A DNA stretch of 32,000 nt, from positions 2,670,799 through 2,702,798 of the forward strand of contig NZ_CP128399.1 in the NCBI RefSeq assembly GCF_030389965.1, in the 5' to 3' direction. Position 1 is the stretch's first letter, and the number at the start of each line of letters is the position of its first letter. The notes beneath the pieces were generated by a model that was not told the DNA's origin, searched no databases, and was given only the letters and a program-made list of their open reading frames with translations. The translations under genes were made by a program, and so were the position numbers. The stretch is from Candidatus Chlorohelix allophototropha (GTDB taxonomy: Bacteria > Chloroflexota > Chloroflexia > Chloroheliales > Chloroheliaceae). Below are positions 1 to 32,000 of this stretch, piece after piece.

Positions 1-1835
1 CGCTCGGTAAATTCGGGGGATTGGGTGCGCTATTGGTGCTGTTGTTATTGGCAACTACACGCGCGGTTTTACTTCGAAAAAGCGTTTATCTCGACCTAGC
101 AATTTTTTGCGGAGTGGGCGCAATATGGGTAGCGATTAATACCGAGGCACAAGCAGCCTTCCCCCCGCCGCCTACCACAGTTATTCAGTGGGAAAACCTT
201 TTATTCAGTCTTTTCTGGTTATCGCTCTTTTTAGGCAGTACCGCAATTAGCTTAAGCCTGTTGCCAAAAGCGCGTTGGGTGGCAAGCTCATTCTGGCGTT
301 GGTCGCTTGCCTGTAGCAGCAGTGGATTCGGATTAGGTTTTTTCTTCGGGCAGAGCGAGATTGCTATATTTTGCGGAATAGCCTTACTGATTGGGTTGGG
401 ACTGACAAGCTATTTCAAGTTGAGACATAGCACAAACAAAAGGTTGGCATTGATAAGGCAAGGGCTGATACAGTTTGGCGGAATAATCCTGATAATCTTC
501 AGCCTTGCAATTGCCTTTATAGCCGTATCTGAGCAACTCGAAGCGGTTTTACTGCGCAATACGCTGGAACGTTACGCCCAAAAGGGCTGGTGGTGGGCTT
601 TCGGGGAAGACCGTTTCCCAGAACAGCGCGGTCTTAAGATTGACCCGAAACCAACAGGAGCATTGACCGGGTTAATTACCGATTTACAGGGCAAACCAAT
701 CGAGGGCGCGAACGTGGTACTGACCGATGCGGCAGGCTTTACCTTTACTACCGCCAGTGGCGCAGATGGACGCTACAATTTGCCCGGTGTTCAGGCTGGC
801 AACTATTTGCCGATGGTAGCGCGGGCAGGGTATCTTGACGCGGTTTCCACTTCCAATAGCCCTTTCGGACACTGGCGGATGGTGGCTACCGTGCGCTGGA
901 ACGCCATCACTTCCAACGTGGATTTTGTAATGCAACCGCGCGAGGAGTATCGAATACAACCCGGTAACTCGCTTAAGCTAGAGGATTCCACCGAAACTTA
1001 CCGTGATAACCCTGTGCCAAGTCCAGCGTTAAGACGCATTTTCAGCTTTGAGAATAACGGGCTGACCAAAAGCGGGATAGTGTATGAGCCGATGCCCGAT
1101 AAAGGGGCAGGGCCGTTTCCTATTCTGTTAATCGTATATCCCGGTGCGGCAAATGCTTGGGAAGGAGTTTCAATACCACTGGCAGCGCAAGGCTTTGTGG
1201 TAATTGCCTACCAACCTGAGCTATTCGGTGAGCATCCCGAACGCGGTTTGAACCTACGCGGTGATGTGAACGATATGTTGCAAATCTACAATTACGCCAA
1301 AGCGGGACAGTTCTCGACAAAAGGCGACCCGCAAAGAGTGGTCATAACCGGGGGTAGCGTTTCCACCGTCTATACCTACTTGCTATTGCGCGAGATTGAA
1401 AATAGCGCTCCCGCTGAGAAAGCAGCCGTAAAAGGGGCAATCAAATACGGGGGGCTGGCTGATTTATACCGCTACCACTACGATTGGGACAGAGGCGCAC
1501 TTTATATTGATCCCGGTATTCAGGATTTGGAAAGCCTGTTGATTGCCTTTGGACGACCTGATTTGCGCCCGGAAATATACATGCTTTTCAGCCCGGTCTA
1601 TCACCTGCAACAGGGTTCGTTGCCACCCTTGCTGGTAGTACATACCAGCAAAGATACCATCGTTCCGGTGATCCAGACTGAAATTCTAGCGCAAATTATG
1701 GAAAAGCTTAATGTGCAGCATAAGCTCTTGATTTATAAAGACATTGAGCATTATCTGGATACCAGCAAACGAGACCCCGCCCAACTGGACATGCTAAACC
1801 AGACTATCGACTTCCTGAAACAGGTCACCAATTAA
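1..1835 (+). CDS. Membrane-anchored alpha/beta-hydrolase (S9/dienelactone-hydrolase-like) with a carboxypeptidase-regulatory-like beta-sandwich; probably 5'-truncated by the window edge
   Basis: ORF 21..1835 stays open in frame back to nt 3. It has no ATG in the first ~260 codons (the track start is TTG), so the true start probably lies upstream of the window. The N-terminal ~190 aa are hydrophobic and multi-pass. 'LTGLITDLQGKPIEGANVVLTDAAGFTFTTASGADGRYNLPGVQAGNY' is a CarboxypepD_reg-type motif. The C-terminal hydrolase part has 'VVITGGSVST' (nucleophile elbow-like), 'HTSKDTIVP' and 'DIEHY' as a candidate Ser/Asp/His triad. Confidence 0.6.
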   Translation, partial: LGKFGGLGALLVLLLLATTRAVLLRKSVYLDLAIFCGVGAIWVAINTEAQAAFPPPPTTVIQWENLLFSLFWLSLFLGSTAISLSLLPKARWVASSFWRWSLACSSSGFGLGFFFGQSEIAIFCGIALLIGLGLTSYFKLRHSTNKRLALIRQGLIQFGGIILIIFSLAIAFIAVSEQLEAVLLRNTLERYAQKGWWWAFGEDRFPEQRGLKIDPKPTGALTGLITDLQGKPIEGANVVLTDAAGFTFTTASGADGRYNLPGVQAGNYLPMVARAGYLDAVSTSNSPFGHWRMVATVRWNAITSNVDFVMQPREEYRIQPGNSLKLEDSTETYRDNPVPSPALRRIFSFENNGLTKSGIVYEPMPDKGAGPFPILLIVYPGAANAWEGVSIPLAAQGFVVIAYQPELFGEHPERGLNLRGDVNDMLQIYNYAKAGQFSTKGDPQRVVITGGSVSTVYTYLLLREIENSAPAEKAAVKGAIKYGGLADLYRYHYDWDRGALYIDPGIQDLESLLIAFGRPDLRPEIYMLFSPVYHLQQGSLPPLLVVHTSKDTIVPVIQTEILAQIMEKLNVQHKLLIYKDIEHYLDTSKRDPAQLDMLNQTIDFLKQVTN

Positions 1836-1860
1836 AAAGGGATGCGTTTGTTGCATCCCT
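1834..1860 (-). terminator. Rho-independent terminator between convergent genes; the T-run is on the minus strand, so it serves the iorB-like gene
   Basis: Stem agggatgc (1838-1845) pairs with gcatccct (1853-1860) around a 7-nt loop. The A-run 1834-1837 gives a T-run after the hairpin on the minus strand. Confidence 0.5.
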
Positions 1861-1869
1861 TCCGATTAG

Positions 1870-3774
1870 TTAAGCTTTAGTGGAAAGTGTTTTGGCTTTT
1901 GGTTCGAGACCCTTAATTATCTCAGGGATAGGCGTGTTATTCTTAAACTCGCCCAACGCCCAATCAGCCAATTGCTCCGCCCAACCGCTGCCCCGGTCGT
2001 CCTGCGCCACCAAACGTAAGGCGCGTTTTCCCAACGCAAGAGTGAGCGGATAAGCTGATTCCTCATTCCCGGTTTTGCATTTAGATTCTACCTTGATTGA
2101 AACCTCTAACACCTTTATAACAAAGCGGTCGTGCGCTTCAAACATCTTGCGGCGAGTATCGCCATAGCCTTTTACTAGCCTGCCGCTTTCCACCACCAAC
2201 ATTGCTAGTTCATAATCCAGCAAGGCAAATTTCTCTACATCGCGCGTGAAATTGCCTATTTGTTTCCACTCGCGGTTAGCGCGATGCGAAACCGGACGCA
2301 GAGGCTTGAACCAAGTCAGGAAAGCAAACGTTAGGTAACCGCTAAAAGTGTTGGGCTGTGGGTGTAATTGCAAGGTGAAATATTTCTTTTCAGCCCAAGT
2401 CCCAATCCCGGTGAGCTTACCTAACAATAGCATTGGGCTGACCAATGCGTTTGGAAATATCCCATAAATTTCAGGTGCATCCGGTTTCAGGTAATCAGTC
2501 AACACCAGCACTTGCCCATCCGCGACCTTCATCTCCTGCCGGATGCGGCTAAAGCGACCATGCTGAATTTTAAGGCTTGCCACCCGCACTGCATCCTCAT
2601 AAGTAGTACGCATAGACAGTACACGTGCGTAGGCTTCGGTAAGTTTCCATGCGTGAGTTTCACTATCCAGCTTAAAAACTCGCGCTACTTCTTTCAGATA
2701 GCGACGAGCGTAAGCTAAATTCTGGTAATCAGCGCACTGGTAAGCCGCTTCAATCAACGCCCAGTGCAGTTTTTCAGGGAATTGCGCCTGAATCTCCGCT
2801 GTCAAAGCGCGAAAATCAGCTTTCCATTTTAGCGGCAACTCGTTGCTGTGCCGTTCTATTAGTGCCGCTACATCTTTCTTTTCAGCCCGGTTGCCCGAAG
2901 AATGAGCGACAGGGATCAAGTTGATAGTGCGGCGCGGTTTGGCAGGAACAGGTTCACCGCTATCCGCCGCGCCATTAGCATTAAAGAGCGGTTTGGGAAG
3001 CGCGGCTAGCGAACGAGGCAAAGGGTCTTGTGCCGGTTCCGGTTTGGCTTGGGTAGCGTTAGCCTCACGTTGTAATTCTTCGATTTGATAGCTACGCCCA
3101 ACCTCAAAGGCTTTCAGGTTCATCTCCACCGCCAGTCCGAATTGTTGGATGGCGTTGCGATATGCCTCTACCGGGATTGGCAGCACACCGGGCAAAACCG
3201 ATAGTGCCCCTAACATAAGGGCGTTAGAGGAGAGGTCGCCCAAGCCATGCTGCCGGGCGATTTGCGGAACATCAATTATCGAATATGCTCCCGACATTTG
3301 CGCTACCGCTTCAACTATTTTTTCGGTGGGATAGCGCCCATCAAAAGCGGGCATTTTCTCGCTGGTAGTATAAAAACGCTGGCTATTGGCAACTACGGTC
3401 GTGCGCTTGCTGGCATAACCCTGTTGCACCAACCGCCCCAGTTCCAGCAATTCCTGACCAAGCAGCACATCCACCATGCCGGGGAAAGGGTGTTGCCCGA
3501 ATACTGCTTTCTCCAATTCGGCAATAGGATTCTCTATCTTGTTATTCTCCGGCAACGAGGCGATTTCCATGTAATAGCTGGTAGCCCCGCCACGTTGGGA
3601 AAGACCCGGCAGCGAAACCGACTGAGCGCGAAAACCGCTCAAATCGGCGGCAAGAAATAGCCATTCTACCAACACATTGCCGCCCTGCCCACCGATAGCC
3701 CCCACCAGAATCGTGGTAATCTGGATGGTGGGTTTATACCTTAAACGCTCTATTTGGGTTACATCCTGAAGCAT
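1870..3774 (-). CDS. iorB: Indolepyruvate/2-oxoacid:ferredoxin oxidoreductase beta (IorB-type) subunit with a long C-terminal extension
   Basis: The N-terminal ~190 aa resemble the IorB/gamma-type domain ('ILVGAIGGQGGNVLVEWL' glycine loop). A Pro/Ala-rich low-complexity linker follows ('AKPEPAQDPLPRSLAALPKP...PVPAKPRR'), then a ~330-aa C-terminal region. SD AAGGAAGGA lies upstream of ATG 3774. The gene starts 24 nt after the iorA stop on the same strand. Confidence 0.7.
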   Translation of the reverse strand: MLQDVTQIERLRYKPTIQITTILVGAIGGQGGNVLVEWLFLAADLSGFRAQSVSLPGLSQRGGATSYYMEIASLPENNKIENPIAELEKAVFGQHPFPGMVDVLLGQELLELGRLVQQGYASKRTTVVANSQRFYTTSEKMPAFDGRYPTEKIVEAVAQMSGAYSIIDVPQIARQHGLGDLSSNALMLGALSVLPGVLPIPVEAYRNAIQQFGLAVEMNLKAFEVGRSYQIEELQREANATQAKPEPAQDPLPRSLAALPKPLFNANGAADSGEPVPAKPRRTINLIPVAHSSGNRAEKKDVAALIERHSNELPLKWKADFRALTAEIQAQFPEKLHWALIEAAYQCADYQNLAYARRYLKEVARVFKLDSETHAWKLTEAYARVLSMRTTYEDAVRVASLKIQHGRFSRIRQEMKVADGQVLVLTDYLKPDAPEIYGIFPNALVSPMLLLGKLTGIGTWAEKKYFTLQLHPQPNTFSGYLTFAFLTWFKPLRPVSHRANREWKQIGNFTRDVEKFALLDYELAMLVVESGRLVKGYGDTRRKMFEAHDRFVIKVLEVSIKVESKCKTGNEESAYPLTLALGKRALRLVAQDDRGSGWAEQLADWALGEFKNNTPIPEIIKGLEPKAKTLSTKA

Positions 3775-3798
3775 CTTATTTATCCTTCCTTATGAGCT

Positions 3799-5934
3799 TT
3801 ATACTTCTGCTCCAAAAACCAGCTTTATCAATTTCTGATTGACTTTCTGTTTGAGCCGTTCCAGCCGAGAAGGATTAGTGACCACTTTCGCCTCATAGAA
3901 GGAAGGACATAACACGGCGGCGTGTGCTACTTCTCCACACAAACCGCAACCGACACATGTATTGCTGATAGTAGCGATAGGGTCAGCGCGCAAGGGGTTG
4001 GGATTATCCTTTATGGTCAGTGAAGGGCAGCCGTTCACGCGAATACAGCTATGGTCGCCGGTACAAACCGCGTCATCTATCCCAAAACGCGATTGCTCAA
4101 CCCGCTTGCCCTCATCCAACCGCTCTTTCTTTTCCACCTTTTCGTGGCGTTGTCGCTCTAGCATACATTCGCCCACCGAGCGAATGACCTTTAACTCCGA
4201 TTCTTCGCTGGAGAAAGCCTTGTCCAGCACTTTTACCACTTCGCCCACTTTGTAGGGGTTTACCTCCACCACATTTTTAACCCCTGCCGCATGCAACGCC
4301 ATTTCAATGTCCATTGCTTTAAACTTTTCGTGACGGGCATTTTCTTCGGTGCCGGGGTTTTCCTGCTGTCCGGTCATAGAAGTCCAGCCGTTTTCAAAAA
4401 TAACCATTGTGGCATCTTGACTGTTAAAAGTGGCGTTGGCAATGCTGGTGGTTAGCCCGCTGTGCCAGAAAGTGCCATCTCCCAGAAATCCGACTGTTTT
4501 CTGCTCGGTCATTCGCGCCATTGCTCCGGCGCTGGCAAGCCCTGTGCCCATTCCGGTACAGGTATCGGTCATTTCAAAAGGCGCGTACATACCCATAATG
4601 TAACAGCCGATGTCTCCGGCATAATGCGGTAAGCCGTGCTTCTTCTCGGTCAATTTGAGAGCAGAAAAGATGGGACGCTCTGGGCAGCCAGTACAAAAGT
4701 GGGGCAAGCGTAAAGGCAAGCTATCTTCAAATACATTCGCCGCATCATGCAAGTGCTGTGCCAGTTCCGCAGCAATACCGGAGAAATACGTAGCGCCACC
4801 TGGATACACTTCTTTAGAAAGCCATGCAGTTACACTATTCAAAAGAACTGTCGGGGAATATTCCCCCGCTTCGGGCAATACGCCTTTGCCGAATATCTGC
4901 AAGTCGTGCAAGCGATGGCTCTGGGCAATCGCCCTGATTTGAGTTTCAAGGCTATCCGGCATGCCCTCTTCTACTATCAATACCTTTTCTTTATCGCGCA
5001 AAAACTCCACGATTTCTTCGGGAACCAGCGGGTGTATCACATTCAGGTTATAGATTGGGAAATTGCACTGCCCGGTATTATCGGCTTCGCCCAAAACCGT
5101 AAGCGTCCGCAGCAAGGTGTTATAAAGCATGCCCTGTGTAATAAAACCGATGCGTTCATTTTTGCCGGGGAAAAAGTCGTTCAGCTTATTCTCGCGGATA
5201 TAGCGACGGGCGGCAGGCATGCGCTCTTCAAATTTGCGTCTTTCCTGCACCTGACTATAAGGAGGTAAGGGGATTTTGGTCAGTTTATCTTCCCAGCGGG
5301 TTGCCTTGTGGTTCATATTGAACTGCGGAGTGGCATTATCTTCACAAACCAGCGAACCTTTCATGTTTCCAGTGCGAGTGCGGAAAAGATACATTGCGAT
5401 TGTGCCGCTCACTTCGCTCAACTCGAAGCCCTTTTTCACCATATCTGCCATAAGCTGAGAATCGGCACGGGGATCAATACATAAAAGACCCGATTTGTGA
5501 GCATAGGGTAAGGTCTTTTCGGCAACGCTAGTGCTGTTCAAACCATAATCTTCGCCTACGAACACCATTGCGCCCCCGATTAAGCCGGGTTGCGAAATAT
5601 GCGCCAGCGCGTCTGCACCTACGTTGTTGCCGACCACCTTCCAGTTTACGGCACCGCGCACGGGGTTATTGACCGAAGCCTGCAATAAAGCTGCTGCCGC
5701 TGCCTCATTTATCGAGCCTTCAACGTATACGCCGAGAGGTTTTAGAAATTCCTGATAACTGTCTGAAATTGCATCATAGAGGGAAGAGGTGGGCGCACCG
5801 GGGTAACCGCCGAGGTAACTAACACCGCTTTCAAGTAGCGCCTTTAGCACCACCACTGCCATGTCGCCCTTAAGCACCTGCCCCTTTCCGAAATTGAGTT
5901 GACGGAGGGTTTCAGTGGAAAAATTTCTGCCCAT
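3799..5934 (-). CDS. iorA: Indolepyruvate:ferredoxin oxidoreductase alpha subunit (TPP- and 4Fe-4S-binding)
   Basis: TPP-binding signature 'FLGDGTFWHSG...FENGWTSMTGQQ' and 'GDIGCY'. C-terminal Cys clusters 'CTGDHSCIRVNGCP' and 'CVGCGLCGEVAHAAVLCP'. AAGGAG SD ~8 nt upstream of ATG 5934. Confidence 0.85.
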   Translation of the reverse strand: MGRNFSTETLRQLNFGKGQVLKGDMAVVVLKALLESGVSYLGGYPGAPTSSLYDAISDSYQEFLKPLGVYVEGSINEAAAAALLQASVNNPVRGAVNWKVVGNNVGADALAHISQPGLIGGAMVFVGEDYGLNSTSVAEKTLPYAHKSGLLCIDPRADSQLMADMVKKGFELSEVSGTIAMYLFRTRTGNMKGSLVCEDNATPQFNMNHKATRWEDKLTKIPLPPYSQVQERRKFEERMPAARRYIRENKLNDFFPGKNERIGFITQGMLYNTLLRTLTVLGEADNTGQCNFPIYNLNVIHPLVPEEIVEFLRDKEKVLIVEEGMPDSLETQIRAIAQSHRLHDLQIFGKGVLPEAGEYSPTVLLNSVTAWLSKEVYPGGATYFSGIAAELAQHLHDAANVFEDSLPLRLPHFCTGCPERPIFSALKLTEKKHGLPHYAGDIGCYIMGMYAPFEMTDTCTGMGTGLASAGAMARMTEQKTVGFLGDGTFWHSGLTTSIANATFNSQDATMVIFENGWTSMTGQQENPGTEENARHEKFKAMDIEMALHAAGVKNVVEVNPYKVGEVVKVLDKAFSSEESELKVIRSVGECMLERQRHEKVEKKERLDEGKRVEQSRFGIDDAVCTGDHSCIRVNGCPSLTIKDNPNPLRADPIATISNTCVGCGLCGEVAHAAVLCPSFYEAKVVTNPSRLERLKQKVNQKLIKLVFGAEV

Positions 5935-6016
5935 TTACACTACTCCTTGATTCTCTCAAGACCACCTTGTCATGAGATTGGGCGATAAACTTGTTAAGTA
6001 AATCTCCAGAAAATGT

Positions 6017-6036
6017 TGTATTATATGAATAATACA
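6017..6036. promoter_or_regulatory. Perfect 8-4-8 palindrome, candidate operator in the iorA / Lrp-type regulator divergent intergenic region
   Basis: TGTATTAT-atga-ATAATACA, read directly at 6017..6036, in the AT-rich 240-bp gap between divergent genes. Confidence 0.4.
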
Positions 6037-6174
6037 TTAATGCTTGTATGTCAAGCAACTTTCCGACAATCTGACAAGTGTTATAGATAAATTCTATGCA
6101 AAGCGTCGCCACTTGAGCCTATTTTGTTGCATAGTTAATAAGCGAATAGTAGCGTTAGAAGTTTTGTAGGGGGA

Positions 6175-6813
6175 ATGGTAATGGCTGATAATTTTAACGG
6201 TAAGGAAAAATATCAAAATGAATTAAAATGGGGGCGTATGCCCGAAAGCTGGAGAGTAGGCGCACGCGAAGATGCCGGAATCGAATCGGCAGGGCAACCA
6301 CCGCTTGACCAGTTAGATACTGCCATTGCACGTGCCCTCGAAAAGGATAGTCGGATTAGCTTGCTGGAATTATCGCGGCAGCTTGGCACTTCTCGCACCA
6401 CCATCTCGGAACGACTAAATCGGCTGATTGAGCAAGGTGTCATCAAAGGTTTTCATGCTCGACTGGATTACCGAAGGCTTGGCTACCCGATAATTGCTTT
6501 TGTAGGGTTACAAACTTCGCAATCGCAAAAAGCGGTAGAAGTAATCGAGGCGTTAAAGCAAATACCCGAAGTGGAAGAACTGCACACTGTTACCGGGCAA
6601 ATCGATATGCTGGTTAAGTTGCGTGCGCGAAGCACCGAACATTTGCAGCACATCCTGATCTTCAAAATCCAATCTATCCCCGGCATCGGGCGCGGCGAGA
6701 CCATGCTGGCGCTTTCTTCACACCAAGAATGGGCGCCTATCGGTATCGCCCGTCAGCCTGAAACCGATATGAACGGCACAGAGTTTGTCTCGGATGAGGA
6801 AGCCGCGAAATAA
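6175..6813 (+). CDS. Lrp/AsnC-family transcriptional regulator (N- and C-terminally extended)
   Basis: wHTH 'LDQLDTAIARALEKDSRISLLELSRQLGTSRTTISERLNRLIEQGVIKGF' followed by an AsnC-type effector domain ('AFVGLQT...EVEELHTVTGQIDMLVKLRARS'). ATG 6181 is spaced better from the GGGGG run than ATG 6175, so the start is uncertain by 2 codons. Confidence 0.8.
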   Translation: MVMADNFNGKEKYQNELKWGRMPESWRVGAREDAGIESAGQPPLDQLDTAIARALEKDSRISLLELSRQLGTSRTTISERLNRLIEQGVIKGFHARLDYRRLGYPIIAFVGLQTSQSQKAVEVIEALKQIPEVEELHTVTGQIDMLVKLRARSTEHLQHILIFKIQSIPGIGRGETMLALSSHQEWAPIGIARQPETDMNGTEFVSDEEAAK

Positions 6814-6821
6814 CGGGATAT

Positions 6822-7301
6822 TCAATCTTTAAGAGTCTGCAATAACCGGGCAGCCTCTTCCCTGATTCCAGAGTCAATGTGGGTTCGAGCCATCTTTAGC
6901 GGCGCAATGGCGCGCCTATCTCCCATACGCCCCAATGCAATAGCTGCATCGTAATAAGCCCCATCTGCCGGGTCATGCAAGACCGCCAGAAGTGCGGATG
7001 AAGCATGCACATCCGCAATCTGCCCCAACGCCCACACCACAACCCGGCGTGGAGCAGTATCATGCTTATCCACGCTAGTCAGCAATTTCACCAGATAACT
7101 TACTGCCAGCGGGTCACCAATCTGACCGAGCGCCGCCGCCGCAGTAAAGCGCACATTCGGTACACTATCTTTCAGCAACTCGATGAGATACGAAACGGCG
7201 CGCTCATCCCGCATCCGTCCAAGGGCAGAGGCGGCTTGTCGGCGCTTTTCAGGGTCATAGTCGTGCAAAGAACTTATAAGAGTGTCAAATTGATCGTTCA
7301 T
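6822..7301 (-). CDS. HEAT-repeat (PBS-lyase HEAT-like) protein
   Basis: Repeated 'AA.ALG.(I/M)GD..A(V/I)..L..LL.D....VR' units, e.g. 'RRQAASALGRMRDERAVSYLIELLKDSVPNVRFTAAAALGQIGDPLAVSYLVKLL'. Confidence 0.75.
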   Translation of the reverse strand: MNDQFDTLISSLHDYDPEKRRQAASALGRMRDERAVSYLIELLKDSVPNVRFTAAAALGQIGDPLAVSYLVKLLTSVDKHDTAPRRVVVWALGQIADVHASSALLAVLHDPADGAYYDAAIALGRMGDRRAIAPLKMARTHIDSGIREEAARLLQTLKD

Positions 7302-7409
7302 AGGATAGCTGCCAGTATTAGAAACCTTGTAGTGTTTTTAAAGTTAGGTCAATTTTATAGCGATTCGAGGTTTTTATCAATCCTTTTAAAGGAAGAGGCT
7401 GAAGGAATT

Positions 7410-7898
7410 TCAGGGAAGGTGCTCTTGCTCGATTTCTACGCCCAGATAGCGGGTTTCTAGCGAGTCGGAGGAAATATCATCCCAAAAGCGATCTTTCAAA
7501 TAGGTGGGATAGACCGGGAGGTTTACTAATTCGTGGGCATGGAACCAACGGGTGTGCCTTTCCAATTGTTGCGGGTCGGTAACATCTGCAATAGTGGTGG
7601 CGCTCAGTTCACCCGTAAAGCGGCTGATTAGAAAAGCTAACTCAAGATGGTGGCGATGGCGGCTTGGTTCAATAAATTCTCTGAAATATAAAAGCCGACC
7701 TTCGGTTTCTACTTCAAGCCCTGTTTCTTCTCGAAATTCTCGGCGCAACGCCTCAAAAACCGATTTGTCCTGTGATTCTTGCCCACCGCCCGGTAATGTC
7801 CAGAATTCTTCGTGGCTATCGGGAGTATGCTCGTGTACCAGCAAAAGCCTGTTCGCCGCATCAAGCATGACTCCGGCTACTCTGATACGATAATTCAA
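7410..7898 (-). CDS. NUDIX hydrolase
   Basis: Nudix box 'GGGQESQDKSVFEALRREFREETGLE' (GX5EX7REUXEEXGU). The TTG start overlaps the upstream gene's TGA stop (TTGA, 7895-7898). Confidence 0.8.
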   Translation of the reverse strand: MNYRIRVAGVMLDAANRLLLVHEHTPDSHEEFWTLPGGGQESQDKSVFEALRREFREETGLEVETEGRLLYFREFIEPSRHRHHLELAFLISRFTGELSATTIADVTDPQQLERHTRWFHAHELVNLPVYPTYLKDRFWDDISSDSLETRYLGVEIEQEHLP

Positions 7899-9373
7899 TT
7901 GAACTCCAACTCCTTATCCTGAGTGTAGTTCAAACCCAGCTTTAGCGCAATTTCCGCTTTCTGCAACTCGCGCCCCAAATAGCTGTAATGCTCTTCCAGC
8001 GAAGCCAATTTTTCGTGGGCAATCAATAGGCAAAGCTGACGGGCAGTTTTCCCCTCAAAATAATAGGGTGTATTACCTTCGATGGTGCTATGCTGCACCT
8101 TAATCAAACTCCGTTCGCGTTCAAGCTCGATGATAAAATAACCACGCGGGTCGCTACGCCAATCTAAGCGGCGTTTCTTGAAAGAGTCGATGGTATCGAG
8201 CGCGAATTTCCACTTATCGGCATAAATATGTGCCGAGTGTGAAATGATGGTAAGCGCACCAAGCCTCAAGCCCGTGTCGTCCGCGATTTCCTTTTGCAGT
8301 TTGCGCAAGGCATAGGTATTTTGTGCCCACGCGGTGTAAATATCGTGACTACGGAAACGGGCGGTCATATAAAGTGCGCCATCCTGTACCCCTGCCGAAA
8401 CTTCCAGCAAACAGGGCGGGTTATCACCCACGCTATCCTGTTCGACATCCCACGTCACCGCCACGGCGCGGCGGGTATGGTGCGCCTCGCGCAAACGCTC
8501 TTTCATCCGCGCAATTTGGTCGTGACCTTCCTCACCGAATGAACGCAGCCGTTCTCCATAGGTATAGGCTATTCCGGGTTCTTTCTCCGCGCTCAGGATT
8601 TTGGGATAGTAATTTTCTAGTTCGGCGCGACTAAAAGGCAAGTAATCAGCCCAAACGATGTCATCAGGGTTTTCATCGGTGATTACCGCTACCGTATTGT
8701 AAATCTCGCGCTGTTGCTGAGAATACTCAGTAGGCTTGATTTGCCCGAAGCGCATCACCAATTGCATTACTTCCAGCCATGTTTCGGCAACAGTTTCGCC
8801 CTGTACCCGAAATCCGGTGCGTTCGCTGGGTAGCGCCTTGCCGCCTTCTGGGGCAAGTTCGGGGAAAGTGCGAGGTTCGGCAAAAGGAGGAAGCGTAGCC
8901 AACTTAGCCAGTTCTAGCTTGATTTGCTCGGCAATTGCTTCGGGGTTTTTAGGATAGCCTTTAGCCGGACGCAAGTCAATGAGTTGCACCTGTTGGCGCA
9001 ATTCCTCCCACGCTTCGAGGGGAATACCTTCATCCAGTTTAGCCTGTGTGCCGGGAATAGTATGGTTCGCGCCAAGCCCTTTGGCAAAAAAGCTTGCCAA
9101 CGCTTCCCCGGTAGAGGATTGGTCAGCGCCACAAAGTATAAGGTAGCGTATTTGGGGAAACATGAAGATATTACGCGCCATCAGGTTGATACCCGCAAAG
9201 CTGTAAAGGTTGGCGCAGATGAAATAATCCGCAGTATCCAGTTTTTGGGCTATCAGATGACGCTGAGTCCAGAGGGTGCAAATGCCCACATTAGATTCAG
9301 GGTTGCCGATTTGGAGGTCTTTATAACTTATAAGATCGGTCAAATTATAAGTTGCGCCAAGTTCTGCGGTCAT
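7895..9373 (-). CDS. Fusion protein: N-terminal MtrA-like domain + C-terminal thymidylate-synthase (ThyA)-fold domain
   Basis: C-terminal ThyA catalytic signature is conserved: 'RRAVAVTWD', 'NPPCLLEVS' (nucleophile Cys), 'RFRSHDIYTAWAQNTYAL' (R-S-x-D plus Asn), 'HSAHIYADKW' (H..Y). The N-terminal 'VGICTLWTQ...ANLYSFAGINLMARNIFMFPQIRYLILCGADQSSTGEALASFFAKGL' follows the MtrA-like pattern (..TL.. / ..N..IR.lilcG.. / G.aL..l..nG). ATG at 9373. Confidence 0.7.
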   Translation of the reverse strand: MTAELGATYNLTDLISYKDLQIGNPESNVGICTLWTQRHLIAQKLDTADYFICANLYSFAGINLMARNIFMFPQIRYLILCGADQSSTGEALASFFAKGLGANHTIPGTQAKLDEGIPLEAWEELRQQVQLIDLRPAKGYPKNPEAIAEQIKLELAKLATLPPFAEPRTFPELAPEGGKALPSERTGFRVQGETVAETWLEVMQLVMRFGQIKPTEYSQQQREIYNTVAVITDENPDDIVWADYLPFSRAELENYYPKILSAEKEPGIAYTYGERLRSFGEEGHDQIARMKERLREAHHTRRAVAVTWDVEQDSVGDNPPCLLEVSAGVQDGALYMTARFRSHDIYTAWAQNTYALRKLQKEIADDTGLRLGALTIISHSAHIYADKWKFALDTIDSFKKRRLDWRSDPRGYFIIELERERSLIKVQHSTIEGNTPYYFEGKTARQLCLLIAHEKLASLEEHYSYLGRELQKAEIALKLGLNYTQDKELEFN

Positions 9374-9376
9374 TTA
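9292..9376 (-). repeat. Direct-repeat copy A (functional 5' end of the ThyA-like gene), left boundary of the AT-rich islet
   Basis: Aligns without gaps to 12506..12590, with about 71/85 identical positions by hand count. Blocks are identical at both ends: 'tagattcag' and 'tctgcggtcattta'. Weaker similarity continues through the RBS to ~9388 / ~12603. Confidence 0.85.
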
Positions 9377-9395
9377 TTGCTATCCCAAAGCTTTG

Positions 9396-10463
9396 TTAAT
9401 TATATTTTGTAGTTGGAAGATGAGGACCAATATATCCAATTATAATTTTACTTTCTGTAGTGGTTTGATATGGATAAAAATGCAATCTCCAAGCATTTTG
9501 TGGGAGTGAACAATGCCATTCAAACGTTCTAGTTTGACCATCGGGACAAACAAAAGTTCGTTTAGACGCATATTCTGCATTATTCATTGTAGACTCGCTT
9601 TCCTTTCGAGGTTCTCCACTTACTTGTGAAAAATCAAATGATCCTCGAGTCCGAGTACATGCTACCCTTTCAAGCTCTAATAATCGTTTTTTTATTGATC
9701 CAACCAGCTGATTTCCGTTAAGTAAGCCTTTTAGAGCATTACCAACTGAATCACAAAAATCTAATGATGGGAAAAATTCGTGTATGTTATCCCATAAATC
9801 TTTACCGTTATTAATCTTATCCAGCCGTTCAGCTTGTTCGGATGGAAGGTCGGTAGGTGAGAAAATTAGTGGGAATTTTTCCCGGATAATTTTGTCTGTA
9901 GGTAATTGTATATTTGGATCGATGGTTTCAATTTCTACCTCTATGTCAAGATGAGTAGAAACAGAAGTTAATTTTAATGTTGCTATATTTAATCCTATAC
10001 CAAAACTATGTTGGTGAAATTTACAGGCTGTTGCAGTTGTTAATAACTCACCAATTCGCTTTTTATTTTCTTCAAGAATTTGTCTAAAAATAAATTCATT
10101 TGGCAAAATTTCAATTGTTTTATGTATGGCTAAATGCCCTAAGGCATCAAATTTATTTTCTATGTCACCAATAATGGACTCTTCATCATTATTTTTATCC
10201 CTAAAAAACTGATTCAATTTTTGTGTAATCGATATAATTCTTTTGCTATTAATCCCATATCTTCTAAAATCTTCAAACATAGGGAATTTTTGATTATTTA
10301 TAAGATTGTATGTACATTTCGTGGAATGGAACCATTTATATGGCGAATTTGTGGCTTCAATAAGCCATGCCTCAAGAGCATCTACCCATTCTTCAACTGT
10401 AATTTTTTCAGCAGTATCAGAGGGTAATGTCAAAATATGAGGGTCAATAAGAAAACTTATCAA
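9396..10463 (-). CDS. Hypothetical protein, partner of the islet ATPase; candidate effector, no domain recognised
   Basis: 355-aa ORF with AT-rich codon usage matching the ATPase gene. Its TTG start overlaps the ATPase TGA stop (TTGA at 10460-10463). The next in-frame Met is codon 62. C-terminal motif: 'CPDGQTRTFEWHCSLPQNAWRLHFYPYQTTTESKIIIGYIGPHLPT'. I could find no HNH, TOPRIM (E..DxD) or clear PD-(D/E)xK motif. Confidence 0.7.
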   Translation of the reverse strand: MISFLIDPHILTLPSDTAEKITVEEWVDALEAWLIEATNSPYKWFHSTKCTYNLINNQKFPMFEDFRRYGINSKRIISITQKLNQFFRDKNNDEESIIGDIENKFDALGHLAIHKTIEILPNEFIFRQILEENKKRIGELLTTATACKFHQHSFGIGLNIATLKLTSVSTHLDIEVEIETIDPNIQLPTDKIIREKFPLIFSPTDLPSEQAERLDKINNGKDLWDNIHEFFPSLDFCDSVGNALKGLLNGNQLVGSIKKRLLELERVACTRTRGSFDFSQVSGEPRKESESTMNNAEYASKRTFVCPDGQTRTFEWHCSLPQNAWRLHFYPYQTTTESKIIIGYIGPHLPTTKYN

Positions 10464-12334
10464 GACCTACCCTCCACTCGACTAATAATACTCTCTGATG
10501 TAATGATGCTTTCTTGAATTAAGGTTTCATCAAAGAACCCTTCAGGCCAGTTTTCGATAGCGCCATCTGATGAAATTTGGATTTTTTCAAAAGTGGTAGA
10601 GCCTGAGTCATCTTGCTTGGCAAAATATATAACGCAGTCACTTTTTTCCTGACCACCCGCTTGGACAATATGTAAACGAAGTTGGTTAATTAGGTTTTCA
10701 CTATGAGTTTCAACCAAACATTGTTTGCCACACTTAACCAATCCCACTAGAAAATCTCCTAATCTTGATTGTACTCTAGGATGCAAGTGGAGTTCCGGTT
10801 GTTCTACAATTAATAGTGTTCCTTTTGGGGCTAATAAACCCATTACCAGAATTGGGAGTATTTGGCTTACACCTACGCCAACTGCAGTTAGAGGCAAAGG
10901 GGCATTACCTTGCTTTGGAATAATTTGCCAAATTACGCCAGTTTGTCCTGCAACCTCAATTTGGACGCGCTCTCCGACATTTAAATACTTAACCCAATTA
11001 TCCAATGCATTTTTTAATTTATCCTTGTTTATATGTGATTCATAAGGATTATAATACTCTACAAAGTTATTTTGATTCGTATCATAAACATAGGCTGCAT
11101 ATTCTCCTCTGATACCAACATCATCAACTTCACTGCTTGGAGAAAATCTTTGCGCAGCTTGGGGATCTGCACGTAATGGACCTAAATAGCGAATTCGTCG
11201 TGTGAAATATTTGGCGATGTAATCTGATATTCGCTGCCATACTTCTAATTCAGGATTTTCAAAGGAAATTATTTCAATTCCCTCATCACTGCTATTAGGA
11301 AGTTCTTCATGTTTTAAGTATTCTTCGGTTATTAACGCTAGTATTAATCTATAGGCTGAAATAGTATTCCTTCTAAGGTGTAAGAGTTGTATTTTTTGGA
11401 GCCACTTGAATAAATCAAGTAATTTATCTCCTTCAAAGGAGGGGCTTATTTCAAGTTTATTCAACAAATCAAAGAAGTTTTGTTTGAAGTCTGAATCAAG
11501 CTCGATATCTTGAATCTCTTTATTTAAGGCAGTTGATCGCGTTGTTTTAGGAAAAGAAGTCATTTCTCTTAAATTCACTCTTCTCTCGAATAAATCAGAA
11601 AAGTATCTTTCATACTCTCTTTTTTTACGTTCTACCAACGAGTATTTTCCATAAAATCTTCTCGGGATAAAATGAGAAAGAGAAACTAAATATTCTTTCT
11701 TTTGTCCACCTTTATCAACTTTTACGAAGTAAGTTTTGTCGTCATCACCAAACAAGGATTTATAAATATTGTCTGGGATAACATTCGAAAAAAAAGTTCC
11801 CCTTAGTGTTTGATCCATTTCGGCAATATTTAATTGGTGCAGATTTTTAGGATTATTTTCTTCCGGGAAAAGCTCCATTTGATATAGCAACGATCTAGTT
11901 TCTAATTTTATAGATTTAAGAGATATTTTTGAAGCTTGATCACTTGAAACAGTTTGTTTATTTGGGATTAAACCACTAAATTTAGCGGAAACCTTTACAG
12001 TATCATTCAATGATTCTCTGGGTTTTCGCGAGGGAGCTCGGTCTATTGGTACTATTTGATCTAAATCCAATTCAAAATCAAGCTCGATAGTTTTATTTCT
12101 TGATTTGTTTTTTAATATATCCTTAAATTGACCAAGTTGAAGAAATAATCCATTAATTATCAACGGGCGATCAGCAATTGGGTTACTCAGTGTTTGAGCA
12201 ACCATCAAGATTGACTGTAGAATACTACTTTTCCCTGAGCTATTCTGTCCCGATAGCACAGTAAGCCCTGCTAATTCAAGCTCACCTGAGTCATCTATTG
12301 GTTTAAAACGTTTTATTCTCCACATCTTTAGCAT
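10460..12334 (-). CDS. ABC/SMC-type (AAA_15/AAA_21-like) ATPase with a ~440-aa insert and a C-terminal 'WPEGFF' module
   Basis: Walker A 'GQNSSGKSS' (aa 29-37, nt 12224..12250). Signature-like 'GVGVSQILPIL'. Walker B/D-loop 'LLIVEQPELHLHP' (aa 507-519, nt 10778..10816). H-loop 'ETHSE'. C-terminal 'ENWPEGFFDE'. ATG at 12334 with AAGGCAGG upstream. Confidence 0.85.
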   Translation of the reverse strand: MLKMWRIKRFKPIDDSGELELAGLTVLSGQNSSGKSSILQSILMVAQTLSNPIADRPLIINGLFLQLGQFKDILKNKSRNKTIELDFELDLDQIVPIDRAPSRKPRESLNDTVKVSAKFSGLIPNKQTVSSDQASKISLKSIKLETRSLLYQMELFPEENNPKNLHQLNIAEMDQTLRGTFFSNVIPDNIYKSLFGDDDKTYFVKVDKGGQKKEYLVSLSHFIPRRFYGKYSLVERKKREYERYFSDLFERRVNLREMTSFPKTTRSTALNKEIQDIELDSDFKQNFFDLLNKLEISPSFEGDKLLDLFKWLQKIQLLHLRRNTISAYRLILALITEEYLKHEELPNSSDEGIEIISFENPELEVWQRISDYIAKYFTRRIRYLGPLRADPQAAQRFSPSSEVDDVGIRGEYAAYVYDTNQNNFVEYYNPYESHINKDKLKNALDNWVKYLNVGERVQIEVAGQTGVIWQIIPKQGNAPLPLTAVGVGVSQILPILVMGLLAPKGTLLIVEQPELHLHPRVQSRLGDFLVGLVKCGKQCLVETHSENLINQLRLHIVQAGGQEKSDCVIYFAKQDDSGSTTFEKIQISSDGAIENWPEGFFDETLIQESIITSESIISRVEGRS

Positions 12335-12425
12335 AAATCAACCTGCCTTACTTGTTATAAATTATAAAAATTTCTTAACATTTGGATTTTTCAGTGCAAA
12401 AATAAGTTTAGAGCAATTCTGAAAA

Positions 12426-12587
12426 CTAGAGCGCAAAGAAGGTTAAATAAGTCGCGTTTGTAACAAGCAAGTCATTACAATGTAAATATTCACTTCCAAA
12501 TTTTGTAGATTCAGAACTGCCGATTTGTAGGTCTTTAAAACTGATAAGGTCGGTAATGTTAAAAGCTGCGTCAAGCTCTGCGGTCAT
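12426..12587 (-). pseudogene. Relic 5' fragment of the ThyA-like gene, stranded behind the ancestral RBS and promoter
   Basis: ATG 12587 is preceded by a strong SD (GGGAGG). It encodes MTAELDAAFNITDLISFKDLQIGSSES, which matches 20/27 residues of MTAELGATYNLTDLISYKDLQIGNPES at the start of the intact gene. The frame then runs into islet DNA and stops at a TAG (12426-12428), 53 codons in total. Confidence 0.75.
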
Positions 12588-12590
12588 TTA
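12506..12590 (-). repeat. Direct-repeat copy B (relic gene 5' end), right boundary of the AT-rich islet
   Basis: See copy A. The repeats are in the same orientation and 3214 bp apart start to start. Confidence 0.85.
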
Positions 12591-12612
12591 TAACTACCTC
12601 CCTGAAAACGAC

Positions 12613-12687
12613 TAATCCACAAATTTGTGTGGTTATCCACAACTGCTAGGCACAAGGCATTAAAAAATTACTATATATTGTGGATAA
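12613..12687. promoter_or_regulatory. Cluster of DnaA-box 9-mers
   Basis: TAATCCACA (12613-12621, one mismatch), TTATCCACA (12633-12641, perfect) and TGTGGATAA (12679-12687, perfect on the minus strand), read against the TTATCCACA consensus. An AT-rich tract (aaaaaattactatatatt) lies between the boxes. Confidence 0.55.
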
Positions 12688-12742
12688 CTTAGAAGGTCTA
12701 ACATGTTTTACCATAATGAGCGGGATATGTCAATATAATTCA

Positions 12743-12772
12743 GTGGGTAAACGGTGGGTAAATATATTTACC
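12743..12772 (+). promoter_or_regulatory. Tandem GTGGGTAAA repeats (11-bp phasing) overlapping a perfect 16-bp palindrome; candidate operator upstream of the paa-type promoter
   Basis: GTGGGTAAA at 12743-12751 and 12754-12762. GGTAAATATATTTACC at 12757-12772 is its own reverse complement. It lies ~20 bp upstream of the -35 element at 12791. Confidence 0.4.
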
Positions 12773-12790
12773 TGATTTTCAGGTTATACC

Positions 12791-12819
12791 TTGACAGCCC
12801 CCGCAACGGGGAACATAAT
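12791..12819 (+). promoter_or_regulatory. Sigma70-like promoter for the PaaX-like/paaK operon
   Basis: TTGACA (12791-12796), a 17-nt spacer, then CATAAT (12814-12819). The -35 hexamer coincides with the TTG 'start' of track ORF 12791..13177, which argues against that long form. Confidence 0.5.
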
Positions 12820-12907
12820 ATGCTACAGAATTTTCACTATCGTGCAAATTTCGTTGTATGTTGTGAGAAAAGACTCAAGCAGCTATATTTGCTCTGAGGT
12901 AGTACAA

Positions 12908-13177
12908 ATGCTCCCGCGTTCAATGTTCTTTACGCTTTACGGGGTTTATATCCGGCATTTTGGTGAAGAAATCCGCATGGGCAGCCTGATAAGATTGCTG
13001 GCAAAGGATTGGCGCGGCGGTGAAGCTTTTGACCTTTTCCGGCGCTATGACGGTTTGTTAGCTGAAGGAGCAGGACGTTATTTTTATCGGCTTTATACGC
13101 CTGATGTTTCAGCCGCCCTCGATGAAAAAGCTATTAGAGGGTTACGCGCTCAGCTTGACCCTTTCAGCGTTAGTTGA
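12908..13177 (+). CDS. Small PaaX-N-terminal-like winged-helix protein (~89 aa); may be a truncated PaaX remnant
   Basis: 'SMFFTLYGVYIRHFGEEIRMGSLIRLLA...GRYFYRL' parallels the PaaX N-terminal pattern (S.LYGD....GGEIW.GSL..LL....GR.S.Y.L). ATG 12908 has a GAGGT SD ~7 nt upstream. The ~200-aa PaaX C-terminal domain is absent. Confidence 0.45.
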   Translation: MLPRSMFFTLYGVYIRHFGEEIRMGSLIRLLAKDWRGGEAFDLFRRYDGLLAEGAGRYFYRLYTPDVSAALDEKAIRGLRAQLDPFSVS

Positions 13178-13195
13178 AAATATGACAAAAGTGAG

Positions 13196-14539
13196 ATGAA
13201 TAGAATGTATTTCAACGCCGAAATAGAAACTATGCCCCGCGATGAGTTGCGGAAATTGCAACTGGAACGCCTTAAACAAACGCTTGGCTATGCTTATACA
13301 AAAGTGGCTTTCCATCAGCACCAGTTTCAACAAGCCAATGTTACGCCTGATTCGTTGCATACGCTGGAAGATTTGAACAAATTCCCCTTCATAACCAAAC
13401 CACAATTGCGAGAAAATTACCCGTTCGGGCTGTTCGCGGTCAAGCCCAACGATAAGGATAAAATAGTGCGTCTGCACGCTTCCAGCGGCACAAAAGGCAA
13501 ACCGACAGTAGTGGGTTACACCGCCCACGATATAGAAGTATGGGCGGAGAGTTGCGCCCGCGCAATCGCCTGCGCGGGAGGCAAACCCGGTGATGTGTTG
13601 CATGTGGCATATGGCTACGGGCTTTTCACGGGCGGGTTAGGCTTGCACTACGGAGGCGAGAAACTCGGCGCGTGTGTGATACCCGCATCTGGAGGCAATA
13701 CGCCACGTCAGATATTATTGATGCAAGATTTTCAAGCGCAAGGGCTGTGCTGTACCCCTAGTTATGCCTTGAATCTGGCAGAATATCTCAAAGAGCATAA
13801 TATCCCGTTGGAAAGTCTGAATCTCAAGTACGGTATTTTGGGTGCAGAACCCTGGACTGAGGAAATTCGGGTCAAGGTTGAGGAGGGCTTGGGCTTGATT
13901 GCGCTGGACATCTACGGGTTGAGCGAAATCACCGGACCGGGCGTATCAATGGAATGTCCGTACAAACAGGGCTTGCATATCTGGGAAGATTATTACCTAC
14001 CGGAAATAATAAACCCTGCTACCCTCGAACCCTTACCGGACGGTGAAATCGGCGAACTGGTCTTTACTACGCTGGCAAAAGAAGCCATCCCTATGATTCG
14101 TTACCGCACCGGCGACTTGTGTAACCTAACCTACGAAAAATGCGATTGCGGACGCACGCATGCCCGCATGGGCAAAATCAAAGGGCGCATAGATGACATG
14201 CTGATTGTGCGTGGCATCAATGTTTTCCCTTCCGAGATTGAGCGCGTGCTACTGGAATTTGAGGAACTCGCGCCACATTATCAGATTGTGCTGGAGCGCC
14301 CGGAAGTGCTGGATGTTGTGACGGTTCATTGCGAATCCACCACCGCCTTTACAGTGAGTGTCTTCGGAGATGCCGAGCATGACGAGGAACATCATCTTTT
14401 GAGCAGTTTGCGTCAACATATTATGTTGAAACTGAGAGAGGGTCTGGGAGTCAGTTTGCAGGTGAAAATCAACCCACCTCACACCATTCCCCGCAGCGAA
14501 GGCAAAGCGGTGCGCGTAGTGGATAATCGACCAAAATAA
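13196..14539 (+). CDS. paaK: Phenylacetate-CoA ligase
   Basis: N-terminus 'MYFNAEIETMPRDELRKLQLERLKQTL' is typical of PaaK. AMP-binding motifs 'SSGTKGKPT', 'YGLSE' and 'YRTGD' are present. The start may be ATG 13205 (MYFN...) rather than 13196. Confidence 0.9.
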   Translation: MNRMYFNAEIETMPRDELRKLQLERLKQTLGYAYTKVAFHQHQFQQANVTPDSLHTLEDLNKFPFITKPQLRENYPFGLFAVKPNDKDKIVRLHASSGTKGKPTVVGYTAHDIEVWAESCARAIACAGGKPGDVLHVAYGYGLFTGGLGLHYGGEKLGACVIPASGGNTPRQILLMQDFQAQGLCCTPSYALNLAEYLKEHNIPLESLNLKYGILGAEPWTEEIRVKVEEGLGLIALDIYGLSEITGPGVSMECPYKQGLHIWEDYYLPEIINPATLEPLPDGEIGELVFTTLAKEAIPMIRYRTGDLCNLTYEKCDCGRTHARMGKIKGRIDDMLIVRGINVFPSEIERVLLEFEELAPHYQIVLERPEVLDVVTVHCESTTAFTVSVFGDAEHDEEHHLLSSLRQHIMLKLREGLGVSLQVKINPPHTIPRSEGKAVRVVDNRPK

Positions 14540-14571
14540 AATTCTTATAGCTAATAATCGTGAGGAAAAAC

Positions 14572-14880
14572 ATGGTTGTTATGGTAGCGCTGTACAAAGA
14601 ACCCGCCAACCGGGCAGAATTTGATAAATATTATTGGGAAACACATTTGCTGCTTGCCGGAAAAATCCCCGGCTTGTTAAAAAGTGAAGTATGCACCTTT
14701 TACGAACTAGAGGGCGGGGGTGAGCTTCCCTATTACCTAATGACCAAACTTTATTTTAACAGCAAGGAAGAAATGGCAGCCGCTTTCGCCACCCCTGAAG
14801 GACGCGCTACCGCCAAAGACCTGCGGAATTTCACCACACCGAGCAGTGTCACCATCACTTACGCCGAAGTTAAAGAATAA
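14572..14880 (+). CDS. EthD-family (TIGR02118-like) small protein
   Basis: 'MVVMVALYKEPANRAEFDKYYWETHLLLAGKIPGL' fits the EthD-domain N-terminal pattern. ATG 14572 follows a GAGGAAAAAC SD. The upstream GTG 14560 in the track lies within the SD. Confidence 0.6.
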   Translation: MVVMVALYKEPANRAEFDKYYWETHLLLAGKIPGLLKSEVCTFYELEGGGELPYYLMTKLYFNSKEEMAAAFATPEGRATAKDLRNFTTPSSVTITYAEVKE

Positions 14881-14896
14881 GAAAGGGTATGGATAA

Positions 14897-15673
14897 ATGG
14901 GCTTTGAGAATATTATCTATGCGAAAGTGGGAGTAGGTATCGCTAAGGTAACGCTGAATCGCCCCGAAGCGATTAACGCTTACACGCTGCTGATGCTAGG
15001 CGAGATGGCAGAGGCGTTTGCACAAGCCAAAGCCGATTCTGAAGTTCGCACCGTTATTCTGACCGGGGCAGGGCGTGGTTTCTGCGCAGGGGCTGACCTA
15101 CGCACCACCAGCACAATGGATTTTGAGAACGCACTACGTACCTATTATCGCCCTATGATTGAAGGCATTACCGGAATGGGTAAACCTGTAATCGCAATGG
15201 TAAACGGAGTAGCAGCGGGCGCGGGTATGTCCACCACTCTCGCTTGTGATTTCCGGGTAGCAGCTACTAACACACGCTTTGTAACCGCCTTCTCTAAAAT
15301 AGGGTTAGTGCCAGACGCGGGTATGTCATACCATCTACCGCGCCTTATCGGAATTGCCCGCGCTCAGGAAATGATTTCTCTGAACCGGGATGTGAGCGGG
15401 GAAGAAGCGGTATCAATAGGCTTAGCAACCAAAGTAGTAGCCCCTGAAGAACTTGAAAAAGCTACGCTGGAAATGGCGCACTCGCTGGCTAATACCACTA
15501 CGCTGGCTTTTGGCATAACTCGCCAGATGTTGCATAGCGCCTTGCAGATGACTCTGGATGAAGCGTTGGCACAGGAAGAAAAGAATCAGGCAATTGCCGG
15601 AGCGAGCGAAGATTTCAAAGAAGGGGTAGCCGCCTTTATGGAGAAACGCGCCCCAAATTTCAAAGGGAAGTAA
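14897..15673 (+). CDS. Enoyl-CoA hydratase/isomerase (crotonase family; PaaG/PaaF-like)
   Basis: Crotonase oxyanion-hole motifs 'ILTGAGRGFCAGADL' and 'IAMVNGVAAGAGMS'. Confidence 0.85.
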   Translation: MGFENIIYAKVGVGIAKVTLNRPEAINAYTLLMLGEMAEAFAQAKADSEVRTVILTGAGRGFCAGADLRTTSTMDFENALRTYYRPMIEGITGMGKPVIAMVNGVAAGAGMSTTLACDFRVAATNTRFVTAFSKIGLVPDAGMSYHLPRLIGIARAQEMISLNRDVSGEEAVSIGLATKVVAPEELEKATLEMAHSLANTTTLAFGITRQMLHSALQMTLDEALAQEEKNQAIAGASEDFKEGVAAFMEKRAPNFKGK

Positions 15674-15704
15674 TTTTTTGAAGTAGTTGTAAGGAGAAGT
15701 ACAA

Positions 15705-16523
15705 ATGGCAACCACTATTACTATGAGTGAAGCTGAGATTGAAGCGGCAATGCTGGCAAAAATCGAGAATGGCGAAAAGCTTGAGCCAAACGACCCGATG
15801 ACCGCCGAATACCGCGAGTTGCTGCTGAACCTGCTTACCATGCAAGCGGATAGCGAGCTTTCCGGCGGGTACGGCTATATCCCATGGATTAGCCAAGCGC
15901 CCACCATCGAGGAAAAATTGATTGTTGCCAATATTGTGCGGGACGAGATTTTGCATGGCAAACGCATGTATAAATTGCTGGAAGATTTGGGGGTAGAAGT
16001 CGATTCGCGTATCAGGGAAAACGATGAAGCTTTTCTGTATCGGCTGGACGATAACAGCGCCAACATCGGGACACAACGCGCCAAAACCGATAAGCGGGTT
16101 AACATCTTCTACTACCCGATTGAAACTTGGACTGATTTTATAATGTTCAATTTCTGCATGGATCGCGGAGCGGGTCACCAATTGCATGATGCGCTACATT
16201 GCAGCTACGCACCATGGGCGCGGGTCACCGAACAAATCTTCAAGGAAGAGGTAACACATGTGGCGCATGGCGAGAAGTGGGTAAAGAAATTGGCACAAGA
16301 CCCCGCAACCCGCGAGGAATGTCAGCAAACCTTTAACAAATGGTATCTGCGCACGATGAACATATTCGGGCGCGGTAACAGCCCCAAAAACGCGCTGTAT
16401 CGCAAATATCGCCTCAAGTTGCGCGATAACGATGAAGTGCGCGATACTTTTCATCGGGAAGTGGTTGAATTGGTTACAAAGTGGGGGCTGACCGTACCGG
16501 AATGGAAACCGGAGAATATATAA
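15705..16523 (+). CDS. PaaA/PaaC-family ferritin-like di-iron protein (phenylacetyl-CoA epoxidase subunit A-like)
   Basis: 'LLTMQADSELSG', 'RDEILHGKRMYKLLEDLG' and 'FKEEVTHVAHGEKW' give E..H di-iron ligand pairs in a PaaA-like context. AAGGAG SD 8 nt upstream. Confidence 0.7.
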   Translation: MATTITMSEAEIEAAMLAKIENGEKLEPNDPMTAEYRELLLNLLTMQADSELSGGYGYIPWISQAPTIEEKLIVANIVRDEILHGKRMYKLLEDLGVEVDSRIRENDEAFLYRLDDNSANIGTQRAKTDKRVNIFYYPIETWTDFIMFNFCMDRGAGHQLHDALHCSYAPWARVTEQIFKEEVTHVAHGEKWVKKLAQDPATREECQQTFNKWYLRTMNIFGRGNSPKNALYRKYRLKLRDNDEVRDTFHREVVELVTKWGLTVPEWKPENI

Positions 16524-16566
16524 CGAGCGTTATATATTCAGCCGAGAAAAATAAGGGAAATAGGCG

Positions 16567-17766
16567 ATGGAAGAAGCGGTAATTGTCTCGGCAGTGCGCA
16601 CCCCTATTGGGCGGTATGGAGGCGCATTGGCAACAGTGCGCCCGGATAATTTGGGCGCAATCGTTATTGCCGAAGCAATCAGGCGCACAGGTATAGAAGC
16701 AAGCATGGTTGAAGATGTAATCTTCGGCTGTGCCAATCAGTCGGGCGAAGATAACCGCAACGTGGCACGTATGAGCCTTTTGCTGGCAGGCTTGCCCATT
16801 GAAACGGCGGGTGTAACGGTGAATCGTTTGTGCGGTAGCGGACTGCAAGCGGTAAACGATGCGGCACGTGCCATCAAAGTGGGCGAGGGCGAGGTACTAA
16901 TAGCTGGCGGAGTAGAGAGTATGACCCGCGCTCCTTTTGTAATGGCAAAACCCACCGAGGCATGGCAGCGGGGCAACCCAACTTTGCATGATACTACGCT
17001 CGGTTGGCGTTTCATCAATCCGCGCCTTTCCGAGATGTACTACCCTTACAACATGGGCGAAACCGCCGAAAACGTGGTGGACAAGTATAAAATCAGTCGA
17101 GAAGATCAGGATTTGTTCGCCTACAATTCGCAGAAGCGCGCCACCAATGCTATCGGTGAGGGAAAGTTCAAAGCAGAGATTGTTCCGGTGAAAGTGCCCC
17201 AACGCAAAGGCGAACCGTTTCTGTTTGATACGGACGAACACCCCCGCGCCGATACTACTTTGGAAGCTCTTGCAAAACTCAAACCCGCTTTCCGCAAGGA
17301 TGGAACTGTAACCGCCGGAAATAGTAGCGGCATCAATGATGGGGCTGCTGCGCTGGTGCTGATGTCCGGCAGCAAAGCAGCACAATTGGGTTTGAAACCT
17401 TTGGCGCGGATAGTGACATCAGCGGTGGCAGGGGTTGACCCGGCTACTATGGGGCTTGGACCTATTCCTGCCAGTCGCAAGGCGTTGCAACGCGCCGGGC
17501 TTACGGTAGCTGACTTAGATTTAATTGAGATTAACGAAGCCTTTGCTAGCCAAAGCCTCGCATGTATGCGCGAACTAGGACTCGACCCCGAAAAGGTGAA
17601 CGTGAACGGCGGCGCAATCGCGCTAGGGCACCCGCTTGGTTGTAGCGGGGCGCGCATGCTTACTACTCTTTTATACGAGATGGAACGGCGCGGCTCAAGA
17701 TATGGGCTGGCGACTATGTGCATCGGGGTAGGGCAGGGCATCGCAACTATCATAGAACGACTATAA
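16567..17766 (+). CDS. Acetyl-CoA C-acyltransferase / 3-oxoadipyl-CoA-type thiolase (PaaJ/FadA-like)
   Basis: Thiolase active-site motifs '[12 protein letters not shown]' (Cys nucleophile), 'NEAFASQ' and '[20 protein letters not shown]'. Confidence 0.9.
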
Positions 17767-17792
17767 ACTCCCTTATCTCCTGCTTTTAAAAG

Positions 17793-17824
17793 ACCCTCGG
17801 CTTGTTATTTTACCGAGGGTTTTT
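17793..17824 (+). terminator. Rho-independent terminator of the paa-type operon
   Basis: 8-bp stem accctcgg (17793-17800) / ccgagggt (17813-17820), a 12-nt loop, then TTTT. Confidence 0.7.
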
Positions 17825-17907
17825 AGTTTCTCCAATTTTATAACTTGTCGAGGATTAGTGCGTTTTATTATTTAGAGAATCAATTATTTACTCTTAAAGA
17901 GGTCAAT

Positions 17908-19767
17908 ATGAAAACTCCACTAATCCGGTTTGTATCAATCCTTCTTTTTACCGCGCTGTTGTTACCCCTTGTTACGCAACCAGTTTCTGCCACACAACCT
18001 TTTAAAATTTGGGAAGCAACCGCACTGGTTCTCAAGAATAGCGAGTCATATTGCCTTGATACCGGGCAACCGAATCGTATGCTGGTTTATCAGTATGACG
18101 CAACCACTACCACTTTAAAAGAAACTTATCTGGTTGATTTGAAAACCGGACAACGCACTTTTCTAAATAGCCATGCCTTTTCACAGTGCGCCCCCAACGG
18201 CATAGTTTACGCTGAACCGCAAGACCGCAACGATCCGGGCGTTTTTCGTTACAGTACCACAGAAACGGGCGAATCTAAGCTCGCCTACAAACCCACCTTC
18301 ATTGCGCTCGATGGCAGCCGTTATCTTTACAACTTTACCCCGGTTTCTAACAACGAAAGCCAAAAATCAAAAATTCTGGTGAGCCAAGATGGTGGCTTGA
18401 ACTGGCAAGAGATAGGACAGCAATTTAACGGTATGGTGCGTTCCTTTGTTGTAACCAACAGCGATGCTCGTTCAGCTTACGCGCTAGTACAAGACCCGCA
18501 AACAGGGTCTGATAGTACGCGTAATATTGCAATTTACCTCACTCAGGATGCCGGGGCAAGTTGGAGCAAACGTTTTGAAGGAACCGCGCCCTATGATTTC
18601 TCACGCGCCGGTATTGCGGTTTACCTGACTAATTTGAGCCAGAATCCACAAATACCTGTAAACGTTATCGGGCTTATATATGAGGGAGGTGGATTCGGTT
18701 CCAGCAATGTACGGGAACTAAAAGTATCCGTCAATGGCGCGGCTTCCTTTACCTCGCTAGGCTTCAATAGAATGTCAAGCGCCGTAACAGCTTATTATAG
18801 CAATGGGAAATTGCTACGAATTAGCAAAGGGTATCCTTATAGCCCGGCTAATACCAAACTGGATTATTCAAGTGATGGGGGTGTAAATTGGCAAAATTTG
18901 AGCTTACCGAACGAGTTGGCAAGTGGTAGCGATTATAGTGTTTATTTGCAATTTTACCAATCACCGGTAGTCACATCCAACATCTATGCCAGCCGCAAGG
19001 AGGGCATCTGGATGTCGCCTGATTTGGGGCAATCGTGGCAAAAAATAACCGGAAACCCGCCCGGTCTGGGGCTTATATTTTCACCTTACGCGCCTTCCCG
19101 AATTTATACATTGGGAGAAGACCAACGTTTCTACAGCCTAGATGTTTCCGAATACGACAAATCGCTTACAGCAGTAGCGCCTGATAACGACCTTTCCGGC
19201 GAGAATTTCTTTTTCCCTCAAACCGGGCATAACCTGAACGGGATATTCAAACAATACTGGCGGGACAAAGGTGGGCTAATGCAATTCGGTTACCCTCGCA
19301 CAGAGCCTTTCTATGAGGTCAATCCCGCCGATGGCAAAATCTATCTAGCGCAGTATTTCGAGCGCAACCGTTTTGAATACCATCCCGAATTGTCCGGGAC
19401 TCCCTACGAAGTGATGTTTGGTTTGCTGGGCAACCAGCTAACGGAACCGTTACGCCAAGCCGGGCATGGGGCATTCAACCGCTTCGAGGATATGCACTAT
19501 CCGAACGCAACATGGTTCCCCGAAACCGGGCATAACCTACGCAACTCTTTTAAAGGTTACTGGGAAAGTCACGGTGGACTGTTTATGTATGGCTATCCTA
19601 TCAGCGAGGAATATTACGAGCTTAACCCGGATGACGGTAAAAGCTACGTGGTACAATACTTTGAGCGGGCGCGCCTTGAATGGCATCCTGAGTTAAGCGG
19701 AACTCCATTTGGGGTGTTGATGGGCTTGCTGGGCAACGCTCTATTAAGAAACAAAGAGTGGCTATAA
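17908..19767 (+). CDS. Secreted BNR/Asp-box beta-propeller protein with two C-terminal ~78-aa repeat domains
   Basis: Signal peptide 'MKTPLIRFVSILLFTALLLPLVTQPVSA' begins at ATG 17908 (AAAGAGG SD), and the upstream TTG 17845 is rejected. Asp-box motifs: 'SQDGGLNWQ', 'TQDAGASWS', 'SSDGGVNWQ', 'SPDLGQSWQ'. Confidence 0.8.
   Translation: MKTPLIRFVSILLFTALLLPLVTQPVSATQPFKIWEATALVLKNSESYCLDTGQPNRMLVYQYDATTTTLKETYLVDLKTGQRTFLNSHAFSQCAPNGIVYAEPQDRNDPGVFRYSTTETGESKLAYKPTFIALDGSRYLYNFTPVSNNESQKSKILVSQDGGLNWQEIGQQFNGMVRSFVVTNSDARSAYALVQDPQTGSDSTRNIAIYLTQDAGASWSKRFEGTAPYDFSRAGIAVYLTNLSQNPQIPVNVIGLIYEGGGFGSSNVRELKVSVNGAASFTSLGFNRMSSAVTAYYSNGKLLRISKGYPYSPANTKLDYSSDGGVNWQNLSLPNELASGSDYSVYLQFYQSPVVTSNIYASRKEGIWMSPDLGQSWQKITGNPPGLGLIFSPYAPSRIYTLGEDQRFYSLDVSEYDKSLTAVAPDNDLSGENFFFPQTGHNLNGIFKQYWRDKGGLMQFGYPRTEPFYEVNPADGKIYLAQYFERNRFEYHPELSGTPYEVMFGLLGNQLTEPLRQAGHGAFNRFEDMHYPNATWFPETGHNLRNSFKGYWESHGGLFMYGYPISEEYYELNPDDGKSYVVQYFERARLEWHPELSGTPFGVLMGLLGNALLRNKEWL
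19207..19746 (+). repeat. Intragenic tandem duplication encoding two copies of a 'F.(P)(Q/E)TGHNL...F..YW...GG....GYP..E.(Y)YE.NP.DGK.Y..QYFER.R.E(Y/W)HPELSGTP..V..GLLGN' domain
   Basis: Copy 1 starts at 19207 (aa 455) and copy 2 at 19513 (aa 557), a period of 102 aa. The alignment can be read directly from the translated ORF. Confidence 0.8.
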
Positions 19768-19778
19768 ATAACGCAATT

Positions 19779-19813
19779 AAAAACCCCTCTCCTTTTTACA
19801 GAAGAGGGGTTTT
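19779..19813. terminator. Bidirectional rho-independent terminator between convergent genes
   Basis: Stem cccctct (19784-19790) / agagggg (19803-19809), flanked by AAAAA (19779-19783) and TTTT (19810-19813). Confidence 0.7.
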
Positions 19814-19840
19814 GTTATTTCAAAGATAACTTGTGCTGGA

Positions 19841-22795
19841 CTAGGATTTCCCGGTCTTTACACAAGTCATTACGTCTCGCCCAGCGTTGGCTACTATCTC
19901 TCTACCAGTAAAGTGGTGGACATAGAGACCAAATAAGGTGACCCCGTTCAATTTCAAACCATCTAACTGCATTGAACCGGGTAATAAAACGCCATTACCA
20001 TCTAGCTCCACACCGGGACCAGTTGAGCAACTACCAACAATAGTTGTGCCTTGATTGACGGTGGCGAAAGCAGCAGTAGGACTTGTTATAGTAACCTTGG
20101 TTACACTAAAGGTTATTATTTTATTGGTAGCGCTACCATTAGCTTGTGCAATTGCCCAAGATAATGTATTGGCGGTATTACCAGTACCGTCGTCAGTTCC
20201 TACACTCACAACCCACGGCGTAGCGCCCGGTGTGGTAAGTACACCCGCTTGTGGAGAAGGATCTGAAGCTCCATCGGATGTTGGCGCTGAAGCACGTACA
20301 AGGCTTGAATTAATTGCTTTTACCCGATATAGGTACAATTTACCAGCAGTTAGCCCGGTATCGCTGAACGTGGTAGTGGTTGGGCGACTGGCAGGGTTGC
20401 TAACTTCCGCCCAGCCTGAACTTACACCTACTTGCATACGCTCTACCACATAACTACTAGGAGAACCAGAGGGAGCAGTCCAATTCACCGTTAGAGTGGT
20501 GCCAGTAACACTTGTAAAGTTAACCGCTGTGGGCGGTGCAAAGGCAGTAGTAGCAGCGACAGACCCCGATGCGGTGCCGTTGCCAGACGAAAAACCTTGT
20601 ATCTGAATATTGTAGTTTGTGTTAGCGGCAAGACCGGTTGCTAAAAAACTGTCGGTCGCACCCGTGCCGGCAAGAGGCCCTACGCTAAAGGTAAGAACCG
20701 GAGAAGCGCCGATTTGGAAGATGATTCTATAACCGTCTTCAAAAGTTGAGTTATCAGTCCACTGAACCAATTCTTGACTGCTACCACGAGAAGCGGCAAT
20801 CACATTATTCGGGGCGGTAGGCGCTATTTCTGAGTACACAATATTGGAGTAATCAGAATAGATAGTGCCTTCCGTTGAGCTAGGAGCGGTTTCATAAGCC
20901 TTTACGCGGTAAAGGAAACAACACCCACCAGCCAAAGCGCTATCAGGATAACTGGTAACGTCACTTTGAGAAGGTCCTATTTGTGAAAAAACAGGGGGAG
21001 ACGTTAAAGTGCTACGCTCAACAATGTATCCTGTATTATGTGTTGAATTATCAGTCCAACCCACAGTAATAGAACTCGCAGTGGAAGTGACAGGTTGTAG
21101 ATTGGAAGGCGCATTCAGCACTGTAAATTGATGGGCAGAAGAAGAGACTAGATCACCTGCAGGCGCTCCCAACGCCGTCACCTGATATTCGTAGCCTGTA
21201 CCTTCTGATAAGCTCGTGTCATCAAAGCTGGTTTTTGTGTTGCCAGTAAAGGGACTGCCGGTTACCGATGTCCAAGTACCACCTGCCGGGTAAGGGCGAC
21301 GTTCAACTTTAATGCTTGTCGCGTTAGGCGAATTATTTTGCCAAGACAGAGTCAGAGAAGAATTTGTTACATTAGAGAAAGTCAGGTTCGAGGGTGCAGC
21401 ATCAAAATAGCCACCGCCTGCACCCGTTACTCTTGAAATGTAAAAACGGAAGCCCCCGGAGGTGGTTACTTTCTTACCTGCAATTGTCAGTTGATTATTG
21501 TACCAACCAATGCTGGCTCTATCAATATTGGTACTGGAATCGGCAACACTGCTGTTAACATCGCCGGGACCAAAGGTAACGCCACTATCGCTGGTATACA
21601 GGTAAAAAACCCCGCGAACGTTTACCTGGAAAGCAACATAGACTGAGCCGTCGCCCGTACTCACTGCCGAATAATATTTTATGAGATTATCGTAGTTATT
21701 GGGGTTAACAACATTAAGCGTGCCAGTTACGCAGCTTCTAGTCGGATTATTGATGGGGTTAACAGTATTCCCGGCAGAACCACTCCAGCCGGTTGTTTTG
21801 TCATATTTAATCATGCTGACACAGGTTTTCCCGGCAAAAACAAAGGCGTTGCCCTTGTTATCCACCCCAATACCGGGCCAAGGGGATAAACTTTCGAGGT
21901 TATAAGAATAAATTGGTCCCCATGCTCCACCTATCCGCGCGATTGTTTTGTGACAAGGGAACTTAGTGCCAGTGCTGGTAACCGAATAATCTTCTCCGCA
22001 ACGGTATGCTAAAAACAGGTTACCGTCCTTATCAGCCACCATATTAGGATATCTGAAGAAGGTAGTATCGGTTGGTGAAACCCCAACGCCGGAATTGCCA
22101 TTATTGATGGGGTCATTACCCCAGTTTGGGCTAAGAGCGCTGGTCTCGGTTACATCTATCCGCCAAGTATCACCATAATTTTTTCCGGTTTTGGCGCTAT
22201 AAGCTAGATATAGCTTATCAGGAGCATTCGGATATAAACTGGTGGTAAGTGATACATATTCGCAAATTAAGGCACCACATACATTGTTCATTATTTGTAT
22301 GCGTGAGGAAGGAGCCTCTACATAACTAGAGCCGTTCCAATTATATTTAACATAGTACAGCCTGTTTGATCTGCTATAGACAATGTGAAGGTCGCCACGG
22401 CGATCAAAAGCCCCGCTAAAGTTAGGGTAACTAACTCCACCATTAGGCCATGAGTTTACTTCGACATAACTGCTATAGTTATCATGGCTGGAAAAAAAGA
22501 AAACCCCACCCGTTGCACTAAAACTTATGGGGTTACTGTTAGGATTATCAGAACTGAAAAAGCCCAATACTACAGTATGCCCGGTTACAGGATTAATAAG
22601 AGTCTGTGGAAAATCCAGCGTTGCCATAAGCCCATTGGTAGGGACTTGTGGCTGAGGAGTCCAAGTTACGGCAGCATGGGTCTGGTTTGATGTGCTAAAA
22701 AAAGTGAGAAAACCGAGGAAGGCTATTAGCAAAAAGGCTATACCGCCGATTAAAAGAGTTCGGCGGCTCAAACGAGGCGATTCGGTTCTAACCAT
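19841..22795 (-). CDS. Large secreted/cell-surface protein: signal anchor, N-terminal beta-propeller-like region, four fibronectin type III domains, short C-terminal beta-helix-like segment
   Basis: N-terminal TM/signal 'RRTLLIGGIAFLLIAFLGFLTFF'. Four FN3 units begin 'APSNLTFSNVTNSSLTLSW', 'APSNLQPVTSTASSITVGW', 'APNNVIAASRGSSQELVQW' and 'PPTAVNFTSVTGTTLTVNW', each ending in a 'Y.Y.V.A'-type strand. AGAGGAGAG SD upstream of ATG 22795. Confidence 0.8.
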   Translation of the reverse strand: MVRTESPRLSRRTLLIGGIAFLLIAFLGFLTFFSTSNQTHAAVTWTPQPQVPTNGLMATLDFPQTLINPVTGHTVVLGFFSSDNPNSNPISFSATGGVFFFSSHDNYSSYVEVNSWPNGGVSYPNFSGAFDRRGDLHIVYSRSNRLYYVKYNWNGSSYVEAPSSRIQIMNNVCGALICEYVSLTTSLYPNAPDKLYLAYSAKTGKNYGDTWRIDVTETSALSPNWGNDPINNGNSGVGVSPTDTTFFRYPNMVADKDGNLFLAYRCGEDYSVTSTGTKFPCHKTIARIGGAWGPIYSYNLESLSPWPGIGVDNKGNAFVFAGKTCVSMIKYDKTTGWSGSAGNTVNPINNPTRSCVTGTLNVVNPNNYDNLIKYYSAVSTGDGSVYVAFQVNVRGVFYLYTSDSGVTFGPGDVNSSVADSSTNIDRASIGWYNNQLTIAGKKVTTSGGFRFYISRVTGAGGGYFDAAPSNLTFSNVTNSSLTLSWQNNSPNATSIKVERRPYPAGGTWTSVTGSPFTGNTKTSFDDTSLSEGTGYEYQVTALGAPAGDLVSSSAHQFTVLNAPSNLQPVTSTASSITVGWTDNSTHNTGYIVERSTLTSPPVFSQIGPSQSDVTSYPDSALAGGCCFLYRVKAYETAPSSTEGTIYSDYSNIVYSEIAPTAPNNVIAASRGSSQELVQWTDNSTFEDGYRIIFQIGASPVLTFSVGPLAGTGATDSFLATGLAANTNYNIQIQGFSSGNGTASGSVAATTAFAPPTAVNFTSVTGTTLTVNWTAPSGSPSSYVVERMQVGVSSGWAEVSNPASRPTTTTFSDTGLTAGKLYLYRVKAINSSLVRASAPTSDGASDPSPQAGVLTTPGATPWVVSVGTDDGTGNTANTLSWAIAQANGSATNKIITFSVTKVTITSPTAAFATVNQGTTIVGSCSTGPGVELDGNGVLLPGSMQLDGLKLNGVTLFGLYVHHFTGREIVANAGRDVMTCVKTGKS

Positions 22796-23147
22796 TAAAT
22801 AAACTCTCCTCTAAAGGTTGCCACAAATGACAATCTCTGGTAATTCATGCAGTTTGAAGCAGCTTGTGAAATGCAAGCTCAGCCTCATACTACAATCCCT
22901 CTTGGTTCATTTGTACAGGAGCTTTAAAGATCACGATGTCGAGTATATCACAAAGCTAATTTTCAATTATTAGATAGGCTCACAATAAATGCAGCCTACT
23001 TAGTAGTTAATTGTTATTATAACATACCTGAAAAAGCCGGGTTTCACTATAAAATAGGCTGTAAGAACAAAAACAATGCAGATTAGCTAAAAAGTACTAT
23101 GCCACTATTTAGCGATAGGGATATTTCTGAACACTTGTTTATGTAAC

Positions 23148-23177
23148 TTGTCAGCCGGGCAAGCAAACGCTTATAAT
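23148..23177 (+). promoter_or_regulatory. Sigma70-like promoter for the Mg2+ transport locus
   Basis: TTGTCA (23148-23153), an 18-nt spacer, then TATAAT (23172-23177), ~70 nt upstream of ATG 23251. Confidence 0.5.
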
Positions 23178-23250
23178 ATAATTAACCAGCCTACTATCCA
23201 GTGAAACTACTCAAATCTCATTCTCAGCACATAAGCTCGAGGAAATCCAG

Positions 23251-24567
23251 ATGAATTTAATGTTCTTCAGTTTGCTGGTTGGCAAATCTATACTTGACAG
23301 AAATGGAGAGAAGATTGCCAGCCTTAAAGATTTGATTGTGCGTATAAATCCAATCGTTGGTAAAAGCGAAGAGAAATACCCACCTCTCGCCGGAATATTG
23401 GCGCACTCCAATAGCCGAGAATTCTGGATTCCGGCTTCACAGGTGCAAGAATTTGAGCAAGGTAAAATCAGACTGCATGATGCGAAGGTGAGCCTTGAGC
23501 GATTTGAACGCCGAGATGGCGAAATTCTACTGTACAAGGATGTACTGGATAAACAGTTAGTAGATGTTGAGGGGCGGAGGGTCATTCGGGTAAATGATTT
23601 GGCATTGGGCAATGCTCCCAACGAATTAACGCCCCGTTTGGTAGGAGTAGATATTTCTTTTCAAGCGTTGGTACGGCGCATTTTACCGTTTGGCGGAACC
23701 CCCAGAGTAAGTCGCTTGAGCCGAAATGAAAACCTGCTCGACTGGGCAGATGTAGAGTATTTTGCGAGCAGCGCGCCAAGCGTGCGTCTCAATGTTTCTC
23801 ATGCGCGCTTGGCAAAAATGCATCCGGTGGATATAGCGCGGTTGCTGGACGAGCTTTCCTACGTGCAGGGCGCAGAAATTGTGAACGCCCTTGATGATGA
23901 AACTGCCGCCGATGCGCTTGAAGAGATGAACCCGGATTATGCTGCCGATATTCTGGAAGGTTTGAGCGAAGACCGCGCCGCTGATATTCTGGAAGAGATG
24001 CAGCCGGACGATGCTGCGGATGTTATTGCCGATTTGGACGAAAATAAAGCACAGGCATTATTGGAATTGATGGAAGAAGAAGAATCAGAAGAAGTGCGGG
24101 AACTGTTGGCTTATGATGAGGATGCCGCCGGTGGTATCATGACCAACGATTTCCTGATGTTACCTGATAATCTTGGTGCTTCCGAAGCGCTCCAAACCAT
24201 TCGTGAACTTGAAACCCAACCCGAATTTGTAGATTATATTTATGTGGTTGAACCGGATAGTGAAAAACTGGTGGGTGTAGCAGCGCTTCGGGATGTTGTT
24301 TTCTGCCAACCGCGCACTACCTTACTTTCCGAATTGATTGTACGTAATTATATAAGCATGAAAACCGATTCAAAAGCAGAGGATGCAGCGGCAGTGTTAG
24401 CAGATTACGGCTTTCGTGCCTTACCAGTGCTTAATGAGGAAGGCGAAATCAAAGGTATTATCACGTTTGATGATGCGCTTGATCTAATCTTACCTGAAGA
24501 TTTGCGACGACGACTGCCGAATATTTTTAAGAACCATCGGGGTATGGTAAGTTTCGTCAAAAAATAA
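23251..24567 (+). CDS. Soluble PRC-barrel + MgtE N-domain + CBS-pair protein (the MgtE cytosolic sensor module without the MgtE membrane domain)
   Basis: N-terminal 'LLVGKSILDRNGEKIASLKDLIV' is PRC-barrel-like. 'HPVDIARLLDEL...AADALEEMNPDYAADILEGLSEDRAADILEEMQPDDAADVIADLDENKAQALLELMEEEESEEVRELLAYDEDAAGGIMT' is the MgtE_N signature leading into the CBS pair ('YIYVVEPDSEKLVGVAALRDV', 'LPVLNEEGEIKGIITFDDAL'). The ORF ends after the CBS pair with no TM segments. Confidence 0.8.
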   Translation: MNLMFFSLLVGKSILDRNGEKIASLKDLIVRINPIVGKSEEKYPPLAGILAHSNSREFWIPASQVQEFEQGKIRLHDAKVSLERFERRDGEILLYKDVLDKQLVDVEGRRVIRVNDLALGNAPNELTPRLVGVDISFQALVRRILPFGGTPRVSRLSRNENLLDWADVEYFASSAPSVRLNVSHARLAKMHPVDIARLLDELSYVQGAEIVNALDDETAADALEEMNPDYAADILEGLSEDRAADILEEMQPDDAADVIADLDENKAQALLELMEEEESEEVRELLAYDEDAAGGIMTNDFLMLPDNLGASEALQTIRELETQPEFVDYIYVVEPDSEKLVGVAALRDVVFCQPRTTLLSELIVRNYISMKTDSKAEDAAAVLADYGFRALPVLNEEGEIKGIITFDDALDLILPEDLRRRLPNIFKNHRGMVSFVKK

Positions 24568-24579
24568 AAGAAGGGTTTC

Positions 24580-25944
24580 GTGGCAAAAGAAAATCAGGAC
24601 AAGGTAGGGAATGTAATTACAACCCCCAATGAAACACCCGAGAAGAATGAGCCGCGTCCGGTAAGAAAAGGGCGGTTTTTCTTTTTTCTTGGTATGCTCG
24701 GTCCGGGATTAATTGCGGCAAACGCCGGGAATGATGCCGGAGGAATTGCTACCTATAGCCAAATGGGGGCGCAATACGGTTACAACCTCTTATGGGTGAT
24801 GATTGTCATTACCTTCTCACTGGCAGTAGTGCAAGAAATGTGCGCCCGCTTGGGGGCAGCAACCGGTAAGGGCTTAAGTGCGCTGATTCGCGAAAACTTC
24901 AGCATTCGCTGGACTACTTTCCTCATGTTGGCGCTCCTGATTGCCAATGCCGGAACAACAATTTCAGACTTTATCGGTATCGCCGCCGCGATGGGCATCT
25001 TCGGTGTGCCTGCGTGGATTAGCGCGCCGGTTGCCGGGTTAACGCTGTGGTTCTTCATTGCACGCGGTTCTTATGGTAGAGCCGAAAAAATCTTCCTGTT
25101 TATGACCTTTGCCTTTTTTGCTTATGTATTCGCCGCAATTGTAGGGCATCCTAATTGGGGCGAAGTTGCTACCCACGCCCTTACCCCAACCATAAAAAGT
25201 GATAGCGCTTATATTCAGACCATTATGGCGGCAATAGGTACAACCATTACCCCCTATATGCAATTGTTTTTGCAAAGCGCGGTGGTGGAAAAAGGGGTGA
25301 CGATGCGAGATTATGGCTACCAGAGATTGGAAGTTTATCTAGGGTCTATCTTCTCAAATACAATCTCCGCCTTTATTATAATTGCTTGCGGCGCCACTAT
25401 TTTTATGAGCAGCCCGATTATAAACGGTGAGCATCAGGGCGTGGAAATAAATACCGCCAGTGATGCAGCCAAAGCGCTTGAGCCGCTTTTGGGTAGCTAT
25501 GCTACGCAGGTGTTCGCGTTAGGTTTATTGGGCGCATCGCTACTTGCCAGTGGCGTGTTACCGCTGGCTACTTCTTATTCGATTTGTGAAGCATTCGGTT
25601 TCGAGAACGGCATTTCCTTCAAATGGAAGGAAGCGCCCGTCTTTTGGAGTATTTTTACCTTCCTGATAGTCGCCGGGGTGGGTGTCACTATTATCCCCGG
25701 AGTTTTGAATTATACCGTAGCGATATTGCTCATAATCCAGATTGTCAACGGTATGATTTTACCCTTAATACTGGTAGCTATTTTGTTGCTCATCAACAAA
25801 AAATCCTTAATGGGTAAATATATCAATGGTAAAATTTACAACATAATAGCGTGGACAACCGCTGTAGGCGTGGGAATTCTTTCAATTATACTCCTGACCG
25901 TGACTGTTTTTGGACTCTTCAATGTAAACATATTGCCTTCATAG
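24580..25944 (+). CDS. Nramp/SLC11-family transporter with a non-canonical metal site (NRMT-like, putative Mg2+ transporter)
   Basis: Nramp TM1 context 'LGPGLIAANAGNDAGGIATYSQMGAQYGYNLLW' has DAGG (24733..24744) in place of canonical DPGN. TM6 'AIGTTITPYMQLFLQS' (TTITPY at 25240..25257) replaces canonical 'G(A)T(V)MPHN', so the Met and His are lost. GTG start lies 12 nt after the upstream stop. Confidence 0.75.
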   Translation: MAKENQDKVGNVITTPNETPEKNEPRPVRKGRFFFFLGMLGPGLIAANAGNDAGGIATYSQMGAQYGYNLLWVMIVITFSLAVVQEMCARLGAATGKGLSALIRENFSIRWTTFLMLALLIANAGTTISDFIGIAAAMGIFGVPAWISAPVAGLTLWFFIARGSYGRAEKIFLFMTFAFFAYVFAAIVGHPNWGEVATHALTPTIKSDSAYIQTIMAAIGTTITPYMQLFLQSAVVEKGVTMRDYGYQRLEVYLGSIFSNTISAFIIIACGATIFMSSPIINGEHQGVEINTASDAAKALEPLLGSYATQVFALGLLGASLLASGVLPLATSYSICEAFGFENGISFKWKEAPVFWSIFTFLIVAGVGVTIIPGVLNYTVAILLIIQIVNGMILPLILVAILLLINKKSLMGKYINGKIYNIIAWTTAVGVGILSIILLTVTVFGLFNVNILPS

Positions 25945-26026
25945 CAAGGTATAATCAAAAATGGGTATTCCCCCCTTTTTCAGCGGTTTCTAATAACTTT
26001 ACCCTCAATCTAATGGAGTAAAGCGT

Positions 26027-27004
26027 GTGATAAAAGCCTTAGTAGCGGATACGCAGACTCATAACTCCCGCAATTTTCAAGATTTGGATAAGATTAGCGA
26101 CTTGTTGAGCGACTCTGCTAATTTTTTCTGGCTCGACCTCTCTTCCCCCTCGGAGGAAGAGTTAAATATGGTGGCAAAGGAATTCAACTTCCACCATTTA
26201 GCCATGGAAGATGTCACTCATCGTCTCCAACGCCCCAAGATTGAAGAATACGAAAACTATTTTCTGGGAATCTTTTACTCTATCAGTTTGAAGGATGAAT
26301 TTAAGGAACTAGTTTTCCATGAATTAGCCTTTTTTATCGGGGCAAATTATTTGGTAACTATACATTATGAGCCAATTCCTGAATTGGCAGAAGCAGAGGC
26401 GCGCTGGAAACGTAACAATGTGCAGACAGTCAAAATGATAGGACCAGTTGTCTATGCCATGCTTGATACGTTGGTAGATAACTATTTTCCGATTATGGAT
26501 AAAATGGTGGATTATGCCGAAGAGTTAGAGGATGATATTTTTCAAGGCAATGGCATGCACACCAAAGTAACCGGCAAACTGTTAGAGCTTAAAAAGTTGT
26601 TTTTGCAAATGCGCCGGATAATAGCGCCTGAACGTGATATTCTCAATGTGCTGACCAATCGCGATAACCGGATTTTTGGCGACGATGCCCTGTTTTACTT
26701 CCGGGATGTTTATGACCACCTAACGCGGGTCACCGATACCCTTGACCTATACCGCGACCAGATTGGTAGCACTATGGAAGCAAATCTATCGGTTGCGTCA
26801 AACGATCTCAATAGCGTGATGCGTACTCTTACTGCTTTTTCCATTATCCTTATGACCGATGCCCTGATAAGCGGGATATATGGGATGAATTTTGAGAATA
26901 TACCCGAACTCAAATGGAGTTTCGGCTACTATGGCGCGTTATCTTTAATGGTGGGCATCACCGTAGGGCTTGTATTTTATTTCAAAAGAAAGAAATGGCT
27001 TTGA
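26027..27004 (+). CDS. corA: CorA-family magnesium/cobalt transporter
   Basis: Signature 'YGMNFENIPE' (GMN at 26882..26890) between two C-terminal TM helices. GGAG SD 8 nt upstream of GTG 26027. Confidence 0.85.
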   Translation: MIKALVADTQTHNSRNFQDLDKISDLLSDSANFFWLDLSSPSEEELNMVAKEFNFHHLAMEDVTHRLQRPKIEEYENYFLGIFYSISLKDEFKELVFHELAFFIGANYLVTIHYEPIPELAEAEARWKRNNVQTVKMIGPVVYAMLDTLVDNYFPIMDKMVDYAEELEDDIFQGNGMHTKVTGKLLELKKLFLQMRRIIAPERDILNVLTNRDNRIFGDDALFYFRDVYDHLTRVTDTLDLYRDQIGSTMEANLSVASNDLNSVMRTLTAFSIILMTDALISGIYGMNFENIPELKWSFGYYGALSLMVGITVGLVFYFKRKKWL

Positions 27005-27025
27005 GTAATTGCGTCTTTACTCGAT

Positions 27026-27050
27026 AACAGGATGCACACCTGTTCTTTTT
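27026..27050 (+). terminator. Rho-independent terminator after corA
   Basis: Stem aacagg (27026-27031) / cctgtt (27039-27044), a 7-nt loop, then CTTTTT. Confidence 0.5.
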
Positions 27051-28063
27051 CATTTTTTGTTCCAAGCTTCAAGAACTTCTCGTTCTTTATCCAAAGAGAT
27101 TCCGGCGTAGCGCAGCACTTCCGACGGGCGCACCCTATCCCACTCAAAGGTAGCTCGAACAGTTTCCGCCAACGGGCGGATGGTCAAGCCTTTTGAAAGC
27201 GCTTTGGTGATATTTGTTGCGCCCAAAGCTCTGGACATTGGATCAGAGGCGGGAATCCAAAGCGGTAAACCCAACCATGGCATTATTTTCTCATCCAATA
27301 TAAATTGATCGTCCACCCAAGTTAAGTGAGCGTTACCGCCACAAACTCGATTAGATTCTTCGAGGAACACACCCATTGTCAGGGTATAATCTGGTCCGGT
27401 AAAGTTAAAGACCCCTGTTTCAAGCTTCTCCGCCAGACGCAGCGTACCCTCGGCTAAATCGCGCACATCAATAAACTGAACTGGACGCGCAGGTGAACCG
27501 GGAGCAAGCACTTCTCCACCTTGCGGCAGCCGATGTACCCAATAGGTGAAGCGATCGGAGGGGTCGTAGGGACCAACAATCAAGCCCGGTCGAATTATCA
27601 ACGCGCCGTCCGAAAACTGCGCCTGTACCTCTTTTTCGCAAAGGGCTTTTAGTGGACCGTAATTCTCCGGCGAAATCTCACGCGGGGAGGAGGTTTTTTC
27701 TACTTCCTCCTCAGAAATTGTAGCCAGTTCGTCTTCCTCAACCAAGCCAGTTTTACCTTGATCGGCATAAACCGAAATGGTAGAGATAAATACATAGAGT
27801 CGAGCGGAACCTGCAAGCAAACTTGCTGTTTGGCGAACCGCGCCCGGCAAATAGCCACAGGTATCAATTACTATATCAAAGCTACGCCCTGTTAGTGCGC
27901 TTAAATCTTGTTCGCGATCACCTAATAGCTTTTCGACTTGGGGAAACTGGTCAGGATTAGTGCGCCCCCGGTTAAAGGTGGTAACGTTATGCCCGGCTTT
28001 GAGAGCTGCTTCTATCAAAGGATATCCCAAAAAACGAGGACCACCGATCAATAGTAGCTTCAT
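27050..28063 (-). CDS. NAD(P)-dependent epimerase/dehydratase-family (extended SDR) protein
   Basis: N-terminal Rossmann motif 'MKLLLIGGPRFLGYPLIEAAL'. The size and overall layout are typical of extended SDRs. Confidence 0.7.
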   Translation of the reverse strand: MKLLLIGGPRFLGYPLIEAALKAGHNVTTFNRGRTNPDQFPQVEKLLGDREQDLSALTGRSFDIVIDTCGYLPGAVRQTASLLAGSARLYVFISTISVYADQGKTGLVEEDELATISEEEVEKTSSPREISPENYGPLKALCEKEVQAQFSDGALIIRPGLIVGPYDPSDRFTYWVHRLPQGGEVLAPGSPARPVQFIDVRDLAEGTLRLAEKLETGVFNFTGPDYTLTMGVFLEESNRVCGGNAHLTWVDDQFILDEKIMPWLGLPLWIPASDPMSRALGATNITKALSKGLTIRPLAETVRATFEWDRVRPSEVLRYAGISLDKEREVLEAWNKK

Positions 28064-28084
28064 TATTCAATCCGCTTTCTTTAT

Positions 28085-28117
28085 AAAAAAGAAACCCGCC
28101 CCGTAAGTGGAGCGGGT
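28085..28117 (-). terminator. Rho-independent terminator after the PucC-like gene
   Basis: Stem acccgc (28094-28099) / gcgggt (28112-28117). The A-rich run 28085-28093 gives a T-run on the minus strand. Confidence 0.55.
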
Positions 28118-28134
28118 AAGAATTCTGAATTATC

Positions 28135-29700
28135 TTAAGCAACACCACCGGCATTAGTCCCTGAAGCTACAGCAATAGCCTCTTCTGGATGAATTGCGGC
28201 AGTAATTTCAGCAATCTCTTTCTGGAACTGCGGAACACTTACTCTAGTAAACAAGGCAAGCGCCAGAGCCGTACCAATTGCCTGAGTGAGAAATACAAAG
28301 CCATAGCCTACGCTCAAGTTATTGGGGAAAGCATTGAAGGCGAAATCTCGCAACGCCCCTGCGCCCAAATTAGCCAGTCCGGTTCCAAACGCCTGAGCAA
28401 TACCCCAAACCCCGATGTACAAAGCCGCGTTCGCCTTATCAGTAATATCCATCATTGTACCGATTAGACCGGGAACACTTGTGCCTAAACCCAATCCCAT
28501 AATTATCAGCCCAATGGTAAATATTGATTTATCGCCTGCAATTGCGGCATCCCAAGCTTTGCGAGCCGCTGCGTAAGCATCTTCACTGATCAAACCGCTG
28601 GCATGAGCATTGTTGGCAGCATCATAAGCTTGAATTGCCGCCTGATCTACTTTGAAGATGAAACCAGAAACAGCTTGGAGAAGCATTCCAATAACTGCTA
28701 CCCCCAAACCGCCATAAATTGAATAGCGTTTGTTTATCCACAGGGTTACTACCCCGGCTCCGATCATAGCCACCAAAATCGGCCCATTGAGAGTTGCCTG
28801 AATTGCGCTCCGTTCGGCGACGGTCATACGATACACATTACCGGCATAAGCAGGCGCGAGGATATCACGCATAAAGGTAAAAGCGCAATAAACAAATAGG
28901 AAGCTCAAAAAGACCCGCGCTTGCCTGATACTGGTAACTACCTTAAATGCCTGCCTGAAATTGACATGGGTACGTTTGTGGTCAATTGCACCCTCACGAC
29001 GTGGCTCTATCATAGAAGTTCCAATAACCGACAGAAATACTAGTACCAGTAATATTGCCGGGAAAAGGAAAAGGAAAATAGGATACAGCGAGTTGTAATC
29101 AAAGCTGCGTCCTTCGTTCTCCGGCAGAATAACCCGTCCTACAATGGAACTGATAATTATTCCGGCAATTAGCAAAGTCCAGCCGATAGAAGCCAGAAAA
29201 CCGCGCACCCGTTCGGAGGTGGTATCCACCAAAACTGCCAGCGCAGCAGTACCCATTATGGAAATGCCGGTGCCGTTTATCAAGAATACCAGAATGGCTA
29301 CAATAACCCAGAAAAAGTTACTTTGATAATTGCCGGTATTGGCTACTTCTCCGGTAATACGATGGAAGTTCGGGTCGCGCAATTGCTGCACCACCAGCAA
29401 GATAAGCGGATATGAGCCGGCTAGAGTTATGCCGCCAATCGCTATGAAGGGCGCGCGGTGCATTTTGAAAATGGAATAGCGGTCTGACAAAGAGCCGATA
29501 TAACTTCTGATAGGTTCAATGAAATAGTGGCTACCTAGCAAAACACCAACAAGAATAGCAGGTACGCCCAGTTCGTTTATCATAACCGGGTCAAGGATAC
29601 TACTTATAATTCCGGCGGAGAAACCGGAAGCCACCTGAAACATCAGAACTAGGAAGAAAACCAGCCCAACCAGAAATTTATTTCTTTTCGCTATTACCAT
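28135..29700 (-). CDS. BCD-family (PucC/LhaA-like) MFS transporter
   Basis: 'ILDPVMINELGVPAILVGVLLGSHYFIEPIRSYIGSLSDRY...HRAPFIAIG' follows the PucC-family N-terminal signature (LNRVMIVELGVPA...R...G..SD). The protein is multi-pass hydrophobic throughout. ATG 29700 is preferred because an AGGAG SD lies 9 nt upstream; the track's TTG 29709 sits inside that spacer. Confidence 0.65.
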   Translation of the reverse strand: MVIAKRNKFLVGLVFFLVLMFQVASGFSAGIISSILDPVMINELGVPAILVGVLLGSHYFIEPIRSYIGSLSDRYSIFKMHRAPFIAIGGITLAGSYPLILLVVQQLRDPNFHRITGEVANTGNYQSNFFWVIVAILVFLINGTGISIMGTAALAVLVDTTSERVRGFLASIGWTLLIAGIIISSIVGRVILPENEGRSFDYNSLYPIFLFLFPAILLVLVFLSVIGTSMIEPRREGAIDHKRTHVNFRQAFKVVTSIRQARVFLSFLFVYCAFTFMRDILAPAYAGNVYRMTVAERSAIQATLNGPILVAMIGAGVVTLWINKRYSIYGGLGVAVIGMLLQAVSGFIFKVDQAAIQAYDAANNAHASGLISEDAYAAARKAWDAAIAGDKSIFTIGLIIMGLGLGTSVPGLIGTMMDITDKANAALYIGVWGIAQAFGTGLANLGAGALRDFAFNAFPNNLSVGYGFVFLTQAIGTALALALFTRVSVPQFQKEIAEITAAIHPEEAIAVASGTNAGGVA

Positions 29701-29855
29701 ATTTCCCAACTCCTAAAATATATCGCTAAAGGTGCAGATCACTTCCCCCGAACATTGATTATTTTTAAATAAAGGGTCAACCCCTTCTAGCTTGTGCAGA
29801 AAGGGTTGGGATGTAAAAAATTTCAATTTTAAACGGATTGCTCGGCTTTTTGACG

Positions 29856-30350
29856 CTAGACTGCCGGTTTATCAACCGTTTCCAAAGTAGCCATAGTGCC
29901 GCGTTTCTTGTGATGCTGACGATTTACAAGCCATTTCAAAACGTATTGTGCAGCATTTAGCAGATAGCTTACATAAGCTATTACTACCAGCAGCAACAGG
30001 GTTTTATGATCCCTGACCCCAAATAACAAAGCTACCAAATAGATTGAGTGTGCAACCATTACAATGGTAGTAATAAAATCTTCCCAGAAAAATTGGGGGG
30101 CAAAATACCAATGATCGAAAACATCTTTCTCCCAAAACATTCCGGTAATGCACATGAAATAGAGAAAAAGGATTTTGAATATAATAGTAGCATTGGTAAT
30201 GTCGAACAGGCTATCGGAGAAGAAAGTGCCGATTACAAATCCGAGGCTTATGAGGAAAACCAGAAATTGAAAGGGCGCACCCCAGATTTGTACTTTTGTC
30301 CAAACACTGTTAGCTCTTCGTGCGTACTGTTCAGGTGTGTAGGTACTCAT
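29856..30350 (-). CDS. bchF: 2-vinyl bacteriochlorophyllide (chlorophyllide a 3(1)-) hydratase
   Basis: 'YTPEQYARRANSVWTKVQ...APFQFLVFLISL', 'TGMFWEKDVF...YFAPQFFWEDF' and 'YLLNAAQYVLKW' match conserved BchF blocks as I recall them (YTPEER.RRD...WT.VQ, IWEK.VFG.YLFA..FFWED). The ~164-aa size is also typical. Confidence 0.85.
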   Translation of the reverse strand: MSTYTPEQYARRANSVWTKVQIWGAPFQFLVFLISLGFVIGTFFSDSLFDITNATIIFKILFLYFMCITGMFWEKDVFDHWYFAPQFFWEDFITTIVMVAHSIYLVALLFGVRDHKTLLLLVVIAYVSYLLNAAQYVLKWLVNRQHHKKRGTMATLETVDKPAV

Positions 30351-30403
30351 CTTTTACCTTTTTGGGTTTGATGTGAAAAAAATTCAGGCTTCTATAAAAA
30401 TCT

Positions 30404-30455
30404 TACTAATGAAAAGAGGTGTAGTATGTAGTGGCAACTACAAAAGCTACACCTC
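30404..30455 (-). terminator. Long hairpin, probable terminator of the hypothetical gene upstream of bchF
   Basis: Outer stem GAGGTGTAG (30416-30424) / CTACACCTC (30447-30455) with an inner stem GTAGT/ACTAC. On the minus strand it is followed by TTTTCATT. Confidence 0.5.
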
Positions 30456-30488
30456 GGTACCTCACCTGGAATTTAAAATAAAACCCTT

Positions 30489-30998
30489 TTACTTGTTCGG
30501 CATGTCTAGTTTGGAACCAAGCTTTCCAAGCATAGTACCCCGATCAACTGGCAAGTCAAACTGGGATACTTCATGTTCTTCTTGGTCTTCTTCGAAAAAG
30601 GAAAAAGGCGCACCGGGACTCGAAGGACTGAGCGAATGTGCTTGGAAATAGTTAGCATGCCAAACCGCATGTATTTCGGAACCTTGCTGAATTTCCTCTT
30701 CAGTAGGAGCCGGAGCTACCTCGGCAAGCCCGGTATAAAGCTTTATGCGTTCTTCTTCGGTGAAAAGTTCCGGCGGAACTTCATGACGCAAATACTCTTC
30801 CATCCGTGTGTAGAAAAGAGCGCGTTCAATTACCGGAAAAGAACCATTTATCAAGCGCAGATTGCCCAGATACGCAATAGTACGCTGGCGAGGCTCACCG
30901 GCGCCGTTTTTATAGCTTTGAACGAGGTAAGCATCGTAAAAGGTAATTTTAGCAAGGTCTTCGTTCTTGTGACGTCTAATTACCCATTTTACATACAT
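30489..30998 (-). CDS. Hypothetical protein
   Basis: 169-aa ORF with ordinary protein-like composition, whereas the overlapping plus-strand ORF 30573..31097 is F/R-rich and junk-like. N-terminus 'MYVKWVIRRHKN...YLVQSYKNGAGEPRQRTIAYLGNL'. Acidic C-terminal half. Confidence 0.55.
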   Translation of the reverse strand: MYVKWVIRRHKNEDLAKITFYDAYLVQSYKNGAGEPRQRTIAYLGNLRLINGSFPVIERALFYTRMEEYLRHEVPPELFTEEERIKLYTGLAEVAPAPTEEEIQQGSEIHAVWHANYFQAHSLSPSSPGAPFSFFEEDQEEHEVSQFDLPVDRGTMLGKLGSKLDMPNK

Positions 30999-31355
30999 AT
31001 AATCTATTCCCCTAGACCGTTTATCCAGTATTTGAGATGCAAATCTTACTTCAACTTCACTCGAAGAGGTATTCGGTTGCAGATAGGCTTAGTATAGCAA
31101 TGAAAATTAGGGGTTTTATGTAGTTGGGACTACCAAACTGGGGCTTAATAGATTGCCAACTGCATGATTAAATTAAGCCTTGTAAGGCTATCCCTTCCCT
31201 AGAATCGTAGTTCACGCTACAGACTGACTATCTGTTTACCTATAAGCTATTGGTAATCAACCCTTACCGGCTTTTGCCAGTTCTAATTTTCTTTTGCTAT
31301 TCATATTTTTTACCCCTAGAGGGTACTGTGTTTTAGTATCCAGGGAGATGTCACT

Positions 31356-32000
31356 ATGCGAGTCATTTTATATGTAGGTAAAGGTGGGGTCGGAAAAACC
31401 ACCATTTCAGCAGCTACCGCTGTACGCGCCGCCCAAATGGGCTACCGTACATTAGTTGTAAGCACGGATACAGCACACAGTTTAGCTGATGCCTTTGATC
31501 TTAACCTTAAATCGGTTCCAGATAAAGTAGCAGATAACCTTTGGGCACAAGAGATAAACGTTCTGGATGAAGTACGCTCGAATTGGGGCAAGCTGGAAAG
31601 CTATTTTGCTACCATGCTTAAGAAAAAAGGCGCTGATGATGTTATTGCTGAAGAATTGGCGCTTCTGCCCGGTATGGATGAATTGATCAGTTTGCTTCAA
31701 ATTCTACGGCATAGCCGGAGTGGTGATTATGATGTCATCTTTATTGATGCTGCCCCTACCGGTGAAACTGTCCGGCTTTTAAGTATGCCCGATATGTTTA
31801 CTTGGTACTCTGATAGGGTTGCAACTTGGCATAATAGCACCATGAAATTAGCAGGGGCTATAATCAAACCGTTAATGCCGCGCAACAATGTTTTCGACGC
31901 AATACCCGATATAACCCAACAGGTTGATTTGCTGCGCACTACACTTACCAGCCCTAAACAAGCCTCTTACCGGATAGTAGTTAATCCCGAAAAGATGGTG
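31356..32000 (+). CDS. ArsA/Get3-family ATPase (3'-truncated by the window edge)
   Basis: Absent from the ORF track because it has no stop in the window. My translation from ATG 31356 (GGGAG SD 8 nt upstream) stays open for 215 codons: 'MRVILYVGKGGVGKTTISAATA' (P-loop), 'VVSTDTAHSLADAF', 'VIFIDAAPTGETVRLL', 'VVNPEKM'. Confidence 0.8.
   Translation, partial: MRVILYVGKGGVGKTTISAATAVRAAQMGYRTLVVSTDTAHSLADAFDLNLKSVPDKVADNLWAQEINVLDEVRSNWGKLESYFATMLKKKGADDVIAEELALLPGMDELISLLQILRHSRSGDYDVIFIDAAPTGETVRLLSMPDMFTWYSDRVATWHNSTMKLAGAIIKPLMPRNNVFDAIPDITQQVDLLRTTLTSPKQASYRIVVNPEKMV

Follow-up and report, generated by a model that had tools for sequence, protein, structure and literature searches.

At the start of a thymidylate-synthase-like gene, Candidatus Chlorohelix allophototropha carries an AT-rich block of about 3.1 kb (9385-12505) with two cargo genes. 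This block forms a cleanly delimited, predicted defence cassette that interrupts a conserved nucleotide-metabolism gene at its start without having destroyed it, and a sister species has the corresponding empty site. The islet is real but fairly ordinary as genomic islets go. Its host belongs to a phototroph lineage that was described only recently and whose mobile elements have hardly been studied. We see about an even chance that the islet is an att-flanked, integrase-less remnant or trans-mobilized cassette of a site-specific element that had brought along a 5′ end of the gene of its own. Overall, the interpretation given in the initial annotation of this DNA is partly supported. Throughout, the window denotes the whole 32-kb stretch of DNA that was analysed, and the features are listed in Table 1.

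Results

A repeat search of the window returned a single outstanding direct repeat, the pair of copies that flanks the islet (91 nt, 82% identity, ungapped, spacing 3214). blastn of the two copies gave 86 nt at 83.7% identity (E = 1.5e-21). The repeat borders coincide exactly with the edges of the low-GC block, as attL and attR do in a site-specifically integrated element or a cis-mobilizable element (CIME). GC falls from ~0.50 outside to 0.30-0.40 between the copies, and the block as a whole has ~33% GC as against ~50% for the genome. A gene end that is repeated at each border is the signature of integrase-mediated insertion into genes.

The ungapped match of 9292..9376 to 12506..12590 at 71/85, counted by hand in the initial annotation, was reproduced exactly, with 14 mismatches. 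Both of the identical end blocks described there exist: the 9-nt CTGAATCTA, proposed there as a candidate crossover core, lies at the gene-internal edge of both copies and nowhere else in the window, and the block around the ATG, ATAAATGACCGCAGA, measures 15 nt instead of 14. The distal copy translates as MTAELDAAFNITDLISFKDLQIGSSES and the gene N-terminus as MTAELGATYNLTDLISYKDLQIGNPES. By Nei-Gojobori counting, the copies differ by 6 synonymous and 8 non-synonymous changes, the latter giving 7 amino-acid replacements. The description of most differences as synonymous or conservative is only partly right, as the replacements include G/D, N/S, and P/S; the N/S and P/S replacements fall inside an otherwise conserved GNP motif, and the proximal copy retains the conserved GNPES. 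GC3 of the two 27-codon copies (37% versus 41%, hand count) and codon usage were uninformative. Homology of the distal copy to the gene ends after CTGAATCTA, within the most conserved N-terminal stretch (IGNPES|NVGICTLW). Such stretches are the typical targets of elements whose attachment sites lie in conserved genes.

Table 1. Features of the islet and its target locus (positions in the window)
Feature	Position	Strand	Description
NUDIX hydrolase gene	7410..7898	-	4-nt overlap with ThyA-like stop; downstream gene in the interrupted operon; Pfam NUDIX 1.6e-17
Target ThyA-like gene	7895..9373	-	492 aa; MtrA-like, thymidylate-synthase, and DUF4346 (pterin-binding) domains by Pfam
Proximal repeat copy	9292..9382	-	Working 5′ end of ThyA-like gene: 9 nt of 5′ UTR, ATG 9373-9371, codons 1-27 ending in CTGAATCTA
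Inner end of islet-specific DNA	9385..9395	-	CAAAGCTTTGG, between nsnC-like stop codon and proximal copy; CAAAGCTTTG within it is a perfect palindrome
nsnC-like gene	9396..10463	-	355 aa; predicted effector; 4-nt overlap with nsnB-like stop
nsnB-like gene	10460..12334	-	624 aa; ABC/AAA_15 ATPase with DUF3696 tail; Pfam AAA_15 1.7e-24, DUF3696 2.6e-11
Islet leader	12335..12505	-	171 nt, non-coding, 5′ of nsnB-like gene; outer end CAAAATTTGG (12505-12496)
Relic ORF	12426..12587	-	53 codons: 27 of the distal copy fused to 26 of the islet
Distal repeat copy	12506..12596	-	Detached 5′ end adjoining the ancestral promoter; good RBS (GGGAGG), ATG 12587-12585, 27 codons (…GSSES), then islet DNA
Ancestral upstream (promoter) region of ThyA-like gene	12597..12885	-	Parted from the gene by the islet; aligns to ELA319 L008 7711-8000

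In Ca. Chlorohelix sp. ELA319 (L008/L011), the orthologous promoter region runs straight into one 5′ end and the gene, an empty site of the kind that the initial annotation had predicted for a relative. The DNA upstream of this junction is orthologous to the DNA 5′ of the distal copy and the DNA downstream is orthologous to the gene; ELA319 provides the unoccupied attB expected in a related genome for a site-specifically integrated element or CIME. Therefore, the 3.1-kb block is an indel whose limits are precisely the two copies. No empty site was present among the six public C. allophototropha contigs with the exact ThyA-like protein, all six of which carry the islet or break within it and are 99.96-100% identical. 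A degenerate 26-nt pattern made from the 5′ end retrieved only the ELA319 contig (identical to L008) from the JGI metagenomes and nothing from IMG/VR, and no autonomous relative or free attP with the 5′-end sequence was found in either. Orthologs beyond the genus (at most 71% identity) have unalignable N-termini and no synteny and cannot polarise the differences between the copies. Furthermore, none of four other thyA-like loci has a duplicated 5′ end, giving no sign of recurrent use of the site.

The target protein has 529 homologues of identical architecture and is 92% identical to its ELA319 ortholog (88.6% at the DNA level); the ThyA-like/NUDIX arrangement is likewise found in ELA319. The promoter region is 91% identical to that of ELA319 in the 100 nt nearest the start and 70% identical farther out, and it holds three palindromic DnaA-box-like sites (TTATCCACA) at 12613-12687. 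As initially described, the islet genes do separate the ThyA-like/NUDIX genes from the ancestral promoter/RBS and share their orientation, and the minus strand likewise shows no terminator-like site in 9374-9395 or 12335-12425. Co-transcription of the islet genes with the ThyA-like/NUDIX genes is therefore plausible, and the latter would now be read through from upstream of the islet. The relic ORF of the distal copy appears as a gene in the public annotation of the same strain.

Both cargo proteins match profiles of the anti-phage system Menshen. The ATPase matches PADLOC NsnB at 1.6e-77, including its N-terminal half, and has an insertion of ~240 residues relative to that profile. The second protein matches no Pfam family; it matches PADLOC NsnC (7.8e-39) over residues 214-354 only, and its N-terminal ~210 residues have no significant match to any defence profile. 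There is no third gene in the islet and no NsnA match. The closest cargo relative is an ATPase, P0122, 55% identical, at a locus in another Chloroflexota genome (L006), where the next gene also encodes 355 aa, the locus again consists of two genes without NsnA, and neither flanking repeats nor a thyA fragment are present. This second NsnBC islet is a bare, AT-rich, integrase-free insertion without long repeats. tblastn of the NsnC-like protein against known plasmids and phages gave no match. The cargo is best explained as a horizontally acquired two-gene anti-phage cassette with a predicted NsnB-like ATPase and NsnC-like effector. Defence modules of this kind are typical passengers of mobile islands (PMC12065111).

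As the initial annotation had stated for an integrase, no recombinase domain occurs in the islet, nor is one encoded by any of the ORFs of 120 aa or more across the 32-kb window. Since the non-coding DNA of the islet amounts to only 171 nt and 11 nt, there is no room in it for a decayed recombinase. No transposase is encoded in the window, no RNA element was found, no tRNA gene is present in the whole 32 kb, and the leader has no Rfam match. A tRNA-type attachment site was rejected because no tRNA or RNA element was found. An integron cassette was also rejected, since the islet shows no attC-like structure and integrons do not duplicate the target on insertion.

Against the empty-site allele of ELA319, the proximal copy shows 9 differences in 92 nt and the distal copy 10, while the copies differ from each other at 16 of 92. 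The two are thus about equidistant from ELA319, and either could be native; the claim that the gene-attached copy is the element-borne surrogate is, for this reason, not established. As the distance between the copies exceeds both distances to ELA319, they are not sisters relative to that allele. Private changes number 7 in the expressed (proximal) copy, 8 in the dead (distal) copy, and 1 in ELA319. In a relative-rate test, 7 versus 1 is unexpected for an originally identical duplication (p = 0.035-0.055). These sequence statistics, which rest on fewer than 20 variable sites, weakly disfavour a target duplication that was identical at first, or a recent duplication in situ. It had also been proposed that both copies diverged while coding. 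The 8:6 non-synonymous to synonymous split neither supports nor refutes this, as it is equally compatible with one coding and one neutral copy; coding of both under the gene-wide constraint is rejected (p = 0.001).

The ends of the islet bear on whether it could have been transposed. The terminal sequences CAAAATTTGG and CAAAGCTTTGG, palindromes of the type CAAA(N1-2)TTTGG, occur once at each end and nowhere else in the 32 kb. They could be the terminal repeats of a transposase-less mobile insertion cassette moved by a trans-acting DDE transposase that makes long, variable target duplications, the 92 nt having been identical at insertion and having diverged since. The layout of long repeat, short terminal motif, cargo, short terminal motif, and long repeat agrees with this, and direct repeats of 8-514 bp are documented for IS1549 and IS1634 (PMC2266710). 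Moreover, dS between the copies (0.46) is below dS between the species (0.60), so an insertion that is old but later than the species split is arithmetically possible. On the other hand, the copies are just 82% identical, and ELA319 should be the outgroup to both but is not (distances 9, 10, and 16); the constrained, expressed copy would have gathered 7 private changes, the dead copy 8, and ELA319 1. Under fair resampling, 11% of 20-mer pairs drawn at random from the AT-rich islet align as well as the two termini do (p ~0.1), for which reason the palindromes were downgraded as strong transposon evidence. Together with the window's want of a transposase, these observations make transposition unlikely.

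A one-off illegitimate or replication-error event, in which foreign DNA went in at a staggered break or through template switching, could also have duplicated the 92 nt in situ without any mobile-element machinery, with drift following. It would agree with the missing recombinase and transposase in the window and with the missing relative with the same ends in the JGI metagenomes and IMG/VR. The bare, repeat-free islet at L006 indicates that NsnBC cassettes do enter genomes without a mobile-element signature, and an indel in the neighbouring paa cluster, with only GAGG microhomology at its junction, indicates that illegitimate events occur at this locus. However, the distance and relative-rate arguments apply to any originally identical duplication, and a random 92-nt duplication that starts 9 nt 5′ of the ATG and preserves a working start codon is much to ask. 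Selection on a probably important gene would filter for duplications that preserve the start codon, which softens this last objection. We regard such an event as improbable.

The ELA319 allele is itself a mosaic, proximal-like in the UTR and codons 1-8, distal-like in codons 9-17, and proximal-like again in codons 20-27. A 3SEQ-type test gave p = 0.018-0.09 and a runs test p = 0.05-0.08 for this signal, which rests on 15 sites. Furthermore, ELA319 has 1-2 private differences in the 92 nt where ~5.4 are expected from the gene-wide divergence (p = 0.03-0.09). Both observations would be accounted for if the arrangement had been imported ready-made by homologous recombination from an islet-bearing Chlorohelix strain, or if it were ancestral and ELA319 had lost the islet by recombination between the copies, its patchwork being the recombination scar. 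However, one crossover between the copies would not yield the pattern of three segments, and all C. allophototropha contigs carry the islet, leaving no further strain with or without it for comparison. Import or loss seems a minor possibility. It concerns polarity and route and not the original mechanism.

Discussion

We favour, at about even chances as said, entry of the cassette by site-specific recombination. A Campbell-type recombination would have brought the cassette into the ThyA-like gene at its 5′ end, most likely through a site-specific recombinase that acted in trans or has since been lost. The incoming DNA would have carried ~92 nt, comprising 9 nt of UTR, the ATG, and 27 codons, that were an already diverged copy of the gene start; recombination between this sequence and the chromosomal site would have left one copy on each side. 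The gene-attached copy would keep the gene intact, and the other would have become the dead 53-codon ORF behind the old promoter and RBS. The present state would then be an att-flanked, recombinase-less islet, for which the term is CIME if an ICE or IME gave rise to it. We observe the repeat, the empty site, the identity of the cargo, and the lack of a recombinase in the 32 kb; that one copy arrived with the element, which copy it was, and where the crossover fell are what we infer.

The repeat that brackets the low-GC block, the ELA319 empty site, the copies that are not sisters, and the 7 versus 1 private changes count for this att-flanked origin, as do the homology that ends in a conserved stretch, the gene end duplicated at both borders, and the defence cargo. 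Counting against it are the islet and window free of a recombinase, the lack of room for a decayed one, and the failure to find an autonomous relative or attP in JGI metagenomes or IMG/VR. The repeat-less relative at L006, the NsnC-like protein without a match on known plasmids or phages, the lack of any sign of recurrent use of the site at four other thyA-like loci, and the fewer than 20 variable sites behind the statistics count in the same direction.

If it was the element that brought in the gene-attached copy, a functional substitute for a gene start can travel on integrase-less cassettes of as little as 3 kb, which, if true, would be a useful marker for finding further such cassettes. 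Besides, a thymidylate-synthase-like/NUDIX operon that normally lies behind DnaA-box-like sites now lies 3.1 kb farther from them, behind two defence genes, and the physiological consequence is testable. Going further, the islet might be a living example of an undescribed Chloroflexota class of minimal, recombinase-free defence cassettes of ~3 kb, made up solely of cargo and an att region that serves as the replacement RBS, start codon, and N-terminus of an essential nucleotide-metabolism gene. Resident integrases would move them in trans, the defence genes would come under the host DnaA-box promoter, and the host gene would depend for its expression on read-through across them, so that the cassette would have an in-built means of addiction or retention. 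This we consider very unlikely.

Among known systems, IS1634/IS1549 and the transposase-less mobile insertion cassettes resemble the islet in that long direct target repeats flank an element with short terminal repeats. Their duplications are identical when made, whereas the islet copies are 82% identical, with no transposase in the window and a statistically unconvincing terminal motif. CIMEs have mainly been described in Streptococcus and are recognised through att sites shared with a known autonomous element, usually at the 3′ ends of genes or tRNA genes. They form a recognised class of decayed elements that keep attL and attR without an integrase and are expected to depend on the integrase of a related element (PMC5704250). 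In contrast, our islet lies at a 5′ gene end, and neither a cognate autonomous element (JGI metagenomes, IMG/VR) nor an integrase (32-kb window) was found for it.

The cargo is closest to Menshen (NsnA-NsnB-NsnC), in which NsnC joins an N-terminal inPIN-like domain to a C-terminal nuclease. The islet protein matches the C-terminal (effector) part of the NsnC profiles, its N-terminal ~210 residues matching no defence profile. The islet ATPase shares the ABC-ATPase and DUF3696 architecture of NsnB (PMC12065111). As in an operon, the two genes overlap; NsnA, the ParB-DUF262 sensor, is absent from the islet and from its closest related locus. The SXT/R391 integrative conjugative elements at prfC are ~100 kb long, with their own tyrosine integrase, Xis, and conjugation machinery, and near-identical att sites. 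The islet spans 3.1 kb, has two cargo genes but no recombinase, and its copies are only 82% alike; it would follow the same logic, that of an element-borne copy of the gene start.

Results

A repeat search of the window returned 9292-9382 and 12506-12596 as an ungapped direct repeat of 91 nt with 82% identity (blastn, E = 1.5e-21). The proximal copy is attached to the ThyA-like gene, and the distal copy stands beside the ancestral promoter as a detached gene start. GC content is 0.30-0.40 between the copies versus ~0.50 outside, and CTGAATCTA occurs twice in the window, both times within the copies. The coordinates, hand count (71/85) and translations of the initial annotation were all right on recheck; the identical block around the ATG is present, with a length of 15 nt instead of 14.

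Layout of the locus in transcription order, with the neighboring cluster
Feature	Position	Strand	Remark
Upstream region	12885-12597	-	First in transcription order
Detached gene start (distal copy)	12596-12506	-	
Non-coding DNA	Between distal copy and 624-aa gene	-	171 nt
624-aa gene	12334-10460	-	
355-aa gene	10463-9396	-	4-nt overlap with 624-aa gene
Spacer	Between 355-aa and 492-aa genes	-	22 nt
492-aa (ThyA-like) gene	9373-7895	-	
NUDIX gene	7898-7410	-	4-nt overlap with 492-aa gene
Phenylacetate-type cluster	12886-17817		PaaX-like fragment, PaaK ligase, EthD, enoyl-CoA hydratase, PaaA/C, thiolase

A scan of species-representative genomes found an ortholog 92% identical in Candidatus Chlorohelix sp. 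ELA319 (locus L008), whose sequence was recovered again in a JGI metagenome. There, the upstream region leads through one 5′-end copy into the gene without interruption (L008 7992-10547 against window 9382-6822, 88.6%; L008 7711-8080 against 12885-12508, 81%), and the 100 nt adjoining the start are 91% identical. This uninterrupted site, which the initial annotation had proposed to look for in a related genome, confirms its central inference of an insertion bracketed by gene-start copies. The indel comprises 9385-12505 plus one repeat copy, and its edges match the repeat edges exactly to the base distally and within ~2-4 nt proximally. All public contigs of C. allophototropha carry the islet, and none has the empty site.

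The 492-aa protein belongs to a large family sharing its architecture of MtrA-like, thymidylate-synthase and DUF4346 (pterin-binding) domains. In the islet, the 624-aa protein combines an AAA_15/ABC ATPase with a DUF3696 tail (PADLOC NsnB profile, 1.6e-77), and NsnC profiles match the last 140 residues of the 355-aa protein (7.8e-39). Neither the islet nor its closest related locus (L006; ATPase 55% identical, partner likewise 355 aa) encodes NsnA, so the cargo is an NsnB/NsnC-like pair and does not make up a canonical Menshen system. This closest cargo relative (L006 5737-9100; also L007) is an AT-rich block of ~3.2 kb in another Chloroflexota genome (GC 0.30-0.41 versus ~0.52). It follows a pyruvate phosphate dikinase gene and has neither an integrase nor flanking repeats. 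NsnB/NsnC pairs lacking NsnA seem to move as cassettes of just these two genes.

In a contig assembled from a different sample of this strain (SRR24769763), a T6 run in the nsnB-like gene (window 10637-10642) has lost 1 nt, which cuts the protein to 604 aa and takes away DUF3696. Together with a substitution at window 11157, this gene holds two of the four differences in 10 kb. The deletion could reflect decay, phase variation or assembly error.

The ancestral RBS (GGGAGG) and ATG now open a dead-end ORF of 53 codons, and the ThyA-like gene lies behind a weaker GGGA, 22 nt past the nsnC-like stop codon. Because no sigma-70-like or terminator-like site was found on the minus strand of 12600-9373 beyond weak internal matches, read-through that begins upstream of the islet or inside it would be the simplest expectation. 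Just upstream of the ancestral operon start, window 12613-12687 (L008 7900-7975) holds two perfect and one near-perfect palindromic DnaA-box sequences (TTATCCACA), kept in ELA319 and absent upstream of more distant orthologs; DnaA-box-like sites with ≤1 mismatch number 16 in the whole window versus 7 expected. DnaA-linked control of the dTMP-synthesis operon, now reading first into defence genes, may be envisaged.

The adjoining phenylacetate-type cluster (~4.9 kb, normal GC) has no counterpart at this position in ELA319, where its flanks lie ~20 nt apart. The junction has GAGG(T/G) microhomology but no long repeats; this is an independent second indel. Of the PaaX profile, just the first 30 positions are matched by the ORF preceding the PaaK ligase (window 12908-13177; 89-128 aa, start-dependent), which has the look of a PaaX-like regulator, either truncated or minimal.

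Discussion

The two copies differ at 6 synonymous and 8 non-synonymous sites. Gene-wide constraint on both is rejected (p = 0.001), relaxed N-terminal constraint on both (p = 0.17) or a coding copy paired with a neutral one (p = 0.26-0.34) is compatible, and neutrality of both is marginally so (p = 0.06). Since the 6:8 split fits several models, including one coding and one neutral copy, the earlier proposal that both diverged while coding is not established. In-situ duplication after the ELA319 split predicts ELA319 as the outgroup and no more private changes in the expressed copy than in ELA319. ELA319 lies between the copies, not outside them, and private changes number 7 (proximal), 8 (distal) and 1 (ELA319), plus one site differing in all three; p is 0.035 for the 7:1 contrast and 0.055 with the three-way site counted for both. 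The comparison weakly disfavours any model starting from identical copies.

Over positions -9 to +82, ELA319 differs from the proximal copy at 9/92 and from the distal copy at 10/92 positions, and the copies differ from each other at 16/92. Each copy is as far from ELA319 as the gene's background divergence (11.8% nucleotide; dS 0.60, dN 0.036), so neither copy is identifiable as native by distance to this allele. ELA319 is a patchwork: its UTR and codons 1-8 match the proximal copy, codons 9-17 the distal one, and codons 20-27 the proximal one once more. This clustering is only marginally non-random (3SEQ-type p = 0.018-0.09; runs test p = 0.05-0.08). Its private differences (L008 7992-8083 against window 9292-9384 and 12506-12598) number 1-2/92, with ~5.4 expected. 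This suggests past recombination here or unusually strong constraint on codons 1-27. The family-wide G-N-P-x-S motif is intact in the proximal copy, whose three replacements are conservative (F/Y, I/L, F/Y), and the distal copy carries G6D, T8A, N24S and P25S, a pattern that fits a presumably expressed proximal and an unselected distal copy and is silent on origin.

Campbell-type integration of incoming DNA that carries its own copy of the target leaves a duplicated gene end on either side of the insert. Here, incoming DNA with its own copy of the gene start would have integrated in this manner, leaving a copy at each border. As the initial annotation proposed, the crossover would fall at the gene-internal homology edge, with the 9-nt identical block as candidate core and the gene-attached copy imported, which restoration logic favours. 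This edge lies in a conserved IGNPES|NVGICTLW stretch. Placing the crossover in the internal identical block TAAAGACCT would match the patchwork about as well. Against integration stand the repeat-less L006 cassette, the failure to find a related element with the same 5′-end sequence in JGI metagenomes and IMG/VR, and four other thyA-like loci with no duplicated start, where the site is not used. Besides, as initially noted for integrases, no recombinase or transposase domain occurs in any ORF of at least 120 aa in the 32-kb window, and the islet has no room for a decayed recombinase. No tRNA genes or Rfam matches were found in the window.

A rival explanation is a transposon-like insertion with a long target duplication. 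The two ends of the islet-specific DNA (9385-9395 and 12496-12505) carry CAAAATTTGG at its start and CAAAGCTTTGG at its finish, and CAAAGCTTTG is perfectly palindromic. Their motif, CAAA(N1-2)TTTGG, has no further occurrence in the 32 kb. With these termini as terminal repeats, the layout would read duplication, terminal repeat, cargo, terminal repeat, duplication, and target duplications of 8-514 bp are known for IS1549 and IS1634 (PMC2266710). However, 11% of random 20-mer pairs from the AT-rich islet align equally well (resampling, p ~0.1), the window holds no transposase, and the divergence of the copies speaks against an originally identical duplication. The ends could be terminal repeats or arm sites of a recombinase, or a chance likeness in AT-rich sequence.

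The object is best read as an att-flanked, recombinase-less defence islet. In Menshen, NsnA (ParB-DUF262), NsnB (ABC ATPase plus DUF3696) and NsnC (inactive-PIN plus nuclease) are the proposed sensor, transducer and effector (PMC12065111); the islet encodes NsnB-like and NsnC-like proteins but no NsnA. SXT/R391 elements undergo Campbell-type integration with their own target copy at the prfC 5′ end (PMC2791158), a gene-start duplication paralleled by the duplicated ThyA-like start. Elements without an integrase that keep attL and attR are termed cis-mobilizable elements (PMC5704250), and the islet is likewise flanked by repeats and has no recombinase.

Follow-up and report, generated by a model that had tools for sequence, protein, structure and literature searches.

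In a 32-kb stretch of DNA (hereafter the window), we examined an AT-rich islet that we read, with a probability of about 0.65, as a self-contained two-gene defence cassette, related to Menshen and without NsnA, in which a long ABC ATPase would control a RelE/YoeB-like RNase effector. An anti-phage function is what homology and genomic context suggest for this pair. The preliminary description of the same DNA had seen in it a horizontally acquired, AT-skewed ATPase and effector pair of the defence type, and this view is borne out by an empty site in a close relative, by base composition, by a two-gene layout kept in 70 of 78 related loci, and by homologues in defence-island and BREX-like contexts. 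It had also left the choice between a new system and a new variant. The former falls with the PADLOC matches to NsnB and NsnC, whereas the latter stands, given the missing NsnA, the longer ATPase and the different N-terminus of the partner. The features of the islet are the following, with the strand after the coordinates.

9292-9382, no strand: direct repeat copy A, the functional ThyA-like 5' end (-9 to +82), adjoining the cassette
9383-12505, no strand: inserted DNA (the cassette), 34.1% GC, missing in the close relative L013
9396-10463, minus: partner gene (nsnC-like), 355 aa, from the ORF
9399-9836, minus: C-terminal effector module of the partner (residues ~210-355), Menshen NsnC type
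9849-10463, minus: N-terminal domain of the partner (residues 1-~205), a module specific to partners of long ATPases
10460-12334, minus: long NsnB-type ABC ATPase gene (nsnB-like), 624 aa, from the ORF, Pfam and PADLOC
10517-10645, minus: DUF3696 C-terminal tail of the ATPase (residues ~564-606), Pfam PF12476, 2.6e-11
10697-10711, minus: H-loop ETHSE (residues 542-546), from the sequence
10778-10816, minus: Walker B region LLIVEQPELHLHP (residues 507-519; L507-LIVEQPELHLHP-P519), from the sequence
11210-12067, minus: insertion in the ATPase (residues ~90-375; ~250-280 extra), from alignment with short NsnB of three-gene Menshen loci
12224-12250, minus: Walker A GQNSSGKSS (residues 29-37, K35), from the sequence
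12426-12587, minus: orphan ORF of 53 aa that repeats the ThyA-like N-terminus (MTAELDAAFNITDLISFKDLQIGS...) and continues into cassette DNA
12506-12596, no strand: direct repeat copy B, an orphan ThyA-like 5' end copy, contiguous with the native upstream region

The two same-strand genes and the TTGA stop/start overlap that had been described at 10460-10463 were confirmed: on the minus strand, the TTG start of the partner (10463-10461) overlaps the TGA stop of the ATPase (10462-10460). This TTG start is supported by the homologues of the partner, since their own N-termini (MISVLIDP, MARVLIDP) coincide with it. The Walker A, Walker B and H-loop motifs were likewise all present in the upstream gene as described. 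Its product matches AAA_15 (1.7e-24), AAA_21 (4e-17) and DUF3696 (2.6e-11) in Pfam, and NsnB (1.6e-77, 260 bits), HEC-03B (6.5e-52, 175 bits) and PDC-M55A (4.3e-43) in PADLOC. Walker A is invariant in 43 long ATPases and in short NsnB. In the Walker B region, where short NsnB has LENPEAHLHP, E511, P513, E514 and H516-P519 are invariant; so are E542, T543, H544 and S545 of the H-loop. The DUF3696 tail, with W596, P597, G599, F600, F601, D602 and E603 (NWPEGFFDE) invariant, is conserved in both long and short NsnB.

The NsnB match falls into two stretches because of an insertion of ~280 aa, which is not present in canonical NsnB of ~370 aa and is found in long ATPases of ~620-650 aa. An AlphaFold2 model of the ATPase (pLDDT 78, pTM 0.78), whose top Foldseek matches are Rad50/SMC heads and retron/Septu PtuA, divides this region into a part rich in beta strands (82-232) and a helical one (233-340). 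Within it, S130, H221 and P224 are invariant in the 43 sequences, and A131, E133, A134, S220, F222 and L223 nearly so. To judge by this alignment the insert is under constraint, and it may act as a sensor.

The partner consists of two modules. Its C-terminal module (residues 210-354 only) matches the PADLOC NsnC models PDLC03912 (7.8e-39) and PDLC03879 (1.1e-36) and aligns with canonical NsnC, which does not support the earlier impression of an effector unlike the known partners. Compared with NsnC of three-gene Menshen operons, the partner shows 28-35% identity over its full length and ~32-48% when the C-terminal module is taken by itself; about 50 positions of the alignment are invariant, including FCDSV, RTFxCPDGQxR, H317, W325-R326 and IIGYIGxH348L in this module. 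The ~145-aa module is common to the partner and to canonical NsnC proteins, through domain shuffling. In the predicted structure it exceeds pLDDT 90, and its best sensible Foldseek matches are YoeB/ParE 6n90 (probability 0.80, TMt 0.68), RelE 2kc8/4fxe and YoeB 7v5y. The Foldseek search that had been suggested for this protein points towards toxins of the BECR fold, with TM to target of 0.53-0.68 and no match at E <= 1e-3 (best E 0.36), a statistically non-significant similarity. The likeness extends to the C-terminal beta-sheet and to conserved His/Arg residues near the end (WRxHF, GYIGxH). Pfam detects no HNH, TOPRIM, PD-(D/E)xK or BECR domain in the partner, in agreement with the initial reading for the first three. 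The module is probably an RNase of the RelE/YoeB-like (BECR) type, in which H317, R326 and H348 are conserved.

The N-terminal domain of the partner, in turn, was found by iterated HMM search in 64 of 76 partners and occurs in 258 representative clusters among 1.84 billion proteins; the full-length members of these clusters are nearly all of ~330-365 aa, with the domain starting at residue 1. It has no Pfam, PADLOC or PDB sequence match, and scores an hhalign probability of 2% against one canonical NsnC N-terminal family; in sequence it is a family of its own. Canonical NsnC has an inactive PIN-like (inPIN) domain in this place. Residues 1-205 are modelled at low confidence (pLDDT 40-75). Their LIDP corresponds to a PIN-like beta1-Asp motif, and the remaining acidic residues are not conserved. 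This ~200-aa domain is probably a docking module, predicted to be held by DUF3696 tails.

Menshen, the three-gene system NsnA-NsnB-NsnC, was reportedly described by Millman et al. in 2022. The pair resembles it in several respects: an ABC ATPase with an AAA_15 core and a DUF3696 tail carrying the NWPxGFFDE motif, followed by an overlapping effector gene of two-domain layout; the same C-terminal effector module, in a family in which effector domains are shuffled among partners; and links to BREX and methylase loci. It differs from Menshen in other respects. The window-type ATPase has ~620-650 aa, with an enlarged insert region, against ~370 in NsnB, and reads VEQPE at Walker B, whereas NsnB reads LENPE. 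Moreover, neither the window nor any of 74 related loci has the gene for NsnA (ParB-DUF262 plus ParBDB). Across the 32-kb window, the ORFs scanned gave no NsnA (DUF262/GmrSD_N); the nearest upstream genes of the related loci held none (0/74), and there was no NsnA-profile match among 3450 ORFs. The sole GmrSD_N match in these 74 loci is a complete GmrSD on the opposite strand. As a positive control, the proteins of the canonical locus L003 match NsnA (1e-144), NsnB (1e-124) and NsnC (1e-101) in PADLOC. The pair therefore maps to a named system in part, by NsnB and, over the C-terminal module, by NsnC; neither protein is covered over its whole length by the best PADLOC models, and canonical Menshen needs three genes. 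We found no description or name for this long-ATPase form without NsnA in PADLOC v2.0.0 or in the searchable literature. Rules at system level, where the presence of all three Nsn genes is demanded, would to our knowledge pass over these loci.

Several properties of canonical Menshen bear on this comparison. According to the comparative analysis of Li et al. (NAR 2025; PMC12065111), the system has been validated in S. silvestris and is also found with BREX and R-M systems, and BECR RNases make up 9 of 15 NsnC effector families, PB-BECR1 having an H-R-H triad. In the same work, the DUF3696 tail is predicted to clamp the N-terminal domain of NsnC, and a complex of an NsnB tetramer with NsnC, via paired DUF3696 tails, is a prediction as well (PMC12065111). 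Since that survey took NsnA as its seed, it would have missed a form without this gene.

The pair of long ATPase and ~350-aa partner occurs in at least 578 species-representative genomes of many phyla. The two genes co-occur in the related loci: in 4 of 4 look-ups and 70 of 78 genome loci, the ATPase stop is overlapped or directly adjoined by an ORF of 200 aa or more (mostly ~330-360 aa). The pair is usually of lower GC than its flanks. Its expected location in defence islands or variable loci holds for some loci, with BREX-like or R-M neighbours: DNA methylases in 9 of 74 and DUF6079 in 2 of 74, which places at least 11 of the 74 directly after BREX-like genes, and further Cas1, a BrxA-like match and one stand-alone GmrSD. 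However, most loci, including the window and L001, L007 and L008, have unrelated housekeeping neighbours. PADLOC recognises few of the partner proteins of this family, most giving no match, and in RefSeq the two proteins are simply a "DUF3696 domain-containing protein" and a "hypothetical protein".

The islet is horizontally acquired. It is a real insertion, because the close relative L013 has an empty site: L013 5398-5767 corresponds to window 12885-12508 and L013 5679-8234 to window 9382-6822, with nothing between. The limits first given to the islet, 9377-12505, almost coincide with those now set by this site and by 91-nt imperfect direct repeats. A contrast of 27-35% GC against 50-58% had been estimated; it holds in substance, the values being slightly overstated, since the cassette (9383-12505) has 34.1% GC, against 49.8% in the left flank and 46.5% in the right. 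GC3 is 26% in the ATPase gene and 20% in the partner gene, and 54-55% in the adjoining host genes. The DNA around the islet is of the housekeeping kind. A repeat search showed the two 91-nt copies to be 82% identical and spaced by 3214 nt. Copy A was assigned also from a three-way alignment with the empty site, relative to which the copies are mosaic, and the sequence beyond copy B (its outer flank, 12597-12885) runs collinear with the L013 upstream region. The orphan 53-aa ORF, without a Pfam match, starts with MTAELDAAFNITDLISFKDLQIGS, to be compared with MTAELGATYNLTDLISYKDLQIGN at the ThyA-like N-terminus.

The cassette inserted upstream of the start codon of a thymidylate-synthase-like gene and downstream of the promoter of this gene, and a 91-nt stretch from the 5' end of the gene was duplicated. 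The stop of nsnC is found 22 nt ahead of the ThyA-like ATG and the nsnB start only ~170 bp from the flanking repeat, and the cassette genes and the ThyA-like gene are probably transcribed jointly from the native promoter. No tRNA, Rfam family, integrase or transposase was found in the cassette. CIME-like cassettes are att-flanked, integrase-less integrated elements. The islet is like them in being a small cargo, with no recombinase inside, between imperfect direct repeats that copy a host gene end, and therefore leave the gene intact; it differs in that a cognate integrase or parent element was not found for the window cassette. Of 7 loci examined, only 2 show repeats of this kind: the window, and L008, where the pair is bracketed by a comparable 48-nt gene-end duplication. 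The pair is also carried by a conjugative plasmid, where two IS5 copies flank it and stabilisation and RelE/ParE genes adjoin.

Another known system compared with the pair is HEC-03. This two-gene system of an ATPase and a PIN-type partner, both required, was shown to defend and is toxic when expressed in E. coli (Payne et al., 2024; bioRxiv 10.1101/2024.01.29.577857). Like it, the window pair joins an ABC ATPase to a partner without a DUF262 gene, and the HEC-03 ATPase model is the second-best PADLOC match of the window ATPase (6.5e-52). We rejected membership on the scores of the ATPase (260 bits for NsnB vs 175 bits for HEC-03B) and on the partner, which has no HEC-03 partner match in PADLOC and no PIN match in Pfam. 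Furthermore, the window ATPase has 624 aa against a 458-position model, and the HEC-03 partner is VapC-like, presumably an active PIN nuclease, whereas the window partner carries a RelE/YoeB-like C-terminal module. Septu (PtuAB), PARIS (AriAB) and Gabija (GajAB) share the principle of an ABC ATPase oligomer that restrains or regulates a toxic effector, with weak, motif-level HMM matches of the ATPase to AriA, PtuA and GajA (1e-28 to 1e-9). These were rejected too (AriA 1e-28; GajA about 1e-11; NCBIfam PtuA 26.8 bits vs a cutoff of 500), the partner having no HNH, Toprim or DUF4435 domain. Type II RelE/ParE toxin-antitoxin pairs were discarded since there is no adjacent antitoxin ORF, and the partner, of 355 aa, is coupled to an ATPase; unlike such toxins, its module shares a single protein with a ~200-aa N-terminal domain.

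An entirely new defence system, with no relation to those already named, would agree with a partner without Pfam domain and with family partners that mostly escape PADLOC, but the strong NsnB and NsnC matches, the DUF3696 tail and the effector module held in common with Menshen refute it, and we give it next to no weight. It is very improbable, too, that the islet is a decayed, non-functional remnant of a three-gene Menshen operon after loss of nsnA. Both proteins do match Menshen models with NsnA absent, sporadic domain loss is mentioned for Menshen (PMC12065111), and in one sample, L011, a frameshift in the ATPase removes the DUF3696 tail, which could be an assembly error or decay. However, neither ORF of the window is disrupted and every catalytic motif is in place, the ATPase exceeds canonical NsnB in length and is not truncated, and the N-terminal domain of the partner is a dedicated family; the two-gene long-ATPase layout is kept in 70 of 78 loci of many phyla, with an adjacent NsnA in none, and the empty-site comparison indicates arrival as a repeat-bounded two-gene unit with only ~170 bp upstream of nsnB.

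A pair that acts as transducer and effector and still relies on a sensor elsewhere in the genome (NsnA, DUF262 or other), or on a neighbouring defence system such as BREX, seems to us unlikely. The canonical model, in which NsnB only transduces the signal coming from NsnA (PMC12065111), would favour it, as would the loci directly after BREX-like genes, and the absence of NsnA refers to 32 kb of the window genome; yet most loci lie in unrelated housekeeping surroundings, the cassette moves as a two-gene unit, as which HEC-03 functions (bioRxiv 10.1101/2024.01.29.577857), and the conserved ~280-aa insert could supply sensing. The resemblance of the effector module to RelE/YoeB/ParE type II toxins, the plasmid-borne pair beside stabilisation and RelE/ParE genes, its behaviour as mobile cargo and the toxicity of HEC-03 in E. 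coli (bioRxiv 10.1101/2024.01.29.577857) would instead fit an addiction or abortive toxin-regulator module, serving its own maintenance or directed against plasmids or mobile elements rather than being dedicated to phages. This, too, seems to us unlikely, as the pair is homologous to the experimentally validated defence families Menshen and HEC-03, some loci lie within BREX-like or R-M contexts, and a small antitoxin gene is absent.

For the preferred reading, a Menshen-related defence cassette without NsnA, a mechanism may be proposed on the model of Menshen, Septu, PARIS and HEC-03. The effector would be kept inactive by the ATPase oligomer; the enlarged insert region of this ATPase, instead of NsnA, would sense a phage cue; the cue would change ATP binding or hydrolysis, so that the RNase is released or activated; and the RNase might then cleave phage or host RNA, stopping the infection. 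A more specific proposal, which we regard as possible though doubtful, is that the pair provides NsnA-independent defence with the ~280-aa insertion sensing phage, and that it spreads as an integrase-less cassette of ~3.1-3.6 kb, which inserts at the ends of housekeeping genes and either brings along or generates a sequence resembling the gene end. If true, this would be a second, simpler sensor architecture for Menshen-type immunity, together with an unusual mode of spreading.

The variant without NsnA and with an enlarged ATPase offers a simpler two-protein system in which to study the ATPase trigger and the control of an RNase-like effector. The filled and empty sites, with their duplicated gene end, illustrate how a very small defence cassette can come to sit in a core operon and leave it undisrupted. 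PADLOC having no model for most partners of the family, there is likely an annotation gap; together with the uninformative RefSeq labels and a census seeded on NsnA, it implies that hundreds of species may carry an uncounted defence module.

The islet at 9383-12505 carries two genes on the same strand, joined by a stop/start overlap as the preliminary description had proposed: the TTG start of the partner gene overlaps the TGA stop of the ATPase gene, so that the minus strand reads TTGA. The assignment of TTG as the start codon is credible, since homologues, which in the alignment begin MISVLIDP, MARVLIDP and MANIVIDP, open with the same residues. The GC content of the islet is 34.1%, against 49.8% in the left flank and 46.5% in the right flank, so the compositional contrast described earlier is correct, although the GC figures given for it were slightly overstated; at third codon positions, GC is 26% in the ATPase gene and 20% in the partner gene, against 54-55% in the adjacent host genes. 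The locus comprises the following features:

7895..9373, minus strand: ThyA-like host gene, 492 aa, thymidylate-synthase-like
9292-9382 and 12506-12596: imperfect direct repeat of 91 nt, 82% identity, marking the insertion ends
9396..10463, minus strand: partner ORF (nsnC), 355 aa
10460..12334, minus strand: ATPase ORF (nsnB), 624 aa
12426..12587, minus strand: orphan ORF, 53 aa, which opens in the distal repeat copy and whose N-terminus mimics that of the ThyA-like gene

The islet was genuinely inserted, and its ends can be placed. L013, a metagenome contig that derives from a close relative and encodes a ThyA-like protein with 92% amino acid and ~88% nucleotide identity to that of the window, lacks the islet, and there the equivalent of 12885-12597 joins the equivalent of 9382-6822 directly; the contigs with an exact match to the ThyA-like protein (L010-L012) all represent the window's own filled locus. 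The repeat spans -9 to +82 of the adjacent ThyA-like gene, that is, the 5' end of this gene is duplicated, and both copies align as mosaics relative to the empty site. No integrase or transposase was found in the cassette or elsewhere in the window, and tRNA and Rfam scans of both returned no integration-target RNA gene. Since the nsnC stop sits only 22 nt before the ThyA-like ATG, transcripts of this gene now probably start at its native promoter and read through the cassette; a consensus promoter and terminator scan performed no better than on shuffled sequence.

Outside the insertion, the window consists of housekeeping DNA from a phototrophic Chloroflexi MAG, with paa genes, BchF, PucC, Nramp and CorA. 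The ThyA-like protein itself unites, in an unusual fusion, an MtrA-like N-terminus with a thymidylate-synthase-like core and a pterin-binding DUF4346 C-terminus; its score against NCBIfam TIGR03283, 165.4 bits, falls just under the cutoff of 174.55, and its gene shares a 4-nt overlap with that of a NUDIX hydrolase. The paa cluster (window ~12886-17817; PaaK-like ligase, EthD, enoyl-CoA hydratase, PaaA/C and thiolase) is also missing from L013 (3204-5377 compared), in which a BNR/sortilin-like gene adjoins the ThyA-like upstream region. As the GC content of the paa segment is host-like (50%), the cluster may have been lost from L013 by deletion, or it may be an older acquisition. An ORF of 128 aa at 12791-13177 on the plus strand matches the 70-position PaaX Pfam model at positions 2-31 only, and is probably a truncated PaaX-type regulator bordering the cluster.

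The Walker A (GQNSSGKSS, with K35), Walker B (LLIVEQPELHLHP) and H-loop (ETHSE) motifs previously read in the upstream gene are all present and invariant among its relatives. Its product has the Pfam domains AAA_15, AAA_21 and a C-terminal DUF3696, and among PADLOC models it matches best Menshen NsnB (1.6e-77), followed by HEC-03B (6.5e-52) and PDC-M55A (4.3e-43), while the AriA, GajA, PtuA and Old models match it at the level of the ATPase motifs only. A search of PDB sequences gave OLD (6p74, 3.7e-5) as the sole match. A housekeeping identity was discarded, since scores against the NCBIfam RecF, SMC and Rad50 models fall far under their cutoffs, and the gene is missing from L013; the score against NCBIfam PtuA is likewise far under its cutoff.

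When compared with the ~370-aa NsnB of two canonical three-gene operons (L003 and L005), the enzyme has ~280 additional residues (~90-375), located after the Walker A region and ahead of the C-terminal lobe, and it retains the DUF3696 motif NWPEGFFDE. In the AlphaFold2 model (pLDDT 78, pTM 0.78), which overall resembles Rad50/SMC heads and retron/Septu PtuA, the insert consists of a beta-rich part (82-232) and a helical part (233-340). The insert is under constraint, since 43 long homologues show full or almost full conservation of residues such as S130, A131, E133, A134 and S220-H221-F222-L223-P224. Its size varies within the clade, as shown by ATPases of intermediate length (~507-549 aa; L018, L019, P0154, P0166, P0168, P0169, P0172, P0183 and P0189), which share 60-65% identity with the C-terminal ~40-45% of the window protein and whose partners belong to the same family. 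One copy of the window's own locus (L011 5041-6855, sample SRR24769763) has a 1-bp deletion at ~nt 1688 of the ATPase gene and a C>T change at 1178, leading to a 604-aa product devoid of the DUF3696 tail; this frameshift reflects either faulty assembly or a variant that inactivates the gene in that population.

The partner has no Pfam domain. Nevertheless, its residues ~210-354 match two PADLOC NsnC models (7.8e-39 and 1.1e-36), and these C-terminal ~145 residues align with NsnC from canonical operons, including P0003 from Scytolyngbya and P0004, with the invariant motifs FCDSV, RTFxCPDGQxR, H317, W325-R326 and IIGYIGxH348L. The N-terminal ~205 residues, in turn, are homologous to partners of other long ATPases, and hhalign gave a probability of 2% when this domain was compared with canonical NsnC N-termini. 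In the two-gene loci L007-L009 the partners have a differing C-terminus that PADLOC does not match. The partner is thus modular, with a C-terminus swapped by the kind of domain shuffling known from NsnC.

Searches of PDB sequences with the partner alignment and with the N-terminal profile gave no match. In the structural model of the partner, confidence is very high over residues ~210-355 (pLDDT >90) and low in the N-terminal domain, and Foldseek retrieved no significant match for this model in the PDB. Among the non-significant matches, the best sensible one to the confident part was YoeB/ParE (6n90; probability 0.80, TM to target 0.68), followed by RelE (2kc8 and 4fxe, 0.63) and YoeB (7v5y). 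Since the H-R-H triad reported for PB-BECR1, the prevalent NsnC effector (Li et al., PMC12065111), may have its counterpart in the invariant H317, R326 and H348, we think that the effector module is a BECR-type RNase, probably of the PB-BECR1 family.

These assignments place the pair close to Menshen, in which NsnA, a ParB-DUF262 and ParBDB protein, is the presumed DNA sensor; NsnB, an ABC ATPase bearing a DUF3696 helix, is predicted to assemble into a tetramer whose paired DUF3696 tails clamp NsnC; and NsnC joins an N-terminal inactive PIN to a variable C-terminal effector, with BECR RNases making up 9 of 15 effector families (Li et al., PMC12065111). The DUF3696 tail motif and the C-terminal effector module are shared with the canonical system. 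However, canonical Menshen has three genes, whereas no DUF262 protein is encoded in the 32-kb window, and just ~170 bp separate nsnB from the repeat; moreover, the ATPase is enlarged. At the ATPase level the pair is also related to HEC-03, likewise a two-gene system of an ABC ATPase and a PIN protein, which protects E. coli and requires both genes (Payne et al., 2024, bioRxiv 10.1101/2024.01.29.577857). Because both proteins map to a named system, the pair does not constitute a categorically new one. The stronger of the two earlier readings, a wholly undescribed system with an unfamiliar effector, is therefore untenable, but the other, that of a variant, holds, as the form lacks NsnA and has a long ATPase.

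In the literature searched, we found no account of the architecture without NsnA, the long ATPase, the dedicated N-terminal family of the partner, or occurrence in at least 578 species-representative genomes. The Menshen census was seeded on NsnA (Li et al., PMC12065111), and would thus have missed this form; one caveat is that the term 'Menshen-like' appears in a preprint of 2026 about BECR RNases (bioRxiv 10.64898/2026.08.28.747851).

The two-gene form is widespread. More than 960 relatives of the ATPase exist in the protein database, most of them of 610-660 aa and labelled 'DUF3696 domain-containing protein', and species-representative genomes hold at least 578. All four loci whose context was looked up (L001, L007, L008 and L009) have a 626-644-aa ATPase gene overlapping a gene of 351-355 aa, with no GmrSD_N gene within 6 kb of the pair. 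Detailed counts, which rest on 80 loci out of the at least 578 relatives, cover Chloroflexota, Cyanobacteria, Myxococcota, Bacteroidota, Pseudomonadota, Actinomycetota, Acidobacteriota, Bacillota, Planctomycetota and others. In 70 of the 78 loci with an ATPase ORF, the ATPase stop is abutted by an ORF on the same strand that spans 200 aa or more, mostly ~330-360 aa, and profile iteration found one N-terminal domain common to 64 of 76 partners. The NsnA profile matched none of 3450 ORFs across the kept loci; GmrSD_N was found in one of 74 nearest upstream genes, and this encodes a complete opposite-strand GmrSD enzyme rather than NsnA. Only ~5 of 62 other partners match any NsnC model, and Pfam detects no meaningful domain in the 62. 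A full HMMER scan of 1.84 billion proteins with the N-terminal domain yielded 258 representative clusters (50% identity), nearly all full-length members being ~330-365 aa long with the domain at residue 1; a profile search of a 5.8-billion-protein database gave only 17 matches, owing to its word prefilter.

The case for a defence role comes from context, as the relatives occur in defence-related and mobile surroundings. A ~930-aa N6_N4 DNA methylase, typically preceded by a DUF6079 protein, is the nearest upstream neighbour in 9 of 74 loci, and abuts the long ATPase in about nine (L024, L025, L026, L052, L053, L063, L079, L086 and L093; the upstream ORF of L063 had no Pfam match). DUF6079 itself is nearest in two further loci of the 74, one partner-position ORF matches BrxA models, and single neighbours are Cas1 and a stand-alone GmrSD. 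Methylase, DUF6079 and BrxA together resemble what we take to be BREX gene content, and in the methylase loci the pair looks to be embedded in BREX-like loci. Canonical Menshen is similarly associated with BREX and R-M systems (Li et al., PMC12065111).

As for mobility, in L001, L007, L008 and L009 the GC content of the pair is below that of its flanks, and in L009 genes for an IS66 transposase and a serine recombinase lie close by. On the conjugative Acetobacter ascendens plasmid pAP1447-2 (L095; NZ_CP021526.1 8836-11653), the overlapping pair (605 aa and 335 aa), labelled in RefSeq as 'DUF3696 domain-containing protein' and 'hypothetical protein', is flanked by two identical IS5 transposase genes, an arrangement that resembles a composite transposon; a RelE/ParE-RelB module lies near this pair. 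In L008, from Ktedonosporobacter, a 48-nt repeat (5605-5652 and 9202-9249; 75% identity, spacing 3597 nt) brackets the ATPase-partner pair and copies the final ~10 codons of the aminotransferase gene that lies upstream (...LLTAVKALFRG* versus the orphan ...LLTAIKALF*), with a GC content of 46% inside versus 56-58% in the flanks and no recombinase within the bracketed unit. Five other loci examined have no repeats of at least 30 nt. Repeat scars of this kind could stem from a cassette that is flanked by att sites, lacks an integrase and is mobilised in trans, or from homology-facilitated illegitimate recombination from a diverged donor.

We assign a probability of about 0.65 to a defence mechanism in which the ATPase and its RNase-like partner act together. 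The ATPase would oligomerise and its DUF3696 tails would bind the N-terminal domain of the partner, by analogy with the predicted NsnB4-NsnC2 complex (Li et al., PMC12065111). The enlarged insert would sense a phage component, replacing NsnA; specificity determinants of defence ABC ATPases have been placed at this same location (Payne et al., 2024, bioRxiv 10.1101/2024.01.29.577857). ATP binding or hydrolysis would then free or activate the RNase module, which would degrade RNA and thereby abort the infection.

The lack of NsnA could also mean that the pair depends on a sensor encoded in trans, which we regard as unlikely, or that it is a non-functional remnant of canonical Menshen, which is more doubtful still given an arrangement that recurs across many phyla. 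An addiction or anti-plasmid module, rather than phage defence, is about as improbable as a sensor in trans; the pair does travel on a conjugative plasmid, and elsewhere it lies in BREX-like or R-M surroundings. That the pair is an unrelated new system we hold to be very improbable, with both proteins matching Menshen models. On the favoured reading of an ATPase acting with an RNase-like partner, the two-gene form is testable, but represents an incremental addition to the many defence systems that combine an ABC ATPase with an effector.

Follow-up and report, generated by a model that had tools for sequence, protein, structure and literature searches.

Organization of the locus

The window (the whole stretch of 32,000 nucleotides of DNA that was analysed) contains three consecutive genes on the forward strand, encoding a soluble MgtE-like protein, here called the partner, an Nramp homolog of the NRMT clade and a CorA channel. 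They probably constitute a single-transcript Mg2+-acquisition operon of a Candidatus Chlorohelix-like Chloroflexota genome; co-transcription is deduced only from the gene spacing, with gaps of 12 nt between partner and NRMT and 82 nt between NRMT and CorA. The features of the locus are as follows.

23148..23177, + strand: promoter-like site of the sigma-70 type (TTGTCA, 18 nt spacer, TATAAT; 11 of 12 consensus positions)
23178..23250, + strand: short leader of about 70 nt without riboswitch; GAGGAA 6 nt upstream of the ATG
23251..24567, + strand: MgtE-like partner, 438 aa, soluble (Pfam domains, no TM segment, AF2 model)
23251..23505, + strand: PRC-barrel-like N-terminal beta domain of the partner, residues 1-85 (marginal Pfam PRC match, homolog matches, beta-rich model)
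23506..23805, + strand: further beta-rich region with linker, residues 86-185 (conserved among partners; without Pfam match)
23818..24123, + strand: MgtE_N domain, residues 190-291 (Pfam E 2e-28; carries D221, D253 and D257)
24136..24498, + strand: CBS pair, residues 296-416 (Pfam, two CBS domains, E 5e-17)
24499..24564, + strand: short basic C-terminal tail at the place of the MgtE plug helix (R419/R420 at the E258/D259 positions)
24580..25944, + strand: NRMT-clade Nramp, 454 aa (Pfam Nramp, PF01566, E 3e-87; GTG start, GAAGG upstream)
26027..27004, + strand: CorA Mg2+/Co2+ channel, 325 aa (TIGR00383 255.9 bits against a cut-off of 200.75; Pfam CorA E 3e-66)
27026..27054, + strand: terminator-like hairpin (27026-27044) and T-run, in the interval that separates CorA from the convergent epimerase gene

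All three open reading frames of the initial annotation were recovered at these coordinates, and Pfam, TIGR00383 and the motif positions bore out the domains and motifs it had given them, the PRC-barrel only marginally. The NRMT and CorA genes both start with GTG, each preceded by a Shine-Dalgarno sequence. The two intergenic gaps are too short to hold a gene for a tiny membrane protein, and the alignment of the NRMT reaches the extreme C-terminus of EleNRMT. The same annotation had proposed one consensus promoter and one terminator. The former stood up well, since the promoter-like block is kept in a sister assembly in which the sequence farther upstream has diverged, but the terminator-like hairpin proved to be only modest (6 bp, -13.3 kcal/mol, z = -1.86). 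We found no open reading frame of at least 20 aa in the leader, and no M-box (RF00380) using Rfam at the gathering threshold or at E<=10. Nor did Rfam give a match to a riboswitch of any other kind at these thresholds in this leader of about 70 nt.

The CorA protein carries its GMN motif at residues 286-288 (nt 26882-26890) and two C-terminal TM-like segments at residues 267-286 and 298-317. In score, GMN motif and pair of TM helices it is a typical TIGR00383 member, whereas its placement behind an NRMT gene is uncommon: CorA is adjacent in only 2 of 80 loci. The linkage is real but local, being confined to the species group of the window, a single related contig and two loci from Actinomycetota.

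The second gene encodes an NRMT-clade Nramp

The Nramp homolog aligned end to end with EleNRMT (7qia, E 1.8e-111), compared with 7e-26 for the best MntH structure and about 1e-25 for MntH structures in general. Its helix 1 site reads DAGG (D52-G55, nt 24733-24744), with Gly in place of Asn to give DxxG, its helix 6 site reads GTTITPY (residues 220-226, nt 25237-25257; T221, T224 and Y226), and Q387 in helix 10 aligns with Q379 of EleNRMT. Together, D52, G55, T221 and Q387 match D55, G58, T224 and Q379 of EleNRMT. Judged by the fold, DxxG, TxxA/T and the helix-10 Gln, gene 2 can be assigned to the NRMT/NrmT clade of the SLC11 (Nramp) family, in agreement with the NRMT-like character that the initial annotation had read from DAGG and T..TPY. 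The signature DxxG-TxxA/T was published by Ramanadane et al. (2022, PMC8806188); the same paper describes transport by EleNRMT as not proton-coupled and as extending to Mn2+. The functional criterion for an NRMT is proton-independent transport of Mg2+ and Mn2+, not of Ca2+.

A further suggestion, that Thr in place of the Met may define a subclade of its own, did not survive comparison with the published TxxA/T signature and with a tree of 87 sequences. Along the tree this position changes back and forth among T, S and A many times, and the TTITPY group of the window is nested inside a TTISPY clade of Chloroflexota. The three Nramp homologs of the genome read DAGG, DAGG and DAGS, and a canonical DPGN/MPH MntH is absent. 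The genome also carries a second partner/NRMT pair, in which the partner is CBS-less.

The partner is a soluble MgtE-like protein with additional modules

No hydrophobic segment was found in the partner, and the C-terminal pore domain of MgtE with its five TM helices (PF01769) had no match either in this protein or anywhere in the 95%-complete genome; the partner is not an MgtE channel. Its AF2 model has a mean pLDDT of 79.8, and a fold search with the whole model was dominated by MgtE and CBS matches. The half comprising MgtE_N and the CBS pair superposes on the Mg2+-bound cytosolic domain of MgtE (2yvy) with a TM-score of 0.86 and an rmsd of 1.8 Å.

We compared the ligands with the MgtE Mg2+ sites given by Maruyama et al. 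(2018, PMC5882242). In a residue alignment, D221 corresponds to E59 (Mg7), D253 to D91 (Mg4), D257 to D95 (Mg6), D408 to D247 (Mg4) and D411 to D250 (Mg5), with G387 replacing D226, so that five of the eight cytosolic ligands of MgtE (E59, D91, D95, D226, D247, D250, E258 and D259) are acidic in the window protein. Across 177 partners, the positions of E59, D91, D95 and D247, which serve Mg4, Mg6 and Mg7, are 90-99% conserved, the three in the MgtE_N domain at 90-98%. The Mg5 ligand D226 is lost, just 7% of partners having Asp there, and the plug-helix sites Mg2/Mg3 are gone, the position being Arg in 81%. The C-terminal tail, disordered in the AF2 model, is net positive in 93% of the 177 partners, with a median length of 13 aa and the consensus LLPxxxRxRxPxxF.

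The N-terminal part is less readily named. In the window protein PF05239 reached 20.7-21.0 bits against a cut-off of 21.2 and covered residues 1-31 only, yet 27 of 34 homologs matched it at E<=0.01 (best E 1.6e-12), and the N-terminal domain of the model is beta-rich with a pLDDT of 73-91. The PRC-barrel assignment is therefore marginal for this protein but appears valid for the family. Residues 86-185 contain the motifs RR.GE.LL..DVLDKQL.DV.GRRV.RVNDL and DWADV.YFA, which are conserved across the 177 partners. A second PRC barrel in this region, guessed from motif resemblance by eye, was rejected, as Pfam gave it no support. An HMM built here from the N-terminal region matches 60 of 62 NRMT-adjacent partners. 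The PRC-like module and the Arg-rich tail are absent from full-length MgtE, and we found no description of them in searchable papers.

Partner and NRMT genes are linked across six phyla

The initial annotation had proposed a check for co-occurrence of stand-alone PRC-MgtE_N-CBS proteins with DAGG-type Nramps, and this revealed conserved synteny. The partner lies within 2.5 kb of an NRMT in 62 of 74 informative loci (84%) from six phylum labels, and in 56 of the 74 the order is partner then NRMT on one strand. Within the family of the window, 9 of 13 genomes have the two genes side by side, and the three NRMT-less genomes among 21 searched also have no partner. The linkage is not obligatory: partner and NRMT are on different contigs in three genomes and about 6 kb apart on a related contig. 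A relative has its partner isolated next to fn3 genes, with NRMT and CorA still together. In four Bacillota loci an M-box (108-153 bits) lies upstream of an operon of partner and NRMT, or of an NRMT on its own, with a TTITPY or TTITPW site; none was detected in seven tested loci from Chloroflexota, Acidobacteriota and Actinomycetota.

In one relative the partner shows 80% identity, compared with 56-57% for NRMT, CorA and epimerase, which suggests a tighter constraint on the partner than on the genes around it. Against another relative the order is reversed (NRMT 73%, partner 63%). Replacement of the NRMT in situ, considered because of these discordant identities, is less likely: the tree puts all these NRMTs in one Chloroflexota clade (SH-aLRT 99), and replacement is further disfavoured because CorA and epimerase diverge like NRMT. 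A slowly evolving partner together with rearrangements would be the simpler reading.

A possible role of the partner in Mg2+ feedback

The pairing itself, which the initial annotation had believed to be undescribed, was reported by Shin et al. (2014, PLoS Genet, PMC4072509, including Fig. S5), who noted that most nrmT genes adjoin a stand-alone gene for the MgtE cytoplasmic domain and proposed cytoplasmic feedback regulation. That a soluble sensor of the MgtE type regulates the NRMT in trans is a reasonable proposal, which fits the conserved synteny, the Mg2+ ligands and the MgtE-like fold. On the best explanation as a whole, to which we give an even chance of being right, the three genes form an operon and the partner acts as Mg2+-feedback regulator of the NRMT. 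The NRMT would then import hydrated Mg2+ (and Mn2+), probably without proton coupling, with CorA as a channel from the same operon. The partner, probably a dimer like the MgtE cytosolic domain, would clamp its MgtE_N and CBS domains around Mg2+ at acidic interdomain sites equivalent to Mg4, Mg6 and Mg7. At high cytoplasmic Mg2+ the closed form may dock on the NRMT through the PRC-like module and/or the basic tail and slow import, and a drop in Mg2+ would release the NRMT, so that this lineage, with no M-box on the operon, would have feedback at the post-translational level. The identities of the genes, their site residues, the fold of the partner, the synteny and the conservation of the ligands are observed here; we infer the physical interaction of partner and NRMT, its inhibitory direction and Mg2+ as the ligand. 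Given that EleNRMT is not proton-coupled (PMC8806188), we reason that a carrier without such coupling would plausibly require a gate.

The Mg2+ context of this explanation comprises the CorA gene in the operon, the M-boxes of Bacillota and a genome with no MgtE pore domain. Counted against regulation by the partner are that NRMTs function without it in B. subtilis and in liposomes (PMC4072509, PMC8806188), that co-expression of the A. capsulatum partner left the rescue of a Mg2+-transport mutant unchanged (PMC4072509), that linkage is not obligatory and that the Mg5 ligand and plug sites are lost. It is tempting to speculate, although we hold this only tentatively, that the partner is a true trans-acting gate that turns the NRMT into a two-component Mg2+-feedback importer, in which docking of the PRC-like module and the Arg-rich tail replaces the covalent link to the plug helix, and in which the sensor is the main control of Mg2+ entry and may coordinate with CorA.

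Alternatively, the transporter could be mainly a Mn2+ importer whose partner senses Mn2+ or has another metal-handling role, for example that of a chaperone, a suggestion made by Shin et al. for the riboswitch-less A. capsulatum pair. That NrmT, which has a partner but no riboswitch, was reported as mainly a Mn2+ transporter, fully rescuing a Mn2+-uptake mutant and a Mg2+ mutant only at millimolar Mg2+ (PMC4072509); EleNRMT carries Mn2+ as well (PMC8806188), and both the missing canonical MntH and the want of an M-box here and in the seven tested loci from three phyla would suit such a function. We nevertheless consider it unlikely, as CorA shares the operon, Clostridium has the very same GTTITPY site behind Mg2+ riboswitches, the residue matching T224 of EleNRMT, a Thr required for Mg2+ transport, is conserved, and a genome without an MgtE channel makes an extra Mg2+ route plausible.

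The partner could also be a free-standing sensor of Mg2+ and/or adenine nucleotides with another target, either CorA or a general output, its adjacency to NRMT reflecting only shared regulation. ATP is a ligand of CBS pairs, that of MgtE (5x9g) among them, and the genomes with unlinked genes, the relative with a lone partner beside fn3 genes and the negative co-expression test would all agree with this; but the adjacency seen across six phyla at 84% of the informative loci, against 2 of 80 for CorA, matching presence and absence at the genome level among relatives, and the joint control of partner and NRMT by the Bacillota M-box make it quite improbable. As to a functionless, decaying MgtE remnant that has lost its pore, an MgtE cytosolic architecture without a TM domain is what one would see, but the reading frame is intact and belongs to the most conserved gene of the neighbourhood, the family-specific N-terminal module and tail are conserved across six phyla, and the protein has thousands of homologs. 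These conservation data appear effectively to refute decay, to which we attach hardly any probability.

For the feedback regulator that we favour, the conserved interdomain Mg2+ ligands, the replacement of the plug-helix sites by a conserved basic tail and the near-universal, partner-specific PRC-like module sharpen the tests of the partner role. The sole published negative result measured rescue at low Mg2+, a condition unsuited to revealing a feedback inhibitor. The data also suggest that the organism obtains its Mg2+ through CorA and the NRMT/partner pairs, not through an MgtE channel.

Comparison with known systems

The locus is a fresh example of the published arrangement of NRMT and MgtE sensor, with CorA as a third gene. 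Although the pairing has been in print since 2014, the loci counts, the ligand conservation, the local linkage of CorA and the second, CBS-less pair are new here. The operons of nrmT with an 'MgtE-like fragment' (C. acetobutylicum Ca_c0685; A. capsulatum Acp2976/Acp2977) are alike in having a pore-less MgtE gene directly upstream. Like the window pair, the A. capsulatum pair has no M-box, an element that is frequent in the family but not obligatory. In contrast to the systems of Shin et al., the window adds CorA to the operon and its genome holds the CBS-less partner/NRMT pair. They described the partner as a homolog of the MgtE cytoplasmic domain, leaving its N-terminal extension of about 185 residues with PRC-like character unmentioned (PMC4072509); in our profile searches this extension was present in nearly all partners.

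EleNRMT of Eggerthella lenta (7QIA, eLife 2022, PMC8806188) resembles the window NRMT in the absence of the soft Met ligand and of the TM6 His. The two differ at the Met position, Ala in EleNRMT and Thr (T224) here, and at the His position, Trp and Tyr, respectively, the Thr and Tyr lying inside the published TxxA/T signature and the variation of the tree. Compared with Thermus thermophilus MgtE (2YVX/2YVY), the N domain and CBS pair of the partner are 34% identical, superpose with the TM-score given above and keep the Mg4/Mg6/Mg7 ligands, whereas the TM pore is missing, the plug-helix acids have become Arg, D226 is lost and a PRC-like module has been added.

A Three-Gene Locus Encoding a Pore-less MgtE-like Protein, an Nramp Homolog, and CorA

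The initial annotation had placed a soluble, pore-less relative of the Mg2+ channel MgtE (the partner), an Nramp-related Mg2+ transporter (NRMT) and a CorA behind one promoter and ahead of one terminator, and all three open reading frames were located where it had put them.

Features of the three-gene locus (window coordinates)
23148-23177, + strand, promoter-like site, 11/12 consensus positions
23251-24567, + strand, ORF1, partner, 438 aa, MgtE_N and CBS pair (Pfam)
24580-25944, + strand, ORF2, NRMT, 454 aa, Nramp fold, closest to Eggerthella lenta NRMT (EleNRMT)
26027-27004, + strand, ORF3, CorA, above the TIGR00383 cut-off

The genes are separated by 12 nt (ORF1/ORF2) and 82 nt (ORF2/ORF3); no terminator-like site was found in either gap, and after both of them a GTG start follows a Shine-Dalgarno sequence. 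The promoter-like site is kept in the assembly of the sister, a 98%-identical relative whose sequence further upstream has diverged. The three-gene observation was therefore borne out, including the terminator-like hairpin 3' of CorA, which is modest. Divergent from the operon lies a gene (19841-22795, - strand) whose secreted product of 984 aa contains several fibronectin-III (fn3) repeats and changes rapidly between relatives.

The gene identities are close to certain. ORF2 matched the EleNRMT structure (PDB 7QIA) with an E value of 1.8e-111 and MntH structures with about 1e-25. Its residues 52-55 read DAGG and residues 220-226 read GTTITPY, and in the alignment D52, G55, T221 and Q387 correspond to EleNRMT D55, G58, T224 and Q379. 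The two proteins differ at the Met position, which is Thr (T224) in the window NRMT and Ala in EleNRMT, and at the TM6 His position, where Tyr (Y226) stands in place of Trp. Ramanadane et al. 2022 (PMC8806188) give the NRMT site signature as DxxG-TxxA/T, and report that EleNRMT transports Mg2+ and Mn2+ without proton coupling and requires its T224 for Mg2+ transport. ORF3 has the GMN motif and two C-terminal TM segments.

It had been proposed that Thr at the Met position marks a distinct subclade. Among the 120 closest NRMT homologs the TM6 motif is TTISPY in 107 and TTITPY in 13. A tree built from 87 NRMTs shows this position changing back and forth among T, S and A many times; the TTITPY group of the window (SH-aLRT 100) is nested inside a clade of Chloroflexota (SH-aLRT 99) that otherwise has TTISPY. 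Thr is therefore no marker of a deep subclade, and the proposal is contradicted both by this alternation and by the published TxxA/T.

The Partner Resembles the Cytosolic Domain of MgtE

Pfam assigns MgtE_N to ORF1 residues 190-291 (E 2e-28), together with two CBS domains, and no hydrophobic segment was found in ORF1. The closest solved structures are MgtE cytosolic domains (2yvy, the Mg2+-bound domain from Thermus thermophilus, E 2e-35), and the AF2 model of the partner (mean pLDDT 79.8) superposes on the Mg2+-bound MgtE cytosolic domain with a TM score of 0.86 and an rmsd of 1.8 Å. The PRC-barrel label given to the N terminus holds for the family, 27/34 homologs matching PF05239, whereas for the window protein it is marginal (residues 1-31, 20.7 bits, below the 21.2 cut-off). 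Since 60 of 62 NRMT-linked partners combine the N-terminal module with MgtE_N and CBS, the PRC-like N terminus of about 185 residues is a standard partner feature and not peculiar to the window. PRC-barrel is named in database annotations (e.g., JGI names), and no paper joining "PRC-barrel" with MgtE or Nramp was found in the searched literature.

The Mg2+ sites of T. thermophilus MgtE (Maruyama et al. 2018) were mapped by aligning the partner to MgtE structures, with the numbering offset checked at E59, D91, D95, I28 and I84.

MgtE Mg2+-site residues and their counterparts in the window partner and in 177 partners
Mg7, E59, window D221, D/E in 98%
Mg4, D91, window D253, D in 90%
Mg6, D95, window D257, D in 98%
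Mg5, D226, window G387, D in 7%
Mg4, D247, window D408, D in 99%
Mg5, D250, window D411, D/E in 90%
Mg2, E258, window R419, Arg in 81%
Mg3, D259, window R420, variable

The C-terminal tail of these 177 partners has a median length of 13 aa, is net positive in 93%, and follows the consensus LLPxxxRxRxPxxF. The partner is the most conserved gene of the neighborhood and evolves much more slowly than the others: identity to one relative is 80% for the partner, 57% for NRMT, 56% for both CorA and the convergent epimerase gene beyond it, and 28% for the fn3 protein.

Partner and NRMT Are Frequently Linked

Synteny was assessed at 80 loci from named genomes, picked by similarity to the window NRMT and therefore biased to its relatives; about 40 of them belong to Pyrinomonadaceae or other Acidobacteriota, and six with flanks that were too short were set aside as uninformative. 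The partner lies within 2.5 kb of NRMT in 62 of the 74 informative loci (84%); the other 12 lack a nearby partner despite flanks of 1.8 kb or more to either side. The partner precedes NRMT on the same strand at 56 loci, and the genomes with a linked pair carry six phylum labels (Chloroflexota, Thermomicrobiota, Acidobacteriota, Actinomycetota, Bacillota and Myxococcota). Within the family of the window, where relatedness makes the genomes non-independent, the pair adjoins in 9 of 13 genomes, is on separate contigs in three, and is represented in one by a distant partner-like protein only; among 21 relatives searched, likewise non-independent, the three without NRMT also lack the partner. One Chloroflexia MAG (G006, identical to G001) has an NRMT that is 73% identical and a pair of partner-type proteins, of 442 aa and 451 aa, all encoded at unlinked places with unrelated neighbors (L003, L085 and L086), hence linkage is frequent but not obligatory.

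CorA is directly 3' of NRMT in the window genome, in its 98%-identical sister and at two Actinomycetota loci (L061 and L076), and is located elsewhere in a genome of the same genus (G002). On a related metagenomic contig the NRMT-CorA gap is 7 nt and the partner is about 6 kb off, beyond two fn3 genes. The three-gene operon is a recent, local arrangement. On this contig, 130 kb long and from a related genus (L089/L091), the partner (80% identical) is transcribed away from the two fn3 genes, both large, after which come NRMT-CorA-GGT-epimerase, and the Paa cluster (window 13196-17766) adjoins the partner. A rearrangement therefore created the tight operon of the window.

Other Mg2+ Transport Genes and Regulatory Elements

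The MgtE pore domain (PF01769) was not found in the 95%-complete window genome, and a search covering the MgtE_N and CBS part only gave no MgtE-type match in 12 other family genomes. CorA and NRMT appear to account for Mg2+ uptake. The window genome encodes two CorA proteins, and its three Nramp homologs are all non-canonical. A second NRMT/partner pair on contig 2 (L001, 948000-960000; locus positions 4376-6079, - strand, and 6887-7690, + strand) is divergently transcribed across an 807-nt gap. Its NRMT (567 aa) has DAGG/TTVAPW and a C-terminal extension; its partner (267 aa) has the PRC-like module and MgtE_N without the CBS pair, a form that, at E<=1e-20, was restricted to this genome and its sister among the relatives searched. 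This pair adjoins BchX/Y/Z-like genes. The third Nramp homolog (L002, contig 2: 1998000-2006000; locus positions 3596-4927, + strand, 443 aa) has DAGS in TM1 and keeps Met in TM6 (AVIMPW), and no partner was found near it. Cellier in 2022 reportedly set an 'outgroup' clade apart from NRMT and Slc11, to which this homolog may belong.

No M-box was found in the window at the gathering threshold, on the operon leader at E<=10, or in seven Chloroflexota, Acidobacteriota and Actinomycetota loci; nor was an acidic leader ORF found upstream of the window operon. M-boxes (108-153 bits) precede partner-NRMT operons in Clostridium muellerianum, Desulfosporosinus and a Bacillota MAG, and one stands before a lone NRMT in C. 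pascui. Every NRMT so preceded has a TTITPY or TTITPW site, which ties the exact site type of the window to Mg2+. Two fluoride riboswitches upstream of the C. pascui locus (L047, 2564-2622 and 3341-3400) and a T-box leader downstream of the C. muellerianum NRMT (L071, 4876-5111) are probably unrelated to the partner-NRMT finding.

A Possible Role for the Partner as a Sensor in trans

The pairing of sensor and NRMT had been taken as undescribed; it was already published by Shin et al. 2014 (PMC4072509), who named the NrmT clade, described a separate gene for an MgtE cytoplasmic domain next to most nrmT genes, and suggested that it serves feedback regulation. The core idea thus dates from 2014, and the window locus adds the local CorA. 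In that study, co-expressing the A. capsulatum pair gave no better rescue of a Mg2+-transport mutant than without the partner, and A. capsulatum NrmT acted mainly as a Mn2+ transporter.

The earlier suggestion that the soluble sensor regulates NRMT in trans nevertheless seems sensible. We give roughly even chances to the partner being a cytoplasmic Mg2+ sensor that restrains NRMT when Mg2+-closed. It would close on Mg2+ in the manner of the MgtE cytosolic domain, the closed form would restrain the uncoupled carrier, and docking on NRMT may proceed via the partner-specific N-terminal module and/or the basic tail. The co-expression result does not refute this, because rescue was scored at low Mg2+, where, we infer, a feedback inhibitor would be off. 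A mainly Mn2+ system, for which A. capsulatum is a precedent, is unlikely, and an action of the sensor on another target, such as CorA, is slightly less probable again. That the partner is a decaying MgtE remnant is effectively excluded by its conservation.

The sites that hold N and CBS domains together in T. thermophilus MgtE are largely kept in partners, which have a short basic tail in place of the sites that join the plug helix to the pore.
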